In this document: positions 1 through 64,000 of the stretch, piece by piece
Layout: each line of letters begins with the position of its first letter
Position numbering within the stretch: the stretch's first letter is position 1
NCBI GenBank assembly: GCA_034211275.1
Contig: JAXHTF010000010.1
Location: 6,808 to 70,807 of the forward strand
Direction of reading: 5' to 3'
DNA from: Acidobacteriota bacterium
GTDB lineage: Bacteria > Acidobacteriota > Thermoanaerobaculia > Multivoradales > JAHZIX01
Length of the DNA: 64,000 nucleotides
Made by a program: the position numbers and the translations under genes
Notes under the pieces: model-generated
What the model was told of the DNA's origin: nothing
The model's input: the letters and a program-made list of their open reading frames with translations, nothing else
The model's database searches: none

Positions 1-209
1 CTCTGCACACTCCGCTGATGTCCGGCGCCAACGCCGTGTCCGGTGTCACGGTCGTGGGCGCGCTGATCGCGGCTCGGGAGGGCAACTCGGACATCAGCAG
101 CCTGCTGGGCCTGGCGGCGATCATCTTTGCCACCATGAACGTGGTGGGTGGCTTCCTGGTCACCGACCGTATGTTGAAAATGTTCAGCCAGAAGAAGAAA
201 GCCAAATGA
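1..209 (+). CDS. pntA: NAD(P) transhydrogenase alpha subunit, C-terminal membrane part (PntA part 2); 5'-truncated at window edge
   Basis: Reading frame is open from nt 3. The C-terminal sequence ...GFLVTDRMLKMF is typical of the PntAA/PntAB tail. The stop overlaps the pntB start as ATGA at 206-209. Confidence 0.65.
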   Translation, partial: LHTPLMSGANAVSGVTVVGALIAAREGNSDISSLLGLAAIIFATMNVVGGFLVTDRMLKMFSQKKKAK

Positions 210-1657
210 GCGGCCATCTGACCTCCTCCGTGGTGCCGATCCTGTACCTGGTATCGGCGGTTCTTTTCATCCTCGGCCTCAAGGGGCTGACGCGGGTGCG
301 CACCGCCCGCCGGGGCAACCTCTTGTCGTCGACGGCGATGCTCATCGCCATCCTGGCGACCCTCATCGACATCGACATCATCCACCCGCTGTGGCTCATC
401 GTCGGCTTGGTGATCGGTGGAGTCCTGGGCGCCATCGCGGCGTTGCGGGTGGCCATGACCTCCATGCCCGAGATGGTGGCCCTGCTCAACGGCAGCGGCG
501 GCGGCGCCTCGGCGCTGGTGGCCCTGTCGGTGGTCTGGTTGATGGTCTTCGAGCGCGAGGGCGGCACCGGCGGCCAGACCGTTTCCGGCTTGATGCAGGC
601 ACCTACCGCCTACACCACGGTGCTCTCGGTGCTCATCGGCTCCCTCACCTTCAGTGGCAGTCTGGTGGCCTATCTCAAGCTCAAGGGGCGCATCTCCGGC
701 CAGCCCATCCTGCTGCCCGGGCGCCACGTGGTCAACGGTCTCCTGGTGCTGGGCTCCTTGGGCGCCGGCGTGTACTTCGCCTCCGTGGTCACCGATCCGG
801 CCCTGATGGCGACGATCATCCTCGGCATCACCGCCGCTTGCCTGGTACTCGGCGTCCTGCTGGTGATTCCCATTGGCGGTGCGGACATGCCGGTGGTCAT
901 CTCTCTGCTCAACTCCTACTCCGGTTTGGCGGCCTGCGCTACCGGCTTCGTGCTGCAGAACAACGTGCTGATCATCAGTGGCGCGTTGGTGGGCGCTTCG
1001 GGCCTGATCCTCACCCAGATCATGTGCGCCGCCATGAACCGCTCGCTGGCCAACGTCCTCTTCGGTGGCTTCGGCGCCGAGGACAGCACCGGCGGCAGCG
1101 CCGGCGCTTCGGAGTACACCAACGTCAAGTCGTGCTCCGCCGAAGAGGCGGCAATGGTGCTGGAGGCGGCGTCCTCGGTGATCATCGTTCCCGGCTACGG
1201 CCTGGCGGTGGCGCAGGCGCAGCACACCGTGCGCGAGATGGCGGATCTGCTGGCGGCCCAGGGCTGTGACGTCAAATACGCCATCCACCCGGTGGCGGGC
1301 CGCATGCCCGGGCACATGAATGTGCTGCTGGCGGAGGCCGACGTGCCCTACGAGCAGCTCTATGAGATGGAGCGCATCAACTCCGAATTCCGCAACACCG
1401 ACGTGGTGATGGTGGTGGGGGCCAACGACGTGGTCAACCCCGCTGCCACCGAGGACAGCGCGAGCCCGATCTACGGCATGCCGATCCTCGAGGTGCACCA
1501 CGCCGGCACGGTGATGGTGATCAAACGCTCGCTGAGCCCCGGCTTCGCCGGCATCAAGAACGAGCTCTTCGAATACGACAACAACCTGATGCTCTTCGGC
1601 GACGCCAAGCAGATGCTTCAGGATCTGGTGTCGGAGCTCAAGGAAGCCGCCCGCTGA
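206..1657 (+). CDS. pntB: NAD(P) transhydrogenase subunit beta
   Basis: 483 aa with a multi-TM N-terminus (MSGHLTSSVVPILYLVSAVLFILGLKGL...) and a C-terminal NADP(H)-binding domain (GYGLAVAQAQH, VVGANDVVNPAA). ATGA coupling to the upstream pntA fragment. Confidence 0.9.
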   Translation: MSGHLTSSVVPILYLVSAVLFILGLKGLTRVRTARRGNLLSSTAMLIAILATLIDIDIIHPLWLIVGLVIGGVLGAIAALRVAMTSMPEMVALLNGSGGGASALVALSVVWLMVFEREGGTGGQTVSGLMQAPTAYTTVLSVLIGSLTFSGSLVAYLKLKGRISGQPILLPGRHVVNGLLVLGSLGAGVYFASVVTDPALMATIILGITAACLVLGVLLVIPIGGADMPVVISLLNSYSGLAACATGFVLQNNVLIISGALVGASGLILTQIMCAAMNRSLANVLFGGFGAEDSTGGSAGASEYTNVKSCSAEEAAMVLEAASSVIIVPGYGLAVAQAQHTVREMADLLAAQGCDVKYAIHPVAGRMPGHMNVLLAEADVPYEQLYEMERINSEFRNTDVVMVVGANDVVNPAATEDSASPIYGMPILEVHHAGTVMVIKRSLSPGFAGIKNELFEYDNNLMLFGDAKQMLQDLVSELKEAAR

Positions 1658-1794
1658 CCCGTTCCCGGTCTCCCCGCGGCGGCCTTCAGCCCTGCCGCGG
1701 AGGACCCGCTTCGGATATCCTCACGGCGGACGAGAAGAAGAGTCCGCCGTGGCGGTGAGCCCGGCGTTCAGGGTGTCGAGGTCAGGAGAGGGCC

Positions 1795-3705
1795 ATGGGT
1801 GAGCAAGAGGTTCGCAAGGACACCGACAACGAGCAGCAGCGGCGATTCATGCGTCGTCTTCTGGACGACGTGCGGGCTCTGGAGCAGATGCTCGACCAGG
1901 GCGTCATCGAGTCCGGCAAGAGCCGCATCGGGGCGGAGCAGGAGCTCTTCCTCGTCGATCACACCAGCCGACCGGTGCCCAAGGCCCTGGAAGTGCTGGA
2001 GACCATCGACGACCCCCACTTCACCACCGAGCTGGCGTTGTTCAATCTCGAATTCAACGCCGATCCCATCGACCTCCAGGGGCGTTGCCTGAGCCAGCTG
2101 GAGGAGCAGCTCAACACGCTGCTGGCGAAGGCCCGGGAGGGCGCCGCGGCCCACGGTGCCGAGGTCTTGCTCACCGGCATCCTGCCGACCCTGGTGAAGC
2201 CGGACATGGCGATGGAGAACATGACGCCGGTGCCCCGCTACCACGCTTTGGCGCGGGCGATCCAAAGCCTGCGGGGGAGTGAGTTCGAGTTCAACATCGA
2301 GGGCGTGGACGAGCTCACGCTGACCCACGACAGCGTCATGCTGGAATCCTGCAACACCAGCTTCCAGGTGCACTTTCAGGTCGATCCGGATCACTTCGCT
2401 CACCTCTACAACATCTCCCAGGCGGTGGCCGCGCCGGTGCTGGCGACGGCCACCAACTCGCCCATGCTCTTCGGCAAGCGATTGTGGCGGGAGACCCGCA
2501 TCGCTCTTTTCCAGCAGTCGGTGGACACTCGCAGCGCCAAATCCCATTTGCGCCAGGTGCAGCCGCGGGTGAGCTTCGGGGACCGCTGGCTGGACAACTC
2601 GGTGCTGGAAATCTTCCGCGCCGACATCGCCCGCTTCCGGGTGCTGCTGAGCACCGAGGTGCAGGAGGATCCGTTCGCCGAGCTGGCCGCCGGCCGGCCG
2701 CCCAAGCTTCCCGCCCTGCGGCTGCACAACGGTACGGTTTACCGCTGGAACCGCCCGTGCTACGGCATCAGCAACGGTCACCCCCACTTGCGCATCGAGA
2801 ACCGGATTTTGCCCTCGGGTCCGACGGTGCTCGACGAGGTGGCCAACGCCGCCTATTGGTTCGGCCTCATCCGTGGTCTCTCCGACGAGATGAAGGACAT
2901 TTCCCGTCATATGGACTTCGACGTCGCCAAGGAGAACTTCATCGCCGCCGCCCGCCAGGGCTTGGACGCCCACCTGGAGTGGCCCGGGCGCCGGCCGACG
3001 CCGGTGCCGGTGCTCGCCCGGGAGGTGCTGCTGCCCCTGGCCCACGACGGCCTGCGGGCGCTGGGCATCGACAGCGACGAAGCGGACCGCTTCCTCGGCG
3101 TGGTGGAGGAGCGGGTCGACAAGGCCCAGACCGGAGCCCGCTGGGCCCTCACCTCGCTGGCGGCGATGAAGCAGCAGGGCACCCCCGGAGAGCGTATGGC
3201 CTCTCTCACCCAGGCCACCCTGTCGCGGCAGAAGGAAGGCCTGCCGGTGGCGCGGTGGCAGCCGGCGCGGCTGGAAGAGGCCAACGTCTGGAAGGAGCAC
3301 TACACCCAGGTCCACCACCTGATGAGCACCGATCTGTTCACCGTCAACGCCGACGAGGTCATCGATTTGGTGGCGTCGATGATGGACTGGCAGCACATCC
3401 GCTACGTGCCGGTGGAGGACGATCAGCACCGGCTGGTGGGCCTGATGACCCACCGCATCCTGCTGCGGCTGCTGGCCCAGGGCCATGACCCGCGGACGAC
3501 GCCGACGGCGGTGCGGGACGTGATGCAGAAGGAGGTCATCACCGTCGGCCCCGAGGCCAGCAGCCTCGACGCCATCGAGCTGATGAAACAACACAAGATC
3601 GGCTGCCTGCCGGTGGTGGATCACGGCCGGCTGGTGGGCATCATCACCGAGCGCGACTTCCTCAAGATCGCTGGCAAGCTGCTGGAGGAGTTCCTCACCC
3701 GGTGA
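1795..3705 (+). CDS. carboxylate-amine ligase (glutamate-cysteine ligase family 2 / YbdK-like) fused to a C-terminal CBS-domain pair
   Basis: 636 aa. The N-terminal ~450 aa resemble GCS2/YbdK ligases. The C-terminus has two CBS-like modules (VITVGPEASSLDAIELMKQHKIGCLPVV..GRLVGIITERDFL). High GC3 coding bias. Confidence 0.65.
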   Translation: MGEQEVRKDTDNEQQRRFMRRLLDDVRALEQMLDQGVIESGKSRIGAEQELFLVDHTSRPVPKALEVLETIDDPHFTTELALFNLEFNADPIDLQGRCLSQLEEQLNTLLAKAREGAAAHGAEVLLTGILPTLVKPDMAMENMTPVPRYHALARAIQSLRGSEFEFNIEGVDELTLTHDSVMLESCNTSFQVHFQVDPDHFAHLYNISQAVAAPVLATATNSPMLFGKRLWRETRIALFQQSVDTRSAKSHLRQVQPRVSFGDRWLDNSVLEIFRADIARFRVLLSTEVQEDPFAELAAGRPPKLPALRLHNGTVYRWNRPCYGISNGHPHLRIENRILPSGPTVLDEVANAAYWFGLIRGLSDEMKDISRHMDFDVAKENFIAAARQGLDAHLEWPGRRPTPVPVLAREVLLPLAHDGLRALGIDSDEADRFLGVVEERVDKAQTGARWALTSLAAMKQQGTPGERMASLTQATLSRQKEGLPVARWQPARLEEANVWKEHYTQVHHLMSTDLFTVNADEVIDLVASMMDWQHIRYVPVEDDQHRLVGLMTHRILLRLLAQGHDPRTTPTAVRDVMQKEVITVGPEASSLDAIELMKQHKIGCLPVVDHGRLVGIITERDFLKIAGKLLEEFLTR

Positions 3706-4496
3706 AGCGTCTCAAGGCCTTCTTCGTCCGTCCCTTCCTCGACGCCTTCCACGGTCTCGACCACTGCCTCGGCGGCGGTATGCCGGCGCTGCTGAAGGTG
3801 GCTGTGGGGCTGGCGGCGGGGTGGTGGATCTATGTGCCCCTCCATGAGCTACTCCACGCCCTGGCTTGCCTGGCCGCCGGCGGCACGGTGCAGGAGCTGG
3901 AGGTCTCGCCGCTCTACGGCGGCGGGCTGCTGGCGGCCTGGATTCCCTGGGTCACCGCCGGTGGTGAGTATGCTGGGCGGCTCTCGGGCTTCGACACCGG
4001 CGGTAGCGACCTGGTCTATCTGGCGACGGATTTCGGCCCCTTCCTGCTCACCCTGCTCCCCGGGGTGTGGTGGCTGCGCCGAGCCGCCCGAGCCGCGTCG
4101 CCGCTGGCTTTCGGAGCCTCCGTGCCCTTTGCTCTGGCGCCCTTCACCTCCATCACCGGCGACGCCTACGAGATCGGTTCGATCCTCACCACCAGCATGC
4201 CGCCCTGGTCCGAGGCTTCCCGCAGCGCTCTGCTGCGCGGCGACGACGTGCTGCTCAAGCTTGAGGAGCTGAGCGCCGCCGGGGCCGGCGGGGCGCTGTG
4301 GAGCGGCCTGGTGCTGGCGGTGCTGGTGGGGCTGCTGTGGGCCTTCGCCACCTATGCCCTCGGCGGTGGGATCGCCCGACTCTTGGGGCAAGAGCCGCTG
4401 GAGCCTGTGGTGGTCGCATCCGCGGCACCCTCATCCGAGGCAGCCCCATCCGAGGGAACACCGTCTGCTCCGGCGGCGGAAGCTTCCAGGGACTAG
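3702..4496 (+). CDS. polytopic membrane protein with HExxH motif (putative membrane zincin, DUF3267-like)
   Basis: GTG start overlaps the upstream stop (GTGA). Several hydrophobic segments. HELLH motif in PLHELLHALACLAAGG next to a TM segment. Confidence 0.5.
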   Translation: MKRLKAFFVRPFLDAFHGLDHCLGGGMPALLKVAVGLAAGWWIYVPLHELLHALACLAAGGTVQELEVSPLYGGGLLAAWIPWVTAGGEYAGRLSGFDTGGSDLVYLATDFGPFLLTLLPGVWWLRRAARAASPLAFGASVPFALAPFTSITGDAYEIGSILTTSMPPWSEASRSALLRGDDVLLKLEELSAAGAGGALWSGLVLAVLVGLLWAFATYALGGGIARLLGQEPLEPVVVASAAPSSEAAPSEGTPSAPAAEASRD

Positions 4497-4514
4497 AAGG
4501 GAGCGAGCCGCGCC

Positions 4515-5033
4515 GTGTTCCTGCGTCTGCTGGGGCTGTTCATCGTCGTACCCGCCGTCGAGCTGGTGCTGCTGATCGAGATCGGCCGCCGCATTGGTCC
4601 GTTGCCTACCGTCGCGCTGATCATTTTCACCGGTTTCTTGGGCGCCGCCCTGGCGCGCCACCAGGGTTTGGGAGTGCTGCGCACCATCCAGAAGGAGATG
4701 GCCGCCGGGCAGTTGCCGGCGGGGTCGCTGGTGGATGGCGTGGTGTTGCTGCTGGCGGCGGCGGTGTTGATGACCCCCGGGGTGCTCACCGACGCCCTGG
4801 GCTTCCTATGCCTGGTTCCGGCGACCCGGCGGGTGATCAAGGCCTGGCTGTGGCGGCGGCTGGAGCGAGCGGTGCGGCGGGGCTCGGTACGGGTGACCAT
4901 GGACGGTGGGGGATTCCGCCCGCGGTCTCAGGACCGGTCGTCCCCCGAGGTTTGGGATGTCACCGCCACCCCGGTGGAGGAGGATTCGGAGGAGGACTCC
5001 GGCGATCCGCCCCCGGCGTTGCCGCCGGGCTGA
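4515..5033 (+). CDS. fxsA: FxsA family cytoplasmic membrane protein
   Basis: N-terminus MFLRLLGLFIVVPAVELVLLIEIGRRIGPLPTVALIIFTGFLGAALARHQG matches the FxsA signature. GTG start. The acidic low-complexity tail overlaps the 3' end of the convergent gene. Confidence 0.7.
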   Translation: MFLRLLGLFIVVPAVELVLLIEIGRRIGPLPTVALIIFTGFLGAALARHQGLGVLRTIQKEMAAGQLPAGSLVDGVVLLLAAAVLMTPGVLTDALGFLCLVPATRRVIKAWLWRRLERAVRRGSVRVTMDGGGFRPRSQDRSSPEVWDVTATPVEEDSEEDSGDPPPALPPG

Positions 5034-7435
5034 GGGGGCTCCACCCCTGCCCCAGATTCCCCAGAAGACAACCCAGCGAAGCCGATGTCGTCCAACAGCA
5101 CCACGCCGCTAGGGCTGCGGTCGAAAACCCATCGCAGTGCCGCCAGGTTCTGTGCTGAGAGATCCGCTCCGAGAAGCTGCTGGAGGGGCACCTCGTAGGT
5201 CTGCAGCATGGTGTGGTGGTCGGCGCCGTAGGCGTGCATCTCGTCGGGGAGCTTGGTCACCTTGACCGGCAGCACCGGCGACAGCGGCCGGATCTCGCTG
5301 AGGGCCAGGCGCCGAAGCGCGCCGCTCGCATCCTCCCACTCCAGCGTCAGGTCGAGAGGCTCTTGTTGCTCCTCGTCGGCCGTGTCGGGAGATGCCTCTG
5401 GCGAGTCCTTCGGCGGTTCTTCGTCGAGGGCCGCGATGGAGAAAACCCACCGGGAGTCCGTTGCCAGCTGGCCGGTCAGGGGGTGACCGGGCCCGAGGCG
5501 GAGCTCGAAGGCGGCGGGGGAGCCTTCCTCCGAGCGCCGCCAGCCCAGCACCACGCCGTGATCCCGGCGGTTGCCGCGGCGGCGGAATCCCTGGTCCTCC
5601 TCCCGCCACACCGCCAGACCAGAGCCCGCCAGGCGCACGCCGTTGACGCTGCCGGTGGTCACATCCAGATCTTCTTCGAAAGTCGCCAGGGGGCGGAAGG
5701 AGGCGTCCTGGTAGCGGGTGAGGAAGTGATCCCGGGGCAGCCACTCGCCGGCCCAGCGATGATCGCGGAAGAGCTGCCGGTAACGCCGGTCGCCGTGCAG
5801 GGTGTCTTCGAGGAAAGCGGAGATGTAGAGGCGGGCGATCTGCCGTTGCTCTTCCGGCGCCAGCAACGAGCGCCGGTCGAGGAGCAGGTTGCTGGGCCAG
5901 CCGACGTCGTCGGCACCCCAGACGCTGTTGAACTGGCCATGGTTGGCACGGTAGGCGAGGGCGGCGGCCTTGAAGCGGTCCTCGCCGCCGGTGCCGAGCT
6001 CCAGCCGGTGGAAGAATCGCAGGCCGGCGAAGCTCGAAACGTCGGCGTCGTGACCGCCGTGGAGGACCAGCAGGCTCAGGTCCCGGAGCGGCACCGGGTG
6101 GCCGGCGGGCCGGTATTGCCCATCCACCGGGGCGATGGCCACCAGGCTGCGGATGGAGAAACCGTAGTCGAAGGCGACGGTGGCGTCGTCGGGATAGAAG
6201 GGAAGCCGGTTGAACGCCGCCGCCACCGCCACCGCCTCGCCGCCCCGGGAGTGGCCCACCAACGCGACGTTCTCCAGATCCACTCGACCGTGGAACGGAT
6301 TGCCGGGCTCCCGATGGAAGCGCCGCCATTGGCGCAGGTGCTCCAGCAGCAGCCAGCCGCGGGCGTCGTTCTCTTCGTCCAGATTGCCGAGCCAGGACCC
6401 GTTGAGGAAGTTCTGATCGATGGACACGGCGATGAAGCCGCGGCTGGCCAGCAGCTCTCCCAGGTAGGCGTAGCCGGGGTCCGAGAGATCGAGCATGAAG
6501 TGGTTGCCGTGGACCATCAGCACCAGCGGTGCCTTTGTGTCTCCGGTGGGATACCAGACCCGGCCCGCCAGCGGCACGTGGGCCAGGTCGAAGCCCCAGA
6601 TGGCTTCCCGTACCCGCCCACGCCAGCCCTTCGGGAGACGGGCGAAGGGGGTGGCGTCGACGGTGGGGGTGAGCAGCGTTGCTTCCGGGCCGAGCTCCGG
6701 GCGCCGGGTGTCGAGGCCACTGCCATAGGTCAGCGTACGGACCTCCCGGTCGCCGGGGCGGGAAGGGTCGGGGACCTGCGGTGCCGGTCCCTGGTGCGCC
6801 GTTCCCTGGGCCGGCGGTGCTGCCGCAAGATGATCACCACTTCCGGGCCAGCGCAGCCAGGCCACCAGCGCCAGGTTCGCCGCCAGGGTGAGGACCACCA
6901 CCACGGCGGCGGAGATGCGCCGGCGGTCGAAGGGGCGGCCACGGGTGTGCAGCAAATAGCCCAGCGCTGCGGCGAGGGAGCCTTCCACCAGCGCTACCGC
7001 CACCAGCAGGAGGATCCGCTGCTGCAGGGTCAGCGGCAACAAGCTGACGATCACCGCCAGCGGCGTCACGGCGCCCAGCCCCAGCAGCGAGAACCAGCGG
7101 GGCAGCGCCAGGACGAGGTAGAGGGTCAGCTGTCCCAGGCGGGCCAGCAGCCAGCCCGCCAGCGCTCCCACCAGCAGGCCGGCGAGGTGGTCGCCGAAGG
7201 AGCCCCCGGTGCCGAGGTCGATGCCGATGAGCGCACCGCAGACCGTCGCCGTGACGGCGAGACCCCATCCCGCCCAGCGGGCCAGCTCCGGTGTCGGCAC
7301 CAGCCTGCGGCCGAGACGCTCCAGAGGGCCTTGCCACCGGACCTCGGGATCCGCCGGCCGCGAGCTGGTGGTCTCGGTTCCGGCCTGGGTGTCGGGTTCG
7401 GTCTCAGGCTCGGAGCTGTGTGCAGGATGGTCCAT
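4928..7435 (-). CDS. membrane-anchored alpha/beta hydrolase (N-terminal multi-TM domain + esterase/lipase-like domain)
   Basis: 835 aa. N-terminal TM helices, GHSRGG nucleophile elbow (GxSxG), HG oxyanion motif (MVHGNHF). SD-like GGAAGAGG lies upstream of the ATG at 7435. Confidence 0.6.
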   Translation of the reverse strand: MDHPAHSSEPETEPDTQAGTETTSSRPADPEVRWQGPLERLGRRLVPTPELARWAGWGLAVTATVCGALIGIDLGTGGSFGDHLAGLLVGALAGWLLARLGQLTLYLVLALPRWFSLLGLGAVTPLAVIVSLLPLTLQQRILLLVAVALVEGSLAAALGYLLHTRGRPFDRRRISAAVVVVLTLAANLALVAWLRWPGSGDHLAAAPPAQGTAHQGPAPQVPDPSRPGDREVRTLTYGSGLDTRRPELGPEATLLTPTVDATPFARLPKGWRGRVREAIWGFDLAHVPLAGRVWYPTGDTKAPLVLMVHGNHFMLDLSDPGYAYLGELLASRGFIAVSIDQNFLNGSWLGNLDEENDARGWLLLEHLRQWRRFHREPGNPFHGRVDLENVALVGHSRGGEAVAVAAAFNRLPFYPDDATVAFDYGFSIRSLVAIAPVDGQYRPAGHPVPLRDLSLLVLHGGHDADVSSFAGLRFFHRLELGTGGEDRFKAAALAYRANHGQFNSVWGADDVGWPSNLLLDRRSLLAPEEQRQIARLYISAFLEDTLHGDRRYRQLFRDHRWAGEWLPRDHFLTRYQDASFRPLATFEEDLDVTTGSVNGVRLAGSGLAVWREEDQGFRRRGNRRDHGVVLGWRRSEEGSPAAFELRLGPGHPLTGQLATDSRWVFSIAALDEEPPKDSPEASPDTADEEQQEPLDLTLEWEDASGALRRLALSEIRPLSPVLPVKVTKLPDEMHAYGADHHTMLQTYEVPLQQLLGADLSAQNLAALRWVFDRSPSGVVLLDDIGFAGLSSGESGAGVEPPQPGGNAGGGSPESSSESSSTGVAVTSQTSGDDRS

Positions 7436-7629
7436 CGGCCTCTTCCACGGGCTGGCCTACTGATGGGTCGCTACCGTGTAGCAGGCCGCGGTCTCCGAGC
7501 GCAGAGAATCAGGGATCGGAATGGAGTTAGAGAGAGTTTACCAGTCCGAGCCCCGTCTGCGCTGTCCCGGGGTTGCCTTGCCGAGATGGAGCGCCCCGCG
7601 CTGGGTGAGCCATCGCTGCGATGGATCGG

Positions 7630-9219
7630 CTAGTTGTGCATATGAACCGGGGTGGAATCCCAGAAAGAGCCGTAGGAGGTCAGACTCAGCTCGTAGACCA
7701 GCTCGACGCTGGTGCCGGTGGAGATTGAGCCGACACCGGTGAGCAGCAGCTCGTCGATGAGGCCGTCCTCGAAGTCCGAGATCACCGAAGTATCCGTGAT
7801 CTCGTAATAGCTGCTGCCGACCCGCAGGAGCAGAGCTGCGAGGGTTTGGCCCGAGGGGAAGCCCTCGGACTCGGGCAGCTTGATGCGCAGCCCCGGGGTG
7901 TCCTGGTAGCCGTGACACGGCACGCAGGGCCGGGTGTTGGGGAGGGGCAGGTTGTTGCTGCCGGCGAGATCCGCGGAGGAGCTGGTGGGCAGGCTCGGAG
8001 TGACGCTGGACACCGAGGTGGTCACCGTCGTCAAGGTGGAGGCGTTGCACACCGAAGAGACGTGCTCCAGCACCGGAGCCGCCACTTCGGCAGCACCGGG
8101 TAGATCGGAGCCCGACAGAGTCTGACTGTCGAGGACCAGCAGATAGTCGGTGGAAACCTTCACCGGCTCGAGGGTCGAGCTCGGGGTCAGCGAGATATTG
8201 GACGGCCGCAGGCTTTGATCCGCCATGAAGCCGCCGAGCCAGCCGCTGGCGAAGGCGCTGGCATAGGACGACCCGGGAGGCACGGGCCAGTAGGTACTGG
8301 CAGTGCCTTCCTTGAGGTAGAGACCGTAGGCGGGGAGCAACGCCTGGGCTGCGGTGGGGGCCTGCAGGGCCTTGCTCACCGTGCCGGCGTCGACATATTC
8401 CTCGATATCCATTCCGCCCACCGCCATCACATAGGAATCGGAAGCCGGGAAGAGCAGGCGCCCGTGGTTGCCGGCGGCGGCGACCAGGTGGATCCCCAGC
8501 TGGCTTTGAAGGTGCCCGAGCACCGTGTGGATCTCGTCCTGCAGCGCGACCTGACCTCGGGACTGGAAGAGCGAACTGATCCCGGAGTCGTAAAGACGGC
8601 CGAAGCTCATATTGACTACTAGCGGTGGGTCGCTGGGGTTCTGATGGACATACTCGGCCACCGCGCAGAGCTGGACCAGGACGTCGAGGTCGCTGGCTCC
8701 CTTCGTGTCGAAGGTAGAGCCTCCGGCGTCCAAGGGGTAGAGCATCAGGTCCAGACCGCTGCCGGCGACGGCGCTGAGGGTTCCGGCGACGCTCCAGCCG
8801 TGTCCTTGATTCCAATCGATGACCGCTGCCCAGGGTTGGCTGCGGCGGCCGAAGCAATTGCCTTGACGGCACGGAAACCATTCGCCGGCGCTGGGCATGA
8901 AGCGCGGGTTGTGTTGCGCCAGATAGAGCGCCGGAGCTTCCTCACCATGGACCTGATGCAGGCAGGCGCTGGTGTAGGAGAGGCCTTGGTCTCCGACATA
9001 GTAGACCCCCAGAGATCCGCAGGCGAAGGTCTCCGGCGTCTGCTGCTGGCTGGAGAAGGCGCTGGTTGAAGGGTCACAGCCGTCGAATCGGTACCAGCGC
9101 ACGACATCCGTGGCCATGGCCGGGCCGGCGAGGGCCAGGAGACCGAGGAGTACCGCGAAAACGATGGCGAGACGCGAGGACTGACGGGGAACACGAACAA
9201 CAGAAATCATGAAGAACAT
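7630..9219 (-). CDS. secreted S8 family serine peptidase (subtilase)
   Basis: Subtilase His motif HGWSVAGT, Asn/oxyanion region AAAGNHG, Ser region GSSYASAFASG. The start is set at the internal ATG 9219 (MFFMISVVRV..LLALAGPAMA signal peptide) preceded by GGAGGGAGG. The track ORF extends to 9381 without an SD. Confidence 0.7.
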   Translation of the reverse strand: MFFMISVVRVPRQSSRLAIVFAVLLGLLALAGPAMATDVVRWYRFDGCDPSTSAFSSQQQTPETFACGSLGVYYVGDQGLSYTSACLHQVHGEEAPALYLAQHNPRFMPSAGEWFPCRQGNCFGRRSQPWAAVIDWNQGHGWSVAGTLSAVAGSGLDLMLYPLDAGGSTFDTKGASDLDVLVQLCAVAEYVHQNPSDPPLVVNMSFGRLYDSGISSLFQSRGQVALQDEIHTVLGHLQSQLGIHLVAAAGNHGRLLFPASDSYVMAVGGMDIEEYVDAGTVSKALQAPTAAQALLPAYGLYLKEGTASTYWPVPPGSSYASAFASGWLGGFMADQSLRPSNISLTPSSTLEPVKVSTDYLLVLDSQTLSGSDLPGAAEVAAPVLEHVSSVCNASTLTTVTTSVSSVTPSLPTSSSADLAGSNNLPLPNTRPCVPCHGYQDTPGLRIKLPESEGFPSGQTLAALLLRVGSSYYEITDTSVISDFEDGLIDELLLTGVGSISTGTSVELVYELSLTSYGSFWDSTPVHMHN

Positions 9220-9262
9220 AATCCTCCCTCCAAAGGTGAACGGAGGAAGAGCAGGGCAATGG

Positions 9263-10102
9263 CTATCGAGGATGAGAGACCAAGTGAATGCGCTGGGCGT
9301 AGGCCAGGTGTAGCCCGTTGTCGGAGAGCACCTCCAGGGGCTGCTGGCCCTCTTCCAGCCGTTGGGGCTCCGGCAACTCACCGGGGCGGGCGACCGCTAT
9401 GAAGATGCGATGCTCTCCCGGTTCGATACCCACCAGATCGCCGGCCCGGCCTTCGAACACCGCGCTTCCGCGCCGCACCTCGAGCCGGAGCTGTGCGCCG
9501 GTGGTCAAGCGGAGGAGCCGATCCTCATCGAGCCGATACAGGCCGAACTCCACATCTTGCTCCGCCAGCTCCCGAGGGGTGACGACCAAGCGGATGGTGG
9601 TCTCGGGCAGGGCCTCGATCACCGACTCTGCCTCCGGTCGAGAGCGTTCTTGAGCCAGTCCATAAGCCTCTACCTGGTAATCCAGGCTGGGAGGCAGTGG
9701 CTCGGGGCCGTTGACCACCAGGAAAACCGCCAGCAGCAGGCTGGCGGCGAGGGCCACGGAAGCGGCCCAGCGATGCCGGAACCACGGTGCCGGGGAAACC
9801 CTGCGCACCACCGGCGGTTGCCGGCCCACGCCTTCGTCGAAGGCTGATAGTACCCGCTCACGAACCTTCGGTGAAGGTCCCCGTTCGAGTACGCCGGCCA
9901 GCTGCGCTAGTTTTTGGCGCCCTTCACGATCCTGGCTCAGCCGGGCTTCCAGGGCGCGCATCTCATCCTCTCCGAGACGCCCTAAACGGTAGGCGCTCAG
10001 CATCTCGTCGGGCAGCAACTGACCGGTACCTCGCTCTTCCAGCTGTCCCAACTCATGAAGTAGCCAATCCAAATCCTTCTCACTCATCGTTCTACCGTCC
10101 AC
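9263..10102 (-). CDS. single-pass membrane anti-sigma factor, RskA-like (non-zinc N-terminal anti-sigma domain, TM, periplasmic C-terminal domain)
   Basis: N-terminus LLPDEMLSAYRLGRLGEDEMRALEARLSQDREGRQKL fits the RskA-type anti-sigma N-terminal helix pattern without Cys/His. One TM (WAASVALAASLLLAVFLVV). An alternative ATG lies 5 codons in (about 10087). It sits 46 bp downstream of the CHAT gene. Confidence 0.5.
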   Translation of the reverse strand: MDGRTMSEKDLDWLLHELGQLEERGTGQLLPDEMLSAYRLGRLGEDEMRALEARLSQDREGRQKLAQLAGVLERGPSPKVRERVLSAFDEGVGRQPPVVRRVSPAPWFRHRWAASVALAASLLLAVFLVVNGPEPLPPSLDYQVEAYGLAQERSRPEAESVIEALPETTIRLVVTPRELAEQDVEFGLYRLDEDRLLRLTTGAQLRLEVRRGSAVFEGRAGDLVGIEPGEHRIFIAVARPGELPEPQRLEEGQQPLEVLSDNGLHLAYAQRIHLVSHPR

Positions 10103-10148
10103 TCCCTTGCTGCCGTTATGCTCCCGTCTCCCTCCACTGTTATAGGAG

Positions 10149-13070
10149 TCATGACGAGGGCCGGTTTGCCCCCGAGCTATTGGCGTCGCCGAGCAGCAGC
10201 AGGCCGGCCCAGCTCACCGCCGGGAACCTGGATTGCACGGAGGCCAAAGCCCGACGGTGGGCCAGAGGGATCGCATCCCCTGCCGCCAGACGCTGATAGA
10301 AGCTGCGATTGAAGCCCTCCGCCACCGCATCCTCCAGGTCCCAACGGCTGCCGATGACCCAGGTCACCCCGAGCCGGCTGAGCAAGCCGGCGACGCCGTA
10401 TCGGCCGCTGTCGGCGGTGGTGGGCCAGCGTCCGGTTTGGCAGCCGCTGAGATTGGCGAAGCGGAATCCCGTGGGTAGCTCCGCCAGCTCCACCAGCGGC
10501 AGCGGCCGGTCCGCCAGCTGGATTGCCGAGAGCTCCGGAAATGCCGAGTCATAGAGCCCGTGGGCGTCCACGTGCAGCCAGGCCGCCGCCGGCAGGGCGG
10601 CTCGGAAGGCCTCGGCGGTGGCCTCGCGCCCGGCCAGCACCCGGGCCTCCGGGAAGAGTTGACGATAGGTGGCCAGCAGGCCGCCGGCGCCCGCCAGGTC
10701 GCCGCGGGGATCGACCACGAAGACCGGCCGCGGAGCGCCCTCGGGCAGCGGCCGATCATCCTGGGCTGGACGCGCCGGGCTCGATGGTCGGGTGCCCGCC
10801 GGTCGCAGCACCACGGTGGTCGTGCTCGCGAACCAGCGAGGCCCGTCTTCGGTCCCGCCGTCGTCGGCGCTCGTGCCGGCATCGAGCACCGGCAACGCCC
10901 CCAGGGGCACGGTCTGGAGCAGCCCATGGAGGGCGAAGGTGAGGGGCTCGCCGGAGCTTTCCCGGTCGGCTGCTCCCCGGGGTAGAAGGGCTCTTGCCAA
11001 GGGGGTCACCAGCTGCCGCCACGCACCATCGTCCAGGTCCCGGCGGGAGAGTGCTTGCTCGATGCGTCCGGTGATCTGTACCAGGTGCTCGCGGGGTAAA
11101 TCCGTTCGTTTTTCCACCTTTACCGAGCCGTCGTGGAGGCGGTGGAGCAAGAGGATCTCATCCTCGAGGGCCACTGCGCGGAAATCGAGGCCGTTCTCCT
11201 GACGGTCCGGGGCTCGCCGGCACCCGGGCCACTGGCGCCACAGTTGACTCAAACGCTCCTGGAGCTGGCGCCGAATGGACTCCGCCTGCTCCCGCCGCTG
11301 TCCTGCCGCCGGCGTGGCCAGCTCCACCAGCTGCTGCATCAACAGGCGGGATTCGGTCTCGATCTCGTCCCAGCGCCGGAGGATCTCCGGGTCCTCTGCC
11401 TGCTCTCGACAGCGGCGTCGTTCGCTCTCGTCGGCGCTCAGCAGGTCGAGGCGGGCCAGCAGCTCCCAGGCGGCCTCGGGAGAGCCGCGTTCGACTTCCA
11501 GTCGCGCTGCCCGGGCAAAGTCGTCGGCGCGCTGGCCGGGGGCCAGGGAGAGCTGCTGATCGATGTCCTCGGGCTGACCGAACTCATGGCGCAGCAGGGC
11601 TTGATCGAACGCCCAGGCGGCGCGCTCCAGGTCGCCGGCTCGGCGATGAGCGCGGCCCAAGCAGCTCAGCGCCCAGGCCGAGAGCTGCGGATCGTTGCCG
11701 CCGGCGAGCTCGCCGCACAGGGCCACGGCGCGCTCCAGAACGCCGTTGTCCAGGGCGGCGACCCCCCGCACCAGCCCGGCCCAGTCGAGCAGCCGGCCCA
11801 CGCCTTCGCCCCGCAGGTCTTCTCCGTCGAGATCCCCGTCGTCGTGCTGCTCGCCATCTGGATGCTGTTGCCCCAGCAGACCTTCGGCCCGCTGCAGCTC
11901 CGCTGCCGGAGAGTGCCCCTGACGCACCCGCAGATAGGCGAGGTTGATCCATTGGTTGGCTACCTCCAGCGGGTAGCGGGATTCGTCCAGAACGTCGAGG
12001 CCGGCGAGGAGATTGGTCTCCGCCTTCTGCAGCTCCCTTTCCAAGGCGTAGGGATCGAGGAGGATCAGCCAGGCCAGCTCACCCCGGGCGTGAGCCAGCA
12101 GATCCTCGTCGCAGGGCATGGTGGCGCAATCGGAGATGGCCATGGACAGACGTTGGACCGCTTCCCCCCGGGAGCCGACCTGGGTCAGGATCGCCGCCTG
12201 CTGCACGGTGACCAGGAAGCGATTCGGGTCGGCGATGCGCCGGTACCGCTGCTCCGCCTGCAAGAGGAAAGTCCAGGCATCCCCCAGCCGCTGTTCGGCG
12301 TCGAGGGCGAAGAGAGCTCTCTGATACGCCGCCTGGGCGCCGCGGGCGCTGGTCTCCGGCGTCGCCAGCCACGGGGGCAAGGCGTCGAGCCGGCGCCGGG
12401 CCTCGTCCAGAGCTCGGGGACTGCCGTCGAGGGTCAGAAAGTGCACCAGGATCAGGTCGAGGCGTACCTCCAGCAGCGGCCATCCGGCCTCTTGGGCACG
12501 CTTCGACAGCCCGTCCAGCTGCTCCGCCAGCCGGAAGACATCGGTCCGATAGGAAGCAGCGAGGACTTCGTCTAACTCCTCGACCAGGCGTCGGTGCTGC
12601 GGACCGTCACCGGAGAAGAGCAAGGACCTGCAGGGGAGACGGAAACGGCGGTCGTCGAAGCGGTCCACCAGCTCGCCGCACAGCTCGACCCGGCCGGAGG
12701 CCGCTGCTTCCGGCGGTGGCAGGGCATCGAAGCAGAGGGTGCGCCCCATGCGGGCGGTGGCGGGCTGGAAGCCGTCCGGAGACGGTCGCCGGCCGAAGTC
12801 GAGCCGTGCCTCCCAGCGCGAGGTGTCGGTGGCCGGATCCACCTCGAGACAGAGCCCCAAGGGCTGCTCGGCATTCAACGCCACCGGCATTGCCTGCCCA
12901 TCGTCGAGGAGCCGTACTTCCTCGTGGCCTCGGAGTACCGTCGGCAGCTGGAGCGGCTCACCGTCACCGCAGCCCAAGAGCAGGGCCGTCAGACCGAGAC
13001 AGCCGGCGGCGAGCAGCCCCGGGCGGCCAACGGTGGGGCGCGGAGAGCCGGTTTGCGGACCATCCTTCAT
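10149..13070 (-). CDS. TPR-CHAT protein: lipoprotein with TPR-like helical repeats and a C-terminal CHAT (caspase-like) protease domain
   Basis: Start ATG 13070 overlaps the sigma stop (ATGA). Lipobox LTALLLGCG. The C-terminal CHAT signature has a His dyad WLHVDAHG and catalytic Cys FANLSGCQTG. The long central helical region has TPR-like periodicity. Confidence 0.75.
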   Translation of the reverse strand: MKDGPQTGSPRPTVGRPGLLAAGCLGLTALLLGCGDGEPLQLPTVLRGHEEVRLLDDGQAMPVALNAEQPLGLCLEVDPATDTSRWEARLDFGRRPSPDGFQPATARMGRTLCFDALPPPEAAASGRVELCGELVDRFDDRRFRLPCRSLLFSGDGPQHRRLVEELDEVLAASYRTDVFRLAEQLDGLSKRAQEAGWPLLEVRLDLILVHFLTLDGSPRALDEARRRLDALPPWLATPETSARGAQAAYQRALFALDAEQRLGDAWTFLLQAEQRYRRIADPNRFLVTVQQAAILTQVGSRGEAVQRLSMAISDCATMPCDEDLLAHARGELAWLILLDPYALERELQKAETNLLAGLDVLDESRYPLEVANQWINLAYLRVRQGHSPAAELQRAEGLLGQQHPDGEQHDDGDLDGEDLRGEGVGRLLDWAGLVRGVAALDNGVLERAVALCGELAGGNDPQLSAWALSCLGRAHRRAGDLERAAWAFDQALLRHEFGQPEDIDQQLSLAPGQRADDFARAARLEVERGSPEAAWELLARLDLLSADESERRRCREQAEDPEILRRWDEIETESRLLMQQLVELATPAAGQRREQAESIRRQLQERLSQLWRQWPGCRRAPDRQENGLDFRAVALEDEILLLHRLHDGSVKVEKRTDLPREHLVQITGRIEQALSRRDLDDGAWRQLVTPLARALLPRGAADRESSGEPLTFALHGLLQTVPLGALPVLDAGTSADDGGTEDGPRWFASTTTVVLRPAGTRPSSPARPAQDDRPLPEGAPRPVFVVDPRGDLAGAGGLLATYRQLFPEARVLAGREATAEAFRAALPAAAWLHVDAHGLYDSAFPELSAIQLADRPLPLVELAELPTGFRFANLSGCQTGRWPTTADSGRYGVAGLLSRLGVTWVIGSRWDLEDAVAEGFNRSFYQRLAAGDAIPLAHRRALASVQSRFPAVSWAGLLLLGDANSSGANRPSS

Positions 13071-13672
13071 CGATCGATACCCAGCAGGTCGGCGCAATGC
13101 TCGACGGCTTCGTTGAGGGCCTGCTTGAGTTTGTACGTGGCCTTGCGAGACCAGCCGGTGGTGTCGGCGACCTCCTGCGGGGCCAGGCCGTCTCGATAGC
13201 GCAGCTTGTAGTAGAGGTACACTCGCCGGTTGCCGCCACGCAGGCATTCGTCCAGGCGCAGCAGCGCGTCGCGGTCGATGGATTGGCGTTCGGCGTTGGG
13301 GCGTGGGGAGGTGGTGCGCACCTCGTCGATGGGCTCGACGGTGCGCAGCGCGGCGGACCGGCGCCGATTGCTGGCGATGCCGCAGGCTAGATCCCAGAGA
13401 TGGCGCAGCAGAGCCGCCCGGGTCTGGGCGTCCGGCGGGGTGCGCTCGAGGAAATCCCGGAGCACCTTGGCCTCACGCTGGAAGTAGAAGAGGAAGGCAT
13501 CCTGCAGCAGGTCGTCGGGGTCCAGGCCGCCCGGATAGCCGTAGCGGTGGCGTAGACGGACGAAGAGATCCTCCGAAAAGGTGTCGAAGAGCCAGGCGGC
13601 GGCGGAGCGATCCCCGTCCGTGATGCCCGTCAGCTGTCGATGAACTTCCATCGTTTCGTCGTCCTGGCTCAT
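13067..13672 (-). CDS. ECF (sigma-24/sigma-70 family) RNA polymerase sigma factor
   Basis: 201 aa. Region 2 (DLLQDAFLFYF) and region 4 HTH (LAPQEVADTTGWSRKATYKLKQAL). Its stop overlaps the CHAT start. Confidence 0.85.
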   Translation of the reverse strand: MSQDDETMEVHRQLTGITDGDRSAAAWLFDTFSEDLFVRLRHRYGYPGGLDPDDLLQDAFLFYFQREAKVLRDFLERTPPDAQTRAALLRHLWDLACGIASNRRRSAALRTVEPIDEVRTTSPRPNAERQSIDRDALLRLDECLRGGNRRVYLYYKLRYRDGLAPQEVADTTGWSRKATYKLKQALNEAVEHCADLLGIDR

Positions 13673-14468
13673 TGCTCCTTTCCGATGCCCGATACGCCGG
13701 TTCTGGTTGCGTGCAGGAGGGCCGCAAGGAGCTCCTCCATGCCATCCGTTCGCTGCATGGAAGTCGTTACTCTACACAGGAAACTTGCCGGCGGCGGCGC
13801 GCTGCATTTCCGCCACCGCGCAGTCCATCCCCGATCCAGAGGATATGCCATCCCCGCGGGCGATGAAGCCCCCGGTCTTTCCTGACCCTCCACCGGCCTG
13901 ACCGTTGCCGTCAGCCGTCTTCGTTCGGCCGTTTGCCGTCTTCATCGGAGGCCGTCGGTAAGCCTTGCAATCGTTCTGTAGAGTTTTCGCGTAGCCTTTC
14001 ATAGATACTTATGCTAAAATACACATTGTTGGCTATGTATCTAGAGCTAACTATCCTCGGGCTATTCGGGCTCTTGGGTAGCACTACCGCTCAGATTGAG
14101 AAAGGAGATGGATTGTGTACGAGCTCTGGAAGACCACTCTTGCCCTGACAGCCTTCGGTTGTTGCTCGCTGGCCTTGGCGGCTCCCGCCTTGGATTCGGT
14201 GCCGACGCCGCATGCCGTCGAGGCCACCGACAGTGTTCGGTGCGCCGGAGGGCACTATGGTGCCGGCGTCGATCCTGACGGCTAGTCGTCGTTAGGGTCG
14301 GGCTCAGGGCGTTCCGGGCAGGGCCCACCGGAAGCCTGCCCTGAGCCCATGCCGGAATGACCGTCAGCATGGGGTAAACTCCCTGAAAACGTAGAAGCTA
14401 GAATCGTTCAGTCAGCGCCCGCTCGCGGCACTCAGCTGCGGCAGGGGAAAACGGGGGGAGGAACTTTC

Positions 14469-15986
14469 TTGAAGGGTCAGCAGCATAGGCATCTCAGCCT
14501 CGCAACCTGGGAACGCCTCGCTTCATATCTGGAGCGTCATGTCACGCCCTCGACTGCAGCCCCCCTGCTGCATCTAGTGCAGCGATGCGAAGTCTGTGCC
14601 ACTCTGCTCGAAACACGGCCCCCGGCTCTCGCCGTGGGAGCCGCCGATGGAGACCACTTTGACGACGACTCCATGGCGGATTTGATCTGGAAGCTCTTGC
14701 AGGAGGCCGATCCTGAGGCCGCGGCGGCGGTGCGCGATCTCTGTGGGTTGTGCGAGCGTTGCGACAGCCTTCTCGGCCGCTTCTTCTTCCGCAGCCCGGT
14801 GAACCGGCCCGAGCCCAATCGCAAAGCGTTGCAGCACCGCGTGCAACGCCTGGTGCGCAACTGGCTCACCGACAACCAGCAGGAACGGGAAGTGGCGATG
14901 CGTTTGACCCGCGAGCTGGTCAGCCATCCGCCGGCCCGGCGTCAGCTCTTGGTGCGCAACAGCGAGACCTACCGCACCTGGGCGGTGTGCGGCGAGCTGT
15001 GCGAGATCAGCCGCCGGCTGGCCCCCCAGAGTCCCCGGGATTCGGTGGAAGCGGCGGAGCTGGCGGTGCAGGTGGCAGAGCTCATCGATCCCGTCGCCTA
15101 CGGACCGGACATCCTGGAGGACATCCGCGCCACCGCCCAGGCGTTTCGGGGCAACTCCTTGCGGGTGCTGGGAGATCTGCGCTCCGCCGACGGCGCTTTC
15201 ATCGCTGCCCGCCGCCACCTCGCCGCCGGCAGTGGTGCCGGGGTGGCCCGCATCCAGGTGGCGGAGTTGGAGTCGAGCCTGCGGGCGGCTCAAGGGCGCA
15301 CGGAGGCAGCGTTGGCGCTGCTCGACGAAGTGCTGACGCTCTGCCGGCGCTATGGCGACTCCCACCGCCAGGGCCGCAACCTGATCAAACGGGCGGAGAT
15401 TTGCCGCATGGCCGGCCGGGTGGTGGAGGCGGTGGAGATGCTGGAAGCCTCCCGGGACGTCATCGATTCCTCCCTCGAGCCCCGTCTGGAGTTCATCATC
15501 GAGCACACCCTGTGCTTTTGCCTCATCGAACTCGGCCGATTCGACGAGGCCGCCCGGCTCTTGCCCGACGCGCGGCGTTTGGCGGCGTCGGTGGGGAAGT
15601 ACCTCGATGGCGTCAAGGTGGAGTGGTTGGGGGCGAAGATCGACGCTGCCCGCGGCCGAGCGGCGGCGGCGGCCATGAGCCTGCGGGAAGTGCGCGATGC
15701 GTTTTTGGCCGCCGGCGTCGGCTTCGATGCAGCTCTGGCATCCCTCGAGCTCTCGGTGCTGTACCTGGAACGGGGGATGACCGAGCAGGTGAAGAAGTTG
15801 GCTCGGGAGATGCTGCCGCTCTTCGACAGCAGCGACCTGCATCGGGAAGCCATGGCGGCCCTCATCGTCTTCCAGAAGGCTGCGCTCATGGACCAAGCCA
15901 GCGTCGGCATCGCCCTGGAGGTGCAGGAATTCCTCAGCCGGGCTCGGCGGGACCGCTGCCTGTCCTTCCGCGGCGAGAGCTCTTAA
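14469..15986 (+). CDS. hypothetical protein with N-terminal anti-sigma-domain-like segment and C-terminal TPR-like helical domain
   Basis: TTG start preceded by GGGGGGAGGAA. N-terminus LASYLERHV...LLHLVQRCEVC resembles an anti-sigma domain (LxxYLdgeL...HxxxxCxxC), but the spacing is H-x4-C-x2-C rather than the canonical H-x3-C-x2-C. The remainder is helical and repeat-like. Divergently transcribed from the ECF sigma operon. Confidence 0.45.
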   Translation: MKGQQHRHLSLATWERLASYLERHVTPSTAAPLLHLVQRCEVCATLLETRPPALAVGAADGDHFDDDSMADLIWKLLQEADPEAAAAVRDLCGLCERCDSLLGRFFFRSPVNRPEPNRKALQHRVQRLVRNWLTDNQQEREVAMRLTRELVSHPPARRQLLVRNSETYRTWAVCGELCEISRRLAPQSPRDSVEAAELAVQVAELIDPVAYGPDILEDIRATAQAFRGNSLRVLGDLRSADGAFIAARRHLAAGSGAGVARIQVAELESSLRAAQGRTEAALALLDEVLTLCRRYGDSHRQGRNLIKRAEICRMAGRVVEAVEMLEASRDVIDSSLEPRLEFIIEHTLCFCLIELGRFDEAARLLPDARRLAASVGKYLDGVKVEWLGAKIDAARGRAAAAAMSLREVRDAFLAAGVGFDAALASLELSVLYLERGMTEQVKKLAREMLPLFDSSDLHREAMAALIVFQKAALMDQASVGIALEVQEFLSRARRDRCLSFRGESS

Positions 15987-16056
15987 GGGCGCTGAGCTCT
16001 CGGTCGCGTTCCACGTCGCTGCGCCCGGGCCGGCGATCGATGGCAAAATAGGCTCC

Positions 16057-17373
16057 ATGAGAGCTGAAAAAGATTCCGATCCAGGCCTTCCGGGGCGCTT
16101 CCGGCGTCGCTGGGACGCGCTTTCCCCGGTAGGTTCTTGGAGCATCGCGGTCTGGGGCGCCGCGGCGCTCCTCGCCGTCCTCCTCGCCGCCCTCTTCCCG
16201 GCGGGCTCGATGTTCGCGGCGGAAGCCGGGGCTACCTGGCACCTCGACCTCGCCGAGACCGAGCTGCCGGAGGCGCCGGGCATCACTCACACCCATTGGA
16301 CGCTGCAGCGGCCGCCCGGCGGCGACTACGACCGCATCGGCGTCCATCGCTACCGCGCGGCCGAGACCTCCGAGCCGAGCGATGCGTCCCCGGATAGCGG
16401 ACAGGTTCTCTTCTACCTTCCCGGCACCTTCATGCACGGAGCGCCCAGCGGGCTGAGCGAGAGCTACGACCCGTGGCTCTTCCTGGCCCGCCGTGGGGTG
16501 GAGGTCTTCACCCTCGACTATCGGACCCACGCGGTGCCGGTGGCGGCGGAGGATCTGAGCCCCCTGGCGGCCTGGGGCGTCGACCTCTTCGCCGAGGACG
16601 TGCACTCGGGGGTGCGCTGGGCTCTGGAGCAGAGTGGTGTCTCGTCCCTCTTCGTCGCCGGCTTCAGCCGCGGTGCCGGCTTCGCCTACGGTCAGGCCGC
16701 CGCCCATCCGGAGACGGTGGCGGGCATCGTGGCCCTCGACGGCTATTTCAAGAGCTGCGCTGGGCCGGCCAGCAGCGAAGACGGAGAGCTCGAACAACGG
16801 CTGGAGGCCTGGCGCGCCACCGGCGATTGGGCCTCCGACGTTGCCGGCTCCCGCGGTTGGGAAGCTCGCGCCGCACTCATGGCCCGGGCTTTGGAGGCGT
16901 CGGACGGTGCCCGGGAAGCCTCGGCGCAGGAAAAGCACAGCCAAGTGCTCGCCCAGGTGCTGTTCAAAGCCTGGGGGCCCGGAGTCTTGGCCCACCCCCG
17001 GGAGGTTTCTCCCCGGGGGGTGTCCCGGGCGCCGGTGCTGGCGGAGCTGATGGACGACTACGATCGCTATTACCCGAAGGTCCAGGATCTCGAAGCCCGC
17101 GCCGCCGCGGCGGTGATGGATCATCCGGCCCTCGCCGTGGACGACGGTTGGTCCGAGCTGCGCAAGCCGGTGATCTTCTTCGGCTCTACCGGGATGGGTT
17201 CCGAGTTCCTCCTCGGCGGTGTGCACTCTGCCGCCCACGTTGGCGGTCCGCGGGCGCAAATCCACGTGCTGGAAGGCTATGGTCACCTCGATGTGCTGGT
17301 GGCCGAGGAGGCTCGCCAGGAAGTTTTCGAACCGCTGTTGGAATGGCTCCAGGGGCAGTCCACCCAACGATGA
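16057..17373 (+). CDS. secreted alpha/beta hydrolase family protein
   Basis: Hydrophobic signal-like segment (IAVWGAAALLAVLLAALFPAGS). GFSRGAG nucleophile elbow. The C-terminus HVLEGYGHLDV is consistent with a catalytic His region. Confidence 0.55.
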   Translation: MRAEKDSDPGLPGRFRRRWDALSPVGSWSIAVWGAAALLAVLLAALFPAGSMFAAEAGATWHLDLAETELPEAPGITHTHWTLQRPPGGDYDRIGVHRYRAAETSEPSDASPDSGQVLFYLPGTFMHGAPSGLSESYDPWLFLARRGVEVFTLDYRTHAVPVAAEDLSPLAAWGVDLFAEDVHSGVRWALEQSGVSSLFVAGFSRGAGFAYGQAAAHPETVAGIVALDGYFKSCAGPASSEDGELEQRLEAWRATGDWASDVAGSRGWEARAALMARALEASDGAREASAQEKHSQVLAQVLFKAWGPGVLAHPREVSPRGVSRAPVLAELMDDYDRYYPKVQDLEARAAAAVMDHPALAVDDGWSELRKPVIFFGSTGMGSEFLLGGVHSAAHVGGPRAQIHVLEGYGHLDVLVAEEARQEVFEPLLEWLQGQSTQR

Positions 17374-17404
17374 ATCACCCGTGATGAACCCCGAGGAGCT
17401 CACC

Positions 17405-19201
17405 ATGACTCTAGGAGCCCGGTCGTTCCTTTTCCGCCCCCGCTGGGGGCTCTCCCGGGCCCCGGAGCGGGCGCGGTGCGCCGTGCTCACCCTGCTGTTG
17501 GCCGCTCACCTGGGAGTGACGGTGGCGGCGGTGCCGCCGCCGGTGCATGGCCATGGCGGCGCGGTGGCGGCGGAGCACCCCTTGGCGACGGAGGTGGGCC
17601 TGGACGTCCTGCGCGCCGGTGGCAACGCCGCAGACGCCGCGGTGGCTGCGGCCCTGGCGCTGGCGGTGGTCTTTCCCGAGGCGGGCAATCTGGGGGGTGG
17701 CGGCTTCGCCGTGGTGCGCTTCGGCGAGCGGGTGACCAGCCTCGACTTTCGCGAGACGGCTCCCGCCGCCGCCACCGCCGACATGTACCTCGACGAGAGC
17801 GGCGAGCCGGTGCGGGAGCGTTCGTTGGTCGGTCCGCTGGCGGCGGGAGTGCCCGGATCCCCGGCGGGGCTCTTCGAGCTTCACCGCGAGCTCGGCGCCC
17901 TGCCCTGGGCGGTGGTGGTGGAACCGGCACGGCGGCTGGCCCTCCAAGGGTTCGAGGTGGACGAGCACCTGCACCGGGTGCTGGCGAGTCATCGGGCTTT
18001 GCTGGAGCGCTTCCCGGAGAGCGCGGCGGTCTGGCTGCCCGCTGGTGAGCCCCCTCCGGTGGGCTCACGGCTCCGCCTGCCGGATCTTGCCGACACCCTC
18101 AAGGGCTATGCCGAGCACGGTCCCGAGGCCATCCTCAGCGGCCCGGTGGCGAAGGCCGTGGAGGAGGTTTCCCGCCGTCACGGGGGCATCCTCACCGCCG
18201 CCGACCTCGAAGCCTACCGCCCCCATTGGCGTGAGCCGGTGCACTTCCAGGCCTTCGGTTGGGACGTCGCCTCCATGTCCTTGCCGTCCTCCGGTGGCAT
18301 CATCCTGGGGCAGGTCAGCCAGGCCCTCGAGGATTTGGGCTGGTCGGAGATGCCGCGCTTCGGTGCGCAGCGTGCTCACCTGATGACGGAGATGCTGCGC
18401 CGCGCCTACGCTGACCGCTATCTGTTGGGCGATCCCGATACCACCGAGGCGCAGCCCGCGGAGTTACTGGCGCCAGAGCACCTGGCGGCGTGGGGCCGAT
18501 CCTTCGATGCCGGCCAGGCCACCGCCTCCCGCCAGGTGCGTTCCCCGGCCGCCGAGCCGGTGGAAGGCAGCGCCGACACCACCCATCTGTCGGTGATCGA
18601 CGCCGACGGCAACCTGGTGGCCCTCACCACTACCATCAATGGGCTTTTCGGCTGCGGCCTCTATGTGCCGGGGGCGGGCTTCTTCCTCAACAACGAGATG
18701 GACGACTTCGCCGCCGCTCCGGGGCGGCCCAACCTTTTCGGGCTGGTCCAAGGTGAGGCCAACAAAGTGCGCGCCGGCCGGCGCATGCTCTCCTCCATGA
18801 GCCCGACGGTGGCGTGGAACGGCGAGGGTGCGGCGGTGGCCTTGGGGGCCCGCGGCGGCTCGCGCATTCCCACCAACACGCTGCAGGTGCTGCTCCACCT
18901 CATCGTTGACGGCGATGACCTGCAAGAGGCCCAGGCGCGGCCGCGGCTGCATCATCAATGGTTACCGGACCACCTGGAAGCGGAGCCCGACGCCCTGGCG
19001 CCGGAGACCCGGGGCGTGCTCGAAACCTACGGTCACGCTCTCCAGATCAGCGCTCGTACCGCCAAGGTGGTGGCGGTGTGGCGGGGCGAGGAGGGGGAGC
19101 TGGCGGCGGCCACCGACCCCCGCGGCACCGGTGCCGGCGGGGTGCTCGAAGAGCCGCCCGCCGAGGTTGTGGCTGAGGACGACGACTCGGGAGATAGCTA
19201 G
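17405..19201 (+). CDS. ggt: gamma-glutamyltranspeptidase
   Basis: GGT family throughout. The autoprocessing/catalytic Thr is in SADTTHLSVID. Signal peptide after the chosen ATG 17405 (GAGGAG 6 nt upstream). The track ORF starts at 17219 and an alternative ATG lies at 17384. Confidence 0.85.
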   Translation: MTLGARSFLFRPRWGLSRAPERARCAVLTLLLAAHLGVTVAAVPPPVHGHGGAVAAEHPLATEVGLDVLRAGGNAADAAVAAALALAVVFPEAGNLGGGGFAVVRFGERVTSLDFRETAPAAATADMYLDESGEPVRERSLVGPLAAGVPGSPAGLFELHRELGALPWAVVVEPARRLALQGFEVDEHLHRVLASHRALLERFPESAAVWLPAGEPPPVGSRLRLPDLADTLKGYAEHGPEAILSGPVAKAVEEVSRRHGGILTAADLEAYRPHWREPVHFQAFGWDVASMSLPSSGGIILGQVSQALEDLGWSEMPRFGAQRAHLMTEMLRRAYADRYLLGDPDTTEAQPAELLAPEHLAAWGRSFDAGQATASRQVRSPAAEPVEGSADTTHLSVIDADGNLVALTTTINGLFGCGLYVPGAGFFLNNEMDDFAAAPGRPNLFGLVQGEANKVRAGRRMLSSMSPTVAWNGEGAAVALGARGGSRIPTNTLQVLLHLIVDGDDLQEAQARPRLHHQWLPDHLEAEPDALAPETRGVLETYGHALQISARTAKVVAVWRGEEGELAAATDPRGTGAGGVLEEPPAEVVAEDDDSGDS

Positions 19202-21060
19202 TCTCGAATCTGCTCCCGGACGCGATCCAGGTCCCACACCTGGATCGTCTCGTCCGCCACGTCCGGCGGTCCCCACAGCTGGTTGAGCCGCTGGCCCATG
19301 GCGGTCCCCTCGCGGTCCATCCAATCCCATTCCCGGCCCCGCAGCTTCCATCCCCGCCGGGGAGAGCGGTGGTCGCCGTCCACCCGGTCCTCCAGCGCTC
19401 CCCGATCCGCGAAGACCACCAGCCAGCGGGCGGGGCTGCGCAGGAAGTCCCGGGGTCGGCCGGGGATCATCTTGTGGATCTGGATGCGCGGATCCCAGAG
19501 CATGCGCTGCATGGGGGCCAGATAGACCGGCCGACGGTGGATGCGCTGCAGGATGTAGGGCGTGCGGGCGAGCCGCCAGCTGGTATGCCAGGGATACTCC
19601 AGCACCGCCTCCTCCTGGGCCTCGGAGCCCTGCTCGGTACCGTTCTCGGCGGCCCTATTTTCGGCGGCCCTGTTCTCGGCGGCTAGACGGAGGTAGAACT
19701 TCGGCACATCCTCCTCGGCCAGCTGCCCCCGAGGGCCGTAGAAGCCCAGGAAATCCTTGTGGTGGGTGAACTCGCTGGTGCGGAAGTCGGTCTGGAGCAG
19801 GGGGCTGGTGAGCACCAGCGCGGCCAACAGTCCGGCGCAAGCGGTCCAACGCAGGCCCTGCTCGGTGCGGGAGGGGCCTCTTCCGCCGCGCCACCACGGC
19901 AGCGTCACCGCCGCCGCCACCCACAGCAGGAGAATGGGGATCAGCACCAGGTTGTAGCGGGTGAATTGGGGTGGCAAGTGCAGGTTGAGGGGTCGCAAGA
20001 CCACCATGCCCACGGCATGGCCCAGCACCAGGGTCAGGGTGTAGAGCCCCAGCCGGCGCCGGTGGCGCAGCAGGAGCCAGAGTCCGGCGACGGCCACGGC
20101 GTAGAAGAGCCCTGCCAGCAGGTTCGAGGTGGAGCCGGATTGCAGGTGGATCACGCCGGCGACGGTGTCGGCGTTGGGCAGCACCAGCTGACGCTTCTCG
20201 CCGATCATCGGTCCGAGGCTGAACCAGCCCGGGATCAGGAAGAGGGCCATGATGCCCAGCACGCCTCCGGCCAGGGCCGCCAAGGGCTGCAGCCGGGTCT
20301 TCAGCGCCGCGATGGTGAAGCCCTCGCGCCGGACGGTGGCCAGCCGCTCGAGGCCGGCGAAAGCCACCGGTGCGAGGACGAAGGCGGTGACCACCAGATG
20401 GAAGTAAATGGCTAGTCCCGCCAGCAGCACATAGACCACTGCCAGCCGGCGGGTGGGAGCCTCCAGCCAGCGATAGAAGACCGCCACGGCGGCGAAGGAG
20501 ATGAGCACCACCGGGGCGTAAGAGCGGACGATGCGTCCATAGAGCACGAAGATCGGCGAGATCGCCAGCAGGAAGGCGAAGACCGCGGCGGTGGAGCGGG
20601 GGATGGATCGGCGCAGCAGCCACGGCCCGCCGACCACCAGGGCCAGGGACGACAGCAGAATGGGCAGCCGCAGCGCCATCTCGCTGAAGGGCACCGGCGA
20701 GACCAGCAGCAGACGATAGAGGGACGAGAGGGGAAGGCAGGCGTCCTGGGGCCGGTAGGTGACGAGGATCTCCGGGAAGGAGAGCTCGAGCACGGCGCGC
20801 ACGGCGTGGAGCTCGTCGCCACCGAGGATCTGGCCCGGCAGCCCCCAGAAGCGCACGAAAGCTCCCAAGCCCAGGATGGGCAGTAGGGTCAGCAGCAGCC
20901 TCCGGCCGCCGCTCTCGCCCTCGGTGTGCACTGACGGATTTTGCTTCAAGAGCGACTTCCCCGGGGCAGCTGGGCGACCCGATCCGGTGCCAGCCGGCGG
21001 ATCTTGGGGAGGATGGCCCGCTGGCCGTCGTCGTCGACGTGGGGGCTGTAGTACTCCCAC
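19198..21060 (-). CDS. GT-C fold membrane glycosyltransferase (ArnT/PMT superfamily, GT39/GT83-like)
   Basis: Multi-TM protein with the N-terminal loop motif FVRFWGLPGQILGGDELHAVRAV. Large C-terminal periplasmic domain. Contains an AAENRAAENRAAEN tandem repeat. The start is uncertain: GTG 21060 overlaps the upstream gene by 114 bp, and an alternative GTG lies at about 20931. Confidence 0.6.
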   Translation of the reverse strand: MGVLQPPRRRRRPAGHPPQDPPAGTGSGRPAAPGKSLLKQNPSVHTEGESGGRRLLLTLLPILGLGAFVRFWGLPGQILGGDELHAVRAVLELSFPEILVTYRPQDACLPLSSLYRLLLVSPVPFSEMALRLPILLSSLALVVGGPWLLRRSIPRSTAAVFAFLLAISPIFVLYGRIVRSYAPVVLISFAAVAVFYRWLEAPTRRLAVVYVLLAGLAIYFHLVVTAFVLAPVAFAGLERLATVRREGFTIAALKTRLQPLAALAGGVLGIMALFLIPGWFSLGPMIGEKRQLVLPNADTVAGVIHLQSGSTSNLLAGLFYAVAVAGLWLLLRHRRRLGLYTLTLVLGHAVGMVVLRPLNLHLPPQFTRYNLVLIPILLLWVAAAVTLPWWRGGRGPSRTEQGLRWTACAGLLAALVLTSPLLQTDFRTSEFTHHKDFLGFYGPRGQLAEEDVPKFYLRLAAENRAAENRAAENGTEQGSEAQEEAVLEYPWHTSWRLARTPYILQRIHRRPVYLAPMQRMLWDPRIQIHKMIPGRPRDFLRSPARWLVVFADRGALEDRVDGDHRSPRRGWKLRGREWDWMDREGTAMGQRLNQLWGPPDVADETIQVWDLDRVREQIRD

Positions 21061-22319
21061 ACCACTTCACCGTCGGGGGTCACCTCCAGCGCTCGGCCGT
21101 CCTCCGATTCGGCGAGGAGGGTGTTGCCGTTGGGCAGCCGCTGGCTGGAGCCCCGGGCGATGGTGTAGAGCTCCGGCGCCCGGTACTCCCAGACGATCTC
21201 GTCGGTGCGGGGGTCGATCTCCACCACCCGCGACCACCCTCGCCCCAGACCGTTGTCGAAGAGCAGGACGTGGCCGTTGTCCAGTAGCGTGGCGTCGTGG
21301 GGTCCGGAGATCTCTCCCTGCCCCCAGGCCCACAGGAGCTCGCGCCGGGGCCAGTCGATGATCGCCACGACGTCCTGGTGGCGGCAGGTGAGGAGCAGGT
21401 TGTCCGGGCTGTAGAGGGCATCTTCGGCGGCGAGCTCCGGCGACGGTGTCAGCCATTCGAGGCCGTTGCAGTGCAGCAGCCCGATGCTCTCGACGCCGTC
21501 CTCCTTCTCCCGCGCCTCCACCTTCTGGAGCTGAAAGCGCTCCGGCTGGCTGCGCAGCAGGTCGAGGATGGAAGCACTCTCAAGCTTCTCGCCGTCGGCG
21601 CTCAAGAGCTGGATGCGGTTGTCGTGGATGCGGGCGGTGGGGTGGATGCTCTCGTCCCAGCGGCGCCGGGAGGTGAGCACGGCGATCCTTCCGTCGGGGA
21701 GCACGTCCATCTCGTGATGGGCCCGCAGCTGCCGCTTCCACAGCACCCCGCCGTCCCAATTCAGCTTCATCAATACGCGGCTCTTGCGGCCAGTGGCCGA
21801 GCTCCCGGGGGTGGATTCGGCCTCTTCCGCGTCCTCGTCGTCGACCTCGTCCTCGTCCGACTTCGCTGCGGCGGAGCGGGCTCTCTCGGTGGTGACCTTG
21901 CCCTCGGTTGCGATGACCAGCAGGGTGTTGTCCTCCAGCAGCTCCGCGTGGCCCCAATGAGCGCAGGGGGACTTCTCCCAGCGGTGCACGACCTTGCCTC
22001 GGGGGCTTATGAGCTCGGCGGCGCAGTCCTCTTCAATCACCACCAGGTTGTAGCCGGGGAAAGAGCGCTGCGGGTCGAAGACGGTCACCTTCTGGAGATT
22101 CGGATCGGCGGCGCCGGCACCGCCAGCGTAGGGCAGGGCGCGTAGAGCATCCAGGTCCTGGGGGTCGACGGCTCCGGGGCTCGCCGCGGCGCTGTCCGGT
22201 TCCGTCGGCGGAGTGTCTTGCGGAGCTCCGGAGGGAGCGGGACCGCAGGCGAAGAGCACGCCCGCGAGGAGGAGCATCGAGACGGACGGCAGCGAGATCT
22301 GGCGCAAAGTCGGCATCAT
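20946..22319 (-). CDS. arylsulfotransferase (ASST)-like beta-propeller lipoprotein
   Basis: Start ATG 22319 overlaps the upstream stop (ATGA). Lipobox LLLAGVLFACG. ASST-like motifs HDATLLDNGHVLLFDNG, VVEIDPRTDEIVWEY and LLLTCRHQDVVAIIDW. The track ORF runs upstream to 22904 without support. Confidence 0.6.
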   Translation of the reverse strand: MMPTLRQISLPSVSMLLLAGVLFACGPAPSGAPQDTPPTEPDSAAASPGAVDPQDLDALRALPYAGGAGAADPNLQKVTVFDPQRSFPGYNLVVIEEDCAAELISPRGKVVHRWEKSPCAHWGHAELLEDNTLLVIATEGKVTTERARSAAAKSDEDEVDDEDAEEAESTPGSSATGRKSRVLMKLNWDGGVLWKRQLRAHHEMDVLPDGRIAVLTSRRRWDESIHPTARIHDNRIQLLSADGEKLESASILDLLRSQPERFQLQKVEAREKEDGVESIGLLHCNGLEWLTPSPELAAEDALYSPDNLLLTCRHQDVVAIIDWPRRELLWAWGQGEISGPHDATLLDNGHVLLFDNGLGRGWSRVVEIDPRTDEIVWEYRAPELYTIARGSSQRLPNGNTLLAESEDGRALEVTPDGEVVWEYYSPHVDDDGQRAILPKIRRLAPDRVAQLPRGSRS

Positions 22320-24199
22320 CTTTGGGTTCGACAGGAGGGCAGTGGATTCGATGGGTCGGAGGACGCGGGGGCCGAAGCCGGGCTTTGGAAATAGAGCGGG
22401 TTGGTGAAGGCCAGGCCGCGGCCTCCCTGCCAGACCTCCACCCGGATGAATCCCGGATCCCCCACCGTGGTCAACAGCTCGGAACGATAGATCCTTGGGC
22501 TCCCGTCGCCGGGCCCGTTGCTGGTTGGACCACCGGCGTCCTGCCCGGCCGCCGAGGTCTCTTCCTGAGCCACTCGCCCGTCGACGATCCAGCGGATACG
22601 GCTGTTGGTGGGCAAGCCCGTGGCTTCCAGTACCAGCTCTTGGGACGCGCCGTTGGGCTCGATGACCTGGCCCATGGGGCGTCCGTCGGCGGTGGTCAGC
22701 TCCAGGGTGCCGCGGAAGCGGGCCGGATCGGCGAAGAAGGCGCGGCCGCACCGCAATCCCTCGATGAGCCCCGGGCGGCTGGTGTCCTTCGCCCACACCC
22801 AGGTCAGGAAATTGTTGCCTCCTCGCCAGCCCTCGTCTTGGTCGTGGGAGTCGCTGGTGCCGATCCCCGTGACCACGGTGCCGGCGGCGCTCAGCCGGTC
22901 CCACACCGCCAGGTGCTGGGACAGCGGCAGCACTCGTTGCGGATACCCCACCTCCAGCAGGTCGGCGCCGTAGAGGCGTTCCCGGACGGCGAGCTCACCG
23001 CGCTGGGCGAGCTCTTCCTGAACCTCTTCCTCCGGCTCGTCGCCGGCGCCGAAGATGTGATTGTAGCTCACCACCCCGCCCCGTTCGTGCACCCAGTCGA
23101 CGGTTGCCTGGGGCTCCATGCCGTGGGGGAACGTGTCGAAATCCGGTAGCTCCACCCGTGGCAGAAAGGCGTTGAAGTGGACTCCGTAGCTGATTTCCAG
23201 GCCCACGTGCTGGACGATGCCCGACGCCGCCTCCAGCTCTTGCGCCCTCTCCTCTTCCAAGGCGAGGACCGCCGTGCCGTCCCGCAGGGTTTGGAGGCGC
23301 AAGTCGTCCACCAGGACCCGCGCCTCGGCGCCTCGGCGCACCCAGAGTCGCACGTCGACCCGCCGCAGGCTGTTGTCCCCGTCGCCCAGGTCCAGCTCCT
23401 GGGCATCCTGGGACACCGGCAGGGTCAGGCGGGTCCACTGCTCCGGGGGCGCTGCCACCGGTACCACGCCCACCACCTTGCCGCCTTGGGTTCGCCGCCG
23501 CCGGGGGCCGGTCTCGCCGACCCGGTACACCAGCTCCGCCAGTCCTTCTTCCTGCCGCGACAGGGCCAGGCGGATCTCCAGCTGAGCGTTCTCCCCCAGC
23601 GCCGTCTCCGGCCGCACCGCCAGCTCGACGGTGACCTCGGAGCTCAGCGGGCGGGTGTAGCGGCCGCCGCTGGCGTCCACCTCGCCGCCGGTCCAGCCCC
23701 AGGAGAGCTCGCCGGGGCGGGCGCGGGCGGTCAGTTCCAGCGCGCCGTCGCCCTGGAGTGCCTCACGGCTGATCTCCTGCTCCGCCACCGCCAGCGCCTC
23801 GCCGCCGTCCCGGCGATGCCAGGCGGTGAGGATCTTGCGCGGGCGCTTGCTCCAGGGGGCGCCGCGATGGGGGATGGGGACGCGCCGGCGCAGCTGATCG
23901 AAGTCGAAGCTGTCGACGAAGGTGTGGCGGGCGATGCGCCAGTCGTGATCGGTCCACCACAGGACGTCGACACCGCCCAGCTCCTGGGCCGCGCGGGTCT
24001 GTCCGGCCATGGTGCCGACACCTTCGCTGAGGCTGCCGTGAAGGTGCAGCTGCACCGAGTAATAGCGGCCGGATGACGCCGTCGACTCCGGCTCGGGGGC
24101 TCCGCAGGCGGCGAGGAGGACCATCCCCGTCAGCAGGCTCCCCAACAACAGGCCCTTCGACCATAGACCCGCGTCGATCCATCGGGAAGCGGCGGTCAT
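22316..24199 (-). CDS. PHP-domain (CehA/McbA-like) metal-dependent phosphoesterase lipoprotein
   Basis: Start ATG 24199 (GGAGAAG upstream) overlaps the upstream stop (ATGA). Lipobox LLAACG. PHP motifs LHLHGSLSEG, WWTDHDW and IGTSDSHD. Confidence 0.6.
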   Translation of the reverse strand: MTAASRWIDAGLWSKGLLLGSLLTGMVLLAACGAPEPESTASSGRYYSVQLHLHGSLSEGVGTMAGQTRAAQELGGVDVLWWTDHDWRIARHTFVDSFDFDQLRRRVPIPHRGAPWSKRPRKILTAWHRRDGGEALAVAEQEISREALQGDGALELTARARPGELSWGWTGGEVDASGGRYTRPLSSEVTVELAVRPETALGENAQLEIRLALSRQEEGLAELVYRVGETGPRRRRTQGGKVVGVVPVAAPPEQWTRLTLPVSQDAQELDLGDGDNSLRRVDVRLWVRRGAEARVLVDDLRLQTLRDGTAVLALEEERAQELEAASGIVQHVGLEISYGVHFNAFLPRVELPDFDTFPHGMEPQATVDWVHERGGVVSYNHIFGAGDEPEEEVQEELAQRGELAVRERLYGADLLEVGYPQRVLPLSQHLAVWDRLSAAGTVVTGIGTSDSHDQDEGWRGGNNFLTWVWAKDTSRPGLIEGLRCGRAFFADPARFRGTLELTTADGRPMGQVIEPNGASQELVLEATGLPTNSRIRWIVDGRVAQEETSAAGQDAGGPTSNGPGDGSPRIYRSELLTTVGDPGFIRVEVWQGGRGLAFTNPLYFQSPASAPASSDPSNPLPSCRTQR

Positions 24200-25617
24200 A
24201 ACTTCTCCAGAGCTTTGAAGGCGGGCTCCATGCTGCGCTGCCAGCCCGCCGCTACGAGGAGCAGGAAGAGTCCCACGGTAGCGGCTGCACCGGCCCAGCG
24301 CCATCGCTGAGCCCTGCTCAACAAGCCAACGGAGCCGGAAAGGGCACCCAGTAGAGCACCCGCGTAGAGCATCAGCAGGGGCAATATCGGTACGTGGAAG
24401 CGGGGGATGGCGTTGGCCAGCACGTGCACCCCGATGGTGAGCAGCAGCGCCGCCAGCATCAGCGGTTTGAAATGAGGATCCGGCACCAGCCACAGGCCGG
24501 CTAAGGCGGCCACCATCAACAGCAGGTAGAGGCCCACTTCGGTGCTCAGCAGGACCACGGCGGTGGAGCGGGAGAGGCCGGGGATCCACTCATTCTCCAC
24601 GAAGCGCACTGTCTGGCTGTGCACCGACCACAGGCGCACATTGTTGCGCGCCAGCTTCTTGAACAGCCAAGCGGGCTGCTCGGCGCCGATGGACTCCAGC
24701 GCGATCTGCCGCCAATAGGCTTCCGCCTCCAGCTCGCTCATACCCTCCGGTGCCGCCTTGCGCAGAGGACCGCCCAGACCGTCCCCTAGCAGCCAGTCGT
24801 CTTCCGGCAGCAGATTGCCCACGGCGATGGGCATCCAGCGGCAGGTGGAGATCACCACCGGCGCGCCGTGGACCGCGGTGTTGCGCACCGTCCATGGCAG
24901 CACCACCGCCGCGGCGGCGGCGCAGAAGAGGAGGGCCGGCTTCCAGCCTTGGCGCAGGCCCGCTCGTAGCGTTTGGGGGATCTGGCGGAACGAGAGCCGG
25001 TCGCTCCCCGGGGCGAGCTGCCAGACGACCCACAGCGCGCCCACGGCGGTGAAGAAGAGCCAGACCTCCTTGGTCAGGGCGGTGAGGCCGAGGGCGGCGC
25101 CGGCGGCGAGGAGGAAGCCCCGCTGCCGGCTCGTACGCCAGCGCTCCAGCAGCCACAGGGTGAGTACCAGCAGCGCTGCCGCCAGTCCCTCCGACCATAG
25201 GAAGTGGCTGTAGTGCACCAGCGCCGGCTGCAGCGCGCAGGCCAGACCAGCGGCGAGGCCTGCCGCTGGGCCGAAGCGGCGCCGGGCGAGGTCGTAGACT
25301 CCCGCCACCAGCGCCGTGGAGAGCAGAATCTGCACCAGCCGTATAGCGTCGAGGCCGCCGCCAAGGCGCAGCACGACGGCCATCAGGGTCGGATAGAGGG
25401 GGGGGCGGAAGGAGCCTGGGTGGCCCTCGCCGGCGGCGATGGACTCGGCCATGCGCACATAGTAGGACTCGTCGCCGCGCAGATCCTCCACTGGCGCGAA
25501 GGGTAGCCAGGCCAGGAGACGGACGGCGAAGGCGAAGAGCAACAGCCCACCGACCCACCAGCGGTACCGGTGGGTCGGTGAGGATGAAGAAAGCTGATCT
25601 GGAGCTGATGCGGACAT
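24196..25617 (-). CDS. GT-C fold membrane glycosyltransferase, ArnT-like (GT83/GT39 family)
   Basis: 473 aa, about 11 TM segments. ArnT-like first-loop motif GDESYYVRMAESI (compare DExRYAE). Confidence 0.7.
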   Translation of the reverse strand: MSASAPDQLSSSSPTHRYRWWVGGLLLFAFAVRLLAWLPFAPVEDLRGDESYYVRMAESIAAGEGHPGSFRPPLYPTLMAVVLRLGGGLDAIRLVQILLSTALVAGVYDLARRRFGPAAGLAAGLACALQPALVHYSHFLWSEGLAAALLVLTLWLLERWRTSRQRGFLLAAGAALGLTALTKEVWLFFTAVGALWVVWQLAPGSDRLSFRQIPQTLRAGLRQGWKPALLFCAAAAAVVLPWTVRNTAVHGAPVVISTCRWMPIAVGNLLPEDDWLLGDGLGGPLRKAAPEGMSELEAEAYWRQIALESIGAEQPAWLFKKLARNNVRLWSVHSQTVRFVENEWIPGLSRSTAVVLLSTEVGLYLLLMVAALAGLWLVPDPHFKPLMLAALLLTIGVHVLANAIPRFHVPILPLLMLYAGALLGALSGSVGLLSRAQRWRWAGAAATVGLFLLLVAAGWQRSMEPAFKALEKL

Positions 25618-25648
25618 GAAGGGGCCGCCACCGGCGGCCGGAGGGCAG

Positions 25649-27370
25649 CTAGGCTACCGTCTCGCGCACCACCTCTTCGATGGTGGTGACGCCGTCGCGG
25701 ATCTTCTGCAAACCACTCTGGCGCAGGGTGAGCATGCCCAGCTCGATGGCGCGCTGGCGCAGCTCGTAGGAGCTGGCGCCGGAGAGGATCATCTCGCGCA
25801 TGTCGTCGCCCACGCCCATCACCTCGTAGAGGCCGACGCGGCCCTTGTAGCCGGTACCGTTGCAGCGGTCGCAGCCGCGGCCCCGGAAGAGCTTCAGCCC
25901 CTTGGCCTCGCGCTCGTTGAAGCCGACGTTGACCAGCGCCGCCGGCGGTGCCTCCGAAGGCTCCTTGCAGTAGCTGCACACGCGCCGCACCAGACGCTGG
26001 GCCACCACCATATGCACCGAGGTGGCCACCAGGAAGGGTTCGATACCCATGTTCATCATGCGGCTGATGGACGACGGAGCGTCGTTGGTGTGTAGGGTGG
26101 AGAGCACCAAGTGACCGGTCATGGCGGCCTTGATGGCGACCTCGGCGGTTTCGAAGTCGCGGATCTCACCCACCAGGATGATGTTCGGGTCCTGGCGCAG
26201 GAAGGAGCGCAGGGTCGAGGCGAAGTTGAGGCCGATCTGCTCCTTCATCTGCACCTGGTTGATGCCCGGCAGGTTGAACTCCACCGGATCCTCGGCGGTC
26301 ATGATGTTGACCTCCGGGGTGTTGATGCGGGAGAGGGCGGAGTACAGCGTGTTGGTCTTGCCCGAACCCGTGGGGCCGGTGACCAGAACCATGCCGTAGG
26401 GCTTCAAAATGGCTTGCTCGAAGGAGCGCAGGGAGTCCGGCTCGAACCCCAACTTGGTGAGGTCGAGCATCAGGTTGTCCTGGTCCAGCAGCCGCATGAC
26501 GATCTTCTCGCCGAAGAGCGTCGGCAGCACCGAGACTCGGTAGTCCAGGGACTTGATCTTGCCGGAGATGCGGGTGCGGATCTTGATGCGGCCGTCCTGG
26601 GGAAGCCGCTTCTCGGCGATGTCCAGCTTGGCCATGATCTTGGCGCGGCTGGTGATCGCCTCGCGCAGCTTGAGGGGCGGCCGCATCACTTCGTAGAGAA
26701 TGCCGTCGATGCGGTAGCGGACGCGGAATTCCTTCTCGTAGGGCTCGACGTGGATGTCCGAGGCGCCGCGCTTGATGGCGTCGGTGAGCACCAGGTTCAC
26801 CAGCTTGACCACCGGCGCCGTCTCCGACTCCTCCTCGAGGCTGGAGAGATCCAGATCCTCGTCTTCCTCCAGCACCTCCAGGTCCGACTCGTCTTCCTCC
26901 GTCAGGTCGTCCATGACCTTCTTGAGCTCGACGGCGTGGGTGCTGCCGTAGTAGCTGTCGATGGCGGTGCGGATGGCGTTGTCCGAAGCCAGCACCGGCT
27001 GCACCTGGTAGCCGGTCATGAACTTGATGTCGTCCATGGCGAAGACGTTGCTGGGATCGCTCATCGCCAGCGTCACCTTCGCTCCCGCCTTGGAGACCGG
27101 CAGGACCGTGTACTTGCGCGCAATGTCGGCGGGGATGATGCCGATCACCGACTCGTCGACTTCCATGTTGGTGAGATCTACCGCCGGAACACCGAAGTGC
27201 TTGGAGAGGAACTCGGTGAGCTCGGCTTCGGTGAGCAGGCCCAGGCTGACCAGCGCGGCGCCCAGGCGCCCGCCGTGCTCCTTCTGATGCTGCAGGGCCT
27301 GCTTCAGCTGGCTCTTGTCGATCTTGCCGGCGCTGAGCAGCGCCTCGCCGAATCTTTCTTGTATTGCCAT
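25649..27370 (-). CDS. pilB: type IV pilus assembly / type II secretion ATPase (GspE/PilB family)
   Basis: 573 aa. N-terminal GSPII_E_N-like domain, Walker A GPTGSGKT, Asp and His boxes, tetracysteine motif CSYC...CDRC. A lone gene with no adjacent pilT/pilC/pilM genes. Confidence 0.8.
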   Translation of the reverse strand: MAIQERFGEALLSAGKIDKSQLKQALQHQKEHGGRLGAALVSLGLLTEAELTEFLSKHFGVPAVDLTNMEVDESVIGIIPADIARKYTVLPVSKAGAKVTLAMSDPSNVFAMDDIKFMTGYQVQPVLASDNAIRTAIDSYYGSTHAVELKKVMDDLTEEDESDLEVLEEDEDLDLSSLEEESETAPVVKLVNLVLTDAIKRGASDIHVEPYEKEFRVRYRIDGILYEVMRPPLKLREAITSRAKIMAKLDIAEKRLPQDGRIKIRTRISGKIKSLDYRVSVLPTLFGEKIVMRLLDQDNLMLDLTKLGFEPDSLRSFEQAILKPYGMVLVTGPTGSGKTNTLYSALSRINTPEVNIMTAEDPVEFNLPGINQVQMKEQIGLNFASTLRSFLRQDPNIILVGEIRDFETAEVAIKAAMTGHLVLSTLHTNDAPSSISRMMNMGIEPFLVATSVHMVVAQRLVRRVCSYCKEPSEAPPAALVNVGFNEREAKGLKLFRGRGCDRCNGTGYKGRVGLYEVMGVGDDMREMILSGASSYELRQRAIELGMLTLRQSGLQKIRDGVTTIEEVVRETVA

Positions 27371-27754
27371 GTACCTACCAGACGGATCCTGCGTCAGCGC
27401 TTCCTGAAGAATTCCCGAAGGGAGTATTCAGCCTGACGGTTGTTTGGGTGACCCGGCCGCGAAGCGACGCTCCGGTGTTCCACCTTGGCGCGCCGAGCCT
27501 CCTGCCGGAGATTCCCTGTAGCCCCACAAACCGCACGACTACCTCTGCGCCCGAGAAAGGAGCAGTCTAGCAACCGGTGCGGAGAAGGGTCAACGCGCGG
27601 CGGTTTGGCGTGGCAGGCCACCCTTAGCGTTTCTTTAGCCAAACCTCGGCCAATCCTCGGGATCCGAAGGCGGTGACTGGCCCATGCTCGCGAGTGCCCG
27701 CTATGGCGAGGCGACCCATGGGCCTATGGACCAACCGCCAAGGAGATCCGAAGC

Positions 27755-37466: not shown

Positions 37467-38549
37467 TCATTCGGTCCAGCGCAGCGCTTCCAGCGGTTCC
37501 GGATCCGCCAGCACCGCCTGCCGCAGCTCTTCCGGGCCGAGGGTGGCGGTGCCCATCTTCATCACCACGATGCCGCCGGCGTAGTTGGCTAGCGCCGCCG
37601 CTTCCAGGGGCGTGGCGCCGGCTGCCACCGCCAGGGCGAAGGTGCCGATGACCGTGTCGCCGGCGCCGGTGACGTCCGCCACCTGATCTGTGCCGTGCAC
37701 CGGCATCTGCCAGACCCCCCGTGGGTCGAAGAGGGCCATGCCCCGGCTGCCCCGCGTGATCAGCAGAAAGCGTGCGGAGAGGCGTTCCACCAGCCGCCGG
37801 CCGGCTTCCGCCAGGGCGTCGTCGGTCTCCGACAGCGGTCCGCCCAGGAGGTTCTCCGCCTCCTCCTCGTTGGGGGTGGCGCCGTCCATGGCGACGAAAT
37901 CCGCCAGGCGATAGCGGCTATCGCACAGGATGGTGCCGCGGCCGCCGCCCTGGCTCTCGAACTCCCGGCGCAGCCCATCGGCGAAGACGGGCTCGGCGGT
38001 ACCGTAGCCGTAGTCGCTGAGTACGGCGACGGAGGCACCGGCGGCGGCGGTGCGCAGGCGGCGGCGGAGCTCCTCGGCACGGGCCGGGTCCGGCGGCAGG
38101 GATTGCTCGATGTCGTAGCGCACCACCTGCTGCTTGATGGCATGACGGCCGCCGGCGAGGATGCGGGTCTTGGTGGGGGTGCGGTAGCCGGAGAGGCGCA
38201 GGATGCCGTCGGTGGCGATGCCTCGCTCGGCGAAGACCTGCAGCAGGCGTTGGCCGCTGGCGTCGTCGCCCACCACCCCCACCGGCCGCGGTTCCCCTCC
38301 CAGGGCGCGGACGTTGGCGACGGCGTTGGCGCCGCCGCCGGGAATCACGCTCTCGCTCTCGTAGCTGAGGATCAGCACCGGAGCCTCGCGGCTGATGCGT
38401 TTGGGAGCTCCGGTGATGAAGTGATCCGCCACCAGGTCCACCAGCATCACTACCGGCTGGCCGGCGAGGGCGTCGATGAGCTCCAGCAGCCGTTCCTGAG
38501 ACGGCGGAGCTCCGAGGGTCGAGCTGGTGGGGGGATGGGCTGAGGTCAT
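37467..38549 (-). CDS. hldA: D-beta-D-heptose 7-phosphate kinase (RfaE domain I type, PfkB family)
   Basis: 360 aa ribokinase/PfkB fold with the C-terminal motif DVTGAGDTVIGTFALAV. Co-oriented with hldC and the heptosyltransferase. Confidence 0.75.
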   Translation of the reverse strand: MTSAHPPTSSTLGAPPSQERLLELIDALAGQPVVMLVDLVADHFITGAPKRISREAPVLILSYESESVIPGGGANAVANVRALGGEPRPVGVVGDDASGQRLLQVFAERGIATDGILRLSGYRTPTKTRILAGGRHAIKQQVVRYDIEQSLPPDPARAEELRRRLRTAAAGASVAVLSDYGYGTAEPVFADGLRREFESQGGGRGTILCDSRYRLADFVAMDGATPNEEEAENLLGGPLSETDDALAEAGRRLVERLSARFLLITRGSRGMALFDPRGVWQMPVHGTDQVADVTGAGDTVIGTFALAVAAGATPLEAAALANYAGGIVVMKMGTATLGPEELRQAVLADPEPLEALRWTE

Positions 38550-38821
38550 GACAGCGATGGCGGAGGAGGCCCCGAACTTGGAGCAAGAGTCCCGGTCGAT
38601 TGCAAATTTCGCCGCTCAGCATATCTCACCGTCGCTGAGACGGGTCTCTCCGAGAGCCGTCTCGATAGCTTGCCGGCAGCTTCTCGGGCGTCCTCCGGTG
38701 AGGACGAGAAGCGGCTGCCGGCGACCTCTGGAGCGGACGATCAAGGGTTTTGCGCCGCCGTAACGAGACGAGCAAAACTGCTGGCACCGGTTGTGCGTAT
38801 ACTGAGGACGGGAGCTTTTGT

Positions 38822-39457
38822 ATGACCTCAGCCGAAAAGATCGAATACCAGGACAACCAGCCGCGAGCCTGGAATTTCGAGGACGCGACAATGCCGTACC
38901 TCGACGCGCTGTACAACACCGCCTACCGGATGACGCGCAATTCCGAGGACGCCGAGGATCTGATCCAGGAGACCTACCTCAAGGCCTACAAGTACTACGA
39001 CAAGTTCCAGGAAGGCACCAATCTCAAGGCCTGGCTGTTCAAAATTATGAAGAACACCTTCATAAATGCGTATCGCAAGCGCCAGCAAGTGCCGCCGGAA
39101 ACGGATTTCGGTGAGATCGAGGGGTCTTTCGAGAGCCTGGTCAGCGAAGAGGTCATCCGCAGCATCAAGGACCCGGAGGAAGAGCTGGTCGCCGGGGTTC
39201 TGGACGAAGACATCCAGAGCGCCCTGGAAGAGCTTCCGGAGGACTTTCGCATGGTCGTGCTGCTGGCGGACCTGGAAGGCTTCAGCTACAAAGAGATCGC
39301 GGGCATCCTCGACGTTCCGGTGGGGACGGTGATGAGTCGCCTCTACCGTGGTCGTCGTCTGCTGGAGGCCGCGATGCTCGAATATGCTCGGGAGCATGGA
39401 TATTTGCGCGACGGCGAGCCGCCGGCGAAGATGCGCAGCCGCAACGGCGATACCTGA
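38822..39457 (+). CDS. ECF RNA polymerase sigma factor (RpoE-like)
   Basis: Region 2 (EDLIQETYLKAYKYYDKF) and region 4 (FSYKEIAGILDVPVGTVMSRLYRGRRLL). Start set at ATG 38822 (GGGAG 7 nt upstream). The track ORF starts at 38750. Confidence 0.8.
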   Translation: MTSAEKIEYQDNQPRAWNFEDATMPYLDALYNTAYRMTRNSEDAEDLIQETYLKAYKYYDKFQEGTNLKAWLFKIMKNTFINAYRKRQQVPPETDFGEIEGSFESLVSEEVIRSIKDPEEELVAGVLDEDIQSALEELPEDFRMVVLLADLEGFSYKEIAGILDVPVGTVMSRLYRGRRLLEAAMLEYAREHGYLRDGEPPAKMRSRNGDT

Positions 39458-39837
39458 GCCGCTTTCGTCACCAGCCCCGGCGGGTCCGTCGGGCACCCTC
39501 CTTTTCTCGATCCTCACGCCGAGCCGATGCCGATTTGGCAAAGCGAGGCGCGTCTCGGTCACAGATCGGCATGGGGCGCCCCGGGGAGGCCTCCGGCGCC
39601 GGGTGGGATGGCCAGCCTTCTCGGAGGATTCCAACAAGAGCGGAATATCCCGCCCCCAAGCCATCGTTTAGAGTAGAGAATCGGGTCAACAAGCCGGCGC
39701 CCTCGCAGCATCGGATAGACGACCCCTGGAAGAATCTGAAGCAACCGAGTCATAGATCACTGAGTTTTAGATCACCGAGTCTTAGGTCATCGATAGAGAG
39801 CTCGAAGCCTGCGAACGACGCGAGCAGAGGATTGGGT

Positions 39838-40176
39838 ATGGAGTGTAAGCGGATCATCGACGCGACTTTCCTGTGCTTGGACAACGAGATGGACGCTGGG
39901 GCGCGGCAGGAATATGAAGCGCACCTTCGAGTCTGCGCCGCTTGCAGTCAGCGTCGCGCCATCATCGTCGCCTGTGTAGAGGCGATTCGGCGAAGCCCCG
40001 GGTGCCGTTGTCAGGCGCCCCGTGCTCTGGAGGACCGCATCCGAAAGTGCCTCAAAGATCGGGGCCTCAAGGATCGGGGCCTCAAAGATCGGGGCCTCAA
40101 GGGCCGGGGGCCCGACGAGCGTAGCGGAGGCGAGCGCAGCCTTTCGGACACCCACCCAGCGATTCCAAACCCTTGA
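39838..40176 (+). CDS. zinc-finger (ZAS-type) anti-sigma factor, small and soluble
   Basis: HxxxCxxC motif in EAHLRVCAACS plus additional Cys residues. AGAGGA SD 6 nt before ATG 39838. Contains a KDRGLKDRGLKDRGLKGRG repeat. Lies 380 bp downstream of the ECF sigma. Confidence 0.6.
   Translation: MECKRIIDATFLCLDNEMDAGARQEYEAHLRVCAACSQRRAIIVACVEAIRRSPGCRCQAPRALEDRIRKCLKDRGLKDRGLKDRGLKGRGPDERSGGERSLSDTHPAIPNP
40048..40107 (+). repeat. 15-bp tandem repeat x4 (GCCTCAARGATCGGG) inside the anti-sigma gene, encoding (KDRGL)n
   Basis: Direct tandem copies read from the sequence. Confidence 0.7.
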
Positions 40177-40673
40177 TCTCCCGGCTCCAGCGCAAGCTCC
40201 CCTCCCGCAGCTCGTGGCTTTCGGCGTGGGCGCTGGTGGTCCTGGTGCTGACCTTGCTGCCGGTCCACCCGGCGCAGGGGCAGACCGGCTTGGTGCTCCC
40301 GGGGGCCGATGGAGGGGAACTCGCCACAGGCCGTCTGAGCGCTGGCGATGCGGTGGTGGTGGTCTGGGCCTCCTGGTCCCCCCGGTGCCGCGACATCGAC
40401 CGCTCGATCAATCAGATCGCGGACCGCTGGGGCGGTCGGGCGCGGGTGGTCTCCATCAGCTTCCAGGAAGATCGAGCCGCGGTGCGGGAGTTTCTGGCCC
40501 GCCGCTCCATCTCGGTTCCCACCTATCTCGATGCCGAGGGCACCTTTTCCAAGCGTCACGGCGTGACCACCCTTCCCAGCCTTTTGGTGTTGCGCCAGGG
40601 CTCGGTGGCTTACCGTGGCGGTCTGCCAGCGGACTTCCACCGGACCATCGGTGACGCCCTCGGCGGGTCCTGA
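40173..40673 (+). CDS. secreted thioredoxin-like (TlpA/redoxin fold) protein with a single Cys in the CxxC position
   Basis: TTG start overlapping the upstream stop (TTGA). Signal peptide. VVVWASWSPRCRD has WxxWxxxC in place of the canonical WCxxC. Confidence 0.5.
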   Translation: MISRLQRKLPSRSSWLSAWALVVLVLTLLPVHPAQGQTGLVLPGADGGELATGRLSAGDAVVVVWASWSPRCRDIDRSINQIADRWGGRARVVSISFQEDRAAVREFLARRSISVPTYLDAEGTFSKRHGVTTLPSLLVLRQGSVAYRGGLPADFHRTIGDALGGS

Positions 40674-40917
40674 TTCTCCCAGTTCGCCAAGATTTACACA
40701 GTCTGAGTATTTGCTGAGCGCTCGCAAATTGCCTGAAATAGGGGCTTTGTGGCGCCTTTGACCAAATTCTTGTGCTACCATTTCCCGGTTCGGCAAGCCG
40801 GTTCTTTTCTTTCCCGAAGATGTAGAGGCTCGTGAAGAGCTCGTCCTAAGAGCTCGAGGAACCAGCCCAGGGGAAGAGCCCGCCCAAGCAGCCCATTGGA
40901 GGAGGCCGTTGGAGGAA

Positions 40918-42330
40918 ATGGTGAAGACGATGGCACGACACCGGAAGAATGTCCTGCACCCTAAGAATCTTCTGCGCTTCGGGGTTGCTCTCGCACTTTT
41001 GATCACCGGTTTGTGGCTGCACTCCAGCACGACACGGCTCCAAGCCGAGACCGAGGCCTTGAGCCCGCTGGCTCAGGCCCCCCGATTTGACGCCACCCTC
41101 GCCCGCCATCTTCCCCATCCCCAGGACTCCGCAAGCTTCGACACTTCCCGCGTTCCCCTGATCCAGACCTTTGCCCCCGGCGAGACTCTGGGCACGGTGC
41201 TAGCGCGCTTCGGCGTCGAGGGGGCGCCGGCTCGGGAGCTGGGAGCCACTCTCGCCGATCACGTGGACCTGCGGCGCCTGCGCGCCGGGGACCCCTACTC
41301 CGTCTTCTTCGACGAGCAGGGTCAGCTGGAGGCCTTTCAGGTCGCCGTCGCCAACCGCGGCCGCATTCGCATCGAACGAGCCGTCGGCGACAGCGGCTGG
41401 CGGGATGTTTGGCATCCCTTCGAGCGTCGGGTGCACCTGCAGGTGATTTCCGGCGAGCTTGAGGGTTCGCTAGAGGGTTCCATCCAGCTCGCCGGGGGCC
41501 CGGCGACCCTCGCGTATCGCATGGCCGATGCCCTGCAGTGGGATCTGGACTTCACCCGCGACCTGCGGCTGGGAGATCGCTTCCAGGCTCTCTACGAGCA
41601 CGTCTACCTGGACGGCCAGGATCGCGGACCGGGTAAGCTCCTGGCGCTGCGCTACGAGACCCGCGGCAGCGTGCTGGAGGCCTTTGCCTTTGGCGAGGAC
41701 GGCGGCTACTACGACGGTGAGGGCCGGCCGCTGCGCAAGATGTTCTTGCGCTCCCCCATGCGTTACTCGCGAGTGACCTCTCAGTTCACCCACCGCCGCT
41801 TCCATCCGGTGCTCAAGGTCTACCGCCCCCACTATGGCGTCGACTACGGAGCCCCGCGGGGTACGCCGGTGCGGGTCACCGCCAGCGGCACCGTTTCCTT
41901 CGCCGGCTGGAATCGCGGTGGCGGTCGCACCATCAAGGTGCGCCACCCCAACGACTACGAGACCGCTTATCTGCACCTGTCCAAATTCGCCGACGGCATT
42001 CGCCCCGGCCGCCGGGTCACCCAGGGGCAGGTCATCGGCTTCGTCGGTTCCACCGGTCTGTCCACCGCCCCGCATCTCGACTACCGGGTCAAGCACCACG
42101 GTCGCTACCTCAATCCGCTAAACATCAAGAGCGTTCCGGCGCGGCCCATCGCACAAAAAGATCTGCCGGAGTACATCGACTGGCGGGACGTGCTGCGGCG
42201 GAGCCTCGAGTCGGGGACCGTCACGCCGCTGGAGACCGCCGGCGCGACACAGCTGGCGAGTCTGCGCTCCACTCCGGAGGCGGAATCGGCCACCACCGCA
42301 TCTTCTTCTCAAGCCTCCACAGCTCGCTGA
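40918..42330 (+). CDS. LytM/M23 family peptidase-domain protein (possibly degenerate active site)
   Basis: N-terminal TM or signal segment. M23 HxxxD motif HYGVDYGAPRGTPV. The second motif reads APHLDY rather than the canonical HxH, suggesting an NlpD/EnvC-like non-catalytic variant. The start is ambiguous among TTG 40909, ATG 40918 and ATG 40930. Confidence 0.7.
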   Translation: MVKTMARHRKNVLHPKNLLRFGVALALLITGLWLHSSTTRLQAETEALSPLAQAPRFDATLARHLPHPQDSASFDTSRVPLIQTFAPGETLGTVLARFGVEGAPARELGATLADHVDLRRLRAGDPYSVFFDEQGQLEAFQVAVANRGRIRIERAVGDSGWRDVWHPFERRVHLQVISGELEGSLEGSIQLAGGPATLAYRMADALQWDLDFTRDLRLGDRFQALYEHVYLDGQDRGPGKLLALRYETRGSVLEAFAFGEDGGYYDGEGRPLRKMFLRSPMRYSRVTSQFTHRRFHPVLKVYRPHYGVDYGAPRGTPVRVTASGTVSFAGWNRGGGRTIKVRHPNDYETAYLHLSKFADGIRPGRRVTQGQVIGFVGSTGLSTAPHLDYRVKHHGRYLNPLNIKSVPARPIAQKDLPEYIDWRDVLRRSLESGTVTPLETAGATQLASLRSTPEAESATTASSSQASTAR

Positions 42331-42346
42331 GCCAACCTTCGCCGGC

Positions 42347-43363
42347 ATGACCACCACCGCCCGCGCCTGGTGCCGCGTGGATCTCGCCGGCGGCACCCTG
42401 GATATCTGGCCCCTGGGACTGCTGCATCCCGGCGCGGCCACCGTCAACCTTTCCATCGATCTACCGGCGACGGTGGAGCTACGCCGGGTGGAGCGAGGCT
42501 GGGTGGTGCTCCAAGGGGACGAGAAGCATCGATGCGAGCATCGGCGGGAGCTGCTGGAGCGGCCGGAGACCTCGTTGGTGGGGGTCGTGGCGGAGGCTTT
42601 GGACCTGCCTCCGATGGAGATTCGCCTCGCCAGCGCGTCACCCCGGGGCGGCGGTCTAGGAGCCAGCTCGGCGTTGGTGGTCGCGCTACTGGCAGCGGTG
42701 GATGCAGCGCTGGGCAAGCCCACCGCCTCGCCCTATGAGCGTGCCGCCGTCGCGCGGGATCTGGAGGCTCAGCTGATGTCCCTGCCCACCGGCACCCAGG
42801 ATCACTTCGGGGCGCAGCTGGGCGGCGTTCTGGAGATCCGCTATCCCCCCGGCGGCATCGTCGTCCGGCGCCTGGAGGGAGTCGATTTGCCGGCTCTGGG
42901 GCGCAGCCTGGTAGTGGCCTACACCGGCCAAAGCCATTTCTCCGCCGGCAGCAACTGGCAGGTCGTGCGTCGGCGGCTGGACGGGGAGGCGGAGGTCCTG
43001 CGGCATTTCGAAGGTATCGCCGCTGCCGCCAGCCGCGTGGCGGAGGCGCTCGAGGCGGGGGATCTACCGGCGGTGGGGCGGGCGGTGAGCGACGAGTGGA
43101 GTCATCGGCGGCAGCTGGCGGAGGGTGTCTCGACCGCGCAGATCGAGGACATGCTGAGCGCCGCTGCCAGCGCCGGTGCCTGGGGTGGCAAGGCCTGTGG
43201 AGCCGGTGGTGGAGGCTGCCTGGCGGTACTCTGCCCGCCTTCCGCCCGTCCGGCGGTGGAGGCTGCGTTGGCACGCCACGGTGGGCGCCTCATCGCCGTT
43301 CAGCCCATCGCCGAGCCTCTGGCCGTCGATGGCCGGCCGGTGATCGATCCGGCACAGCTCTGA
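42347..43363 (+). CDS. GHMP kinase family sugar kinase (HddA-like candidate)
   Basis: GHMP ATP-binding motif PRGGGLGASSALVVALL. 338 aa. Confidence 0.6.
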   Translation: MTTTARAWCRVDLAGGTLDIWPLGLLHPGAATVNLSIDLPATVELRRVERGWVVLQGDEKHRCEHRRELLERPETSLVGVVAEALDLPPMEIRLASASPRGGGLGASSALVVALLAAVDAALGKPTASPYERAAVARDLEAQLMSLPTGTQDHFGAQLGGVLEIRYPPGGIVVRRLEGVDLPALGRSLVVAYTGQSHFSAGSNWQVVRRRLDGEAEVLRHFEGIAAAASRVAEALEAGDLPAVGRAVSDEWSHRRQLAEGVSTAQIEDMLSAAASAGAWGGKACGAGGGGCLAVLCPPSARPAVEAALARHGGRLIAVQPIAEPLAVDGRPVIDPAQL

Positions 43364-43500
43364 GATCAGCGTCCGCCTCTGACGCCTGCGAGAATCTTCA
43401 ACTCAGAACGGGCCCCAAAAAGCGACGAGCCCGCGATCGATCGCGGGCTCGGTAGCGCGGCCAGGTAAGGGGCTAGCCGACGGCGGAAGGTCCGCTGGAT

Positions 43501-44898
43501 TCAGCGGGTGCTGGTGCGGGACTCGAGGATCCGGTAGCCGTCGCCCGCATCCATGTGGTCGCCCAGCGGCAGAGAGCGGACGGTGGTCCACTCCTCGCCG
43601 GCGCTTTCCACGTAGAGCAGCTCGTCCTCGCCCTCCCAGGCGATGAGCACGTTCTGGCCGGACTCGGAAACGAAGATGGCGGAAGCCGGGTCCGCGAGGG
43701 CGGGCAGCGGCCGGTCGGTCACCACGCGCATGCTCAGGATGTGGCTCAGAGCCTGGGGTGGCGCGGCGTCCGGCGTGGGCACCTCGGTGATGTGGAAGTC
43801 GTCGGCGTTGTACAGGCGAGTGACCTCACCGCCGAAGAGGTTGGAGCCGATGTCGATGATGTTGCCGCGGATGGTGCCGGCGAAGGACTCCAGGGCGCCG
43901 GTCCACTCGCGGCCGATGTCGATGATGTTGCCGCGAATGCCGCCGCCCAGGAAGGAGACGTTCTGCTGGTTGAGGTTGCGGCCGATGTCGATGATGTTGC
44001 CGCGGATGGTACCGGCGAAGGCTTCCAGATCCCCACTATCGAACTTGAAGCCGCTGTCGAGAATGGTCTGCTCGACGCCGTCCGCCAGCAGCCCCAGCTC
44101 CGCCGGCAGCACCGTGATCTCCAGGGAAAGGAAGCGGCCGCTGGAGGCGTCGGTGAAGCCGATCACCACGGAGCGATGCTCCAGGCCCGAGTGCAGGGTG
44201 GGCATGCGGGCGAAGTCTTCCGTCACCGCCGCCAAGGGGCCGCCGTCGTCAACCATGTGGAAGTCGTTGAGGCGGAAGATCAAAGGCTCGGTGTTGGGGT
44301 AGGAGCCGTTGTCCAGCACGATGGGGGAGTACAGGACCTCGGTCTCGTCGGCGCCTTCCTCCCACCACACCAGGTGCAGCACCGCCCGGTGCAGGGACTG
44401 CGGCTCGCCATCCACATCCACGGTGTAGTTGTCGTGGGTGATGGCCAGCCGCGGCGAGCCCTTGAGGGCGAAGAAGTTGCTCATGATGACCAGCGGCTCG
44501 GACCAGGTCTCACCGTCGAAGCTGATCAGGTTGAGCATCCGGTGGATGACGTTGCGCCGGCTCTCCCACACCAGGAAGACGGTGCCGGAGCGATCTTCGA
44601 AGACCAGCGAGGACGAGCCTTCGAGATCCCCGAACGCGTCGTCGGTACCGGGTACCAGGAGTCGGCGGGTCTCAGCGCCGGGCTGGGCGATCTCCAGGGC
44701 CAGAACCGAGGCTTCCGCGGCGGCGCCGCTGCTCTGCGGGAAGAGCTCGCCGTAGGTTCCGGAGAACACCGAATAGAGCTCGCCTTCGGAGCCCAGGGCA
44801 ATCTGGCCGCGCTCCGCCGCCGGGGCGGCGGAGACGCCGGTAGCGCCGGCGAGGAGCAGGCCGATGAGAGCGAAAACGAAGAGGGAAGAAAAGCGCAC
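43501..44898 (-). CDS. secreted hypothetical protein, paralog A (internal GNIIDIG-type tandem repeats)
   Basis: GTG start 4 nt after the upstream stop. Signal peptide MRFSSLFVFALIGLLLAGATGVSA. About 35-40% identical to the product of 47814..49226 along its full length. Three 22/23-codon tandem repeats. Confidence 0.55.
   Translation of the reverse strand: MRFSSLFVFALIGLLLAGATGVSAAPAAERGQIALGSEGELYSVFSGTYGELFPQSSGAAAEASVLALEIAQPGAETRRLLVPGTDDAFGDLEGSSSLVFEDRSGTVFLVWESRRNVIHRMLNLISFDGETWSEPLVIMSNFFALKGSPRLAITHDNYTVDVDGEPQSLHRAVLHLVWWEEGADETEVLYSPIVLDNGSYPNTEPLIFRLNDFHMVDDGGPLAAVTEDFARMPTLHSGLEHRSVVIGFTDASSGRFLSLEITVLPAELGLLADGVEQTILDSGFKFDSGDLEAFAGTIRGNIIDIGRNLNQQNVSFLGGGIRGNIIDIGREWTGALESFAGTIRGNIIDIGSNLFGGEVTRLYNADDFHITEVPTPDAAPPQALSHILSMRVVTDRPLPALADPASAIFVSESGQNVLIAWEGEDELLYVESAGEEWTTVRSLPLGDHMDAGDGYRILESRTSTR
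43846..44046 (-). repeat. imperfect 66/69-bp tandem repeat x3 inside secreted paralog A (encodes the xGxIRGNIIDIGxN motif)
   Basis: Copies of GCCGATGTCGATGATGTTGCCGCG begin at 43846, 43912 and 43981. Confidence 0.7.
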
Positions 44899-44902
44899 TG
44901 GG

Positions 44903-45913
44903 TTAGGCCTTGATGTTGATCAGCGGGCGGATGTCCACCGCGAGCAGAAAATTGACGATCTCCGGCGAGTCCGGGTAGTACTCCCGTTGCAGCTCCAGGA
45001 GGTAGTCCCGGGCCGTTTCGGCGTCGCCGCTCAGATTAGCGGCTTCCCCGAGCAGGAAGAGGGCATATTTGATCGACTCGGAGTCGCTCACGCGATGGGC
45101 CAGGGCGAGAGCCCGGGTGCCATGGCGTAGGGCGTCGCGATGCCGACCGGCCTCGATGTGGGCGTAGCAGAGGCTGAGGTGCGGGTATGCCTGGAAGCCG
45201 CGGGCCTTCAGCCGGCGGAGCATGCGCAGGCCGCGGTAGAGCAGCTCGAAGCCCTCTTCCAGGCGGCCTTGGACGACTCGGCAGTAGCCAACGTTCTCCA
45301 GCAGAATGGCGCGCTGCACGCTGGGCATGGGCTCGAACAGGCGCAGAGCCACGTCGTACTCGGTGCAGGCTTCCTCGAAGTAGCTTTCCGCCATCAACAG
45401 GTTGCCGATGCGGTTGTGGCTGGAGGCGATCCAATCCGGCCGGCCCAGCAGCTCGGAGAGGTCCAGAGCGGTGCGGGCGTAGAACAGGCCCTTCTTGTAC
45501 TGCTTGGTCCGCTCGTGGATGCGGGCGATGTTGTAGGCGGCCAGACGGCTGTTCTCCAGATCCTTCCGGGCGGTGAGAATGCAGCGCAACTGCTGGAGCG
45601 GCTCCTGGGGATCCATGATCTCGATGGCCACGGCAGCACGGTTGCAGAAAGCCCGGTCCTGGAGTGTGCTGTCGCCGAGGCGGCGAGCGGTCTCCAAGGC
45701 CTCGTCGAAGAGCCGATAAGCCTCGCCGAAGTGGCCGCCGTTGAGGGCGTCCAGGCCAGCTTCACGGAGGCTTTCATAAACCTCGCGAGTGTCGCCGGCA
45801 ACCATCTCCGGATGCTCCAGCCCCGGCAGCTCGTCCGAGAGCAGGGGGTGTTGCGGTCGGCCCGAATTCGGGTGGACGGGCTCGTTGGCTTGCGGGAAGC
45901 TGACGACACTCAT
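44903..45913 (-). CDS. cytoplasmic TPR-like helical repeat protein, paralog A
   Basis: Start ATG overlaps the stop of the XRE gene (ATGA). No signal peptide. Helical repeats. Paralogous to 46837..47817 (shared C-terminus ...LLGEAA.L.GD...AR.Y...LQ..YYPD......L..VD.R...N.KA). Confidence 0.55.
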   Translation of the reverse strand: MSVVSFPQANEPVHPNSGRPQHPLLSDELPGLEHPEMVAGDTREVYESLREAGLDALNGGHFGEAYRLFDEALETARRLGDSTLQDRAFCNRAAVAIEIMDPQEPLQQLRCILTARKDLENSRLAAYNIARIHERTKQYKKGLFYARTALDLSELLGRPDWIASSHNRIGNLLMAESYFEEACTEYDVALRLFEPMPSVQRAILLENVGYCRVVQGRLEEGFELLYRGLRMLRRLKARGFQAYPHLSLCYAHIEAGRHRDALRHGTRALALAHRVSDSESIKYALFLLGEAANLSGDAETARDYLLELQREYYPDSPEIVNFLLAVDIRPLINIKA

Positions 45914-46305
45914 GCCTTTTGCTCCTTGCGGTCGGCCTCGCGGGGCGCCGCCGGCTCCGTGCCGTCGGTGAGGGCTTGGGCTCGCTTGAAGGCCACGAAC
46001 TCACTCACTTCCCGCTGGGCATCCTGGGGCAGGGAGTTGAATTGGTTGACCAGGTTGACGTCTCGAACGGAGAAGCTGTCCTGGGCCATCTCGTCGAAGA
46101 ATTCGCCGATGCCCATGCCGAACTGCGCCAGGATCTTGAACAGCGTGTCGAGGCTGACCCGATATTCGCCCTTCTCCATGCGGGAGAGGTCGGATTGCTG
46201 GATGCCGATTCGTCCGGCGAGCTCGGTCTGGGTCAGGCTGCGCTGTTTGCGCAGCTGACGAATCTTCTGACCGACGAGCTGTACCTGGCGGATTTTCTGG
46301 GTCAT
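45910..46305 (-). CDS. XRE family helix-turn-helix transcriptional regulator
   Basis: HTH QRSLTQTELAGRIGIQQSDLSRMEKG. Start set at ATG 46305 (AAGG SD). The track ORF extends to 46383. Confidence 0.7.
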   Translation of the reverse strand: MTQKIRQVQLVGQKIRQLRKQRSLTQTELAGRIGIQQSDLSRMEKGEYRVSLDTLFKILAQFGMGIGEFFDEMAQDSFSVRDVNLVNQFNSLPQDAQREVSEFVAFKRAQALTDGTEPAAPREADRKEQKA

Positions 46306-46836
46306 AGCGTTCTGCCTTCGCTCAAGACTTCCATGCTCGAAACGTTCGCGCTCAGTTCCGGTGCCCGGGGGCGTGGAGTTCACTGAGCGGATAGACTTAG
46401 AGAGTACGGAGTTTAAGGGCGCGCGGGCTATGTGTCAACCCCATAGCCCCGTCTTCCCGCCCACCGGCGCTCCGGTCGTGCTCAACGAAGCTTACTGCGC
46501 CTGATAAACTAGAGCTAGTCGGGAGGAGTTTGCGGAAGAATCGTTGACACTCTCCGAGATGCTGTCGTAGCATGAAGTGAGTCATCGAGTTTCGCAGCAA
46601 TTGACAGCCTCGCGACGAGCGGGAGAGTATTGAGAGCTGCTGTGCTATGCGGCGCCGCAATGTTTCGGCCGGAGCTCGACAGGAATGGACGAGTCTCGCA
46701 GGCAGATTTTTTCGGCAGCCCATCGAGGATCCACTTTCTCGAGCAGCCTAAAAAGAGCGGAGAGATCCGTCTACGGGATTCCAAAAACCGGGAATTCCAA
46801 GAGCACAGCCCTCTCGGGTGAAGAAAGCTGAGGCCC

Positions 46837-47817
46837 ATGCCCCAATCAACAGAGCCCCGATCGACCGAACGCCAGGATGCCGAGCTCCAAGCCAGTAAGC
46901 CCAGCATGCAGGCCAACGACGCCATGAGCCCGCCAAGCCACTACGAGGCGATCAAGGAGCAGGCTCTCGACTGCATGCGCGAAGGGCGCCTGCGCGAGGC
47001 CTTGAGCCTCTTCGACCGGGCATTGGCGCTGGCGGGGGAGCTCGGAGATTCCAATTTGGTGGATCGGGCCCTGTGCAACCGCTGTCGAGTCGCCATCGAG
47101 CTGGGCAGCAGCCGGCGAGAGCTCGGCGAGCTGGGCAAGGTGTTGTTGCGCAATCGGGACCCGGAGATTCGCTTCCTCGCCGCCTACAACCTGACCCGGG
47201 CTCATCTGCTGCGCAAAGACGCCGACAAGGCGTTGTTCTATGGCGGCGTCGCCCGGCAAGAGGGCGAGCGGGCTGGCAAGGCCGGATTGGTCTCGGCGGC
47301 ACACAACGGCATTGGGCTGGCGTTGCTCGCCTCGAGCTACTTCGAGCAGGCGGAGGCGGAGTTCGAACAGGCTTTGGGGATGTTGCCGGAAGATCATCGC
47401 CGCCGGCGCGCAGTCATCCTCGACAACTACGGTTACTGCAAGATCATCCGCGGGTCGGTGCCGGAAGGCTTCCAGGCGCTCTTCGAGAGCCTGCGCACCC
47501 TCTGCCGCACCGGCGAGTTGTGGTTCGAGATGATCACCCGAGTCAGCCTTTGCTTCGCCTATCTGGAAGTGGACAAATATCGGGCGGCCTTGCGCCACGG
47601 GCGCCGGGCGCTGGAGATGGCGGAGCGCTTCGAGGACCGTTCGACCCAGAAGTCGGCCCTCTTCTTGCTGGGAGAGGCGGCCAAGCTCGCCGGCGATGAC
47701 TTCGGAGCTCGCCGATACTTTTCCCGGCTTCAGGAGGTCTACTACCCTGACGCTGATTATCTGCCCGACATGCTGATGGTGGTGGACGCCCGCAGCATGG
47801 TGAATCTGAAGGCATGA
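46837..47817 (+). CDS. cytoplasmic TPR-like helical repeat protein, paralog B
   Basis: Paralog of 44903..45913. Its stop overlaps the start of the downstream secreted paralog (ATGA at 47814-47817). Confidence 0.55.
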   Translation: MPQSTEPRSTERQDAELQASKPSMQANDAMSPPSHYEAIKEQALDCMREGRLREALSLFDRALALAGELGDSNLVDRALCNRCRVAIELGSSRRELGELGKVLLRNRDPEIRFLAAYNLTRAHLLRKDADKALFYGGVARQEGERAGKAGLVSAAHNGIGLALLASSYFEQAEAEFEQALGMLPEDHRRRRAVILDNYGYCKIIRGSVPEGFQALFESLRTLCRTGELWFEMITRVSLCFAYLEVDKYRAALRHGRRALEMAERFEDRSTQKSALFLLGEAAKLAGDDFGARRYFSRLQEVYYPDADYLPDMLMVVDARSMVNLKA

Positions 47818-49226
47818 AGATGTTCAAGCGCTACCCCCTTCTGACTACGCTTTTCGCCGTCGGCCTCGCCCTCGTGGTTTGCGGGACGGCTCTCGCCGCC
47901 GAGTCCACCGCGGTGCTCGACCACCAGGGGACTCTCTACACCCTGCTCAGCGGTCGCCGTGGCGATCTCTTCACCGGGGTCAAAGGTCCGGCGGCCAATG
48001 CGCCGGTGCTCGCCCTGGAGATTCGTCAGCCGGGAGAGACTCCCGAGGACACGGAAATTCGTCGGCTGCTGGTGGCGGACACCGGTGATGCCGCGCAGGA
48101 AGAATCCGCCAACCTGGTGCTGGAAGAGGCGGCCGGCACGGTCTATGTCGTCTGGTCCCGAATCCCTGCCGAAGGCCCGGTCGAGCTGCGGGTCTCCGGA
48201 TTGGTAGAGGATCAGTGGTCCGAGCCGGTGAGCTTGGAGGCCATGGGCGACCTGACCGTAGCGCCGCAGCTCTTGGTCACCCGGGATCGTATGGCCAAGC
48301 CGGACCCCGACACTGGAGTGCTGCGGAGCACCGCCCGCACCGTTTTGCATTTGCTGTGGGCCGAGGATGCCGCCGAGGGGGAGCGAGTGCTGTACTCGCC
48401 GCTGGTGCTGGAAGACGGCGCCTACGTCGGCGAGGCGCCGCGGATGGTGCTCAACGACTTCGACCCCACCACGACGCCGGGGGACAAGGGCGCGACCTCC
48501 ATCAGCGCTCCGACCCTCGCCGCCGGAGTCGACAATCAATCGGTGATCGCCGGCTTCGTCAACATGGCCACCGGTCGCCAGCTGAGCATCGAGCTGCGCA
48601 TGCTGCCCTTTGCCCTGGGCACCTTGGCCCGCGACGTTCGCGACTTCATCCTCGACGAAGGGGTCGGCATCGTCGGTCCCGGAAGCGTTGAGTCCCTCGC
48701 CGGCGGCGTCGGCGGCATGATCATCGAGACGGGCCGTGAGTTCCATCCCGGCGTACGCTTCTACTTCGCCTCGGTGGCGCAGGAGGCGGTGCTCGAAGAG
48801 GCCCTGGCCAGTGACGGCCCCGGCGTCGGATTGCAGAGCTTGGCCGGGGGAGTCGGCGGCATGATCATCGAGGTCGGCTCGCGGTTCTTCGGCACCGATG
48901 GCCTGGACCGCAACTTCGTCGCCTCGCGCCTTAGCCTGGTGGAGATCGGCAGCGCCGTCGAGCTCGATCCGGACACTCTGGTCAATCACCTCTTGCGGGT
49001 CTACGTGGTCTCCGACCGCGAAGCTCCGGACGTCGGCGGCGACGCCGCTTTGTTGGTGTCGGAGGATGGCGAGGAGGGCATGGTGGCCTGGCCCGAGGGC
49101 GAGGAGCTGCGCTATCGCGAGACCAGCGGTGCGATTTGGTCGGACGTGCGGGCCGTGCCTCTGGACGAGGGCTTCGATCTCGAGCAGGCCCGCCAGCTGC
49201 TCCGGCAACGTCTCCAGCGGCGCTGA
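47814..49226 (+). CDS. secreted hypothetical protein, paralog B
   Basis: Signal peptide MKMFKRYPLLTTLFAVGLALVVCGTALA. Shares conserved blocks with 43501..44898 (VLALEI.QPG, VLHL.W.E, VLYSP.VL..G.Y). Two GGVGGMIIE.G repeats. Confidence 0.55.
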   Translation: MKMFKRYPLLTTLFAVGLALVVCGTALAAESTAVLDHQGTLYTLLSGRRGDLFTGVKGPAANAPVLALEIRQPGETPEDTEIRRLLVADTGDAAQEESANLVLEEAAGTVYVVWSRIPAEGPVELRVSGLVEDQWSEPVSLEAMGDLTVAPQLLVTRDRMAKPDPDTGVLRSTARTVLHLLWAEDAAEGERVLYSPLVLEDGAYVGEAPRMVLNDFDPTTTPGDKGATSISAPTLAAGVDNQSVIAGFVNMATGRQLSIELRMLPFALGTLARDVRDFILDEGVGIVGPGSVESLAGGVGGMIIETGREFHPGVRFYFASVAQEAVLEEALASDGPGVGLQSLAGGVGGMIIEVGSRFFGTDGLDRNFVASRLSLVEIGSAVELDPDTLVNHLLRVYVVSDREAPDVGGDAALLVSEDGEEGMVAWPEGEELRYRETSGAIWSDVRAVPLDEGFDLEQARQLLRQRLQRR

Positions 49227-49407
49227 GCAACGCCCGCCCGGCTAGTCTCGTCCAGCTAGCTTGATCTGCTAGCCTCCCCTGACTCGCGCCTCGAGGGGGC
49301 GGTAGCGGTTGAACCATTCGTCCGAGCCAGCGGTTTTTTATCGGCCGCTGGCTCTTCTGCTTTCAGCCCGCGGCGCCCGGCGGTAGAGACTCCGGAGCGG
49401 CGGCGGT

Positions 49408-50199
49408 GTGCCTCGGGAGCCATCGGTCTTGACCCAACACCTCTTTCTTCTCCGCGAGCTCGTGCGTCGGGACTTCCGTGGCCGGTACGCTGGTAGCGTC
49501 CTGGGCTTTTTGTGGTCCTTCGTGCAGCCTCTCTGGCAGCTCCTCCTCTTCAGCTTCATCTTCGGTAGCCTGATGAAGATCTCGCCGCTGGGAGAACGCA
49601 CCGACAATTTCGGCGTGTTTCTCTTCTGCGGGCTGCTGCCCTGGACGGCCTTCCACGAGGGCATTGTCCGCGCGTCCACGGCGATCACCGAGAACGCCAG
49701 CCTGGTCAAGAAGCTCAACTTCCCCTCCGAGCTGCTGATCCTGGCGGTGGCGTTGGGGGCTTTGCTCCACGAAGCCATCGCCGCGGCGATCTTCGTCGTG
49801 GTCCTGGTGCTGATGGGTGAGCTGGTGCTCACGGGCCTGCCGCTGCTGTTGGTGGCCCTGCCGCTGCAGCTGGCGCTGACCCTCGGCCTGGGGCTCCTCC
49901 TGTCGGCGGTCCACGTCTTTTTCCGCGACACCGCGCAGGTGGTCACCATGGTGTTCACCGGCTGGTTCTACTTCACCCCCATCGTCTATCCCATGAGCCT
50001 GGTGCCCGAGCGCTTCTTGCCCTGGATCGAGGCCAATCCCCTGACCGCCTTGGTGGCCCTGTATCGGGCTGCCTTCCTCGGCGGCCCGCCGGTGGACCCT
50101 TCGGGAGTGCTGCTGCTGGCGCTTTGGTCGGTGGCTTCGGCTGCTCTCGGCTTATTTCTCTTCTTGCGCTTGAAGCCCAGCTTCGCCGACGAAATCTAG
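49408..50199 (+). CDS. ABC-2 type exporter permease (Wzm/KpsM/TagG-like)
   Basis: 263 aa, 6 TM segments. N-terminal RELVRRDFRGRYAGSVLGFLW motif typical of ABC-2 polysaccharide/teichoic acid export permeases. GTG start. Confidence 0.75.
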   Translation: MPREPSVLTQHLFLLRELVRRDFRGRYAGSVLGFLWSFVQPLWQLLLFSFIFGSLMKISPLGERTDNFGVFLFCGLLPWTAFHEGIVRASTAITENASLVKKLNFPSELLILAVALGALLHEAIAAAIFVVVLVLMGELVLTGLPLLLVALPLQLALTLGLGLLLSAVHVFFRDTAQVVTMVFTGWFYFTPIVYPMSLVPERFLPWIEANPLTALVALYRAAFLGGPPVDPSGVLLLALWSVASAALGLFLFLRLKPSFADEI

Positions 50200-50283
50200 C
50201 CGGTGCTCATCGCACGTTGAACACCGGCGAGGTGTCCGGTGCTCATCGCGCTCTCTCGCCGCGTTTCGCGCACGGCAGGCTGA

Positions 50284-53133
50284 TCAGTTGTCGGTGACGC
50301 TGGTGGTCCAGCCGCCCAAGGTCCCTGCCTCGAAACCGTCGGTAAAGACCACCGTCGCGCTGCCGCTGACGTTCACCGTCAAGCTGTCGCTGGCGGCGCC
50401 GCAGGCGCTGTTGGAGACCTCAACGGTCTTGGCGCCGTTGGAGAACCAAGCCACCGTCAACTGCGAGGTGCTGGAGGATCCGACGCCTCCGGAGGTGGTC
50501 CAGGTCCAGCCGTCGGCGTTGGGGGTGCAGTTGGTGGTGGAGGCGTTGAAGGTCACCGCGTGCCCCCTGTCGGCGGTCGTGGGGCCGGTGACGGTCACCG
50601 ACGGCTCCGGGGCTCCTCCGACGTTGATGATCGGATGGCCCTCGTAGATGTCCGAGGCGGAGTTGCGGCGGACCCGCAGCCGCGGGTGGAAGGTGCCGGT
50701 GGAGGTGTAGGTGAAGAGAGTCACCGGCGCGGGATTGTCTTCGTCCTCGAAGCTGCCGTCGCCGTCCCAGTCATAGTCCCAGAAATCCGGCTCGCCGATG
50801 CTCTCGTCGATGAAGGTGATGGGGACGTTGACGTCGGCGAAGCAAGTTCCGGCGGCGCAGAAGAGCGAGGCGCGGAAATCGGCGATGACCGGCTCCGCGT
50901 TGCTCGCGTCCACCGCCAAGATGGCGCTGGTGCGGGGCACCTCGGCGCAGTTGCGCACCATCACCTGGACGTCGTAGGTGGCGGCGACGTCATAGGTGTG
51001 AACCGGATTCGGGCCGTCGACGGGGTCGCTGGTCCAGCCCTCGAAGCCGTCGTTGTTGGGGCCGCCGCCGGGGTTGTCGCCGAAGCTCCAATTCCACTCC
51101 GTCGCTCCGGACACGCCGGCGTGGAATTGCACCGTGCCGGTGGCCGGAGGATCCGGCTGGCCGTCGTAGGTGGGCGTGAAGGCGCCGTTGGCGGGCAGCG
51201 GATCCAGTGGATTCAGGGTCACCGCCGCGGAGGTCGCGGTGTCGATGCCGGCGGAGTTGGTGACCGTGACCTCGGCGGTGTAGGTGGTGCCGGTGGTCTG
51301 CCCCGGCGTCGAGGTCCACACGAAGGGGTTGACGTTGCCGCCGGAGGCCACCACGCCCCCGCCGTTCTGGCTGATCTGCCAGCTGAACGTCAGCGGCGGT
51401 TGCCCGGTGACATTCTGGGCGGTGAAGGTCACCGGCTGGCAGAGCAGTGCCGGGTTGGGCGATGAGGCGACGCCGGTGACCACCGGCTCCGGTTCCAAGA
51501 CCGTCAGATTCTTCTGGGTGCTGTTGCTGCCGGCTCCGTTGCTGGCTTGGAGAGCGACGGTCTTGCTGCCGGCGCCGTCAAAGGCGATGTTGGCCGGGTT
51601 CTGACTGGTCGAGCCGCCGGGATTGCCGTCGGGGAGGAAGTCCCAATCCCAAGCGGTCGGTCCGCCGGTGCTGGAGTCGAAGAAGTCCACCTGGGTGCCG
51701 GGATAGATCTGCGCCGGGGTCCAGGTGAAGTCCGGGTTCGGCGGCGCGCCGCCGGTGCGCCGGTGGACGTCGAAGATGGCATGGCCTGCGCGGAAAAAAT
51801 AGTCGCCGGAGAACTTGCCCACTCGCGGCGCGACCCGATTGAAGCCGTGGACTCCGTTCTGACGGTAATACCAGCCCCAATAGCTCACCGGTGCGCCGTT
51901 GATGACCACGGTGCCCTGGGGGCTGATATCCGTCGGCGAAGAGGGATTGCGAACGTCGTAGAGCCATTCCTTCTGGTTGCCGCTCTGGCAATAGCCGCTG
52001 TCGCCGAAATAGAGGAACGGAATATCGCCGGTGGAGCGGCTGAAGGTCACCAGCGGGTCGCCCACCGGATCCATGCTCCGGGACCACATGGGAGAGCCGG
52101 GAGAGCAGAAGCCATCGGTGATGCAGGAGACATCGTAGATGCGCGCCTGGGTGTCTGTGCGAGCGGCCAGGTAGTAGTCGGCGCCGTCCTGCCAGAGCGC
52201 GACACCGTAGATGCTGTCGCCGCTCAAAGCGTCCATCACCATCGAGGGCTGGGACGGGTTGGAGACGTCCCAGATCTCGAAGCCGCGGGGCGAGAAGGTG
52301 GAGCTGAGAACGATGAAGTCGCCGGCGCCGTCAAGGTAATTGGCGCGGATGCGCGAGCCGATCTTGCCGAGGTAGATCCCCGGGCAGAAGGTGGTGCCGG
52401 GCTGGTTCTCGTTGCAGCGGCCGGTGAGGTTCATGGCGGCGGTCATGTCGTAAGCGAAGACGCCACCCTCGCGGTTGGCGGCGACGAAGACATAGTCGCG
52501 GGAGTCGATGGTGGTGGTGTAGACGGCCCGCACCTCGCGGCTGGCGAGGGTGCCGGTGTCCTGGTACTTGATCCTCGGAGTGTCTTTGATGCTGGTATCT
52601 ACGATGGCGACGCCGAGGCCATAGACGCCGCCGATGGCGACGCGGTCCGCCTTGCCGGGCGGAGCGTCGATGTCGGTGAAGACCGAGAAGGCGTGAGCGT
52701 CGGGAGTCCAGTTGAACGGCAGGCTGTTGATGCCCGAATCGAGGAGAGCGGAGGGGGAGCCGGGATTGAAGCGGGCATCCCAAATCTGGAAGCGCATGCT
52801 GGTGGCAGCAAAGACGAAATTCTGCTCTACATCCAGCGACAGCCAGTAGGGGTTCAGCTCGAAGCTGCCCACGCCGTTGAAGTCGGTGGAGTCGCGATTG
52901 CCCGGCAGGGTCGTTGTGGAGGCGGGCTCTAGGCCGTTCCACAGCGCCGACGGGACCGGTACGGCGGGAGTGGCAAAATCACAGTAATTGCAGGTGGTGT
53001 CGCAGTTCTGAGCCACCGCCGGCAGCGCTGCCGAAGCCGTCAGAATCAAGACTGCAGCCAGAGTCAGCCGTCGTCGGGAGGCCGGCCGGGCTTTGGGTAC
53101 AGCGCATGCAAAGAGTTTCGAGGTCCAGCACAT
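50284..53133 (-). CDS. giant secreted protein: N-terminal LVIVD-repeat beta-propeller followed by multiple PKD domains
   Basis: Start set at ATG 53133 (AGGAG 6 nt upstream, signal peptide ...LTLAAVLILTASAALPAVA). LVIVD-type blades (GVAIVDTS, GVFAYDMT, FEIWDVSNPSQP, ARIYDVS, WLYDVRNPSSP). PKD signatures (WDWDF.DG, WNWSFGDN, HTY). Paralogous over about 800 aa to 57561..62324. Confidence 0.65.
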   Translation of the reverse strand: MCWTSKLFACAVPKARPASRRRLTLAAVLILTASAALPAVAQNCDTTCNYCDFATPAVPVPSALWNGLEPASTTTLPGNRDSTDFNGVGSFELNPYWLSLDVEQNFVFAATSMRFQIWDARFNPGSPSALLDSGINSLPFNWTPDAHAFSVFTDIDAPPGKADRVAIGGVYGLGVAIVDTSIKDTPRIKYQDTGTLASREVRAVYTTTIDSRDYVFVAANREGGVFAYDMTAAMNLTGRCNENQPGTTFCPGIYLGKIGSRIRANYLDGAGDFIVLSSTFSPRGFEIWDVSNPSQPSMVMDALSGDSIYGVALWQDGADYYLAARTDTQARIYDVSCITDGFCSPGSPMWSRSMDPVGDPLVTFSRSTGDIPFLYFGDSGYCQSGNQKEWLYDVRNPSSPTDISPQGTVVINGAPVSYWGWYYRQNGVHGFNRVAPRVGKFSGDYFFRAGHAIFDVHRRTGGAPPNPDFTWTPAQIYPGTQVDFFDSSTGGPTAWDWDFLPDGNPGGSTSQNPANIAFDGAGSKTVALQASNGAGSNSTQKNLTVLEPEPVVTGVASSPNPALLCQPVTFTAQNVTGQPPLTFSWQISQNGGGVVASGGNVNPFVWTSTPGQTTGTTYTAEVTVTNSAGIDTATSAAVTLNPLDPLPANGAFTPTYDGQPDPPATGTVQFHAGVSGATEWNWSFGDNPGGGPNNDGFEGWTSDPVDGPNPVHTYDVAATYDVQVMVRNCAEVPRTSAILAVDASNAEPVIADFRASLFCAAGTCFADVNVPITFIDESIGEPDFWDYDWDGDGSFEDEDNPAPVTLFTYTSTGTFHPRLRVRRNSASDIYEGHPIINVGGAPEPSVTVTGPTTADRGHAVTFNASTTNCTPNADGWTWTTSGGVGSSSTSQLTVAWFSNGAKTVEVSNSACGAASDSLTVNVSGSATVVFTDGFEAGTLGGWTTSVTDN

Positions 53134-53531
53134 AAAGACTCCTTCGATCAGCCATGGGGGGGCGATCTGCGGAGGTCGCGACAAGCGCGCGTTCCAGTTC
53201 ATTCAAGCAAGTCGATCCCGCGCACCGGGAGGAATTTATGGATTATGCCATTATCCTATTGCTCGGCGCAATCCTGTCTTCTTCGTTCTTCAGCCGCCAA
53301 CGGGGGCCGCCACTCTCGACGCACAGTGAAGGCGGAGAGGCGACGGTGCTTGACCTCGAAGCTGCTTCTGTTACCATTCGCCCTCTGGAGGCGGCGGCTT
53401 CAAGCCCATCGCTGCTGCCGGAGACCTCGCCGAAGCGAATATCGCAAAACAGCATAGCTCCGCAGACCATCCAGCCACCTCAGCTTTCAATGCCCGACGC
53501 GCTTCGGGCCCTCCAGCAAGGGAGACGATCC

Positions 53532-55310
53532 ATGATTCCAGCCCTCTCGACTTGGCCGCTGCGCGGCCGAATCGCCGTCGTGGCTTTCCTGCTCAGTGCG
53601 CTCTTCGCCCTGCCCCTGGCGCTTCCCGCGGAAGGCCAAATGGGGATGCAGCGGGGAGAGGACCCCATGGACGACCTCGGCTCCTTGGAGCCGGAGGACG
53701 GGAAATGGCTTACCGACGACGAGGGTGAGGAGTACTTCGTCAAGAAGTTGCCGAAGAAAGAGGGGACCTACCAGTACTACGGAGAGAACCAGGTGCGCTA
53801 CAAGCATTGGTTCATCTTCGATCTGGTCAAAGAAGATGACGAGAACCTCTACATCAAGATCTACAAGCCCCGCGAGCACCGCCCTGGGTTCACCCGAGAA
53901 GAGGTGGAGGCCCGGCGAGCCAAGGAGGAAGCGGCCGTCGCCGCCAGCTACCAGGTCGAGGTGGGGGAGAGCGACCGCTTGACCTACATCCCCTTCGATC
54001 AGGGGTTGCCGCGCCGGGGCATGTGGCGCAACGGTTTCGACATCGCCGATGTCAACGGCGACGGTCATCTGGACATCGTTCACGGCCCGGCCCGCAAGGG
54101 GGCTCCGGTGCCCCGCATCTTCCTCGGGGACGGCGAGGGCAATTGGAAGCTCTGGCGCGAGGCCCGCTATCCCCGGGCGCCCTACGACTACGGTGACGCC
54201 GCTGCTGCCGATTTCGATGGTGACGGCCTGACCGACCTGGCTTTCGGTTTCCACCTGCGGGGGCTGCTGGCACTTCGCCAGAGCAGCCCCGGTGTCTTCG
54301 AGGTGTGGAGCGAGGGCCTCGATCTGCAGGTTCCCGGCGCTGGCTCCGACGCTTCCGGCTTTTCCACTAGGGCCATCGAGCTCGCGGACTGGAACGGCGA
54401 CGGTCGTATCGACATCTTGGCCGCGGGGGAGGGCCCCCGGCCCGCCGGGCAAAAAGGCGACAAGACCACCGGCATGGTCTCTTCCCAGGCCTTTGGGGTC
54501 GCCGTCTATCTCAATCACGGGGACGGCACCTGGGAGCGCCTCGGCGCCGACAAGAAGACCTCCGGGCTGTTCGGGGACTACCTCGCCTATGGCGACGTCA
54601 ACGCCGACGGGCGCCTGGACCTGGTGACCTCTTCGAATCTCTTGGGGCGTCAGAACATCCTGCACCTCGGGAGCGAGGACGGAGAGTGGGAGCGCTACAC
54701 GGTGGATCAAATACGCCCCAACGCCTATCTCCAGTCCGTGGGGATTGCCGACTTCGACGGCGACGGTCGGGACGACATCGCCATCGGTTACGCCAGCTGG
54801 CAGCTGAAATTCTGGCGCACCGGCCTCGACGTGCTGTTCTCTCGCCCCGACGATACCTGGGAGCGGCGCACTCTCTTCCTCGAGGAGAGTCGGCTGAGCC
54901 TATGGGCGCTCGGTACCGGTGATGTCGACGGAGACGAGAACGCGGACATCGTCGTGTCCACCGGTGACGGCGGGGTGATGGTGTTCTTGGGCACCGGCAA
55001 GGGCACCTTTACGCGGGAAGCGGCCACTTCTTTGCACAGCGCCCGCGGCTGCCGGGGTTACGCAGTGCGCTTGGCGGATCTCAATGGCGACGGGAAGGAC
55101 GAAATCGTGGCGGCCTTCGCCGACGAGGGCTCGGCTCTGCCCATGACGGAGTTCCCCGTCACCTGCACCAGCGCCGGAGCGATCATGGCTTGGCGTACCG
55201 AATCGTCCCAGGCCGAGAAGGCTGCGGCTGACTCTGCGCAAACCGAGGCTTCGCAAAAAGATCTGGGAGCGAGCGAAGGCCTTGACATGTCGACTGAGGA
55301 AGGCCTATAG
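53532..55310 (+). CDS. secreted FG-GAP/VCBS-repeat (integrin-alpha-like beta-propeller) protein
   Basis: Seven Ca-binding repeat motifs (DVNGDGHLD, DFDGDGLTD, DWNGDGRID, DVNADGRLD, DFDGDGRDD, DVDGDENAD, DLNGDGKDE). Signal peptide after ATG 53532 (AGGGAGA SD). An alternative upstream ATG lies at 53238. Confidence 0.65.
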   Translation: MIPALSTWPLRGRIAVVAFLLSALFALPLALPAEGQMGMQRGEDPMDDLGSLEPEDGKWLTDDEGEEYFVKKLPKKEGTYQYYGENQVRYKHWFIFDLVKEDDENLYIKIYKPREHRPGFTREEVEARRAKEEAAVAASYQVEVGESDRLTYIPFDQGLPRRGMWRNGFDIADVNGDGHLDIVHGPARKGAPVPRIFLGDGEGNWKLWREARYPRAPYDYGDAAAADFDGDGLTDLAFGFHLRGLLALRQSSPGVFEVWSEGLDLQVPGAGSDASGFSTRAIELADWNGDGRIDILAAGEGPRPAGQKGDKTTGMVSSQAFGVAVYLNHGDGTWERLGADKKTSGLFGDYLAYGDVNADGRLDLVTSSNLLGRQNILHLGSEDGEWERYTVDQIRPNAYLQSVGIADFDGDGRDDIAIGYASWQLKFWRTGLDVLFSRPDDTWERRTLFLEESRLSLWALGTGDVDGDENADIVVSTGDGGVMVFLGTGKGTFTREAATSLHSARGCRGYAVRLADLNGDGKDEIVAAFADEGSALPMTEFPVTCTSAGAIMAWRTESSQAEKAAADSAQTEASQKDLGASEGLDMSTEEGL

Positions 55311-55597
55311 TTCCATGAAGTAGCCGACTTAACTGCGGGATTCCAATAGGTGCTTGTTTTTACCTGGTGCCCGCGGGAGAGGCTGCTGACCAAGAAGATC
55401 ACTAGACCTTTTAGGTTTTCGAGTTTTTGACCGGGAGGTGATGCGCCCTTAGTCTTTGAGAGGAGAAGGAGATTCACTGCGAGATTAGGTTCGCCGATGG
55501 GCATAGTGTCCGTCCGGTGGCCGTAAGACTTTCGTAGTGCGTTTTTACCGGGTCCCGTCGTTGGGACCAAAAAAAATTGAATTGGAGACTGTTAGTA

Positions 55598-56920
55598 ATG
55601 AGGAAGTTCATCGCCTCTATCGCCATCGTCGGGCTTCTCGTGCTCGGCGGCTCGGCGTTCGCCGAGATCGGCGCCATCGACTCCGTGCCTGCGGCTACCC
55701 TGCTGTTGCCGTACTTCGAGGTCGCTCCGGCTGCCGGTGTCACCACCCTGTTCTCGATCAACAACGCTTCGGCCGCCCCGGTCCTGGCCCACGTCACCCT
55801 GTGGACCGACCTTTCCCGGCCTACGCTTGACTTCGACGTCTACCTCACCGGTTTCGACGTCGTGACCATCAACCTGGGCGACCTGTTCACCACCGGCGCG
55901 ATCCCGCAGACCGGCCCGAACTTCGACCCGGGCGACGACGCCATCTCCCCGAACGCTCCGGGTGAGTTCTCCTTCGCGGATGTCAACTTCCCGGCTTGCG
56001 CTTTCCCGCTGCCGGCCAACATCCCGGGTTCGCTGCTCACCTACATCCAGAACCTGCACTCCGGCGGTGCGGCTCCGGCCGGCTTCGCCAACAGCGGTCT
56101 CTGCGGTGGTGTGGACTACGGTGACGGCGTCTACCGCGGTTACGTGACCGTCGATGTCGCCAACGCCTGCTCCCTCGAGTTCCCGGGCAGCCCCGGTTAC
56201 TTCGTGAACGGCGGTCAGGGCATCGCCGGCAACGCCAACGTCCTTTGGGGCGACTACTTCTGGGTCGACGTGCCGAACGCGTTCGCCCAGGGTGATTCCC
56301 TCGTCCACATCGAGGCCACCGACACCGGCTTCTGGACGCCTGGCGACTACACCTTCTACGGCCGTTACGTCGGCTACGACGGCAGCGACAACCGCGAGCC
56401 GCTGGCGACCACCTGGGCCGCCCGCTACTTCGCCGGTACCGTCGGTGCCTTCGATGACGACACTGACGTCGTCTGCTGGCGCGACACCGGTCGCGACGAG
56501 AGCGGCTTCTTCACTTGCGGCTCCGCCGTTGCTGGCGCCGTGTCCGTGGATCCGTTCCCGCTGTCCCAGAACCAGATCGTCATCTTCGACGAGCAGGAGA
56601 ACCCGGTTGTCGTGGAGGGCTCGCCCTTCTCGCCGCCGCCGACCCTGGAAGGCGTCCTTCCCTGCCCCTACGAGGCGACTCGGGCTGACGCCAACGACTT
56701 CGGTTCGATCTTCGACTTCGGTTGGTTCTACATGAACCTCAACACCACGACCGGTAGCGTCGTCGATCCGATCAAGCAGTCCTTCGTGACCACCGTGCAC
56801 AGCGCCTCCGGCCTGTTCAGCGTTGGTTACCAGGCGGTTCACCTCGACAGCGCGCTGGCCAAGACCTTCACGGTCACCACCGCTCCGAGCGACGTGATCC
56901 TGCCGCTGGGTGTCGAGTAA
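55598..56920 (+). CDS. secreted hypothetical protein, candidate abundant cell-surface (S-layer-like) protein
   Basis: Signal peptide MRKFIASIAIVGLLVLGGSAFA. Preceded by about 280 bp of AT-rich sequence and followed by a strong intrinsic terminator. The N-terminal region (LLLPYFEV..TLFSINNAS..HVTLWTD) is related to two segments in the C-terminal part of 57561..62324. Confidence 0.55.
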   Translation: MRKFIASIAIVGLLVLGGSAFAEIGAIDSVPAATLLLPYFEVAPAAGVTTLFSINNASAAPVLAHVTLWTDLSRPTLDFDVYLTGFDVVTINLGDLFTTGAIPQTGPNFDPGDDAISPNAPGEFSFADVNFPACAFPLPANIPGSLLTYIQNLHSGGAAPAGFANSGLCGGVDYGDGVYRGYVTVDVANACSLEFPGSPGYFVNGGQGIAGNANVLWGDYFWVDVPNAFAQGDSLVHIEATDTGFWTPGDYTFYGRYVGYDGSDNREPLATTWAARYFAGTVGAFDDDTDVVCWRDTGRDESGFFTCGSAVAGAVSVDPFPLSQNQIVIFDEQENPVVVEGSPFSPPPTLEGVLPCPYEATRADANDFGSIFDFGWFYMNLNTTTGSVVDPIKQSFVTTVHSASGLFSVGYQAVHLDSALAKTFTVTTAPSDVILPLGVE

Positions 56921-56954
56921 GACAAACCCAGTTAGGTAAAGCCTGACAAGAAAA

Positions 56955-56988
56955 GGGGACGGATCCTTCGGGGTCCGTCCCCTTTTGT
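56955..56988 (+). terminator. rho-independent terminator (GGGGACGGAtCC-TTCG-GGgTCCGTCCCC followed by TTTT)
   Basis: GC-rich hairpin with a 4-nt loop and T-tract, 35 nt downstream of the stop at 56920. Confidence 0.6.
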
Positions 56989-57560
56989 CTGTTTCGGCCC
57001 CACCGCGGCCGACTTCTCAGCGAGCTTTCTGTACCCGCACTTTGGGCGATTCCTGCTCTTCCATTGCTCGCTCCGATACCTCTCCGCCAAGAATCCGATC
57101 TCCCGGCCTGTTCCCTTTGCCCTCGGTCGTCCGCATCGCCTCCCTCGTTACTTGGTAAAAGGCGCCAATTTCTTCCAGCGAAGATCTCCCGCCGGCAGCA
57201 CTTTGTTGATACGGTTATCAACTATCCCGCGAGAGGGCAGATCAAAAATAGCCAAGACGGGGCTGGACTGGGCGCTTTAAGCTGTGGCAGCATAGAGCCC
57301 TCCCGCAAGCGGCGACGAGCTTCGGTTCGTCAGAAAGCCCAGGAGCCCCCTAGGTCAGGCTTTGCAGAGGGGGTTCCGCCCCTTCGCGAGATTCCGGGCC
57401 CCGCTTGCGTGAATCGGTCGATTTTGCTATAAAAGCATCTCGACTCTTGAAGAGCCTACTGTCCGCTGTAGCCATCATGATGCCGAGCGTCATGTCGCCT
57501 TCTTTTCATCGTCTCTTCTCGATCTGCTCGCGTTTTCGATCCACAGGAGCCAAGTTGGTT

Positions 57561-62324
<4,764 letters not shown>

Positions 62325-62367
62325 CGTTGGTGCCGGCCGGGGCCCTGCGGGGCCTGTGAATCCAAGC

Positions 62368-62399
62368 GAAGGCCGCCGGTCTACCTGCCGGCGGCCTTC
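62368..62399 (+). terminator. perfect 12-bp stem hairpin (GAAGGCCGCCGG-n8-CCGGCGGCCTTC) downstream of the giant gene, without a clear U-tract
   Basis: Inverted repeat read directly from the sequence 44 nt after the stop at 62324. Confidence 0.4.
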
Positions 62400-62444
62400 C
62401 GCTCGTCTGAACGGATTCGGCCAAAAGGGCTAGAATAAGAGCTC

Positions 62445-63761
62445 ATGAAACAAGTTGTGGTCGAAGCCAGCGGGCTCAGCAAGACCTACCGTGTCTACCA
62501 GCGGCCGTGGGATCGCCTGGTGGAAGCCTTGTTGCGCCGACCCCGTCACAAAGAGTTCCGCTCTCTCCAAGACATCGACTTGCAGCTGGCAGCGGGAGAC
62601 TCGCTGGGCATCATCGGCGAGAACGGCGCCGGCAAGAGCACCTTGCTCAAGATTCTCGCCGGAGTCGCCGCTCCCACCAACGGCGATGTCCAGGTACAGG
62701 GCAAGGTCGCCTCGATCCTGGAGCTGGCCTCCGGCTTCCACCCGGAATTCACCGGCCGCCAGAACATTCAGCTCAACGCTGCCATGCTGGGTCTGAGCCA
62801 GAAAGAGGTGGAGGCCAAGACTCCCAACATCATCGCCTTCAGCGAGCTCGGGGACTTCATCGACCAGCCCGTCAAGGTGTACTCCACCGGCATGGCGATG
62901 CGCCTGGGTTTTGCCATCGCGACCCAGGTGGAGCCGGACGTGCTGATCATCGACGAGGCCCTGTCGGTGGGGGACGGCTACTTCCAGAAGAAGTGCGTCG
63001 ATCGGCTGATGGAGTTCACCCGCGGCGGTGGCACCCTACTCTTCTGCTCCCATGCGATGTACTACGTCACTTCCTTCTGTCAGCGAGCCCTGTGGCTCAA
63101 GGACGGCAAGATCGCGGCCCTGGGGCCGGTGGAGGAGGTGGTGCGCAGATATGAGAACTTCCTCATGCGCAAGCAGCCGCAGGACCCGGTGGAGGTGGCC
63201 GAGCGGCCTGCTGGGCCGGCTCGCATCGTGGAAGCCAGGCTGCTCGATGACGGGCAGGCCGGCGGAACGGCGCCGGTCCTCTACCGGCATCTCCAGCCCC
63301 TGAGTTTGGAAGTGAGCTGGGAGACCACCGAGCCCCAGCGAGCCTTCCACCTGGGCGTGGGCATCGACCGCACTGACAGCGTACAGGTAGCCGCTCTCTC
63401 GACCTACCACGATGGATTGGAGCCTTTCCGGGGCCGCCATCGGTATTCTGTGCGGCTGGACATTCCGCAGCTTCCGATGCTCAAAGGGGAGTACTCCCTG
63501 TATGTCTTCCTGATGGACGAGGAGGCGCTTCACCCCTACGACTCCAAGGTCGTCCACGGCGCCTTCGAAGTGGCCACGGAGGGCTATCGCTTCGGCCTGA
63601 TCCACATCCCCCATCGCTGGCAAACCGAGGAGAGTTCGGGCTCCGTGGTGACGCTGTCCGCCCCTGTGGAAGCGCCTTCTGCGGAGACGGCCGCCTTCGA
63701 GGCCGGCTCCCTGGAAGCTGGCGGGGCGGCTCTCTCGGCGAGCTCAAGGAGTCGCTGGTAG
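62445..63761 (+). CDS. ABC transporter ATP-binding protein (Wzt/KpsT/TagH-like) with a C-terminal extension
   Basis: Walker A GENGAGKST, signature YSTGMAMRLGFA, Walker B VLIIDEAL, H-loop. A C-terminal ~190-aa extra domain as in Wzt-type O-antigen exporters. It is the partner of the permease at 49408..50199 despite 12 kb of separation. Confidence 0.8.
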   Translation: MKQVVVEASGLSKTYRVYQRPWDRLVEALLRRPRHKEFRSLQDIDLQLAAGDSLGIIGENGAGKSTLLKILAGVAAPTNGDVQVQGKVASILELASGFHPEFTGRQNIQLNAAMLGLSQKEVEAKTPNIIAFSELGDFIDQPVKVYSTGMAMRLGFAIATQVEPDVLIIDEALSVGDGYFQKKCVDRLMEFTRGGGTLLFCSHAMYYVTSFCQRALWLKDGKIAALGPVEEVVRRYENFLMRKQPQDPVEVAERPAGPARIVEARLLDDGQAGGTAPVLYRHLQPLSLEVSWETTEPQRAFHLGVGIDRTDSVQVAALSTYHDGLEPFRGRHRYSVRLDIPQLPMLKGEYSLYVFLMDEEALHPYDSKVVHGAFEVATEGYRFGLIHIPHRWQTEESSGSVVTLSAPVEAPSAETAAFEAGSLEAGGAALSASSRSRW

Positions 63762-63851
63762 GATGGCCAGCCGACGCTCTCCAGGAGAGCTTCCCGCTGG
63801 CCACTCCTTCGCCGGTCTTTCTCCGTCCAATCTTCGTTTCCGAGGTCCCTC

Positions 63852-64000
63852 ATGACGCCTACCGCATCTCTCCCCATCCTCGACCAGCCCGCCGCCGCGG
63901 CGAGTCCCGCCGCGCGCCTCAATCCTTTCCTCCACGTCGGGCCGGACCGGCTCTACAATCCGCTGACCGACCAAGCTCTGGTTCAGGGGGAGGAGCATTA
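63852..64000 (+). CDS. hypothetical protein, 3'-truncated at window edge
   Basis: ATG with a GAGG SD 6 nt upstream. High GC3 over 49 codons (MTPTASLPILDQPAAAASPAARLNPFLHVGPDRLYNPLTDQALVQGEEH). Open to the window end. Confidence 0.35.
   Translation, partial: MTPTASLPILDQPAAAASPAARLNPFLHVGPDRLYNPLTDQALVQGEEH

Follow-up and report, generated by a model that had tools for sequence, protein, structure and literature searches.

S-layers can be anchored to a dedicated glycan that is encoded nearby, as in the systems of RsaA and O-antigen in Caulobacter, SlpA, CWB2, and PSII in Clostridioides difficile, and SLH and the pyruvylated secondary cell-wall polymer in Bacillus. The Acidobacteriota are among the most abundant bacteria of soils and sediments, and to our knowledge their cell surface is almost uncharacterized. 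In Methanosarcina, the lineage-restricted domain DUF1608 occurs once or twice per protein, with ~10 paralogues per genome, and one highly expressed copy, SlmA1/MA0829, is the S-layer protein, encoded by a gene with a conserved leader and a hairpin behind it (PMC3361143). At the RNA level, the STAB-SD in the Bacillus thuringiensis cryIIIA leader is an mRNA stabilizer (Agaisse and Lereclus 1996, listed in PMC7509114).

The window analyzed here (the whole stretch of 64,000 nucleotides) contains a gene for a 440-aa protein that invites comparison with these systems. We tentatively favor, with appreciable reserve, the reading that this protein could be an abundant Sec-secreted structural surface protein that serves either as the subunit of a coat or S-layer-like structure or as a docking module. 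The gene and its neighbors are as follows.

49408..50199, + strand: Wzm-type ABC-2 permease, left bracket of the cluster (from synteny and annotation)
53154..55310, + strand: secreted protein with FG-GAP/VCBS repeats (from Pfam and synteny)
55598..56920, + strand: coding sequence of the 440-aa precursor (from the list of open reading frames and homologue alignment)
55598..55663, + strand: signal peptide of the 440-aa protein (from sequence)
57561..62324, + strand: giant secreted protein, likely starting at M53 of the open reading frame at 57405, by alignment to P0129
62445..63761, + strand: Wzt-type ABC ATPase bearing a glycan-binding Wzt_C domain, right bracket of the cluster

Of 76 loci examined in GTDB species representatives, about 40 have one collinear cluster around the family gene. 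Its order is M23 peptidase, GHMP kinase (then an unknown 470-aa protein, TPR, and HTH), Wzm, FG-GAP, one or two copies of the family gene, giant, and Wzt, with glycosyltransferase genes downstream. The remaining loci carry tandem arrays of 2 to 5 family paralogues. In the synteny comparison, the FG-GAP gene is always upstream of the family gene; its true start is probably near 53532, because its homologues are 575 to 609 aa long and the frame contains an internal signal peptide. The cluster showed neither an oligosaccharyltransferase nor a ligase. The ~470-aa proteins beside the TPR genes, for which NCBIfam has no name, were considered as multi-spanning enzymes of this kind and rejected, as they have only an N-terminal signal or anchor. 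A role as partner of a TonB receptor was likewise rejected for the 440-aa protein, since an outer-membrane protein with a CarboxypepD_reg domain is adjacent at only 1 of the 76 loci.

The product of the gene is a secreted, very acidic 44-kDa protein. Its ATG start is backed by the conserved MRKF or MKKF N-termini of homologues, and its Sec-type signal peptide (MRKFIASIAIVGLLVLGGSAFA, followed by EIG) has its cleavage site between AFA and E. The mature protein has 418 aa, with 47 Asp and Glu residues versus 10 Lys and Arg residues (2 of them Lys). Judged by the composition of S-layer proteins (secreted, acidic, and sulfur-poor), the signal peptide, a pI of 4.05, and a single Met agree, yet there are six Cys residues and they are conserved. 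Searches with the protein and its family returned no sequence match in Pfam, NCBIfam, PHROGs, or the PDB, and neither the protein nor 49 family members contain an anchoring domain (SLH, CWB2, or similar) by Pfam or NCBIfam.

The protein belongs to a large, unnamed, and uncharacterized family that is found mainly in Acidobacteria and that forms over 4,488 clusters at 90% identity and 2,334 at 50% identity. Its range is almost only Thermoanaerobaculia and Holophagae, and all homologues derive from uncultured metagenome-assembled genomes. The literature on the locus tags, or on S-layers in Thermoanaerobaculia or Holophaga, yielded nothing relevant. The family module is an extracellular unit of ~390 aa, of which the 440-aa protein is the stand-alone form; some members of ~765 aa are tandem duplications of the whole module. 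Elsewhere the module occurs in fusions, usually as the most C-terminal part, with surface architectures that include PKD, DUF11, CARDB, CarboxypepD_reg, Calx-beta, Big_5/Big_9, P_proprotein, and BACON domains. Some fusions carry the module at the N-terminus.

The signals surrounding the gene make up what appears to be an expression cassette, with the following parts.

55282..55311, + strand: sigma-70-type promoter, TTGACA-18 nt-TATAGT, matching 11 of 12 consensus positions
55318..55597, + strand: predicted 5' untranslated leader of ~280 nt, with the transcription start placed from the promoter position
55434..55442, + strand: leader element GGAGGTGAT, invariant in the 20 aligned leaders
55458..55472, + strand: second purine-rich, Shine-Dalgarno-like block, GAGAGGAGAAGGAGA
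55550..55568, + strand: leader hairpin GGGTCCCGTCGTTGGGACC, then eight A (direct sequence reading)
55584..55588, + strand: Shine-Dalgarno sequence GGAGA, 9 nt 5' of the ATG, conserved
56951..56998, + strand: intrinsic terminator (hairpin at 56951..56986) and T-tract TTTTGTCTGTTT

The promoter reaches into the FG-GAP gene, whose stop codon overlaps the -10 box, and is the sole match of its kind in the window (0.00 expected by chance), a consensus match being on its own no evidence of function. Both boxes are invariant in five close relatives, and the pattern TTGACA-N16-18-TATAGT recurs in 22 of 25 syntenic loci at -258 to -407. Leader length is also conserved among relatives, at 260 to 400 nt. 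Rfam gave no match in the leader or the terminator region. Several relatives have, by eye, hairpins of different sequence at a similar position in the leader.

Element GGAGGTGAT follows a CTTTnAnn motif and is perfectly complementary to the 3' end of 16S rRNA (the anti-Shine-Dalgarno sequence). It is found in 22 of the 25 syntenic loci, 96 to 210 nt upstream of the ATG (164 nt in the window), and the window contains two matches to it versus 0.47 expected by chance. A GAGGAGAG(T)GGAGA block follows 10 to 25 nt downstream in most loci. Most syntenic loci have no start codon at a working distance from the first element, and none is conserved 3' of it; an upstream open reading frame after it was rejected on these grounds, the short frames not being conserved. 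At the level of sequence, a STAB-SD is a complement of the 16S 3' end within a 5' untranslated region, with no start codon at initiation distance, and this is what was found. The element thus resembles a STAB-SD, but might instead be a regulator-binding or RNA-pairing site.

Closer to the gene, the sequence (A)GGAGA(T)TGTC..ATG is conserved in 25 of 25 syntenic loci, as is a hairpin with a T-tract after the stop codon. In the window, this hairpin has a 16-bp stem (including 9 GC pairs), a TTCG loop, and a dG of ~-38.8 kcal/mol, and it is followed immediately by the T-tract, as in a Rho-independent terminator. Only about four strong sites of this kind occur in the 64 kb. Codon bias in the 440-aa gene is the strongest and most expression-like in the window (Nc of 31.4): GGT makes up 44% of its Gly codons versus no more than 27% in every other window gene, and its Phe, Tyr, and Asn codons are 100% TTC, TAC, and AAC, respectively.

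Read from these signals, the gene is a self-contained, putatively monocistronic cassette within the gene cluster, and the signals suggest very high expression. Part of what a preliminary description had proposed for this gene is borne out. The gene at 55598..56920 and the intrinsic terminator behind it are real, and the stretch at 55311..55597, described as the most AT-rich in the window, is effectively so: its GC content is 0.498 versus 0.667 for the whole window, and it ranks 6 of 63,714 overlapping 287-nt windows, the minimum being the overlapping 55340..55626. Comparison lends good support to the proposal that the gene encodes a secreted or surface protein with a high level of expression: the promoter, leader, ribosome-binding site, terminator, and codon bias are all indirect signs of abundance.

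These features can be combined into a working model. The near-consensus sigma-70 promoter would drive monocistronic expression of the gene inside the cluster; the ~280-nt leader, with its ribosome-binding-like GGAGGTGAT and hairpin, may stabilize the mRNA; and a strong ribosome-binding site, optimized codons, and a strong intrinsic terminator would complete the cassette. The secreted protein would be held at the cell surface with a glycan that the flanking Wzm/Wzt cluster synthesizes and exports, and large adhesin-like proteins with the family module, including orthologues of the giant, would dock into or onto the same layer. In its most specific form, the model would make the protein a new-fold surface-layer subunit or docking module, specific to Thermoanaerobaculia and Holophagae and tied to the Wzm/Wzt glycan. 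Giants would reuse it as a plug-in anchor, for which DUF5719-like sandwiches would be an interchangeable alternative, and a ribosome-binding "decoy" in the leader would boost the mRNA. We regard this whole combination as possible, if on the unlikely side.

Conservation within the family complicates a structural role. Identity is ~50% across classes, and 47 columns are invariant in 49 sequences, and Asp, Glu, His, Arg, or Trp occupies many of these columns; the six Cys are also conserved. This is unusually high for a surface lattice protein, and the pattern looks more like that of an enzyme or ligand-binding protein. A second reading is that the protein is secreted to bind or process a glycan (for example as a lectin, hydrolase, lyase, or transglycosylase), acting on the Wzm/Wzt-exported polymer, with the fused versions serving as catalytic or binding heads on large surface proteins. 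Many invariant residues, Tyr among them, lie on predicted beta-strands in motifs such as GYxTxD, LWGDY, HIE, DxREPL, WRD, and FDExE; the Cys are of a disulfide type; and the association with the Wzm/Wzt and glycosyltransferase cluster has been called invariant, the cluster being present at ~40 of the 76 loci.

The predicted fold bears on the same question. The AlphaFold model of the 440-aa protein (pLDDT of 83, pTM of 0.86) has a beta-sandwich core whose best structural neighbors are TM1070 and ASRT, members of a superfamily for which small-molecule or sugar binding has been proposed. Foldseek aligned it to TM1070 (PDB 1nc7) with a probability of 1.00 and a TM(target) of 0.73, but with an E value of 0.024 and a gapped alignment, over ~116 residues of the 418-aa fold that are broken by an insertion of ~80 residues. 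No match to the PDB or BFVD reached an E value of ≤1e-3. Against a glycan-active protein stand this lack of a significant structural neighbor and of any match to a CAZy-type Pfam family, the existence of tandem arrays of 2 to 5 paralogues and of whole-module duplications, and the cassette, codon bias, and terminator, which fit a stoichiometric structural protein better than an enzyme. We consider it unlikely, though the likeliest of the rivals to the coat or docking role. An outer-membrane beta-barrel or autotransporter was rejected because there are no barrel matches, because the protein conserves Cys and charged residues, and because the module is N-terminal in some fusions.

The giant neighbor was thought from the outset to be connected with the 440-aa protein. 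It consists of an N-terminal domain without a Pfam match (propeller-like by eye), six PKD domains, and C-terminal sandwiches, and orthologues of it are 42% identical over aa 56 to 1164. Its C-terminal feature is given below.

60903..62318, + strand: four tandem DUF5719-like beta-sandwich repeats of the giant (boundaries from a repeat HMM; aa 1167-1283, 1293-1402, 1405-1527, and 1532-1638)

The preliminary description saw the N-terminal region of the 440-aa protein as related to segments of this C-terminus through a shared novel module that could mediate co-assembly; on that reading, the N-terminal half and these repeats would be divergent copies of one ancestral beta-sandwich. The module of the giant is not novel: its C-terminal 470 aa pass the Pfam cut-off for DUF5719 (PF18986) at 27.8 bits versus 26.2 (E = 1.8e-6), and the homologues P0126 and P0127 likewise match. 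The 440-aa protein gives no Pfam family at all, and the 49 members have no match to DUF5719 even at an E value of ≤1. Nor does the similarity hold up in formal alignment. BLASTP of the 440-aa protein against the giant C-terminus gave a best E value of 4.7, and hhalign of the family profile gave 0.1 (probability of 0.56%) against the giant C-terminus profile, 0.12 against a profile of 34 repeats, and 0.14 against one enlarged to 85 repeats by further database search, still with a probability below 1%. The HMM of the repeats does not match the 440-aa protein.

What favors common ancestry is of another kind. The insignificant hhalign alignments lie in the register first proposed (TTLFSINN with STLFVHNP), and the predicted order of strands and helices is the same in both regions (E-E-E-E-E-H, then E-E-E). 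The model of the giant C-terminus (pLDDT of 83.8) matches complement MG domains, RbmA, and TM1070 in Foldseek, the last with a probability of 1.00, a TM of 0.72, and an E value of 3e-3. Since the best compact match of both models is TM1070, with the same strand order, a common fold class is plausible from the models, with homology unproven; such a strand order is common among beta-sandwiches. We judge a common ancestral module that mediates co-assembly to be distinctly unlikely.

The proposed coupling of the two proteins by way of a common module loses this sequence match but gains independent support from other genomes. Orthologous giants there contain two genuine modules of the 440-aa family, which start no more than 3 residues from a ..V(E/D)GDPLG junction where the sandwiches of the window giant begin; one such orthologue sits in the same syntenic cluster (L008). 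That both kinds of domain take the same position has also been read in favor of common ancestry. True family modules occupy this junction, which supports a functional link of the 440-aa protein with the giant. However, docking through the same module cannot apply literally in the window, because its giant has DUF5719-like sandwiches instead. A recent local fusion as the origin of the giant-borne modules was rejected, since they are only 37 to 45% identical to stand-alone copies.

A subunit of a fibre or pilus-like polymer assembled by strand exchange, whose tip or base would consist of the giant and the FG-GAP protein, would fit the mature N-terminal strand, conserved from the cleavage site on (EIGAIDxVPAATLLLPYFEV), and the tandem paralogues and strong expression signals. 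It is very improbable: the contexts examined contain no usher, chaperone, sortase, or type IV or V pilus assembly gene, and the model is a compact 44-kDa globular fold, unlike known pilins and without a Foldseek match to one. Most improbable of all is a protein of moderate abundance, periplasmic or secreted and otherwise ordinary, with promoter, leader, and terminator features that have no special meaning. Consensus matches alone prove no function, but the promoter, the leader element, the ribosome-binding site, and the terminator are kept across 22 to 25 species-level genomes while the flanks diverge, and no other gene in the window has so strong a codon bias.

Several properties would make the 440-aa family a candidate for the major envelope protein of two whole classes: it has thousands of members, no name or structural relative, a putative dedicated high-expression cassette, a fixed place between the halves of a glycan ABC exporter, and a module that is reused at the ends of giant surface proteins. 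If this is true, it would be relevant to adhesion, to phage and predator interactions, and to metal and mineral binding, and uncultured lineages could gain a marker antigen or proteomic handle in the protein. For engineering expression in Acidobacteria, the conserved promoter and leader would offer useful parts. The swap of family module and DUF5719-like sandwiches in orthologous giants is a testable clue to the function of DUF5719.

Among the systems compared, the cryIIIA STAB-SD and GGAGGTGAT are both SD-like sequences deep in a long 5' untranslated region, far from start codons. The STAB-SD precedes the gene for a massively produced protein and was described in Firmicutes, where RNase J is the nuclease blocked, whereas GGAGGTGAT is from Acidobacteriota, with a putative effect on stability, and precedes a gene whose high output is a prediction. 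If STAB-SD-like, it would carry the principle beyond the Firmicutes. In structure, TM1070 and ASRT (PDB 1nc7 and 2ii7) are the best compact neighbors of both models, though they are small cytoplasmic tetramers, and the four DUF5719-like sandwiches of the giant share their strand order with the N-terminal half of the 440-aa protein, whose family itself does not match DUF5719.

Unlike the RsaA, SLH, and CWB2 systems, the 440-aa protein has no SLH, CWB2, or RsaA-like repeats, and it has a Sec signal peptide in place of type I secretion. It also differs from glycan-anchored S-layer proteins in its six Cys and its unusually high conservation, and its glycan binding is putative. It resembles them in being acidic, secreted, and presumably abundant, in a module that is reused by paralogues and large proteins, and in the position of a structural gene in or beside a polysaccharide cluster, here Wzm/Wzt and glycosyltransferases. 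The DUF1608 family of Methanosarcina has no sequence relationship to the 440-aa family; it is archaeal, and it has a C-terminal transmembrane anchor where the 440-aa protein has none. Its S-layer function was established by proteomics, whereas that of the 440-aa protein is one we infer. Both families are nevertheless lineage-restricted secreted domains, with one or two copies per protein and many paralogues per genome, and the highly expressed DUF1608 copy and the 440-aa gene have in common a conserved untranslated leader, a hairpin after the gene, and high conservation within the lineage.

The gene at 55598..56920 encodes a 440-aa precursor, referred to here as the family protein, and is flanked by two upstream elements as follows.

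55282..55311, + strand, promoter TTGACA-N16-18-TATAGT (sole match in the window; 0.00 expected by chance)
55434..55472, + strand, leader element CTTTnAnn-GGAGGTGAT, then GAGGAGAG(T)GGAGA (with equivalents in the leaders of homologous loci L001 to L082)
55598..56920, + strand, family gene coding sequence, 440-aa precursor

A mechanical ORF list opens this frame at a TTG (55577); the true start is the ATG at 55598, judging from the GGAGA 9 nt before it and from the aligned N termini of the homologues, all of which start with MRKF, MKKF, or MKKT at the matching codon. A Sec signal peptide occupies residues 1 to 22 of the precursor (AFA before the cleavage point, E after it), leaving a mature protein of 418 aa, 44 kDa, and pI 4.05 that contains 47 Asp+Glu against 10 Lys+Arg, a single Met, and six Cys. 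Two near-invariant N-x-S/T sequons are present, NNAS (N55-S58, 55760..55771) and NLNTT (N380-T384, 56735..56749), and glycosyltransferase genes lie all round. Unlike PglB-type sites, neither sequon has D/E at position -2.

The family is large and nameless. At E<=1e-3 the protein matches more than 4,488 clusters at the 90% identity level and 2,334 at the 50% level (1,094 of the latter at E<=1e-30), and every matching cluster is annotated as hypothetical. Sequence searches of Pfam, NCBIfam, PHROGs, and the PDB with the family returned no match, and Foldseek comparison of the family model with the PDB and BFVD gave no neighbor at E<=1e-3. Members from different classes are about 50% identical, and the alignment of 49 sequences has 47 invariant columns, including D28, H65, W69, D87, C134, D186, C191, E239, D264, R266, E267, W294, R295, D331, E334, W376, and Q394. 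A scan of GTDB species representatives yielded at least 567 family loci, often several per genome among the best 80, all of which are from metagenome-assembled genomes of Thermoanaerobaculia, Holophagae, or unclassified Acidobacteriota. The closest relative among the matches listed is from “Acidobacteria bacterium HKST-UBA06” (84 to 85% identity).

A collinear cluster with near-constant spacing surrounds the family gene in about 40 of the 76 loci examined, the remainder being tandem arrays of two to five family paralogues in unrelated neighborhoods. It opens with an M23 peptidase and a GHMP kinase, followed by three genes on the opposite strand that encode an unknown secreted protein (about 470 aa), a TPR protein, and an HTH protein of XRE type. 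Next come the exporter permease Wzm, an FG-GAP protein, one or two copies of the family gene, and a giant secreted protein; the exporter ATPase Wzt (with a Wzt_C domain), glycosyltransferases, and a radical-SAM/SPASM protein close the order. The window matches this arrangement, with a second TPR/470-aa pair in addition, and contains the following neighbors.

49408..50199, + strand, Wzm, permease of the glycan ABC exporter
50284..53202, - strand, truncated giant paralogue, 972 aa, secreted
57561..62324, + strand, giant secreted PKD protein
62445..63761, + strand, Wzt, ATPase of the glycan ABC exporter

The 972-aa paralogue shares the NCDTTCNYC N-terminal domain and PKD repeats of the giant and is without its C-terminal sandwiches. 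The last residues of the paralogue are ..DGFEAGTLGGWT, similar to the ..DGFESGNFxxWS motif with which the double-module family members end. At 43501..49226, two divergent TPR/470-aa pairs lie on either side of the HTH gene, a trio kept in the cluster across classes. In the 470-aa proteins the motif AGG(V/I)xG(M/N)II(E/D)xG occurs two or three times, and neither Pfam nor NCBIfam has a family that matches them. Compared with its homologues (575 to 609 aa), the FG-GAP ORF is longer by about 126 codons at its N terminus (53154..53531); an internal Met with a signal-peptide-like segment behind it suggests that the real start is near 53532. At one of the 76 loci (L087, 5326..11269, equal to L015), a tandem family pair lies directly 3' of a gene for a 994-aa outer membrane protein with CarboxypepD_reg and a TonB-dependent-like OMP beta-barrel.

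The preliminary description of this gene was correct in its descriptive part, since the ORF, the low-GC upstream stretch, and the terminator were all verified. At 0.498, compared with a window value of 0.667, the GC content of 55311..55597 is in effect the minimum of the 64 kb, and the intrinsic terminator (56951..56986) combines a 16-bp stem and TTCG loop with a T-tract (dG about -38.8 kcal/mol). About four hairpin-plus-T sites of comparable strength are found in the window; the only other strong ones are at 35792..35836 (+), after a 1757-aa gene ending at 35729, and at 49324..49354 (+) and 43426..43451 (-), after unknown genes of 470 and 465 aa, respectively. The promoter boxes are invariant in five relatives despite diverged flanks, and the pattern lies 258 to 407 nt 5' of the ATG in 22 of 25 syntenic loci. 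The same number have GGAGGTGAT 96 to 210 nt 5' of the ATG; across 20 aligned leaders it is invariant, preceded by CTTTnAnn and followed by GAGGAGAG(T)GGAGA. GGAGGTGAT is fully complementary to the 3' end of 16S rRNA (anti-Shine-Dalgarno). No conserved start codon stands at working distance behind it in the syntenic leaders, and an Rfam search of the leader gave no match. The element may be an mRNA stabilizer, by analogy with STAB-SD, a ribosome-binding stabilizer within a long leader (Agaisse and Lereclus 1996, as listed in PMC7509114), or a regulator site. All 25 loci keep both the true ribosome-binding site, AGGAGA(T)TGTC..ATG, and a strong GC hairpin with T-tract directly 3' of the stop. 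By codon use the gene ranks as the most expression-like of those in the window (Nc 31.4 at GC3 0.86), with GGT at 44% of Gly codons against at most 27% in other window genes, TTC, TAC, and AAC each at 100%, and CCG at 78%. In combination, promoter, leader, ribosome-binding site, terminator, and codon bias support a predicted monocistronic, highly expressed unit inside the cluster.

The N terminus of the family protein had also been proposed to share an unknown module with the giant C terminus, a similarity that does not survive formal statistics, an outcome that the preliminary description had itself named as refuting it. With the C-terminal 474 aa of the giant as target, BLASTP of the 440-aa protein gave a best E of 4.7, and hhalign of the family alignment (49 sequences) against the giant C-terminus alignment (9 sequences) gave a probability of 0.56% and E=0.1. 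Because the giant C terminus consists of four tandem repeats, repeat profiles were built from 34 repeats and, after further database search, 85, against which the family scored E=0.12 and E=0.14, respectively; an HMM of the repeats did not match the 440-aa protein. Nor is the giant C terminus a novel module, as it passes the gathering score of Pfam DUF5719 (27.8 bits versus 26.2), a domain not matched among family members even at E<=1. Its AlphaFold model (pLDDT 83.8) contains four beta-sandwiches (60903..62318), each E-E-E-E-E-H-E-E-E, which in structure comparison resemble complement MG domains, RbmA, and TM1070. A weaker form of the proposal survives: the insignificant alignments share the originally proposed register, the family model (pLDDT 83, pTM 0.86) opens E-E-E-E-E-H before an insertion of about 80 residues and more strands, and TM1070 (1nc7) is the best compact match of both models (Foldseek probability 1.00, TM 0.72 to 0.73). 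A common sandwich fold class, as distinct from common ancestry, is therefore plausible from the models.

A separate link between the two proteins is the reuse of the family module, a unit of about 390 aa. It is duplicated whole in members of about 765 aa and is borne by large proteins, mostly at the extreme C terminus, in combination with PKD, DUF11, CARDB, CarboxypepD_reg, Calx-beta, Big_5/Big_9, cadherin-like, P_proprotein, and BACON domains; all of these architectures are extracellular. Two such proteins, P0129 (1,897 aa; 42% identity over residues 56 to 1164, E=0) and P0134 (1,833 aa; 35% over residues 98 to 1059), align with the window giant, and each ends with two true family modules (domain E-values 2e-89 to 2e-104). 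The first module of P0129 begins three residues past a conserved ..V(E/D)GDPLG junction, which in the window giant is where the DUF5719-like sandwiches begin, and the P0134 gene lies in a canonical cluster (L008) directly behind a stand-alone family gene. The giant in this syntenic slot thus has three endings: four DUF5719-like sandwiches (24 of 40 loci, including the window), two family modules, or neither (L004). This swap among orthologous giants is independent evidence that giant and family protein work together, and it suggests that either region, DUF5719-like or family module, can functionally stand in for the other. The fusion is old, as giant-borne modules are only 37 to 45% identical to free copies. 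The window giant probably starts at M53 of the 57405 ORF (nt 57561), leaving the terminator and the giant gene separated by an intergenic stretch of about 575 nt (56999..57560) with relatively low GC (0.53 to 0.56), which possibly holds its own promoter and leader. Two runs of 11 to 12 glycines between its PKD domains (60276..60311, aa 959 to 969; 60582..60617, aa 1060 to 1071) look like flexible linkers; P0129 has shorter, mixed linkers there.

Secretion, extreme acidity, the high-expression cassette, tandem paralogues, whole-module duplication, the fixed wzm-wzt position, and reuse as the terminal domain of adhesin-like giants fit best, as a tentative first choice, with the family protein being an abundant structural protein of the cell surface: a coat subunit, an S-layer-like subunit, or such a layer's docking module. 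It would act jointly with the glycan that the flanking Wzm/Wzt system makes and exports, and large surface proteins would attach through the family module or, in the window, through the DUF5719-like sandwiches. However, no known anchoring domain was found in the protein and no oligosaccharyltransferase in the cluster, and the very high conservation, many invariant charged residues, and six Cys are more typical of an enzyme or lectin. We rate a role in binding or processing glycan as less likely than the structural one.

A literature search on the family and its fold, the conserved cluster, the module/DUF5719-like swap, and the leader element found nothing, and all of these appear to be undescribed. 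Abundant secreted surface proteins whose genes sit beside a glycan cluster and have their own expression cassette are, as a kind, already known. Functional precedents for a structural surface role include RsaA with O-antigen, SlpA/CWB2 with PSII, and SLH proteins with secondary cell wall polymer. Close in function, too, is the precedent of the DUF1608 family of S-layer proteins in Methanosarcina (PMC3361143).
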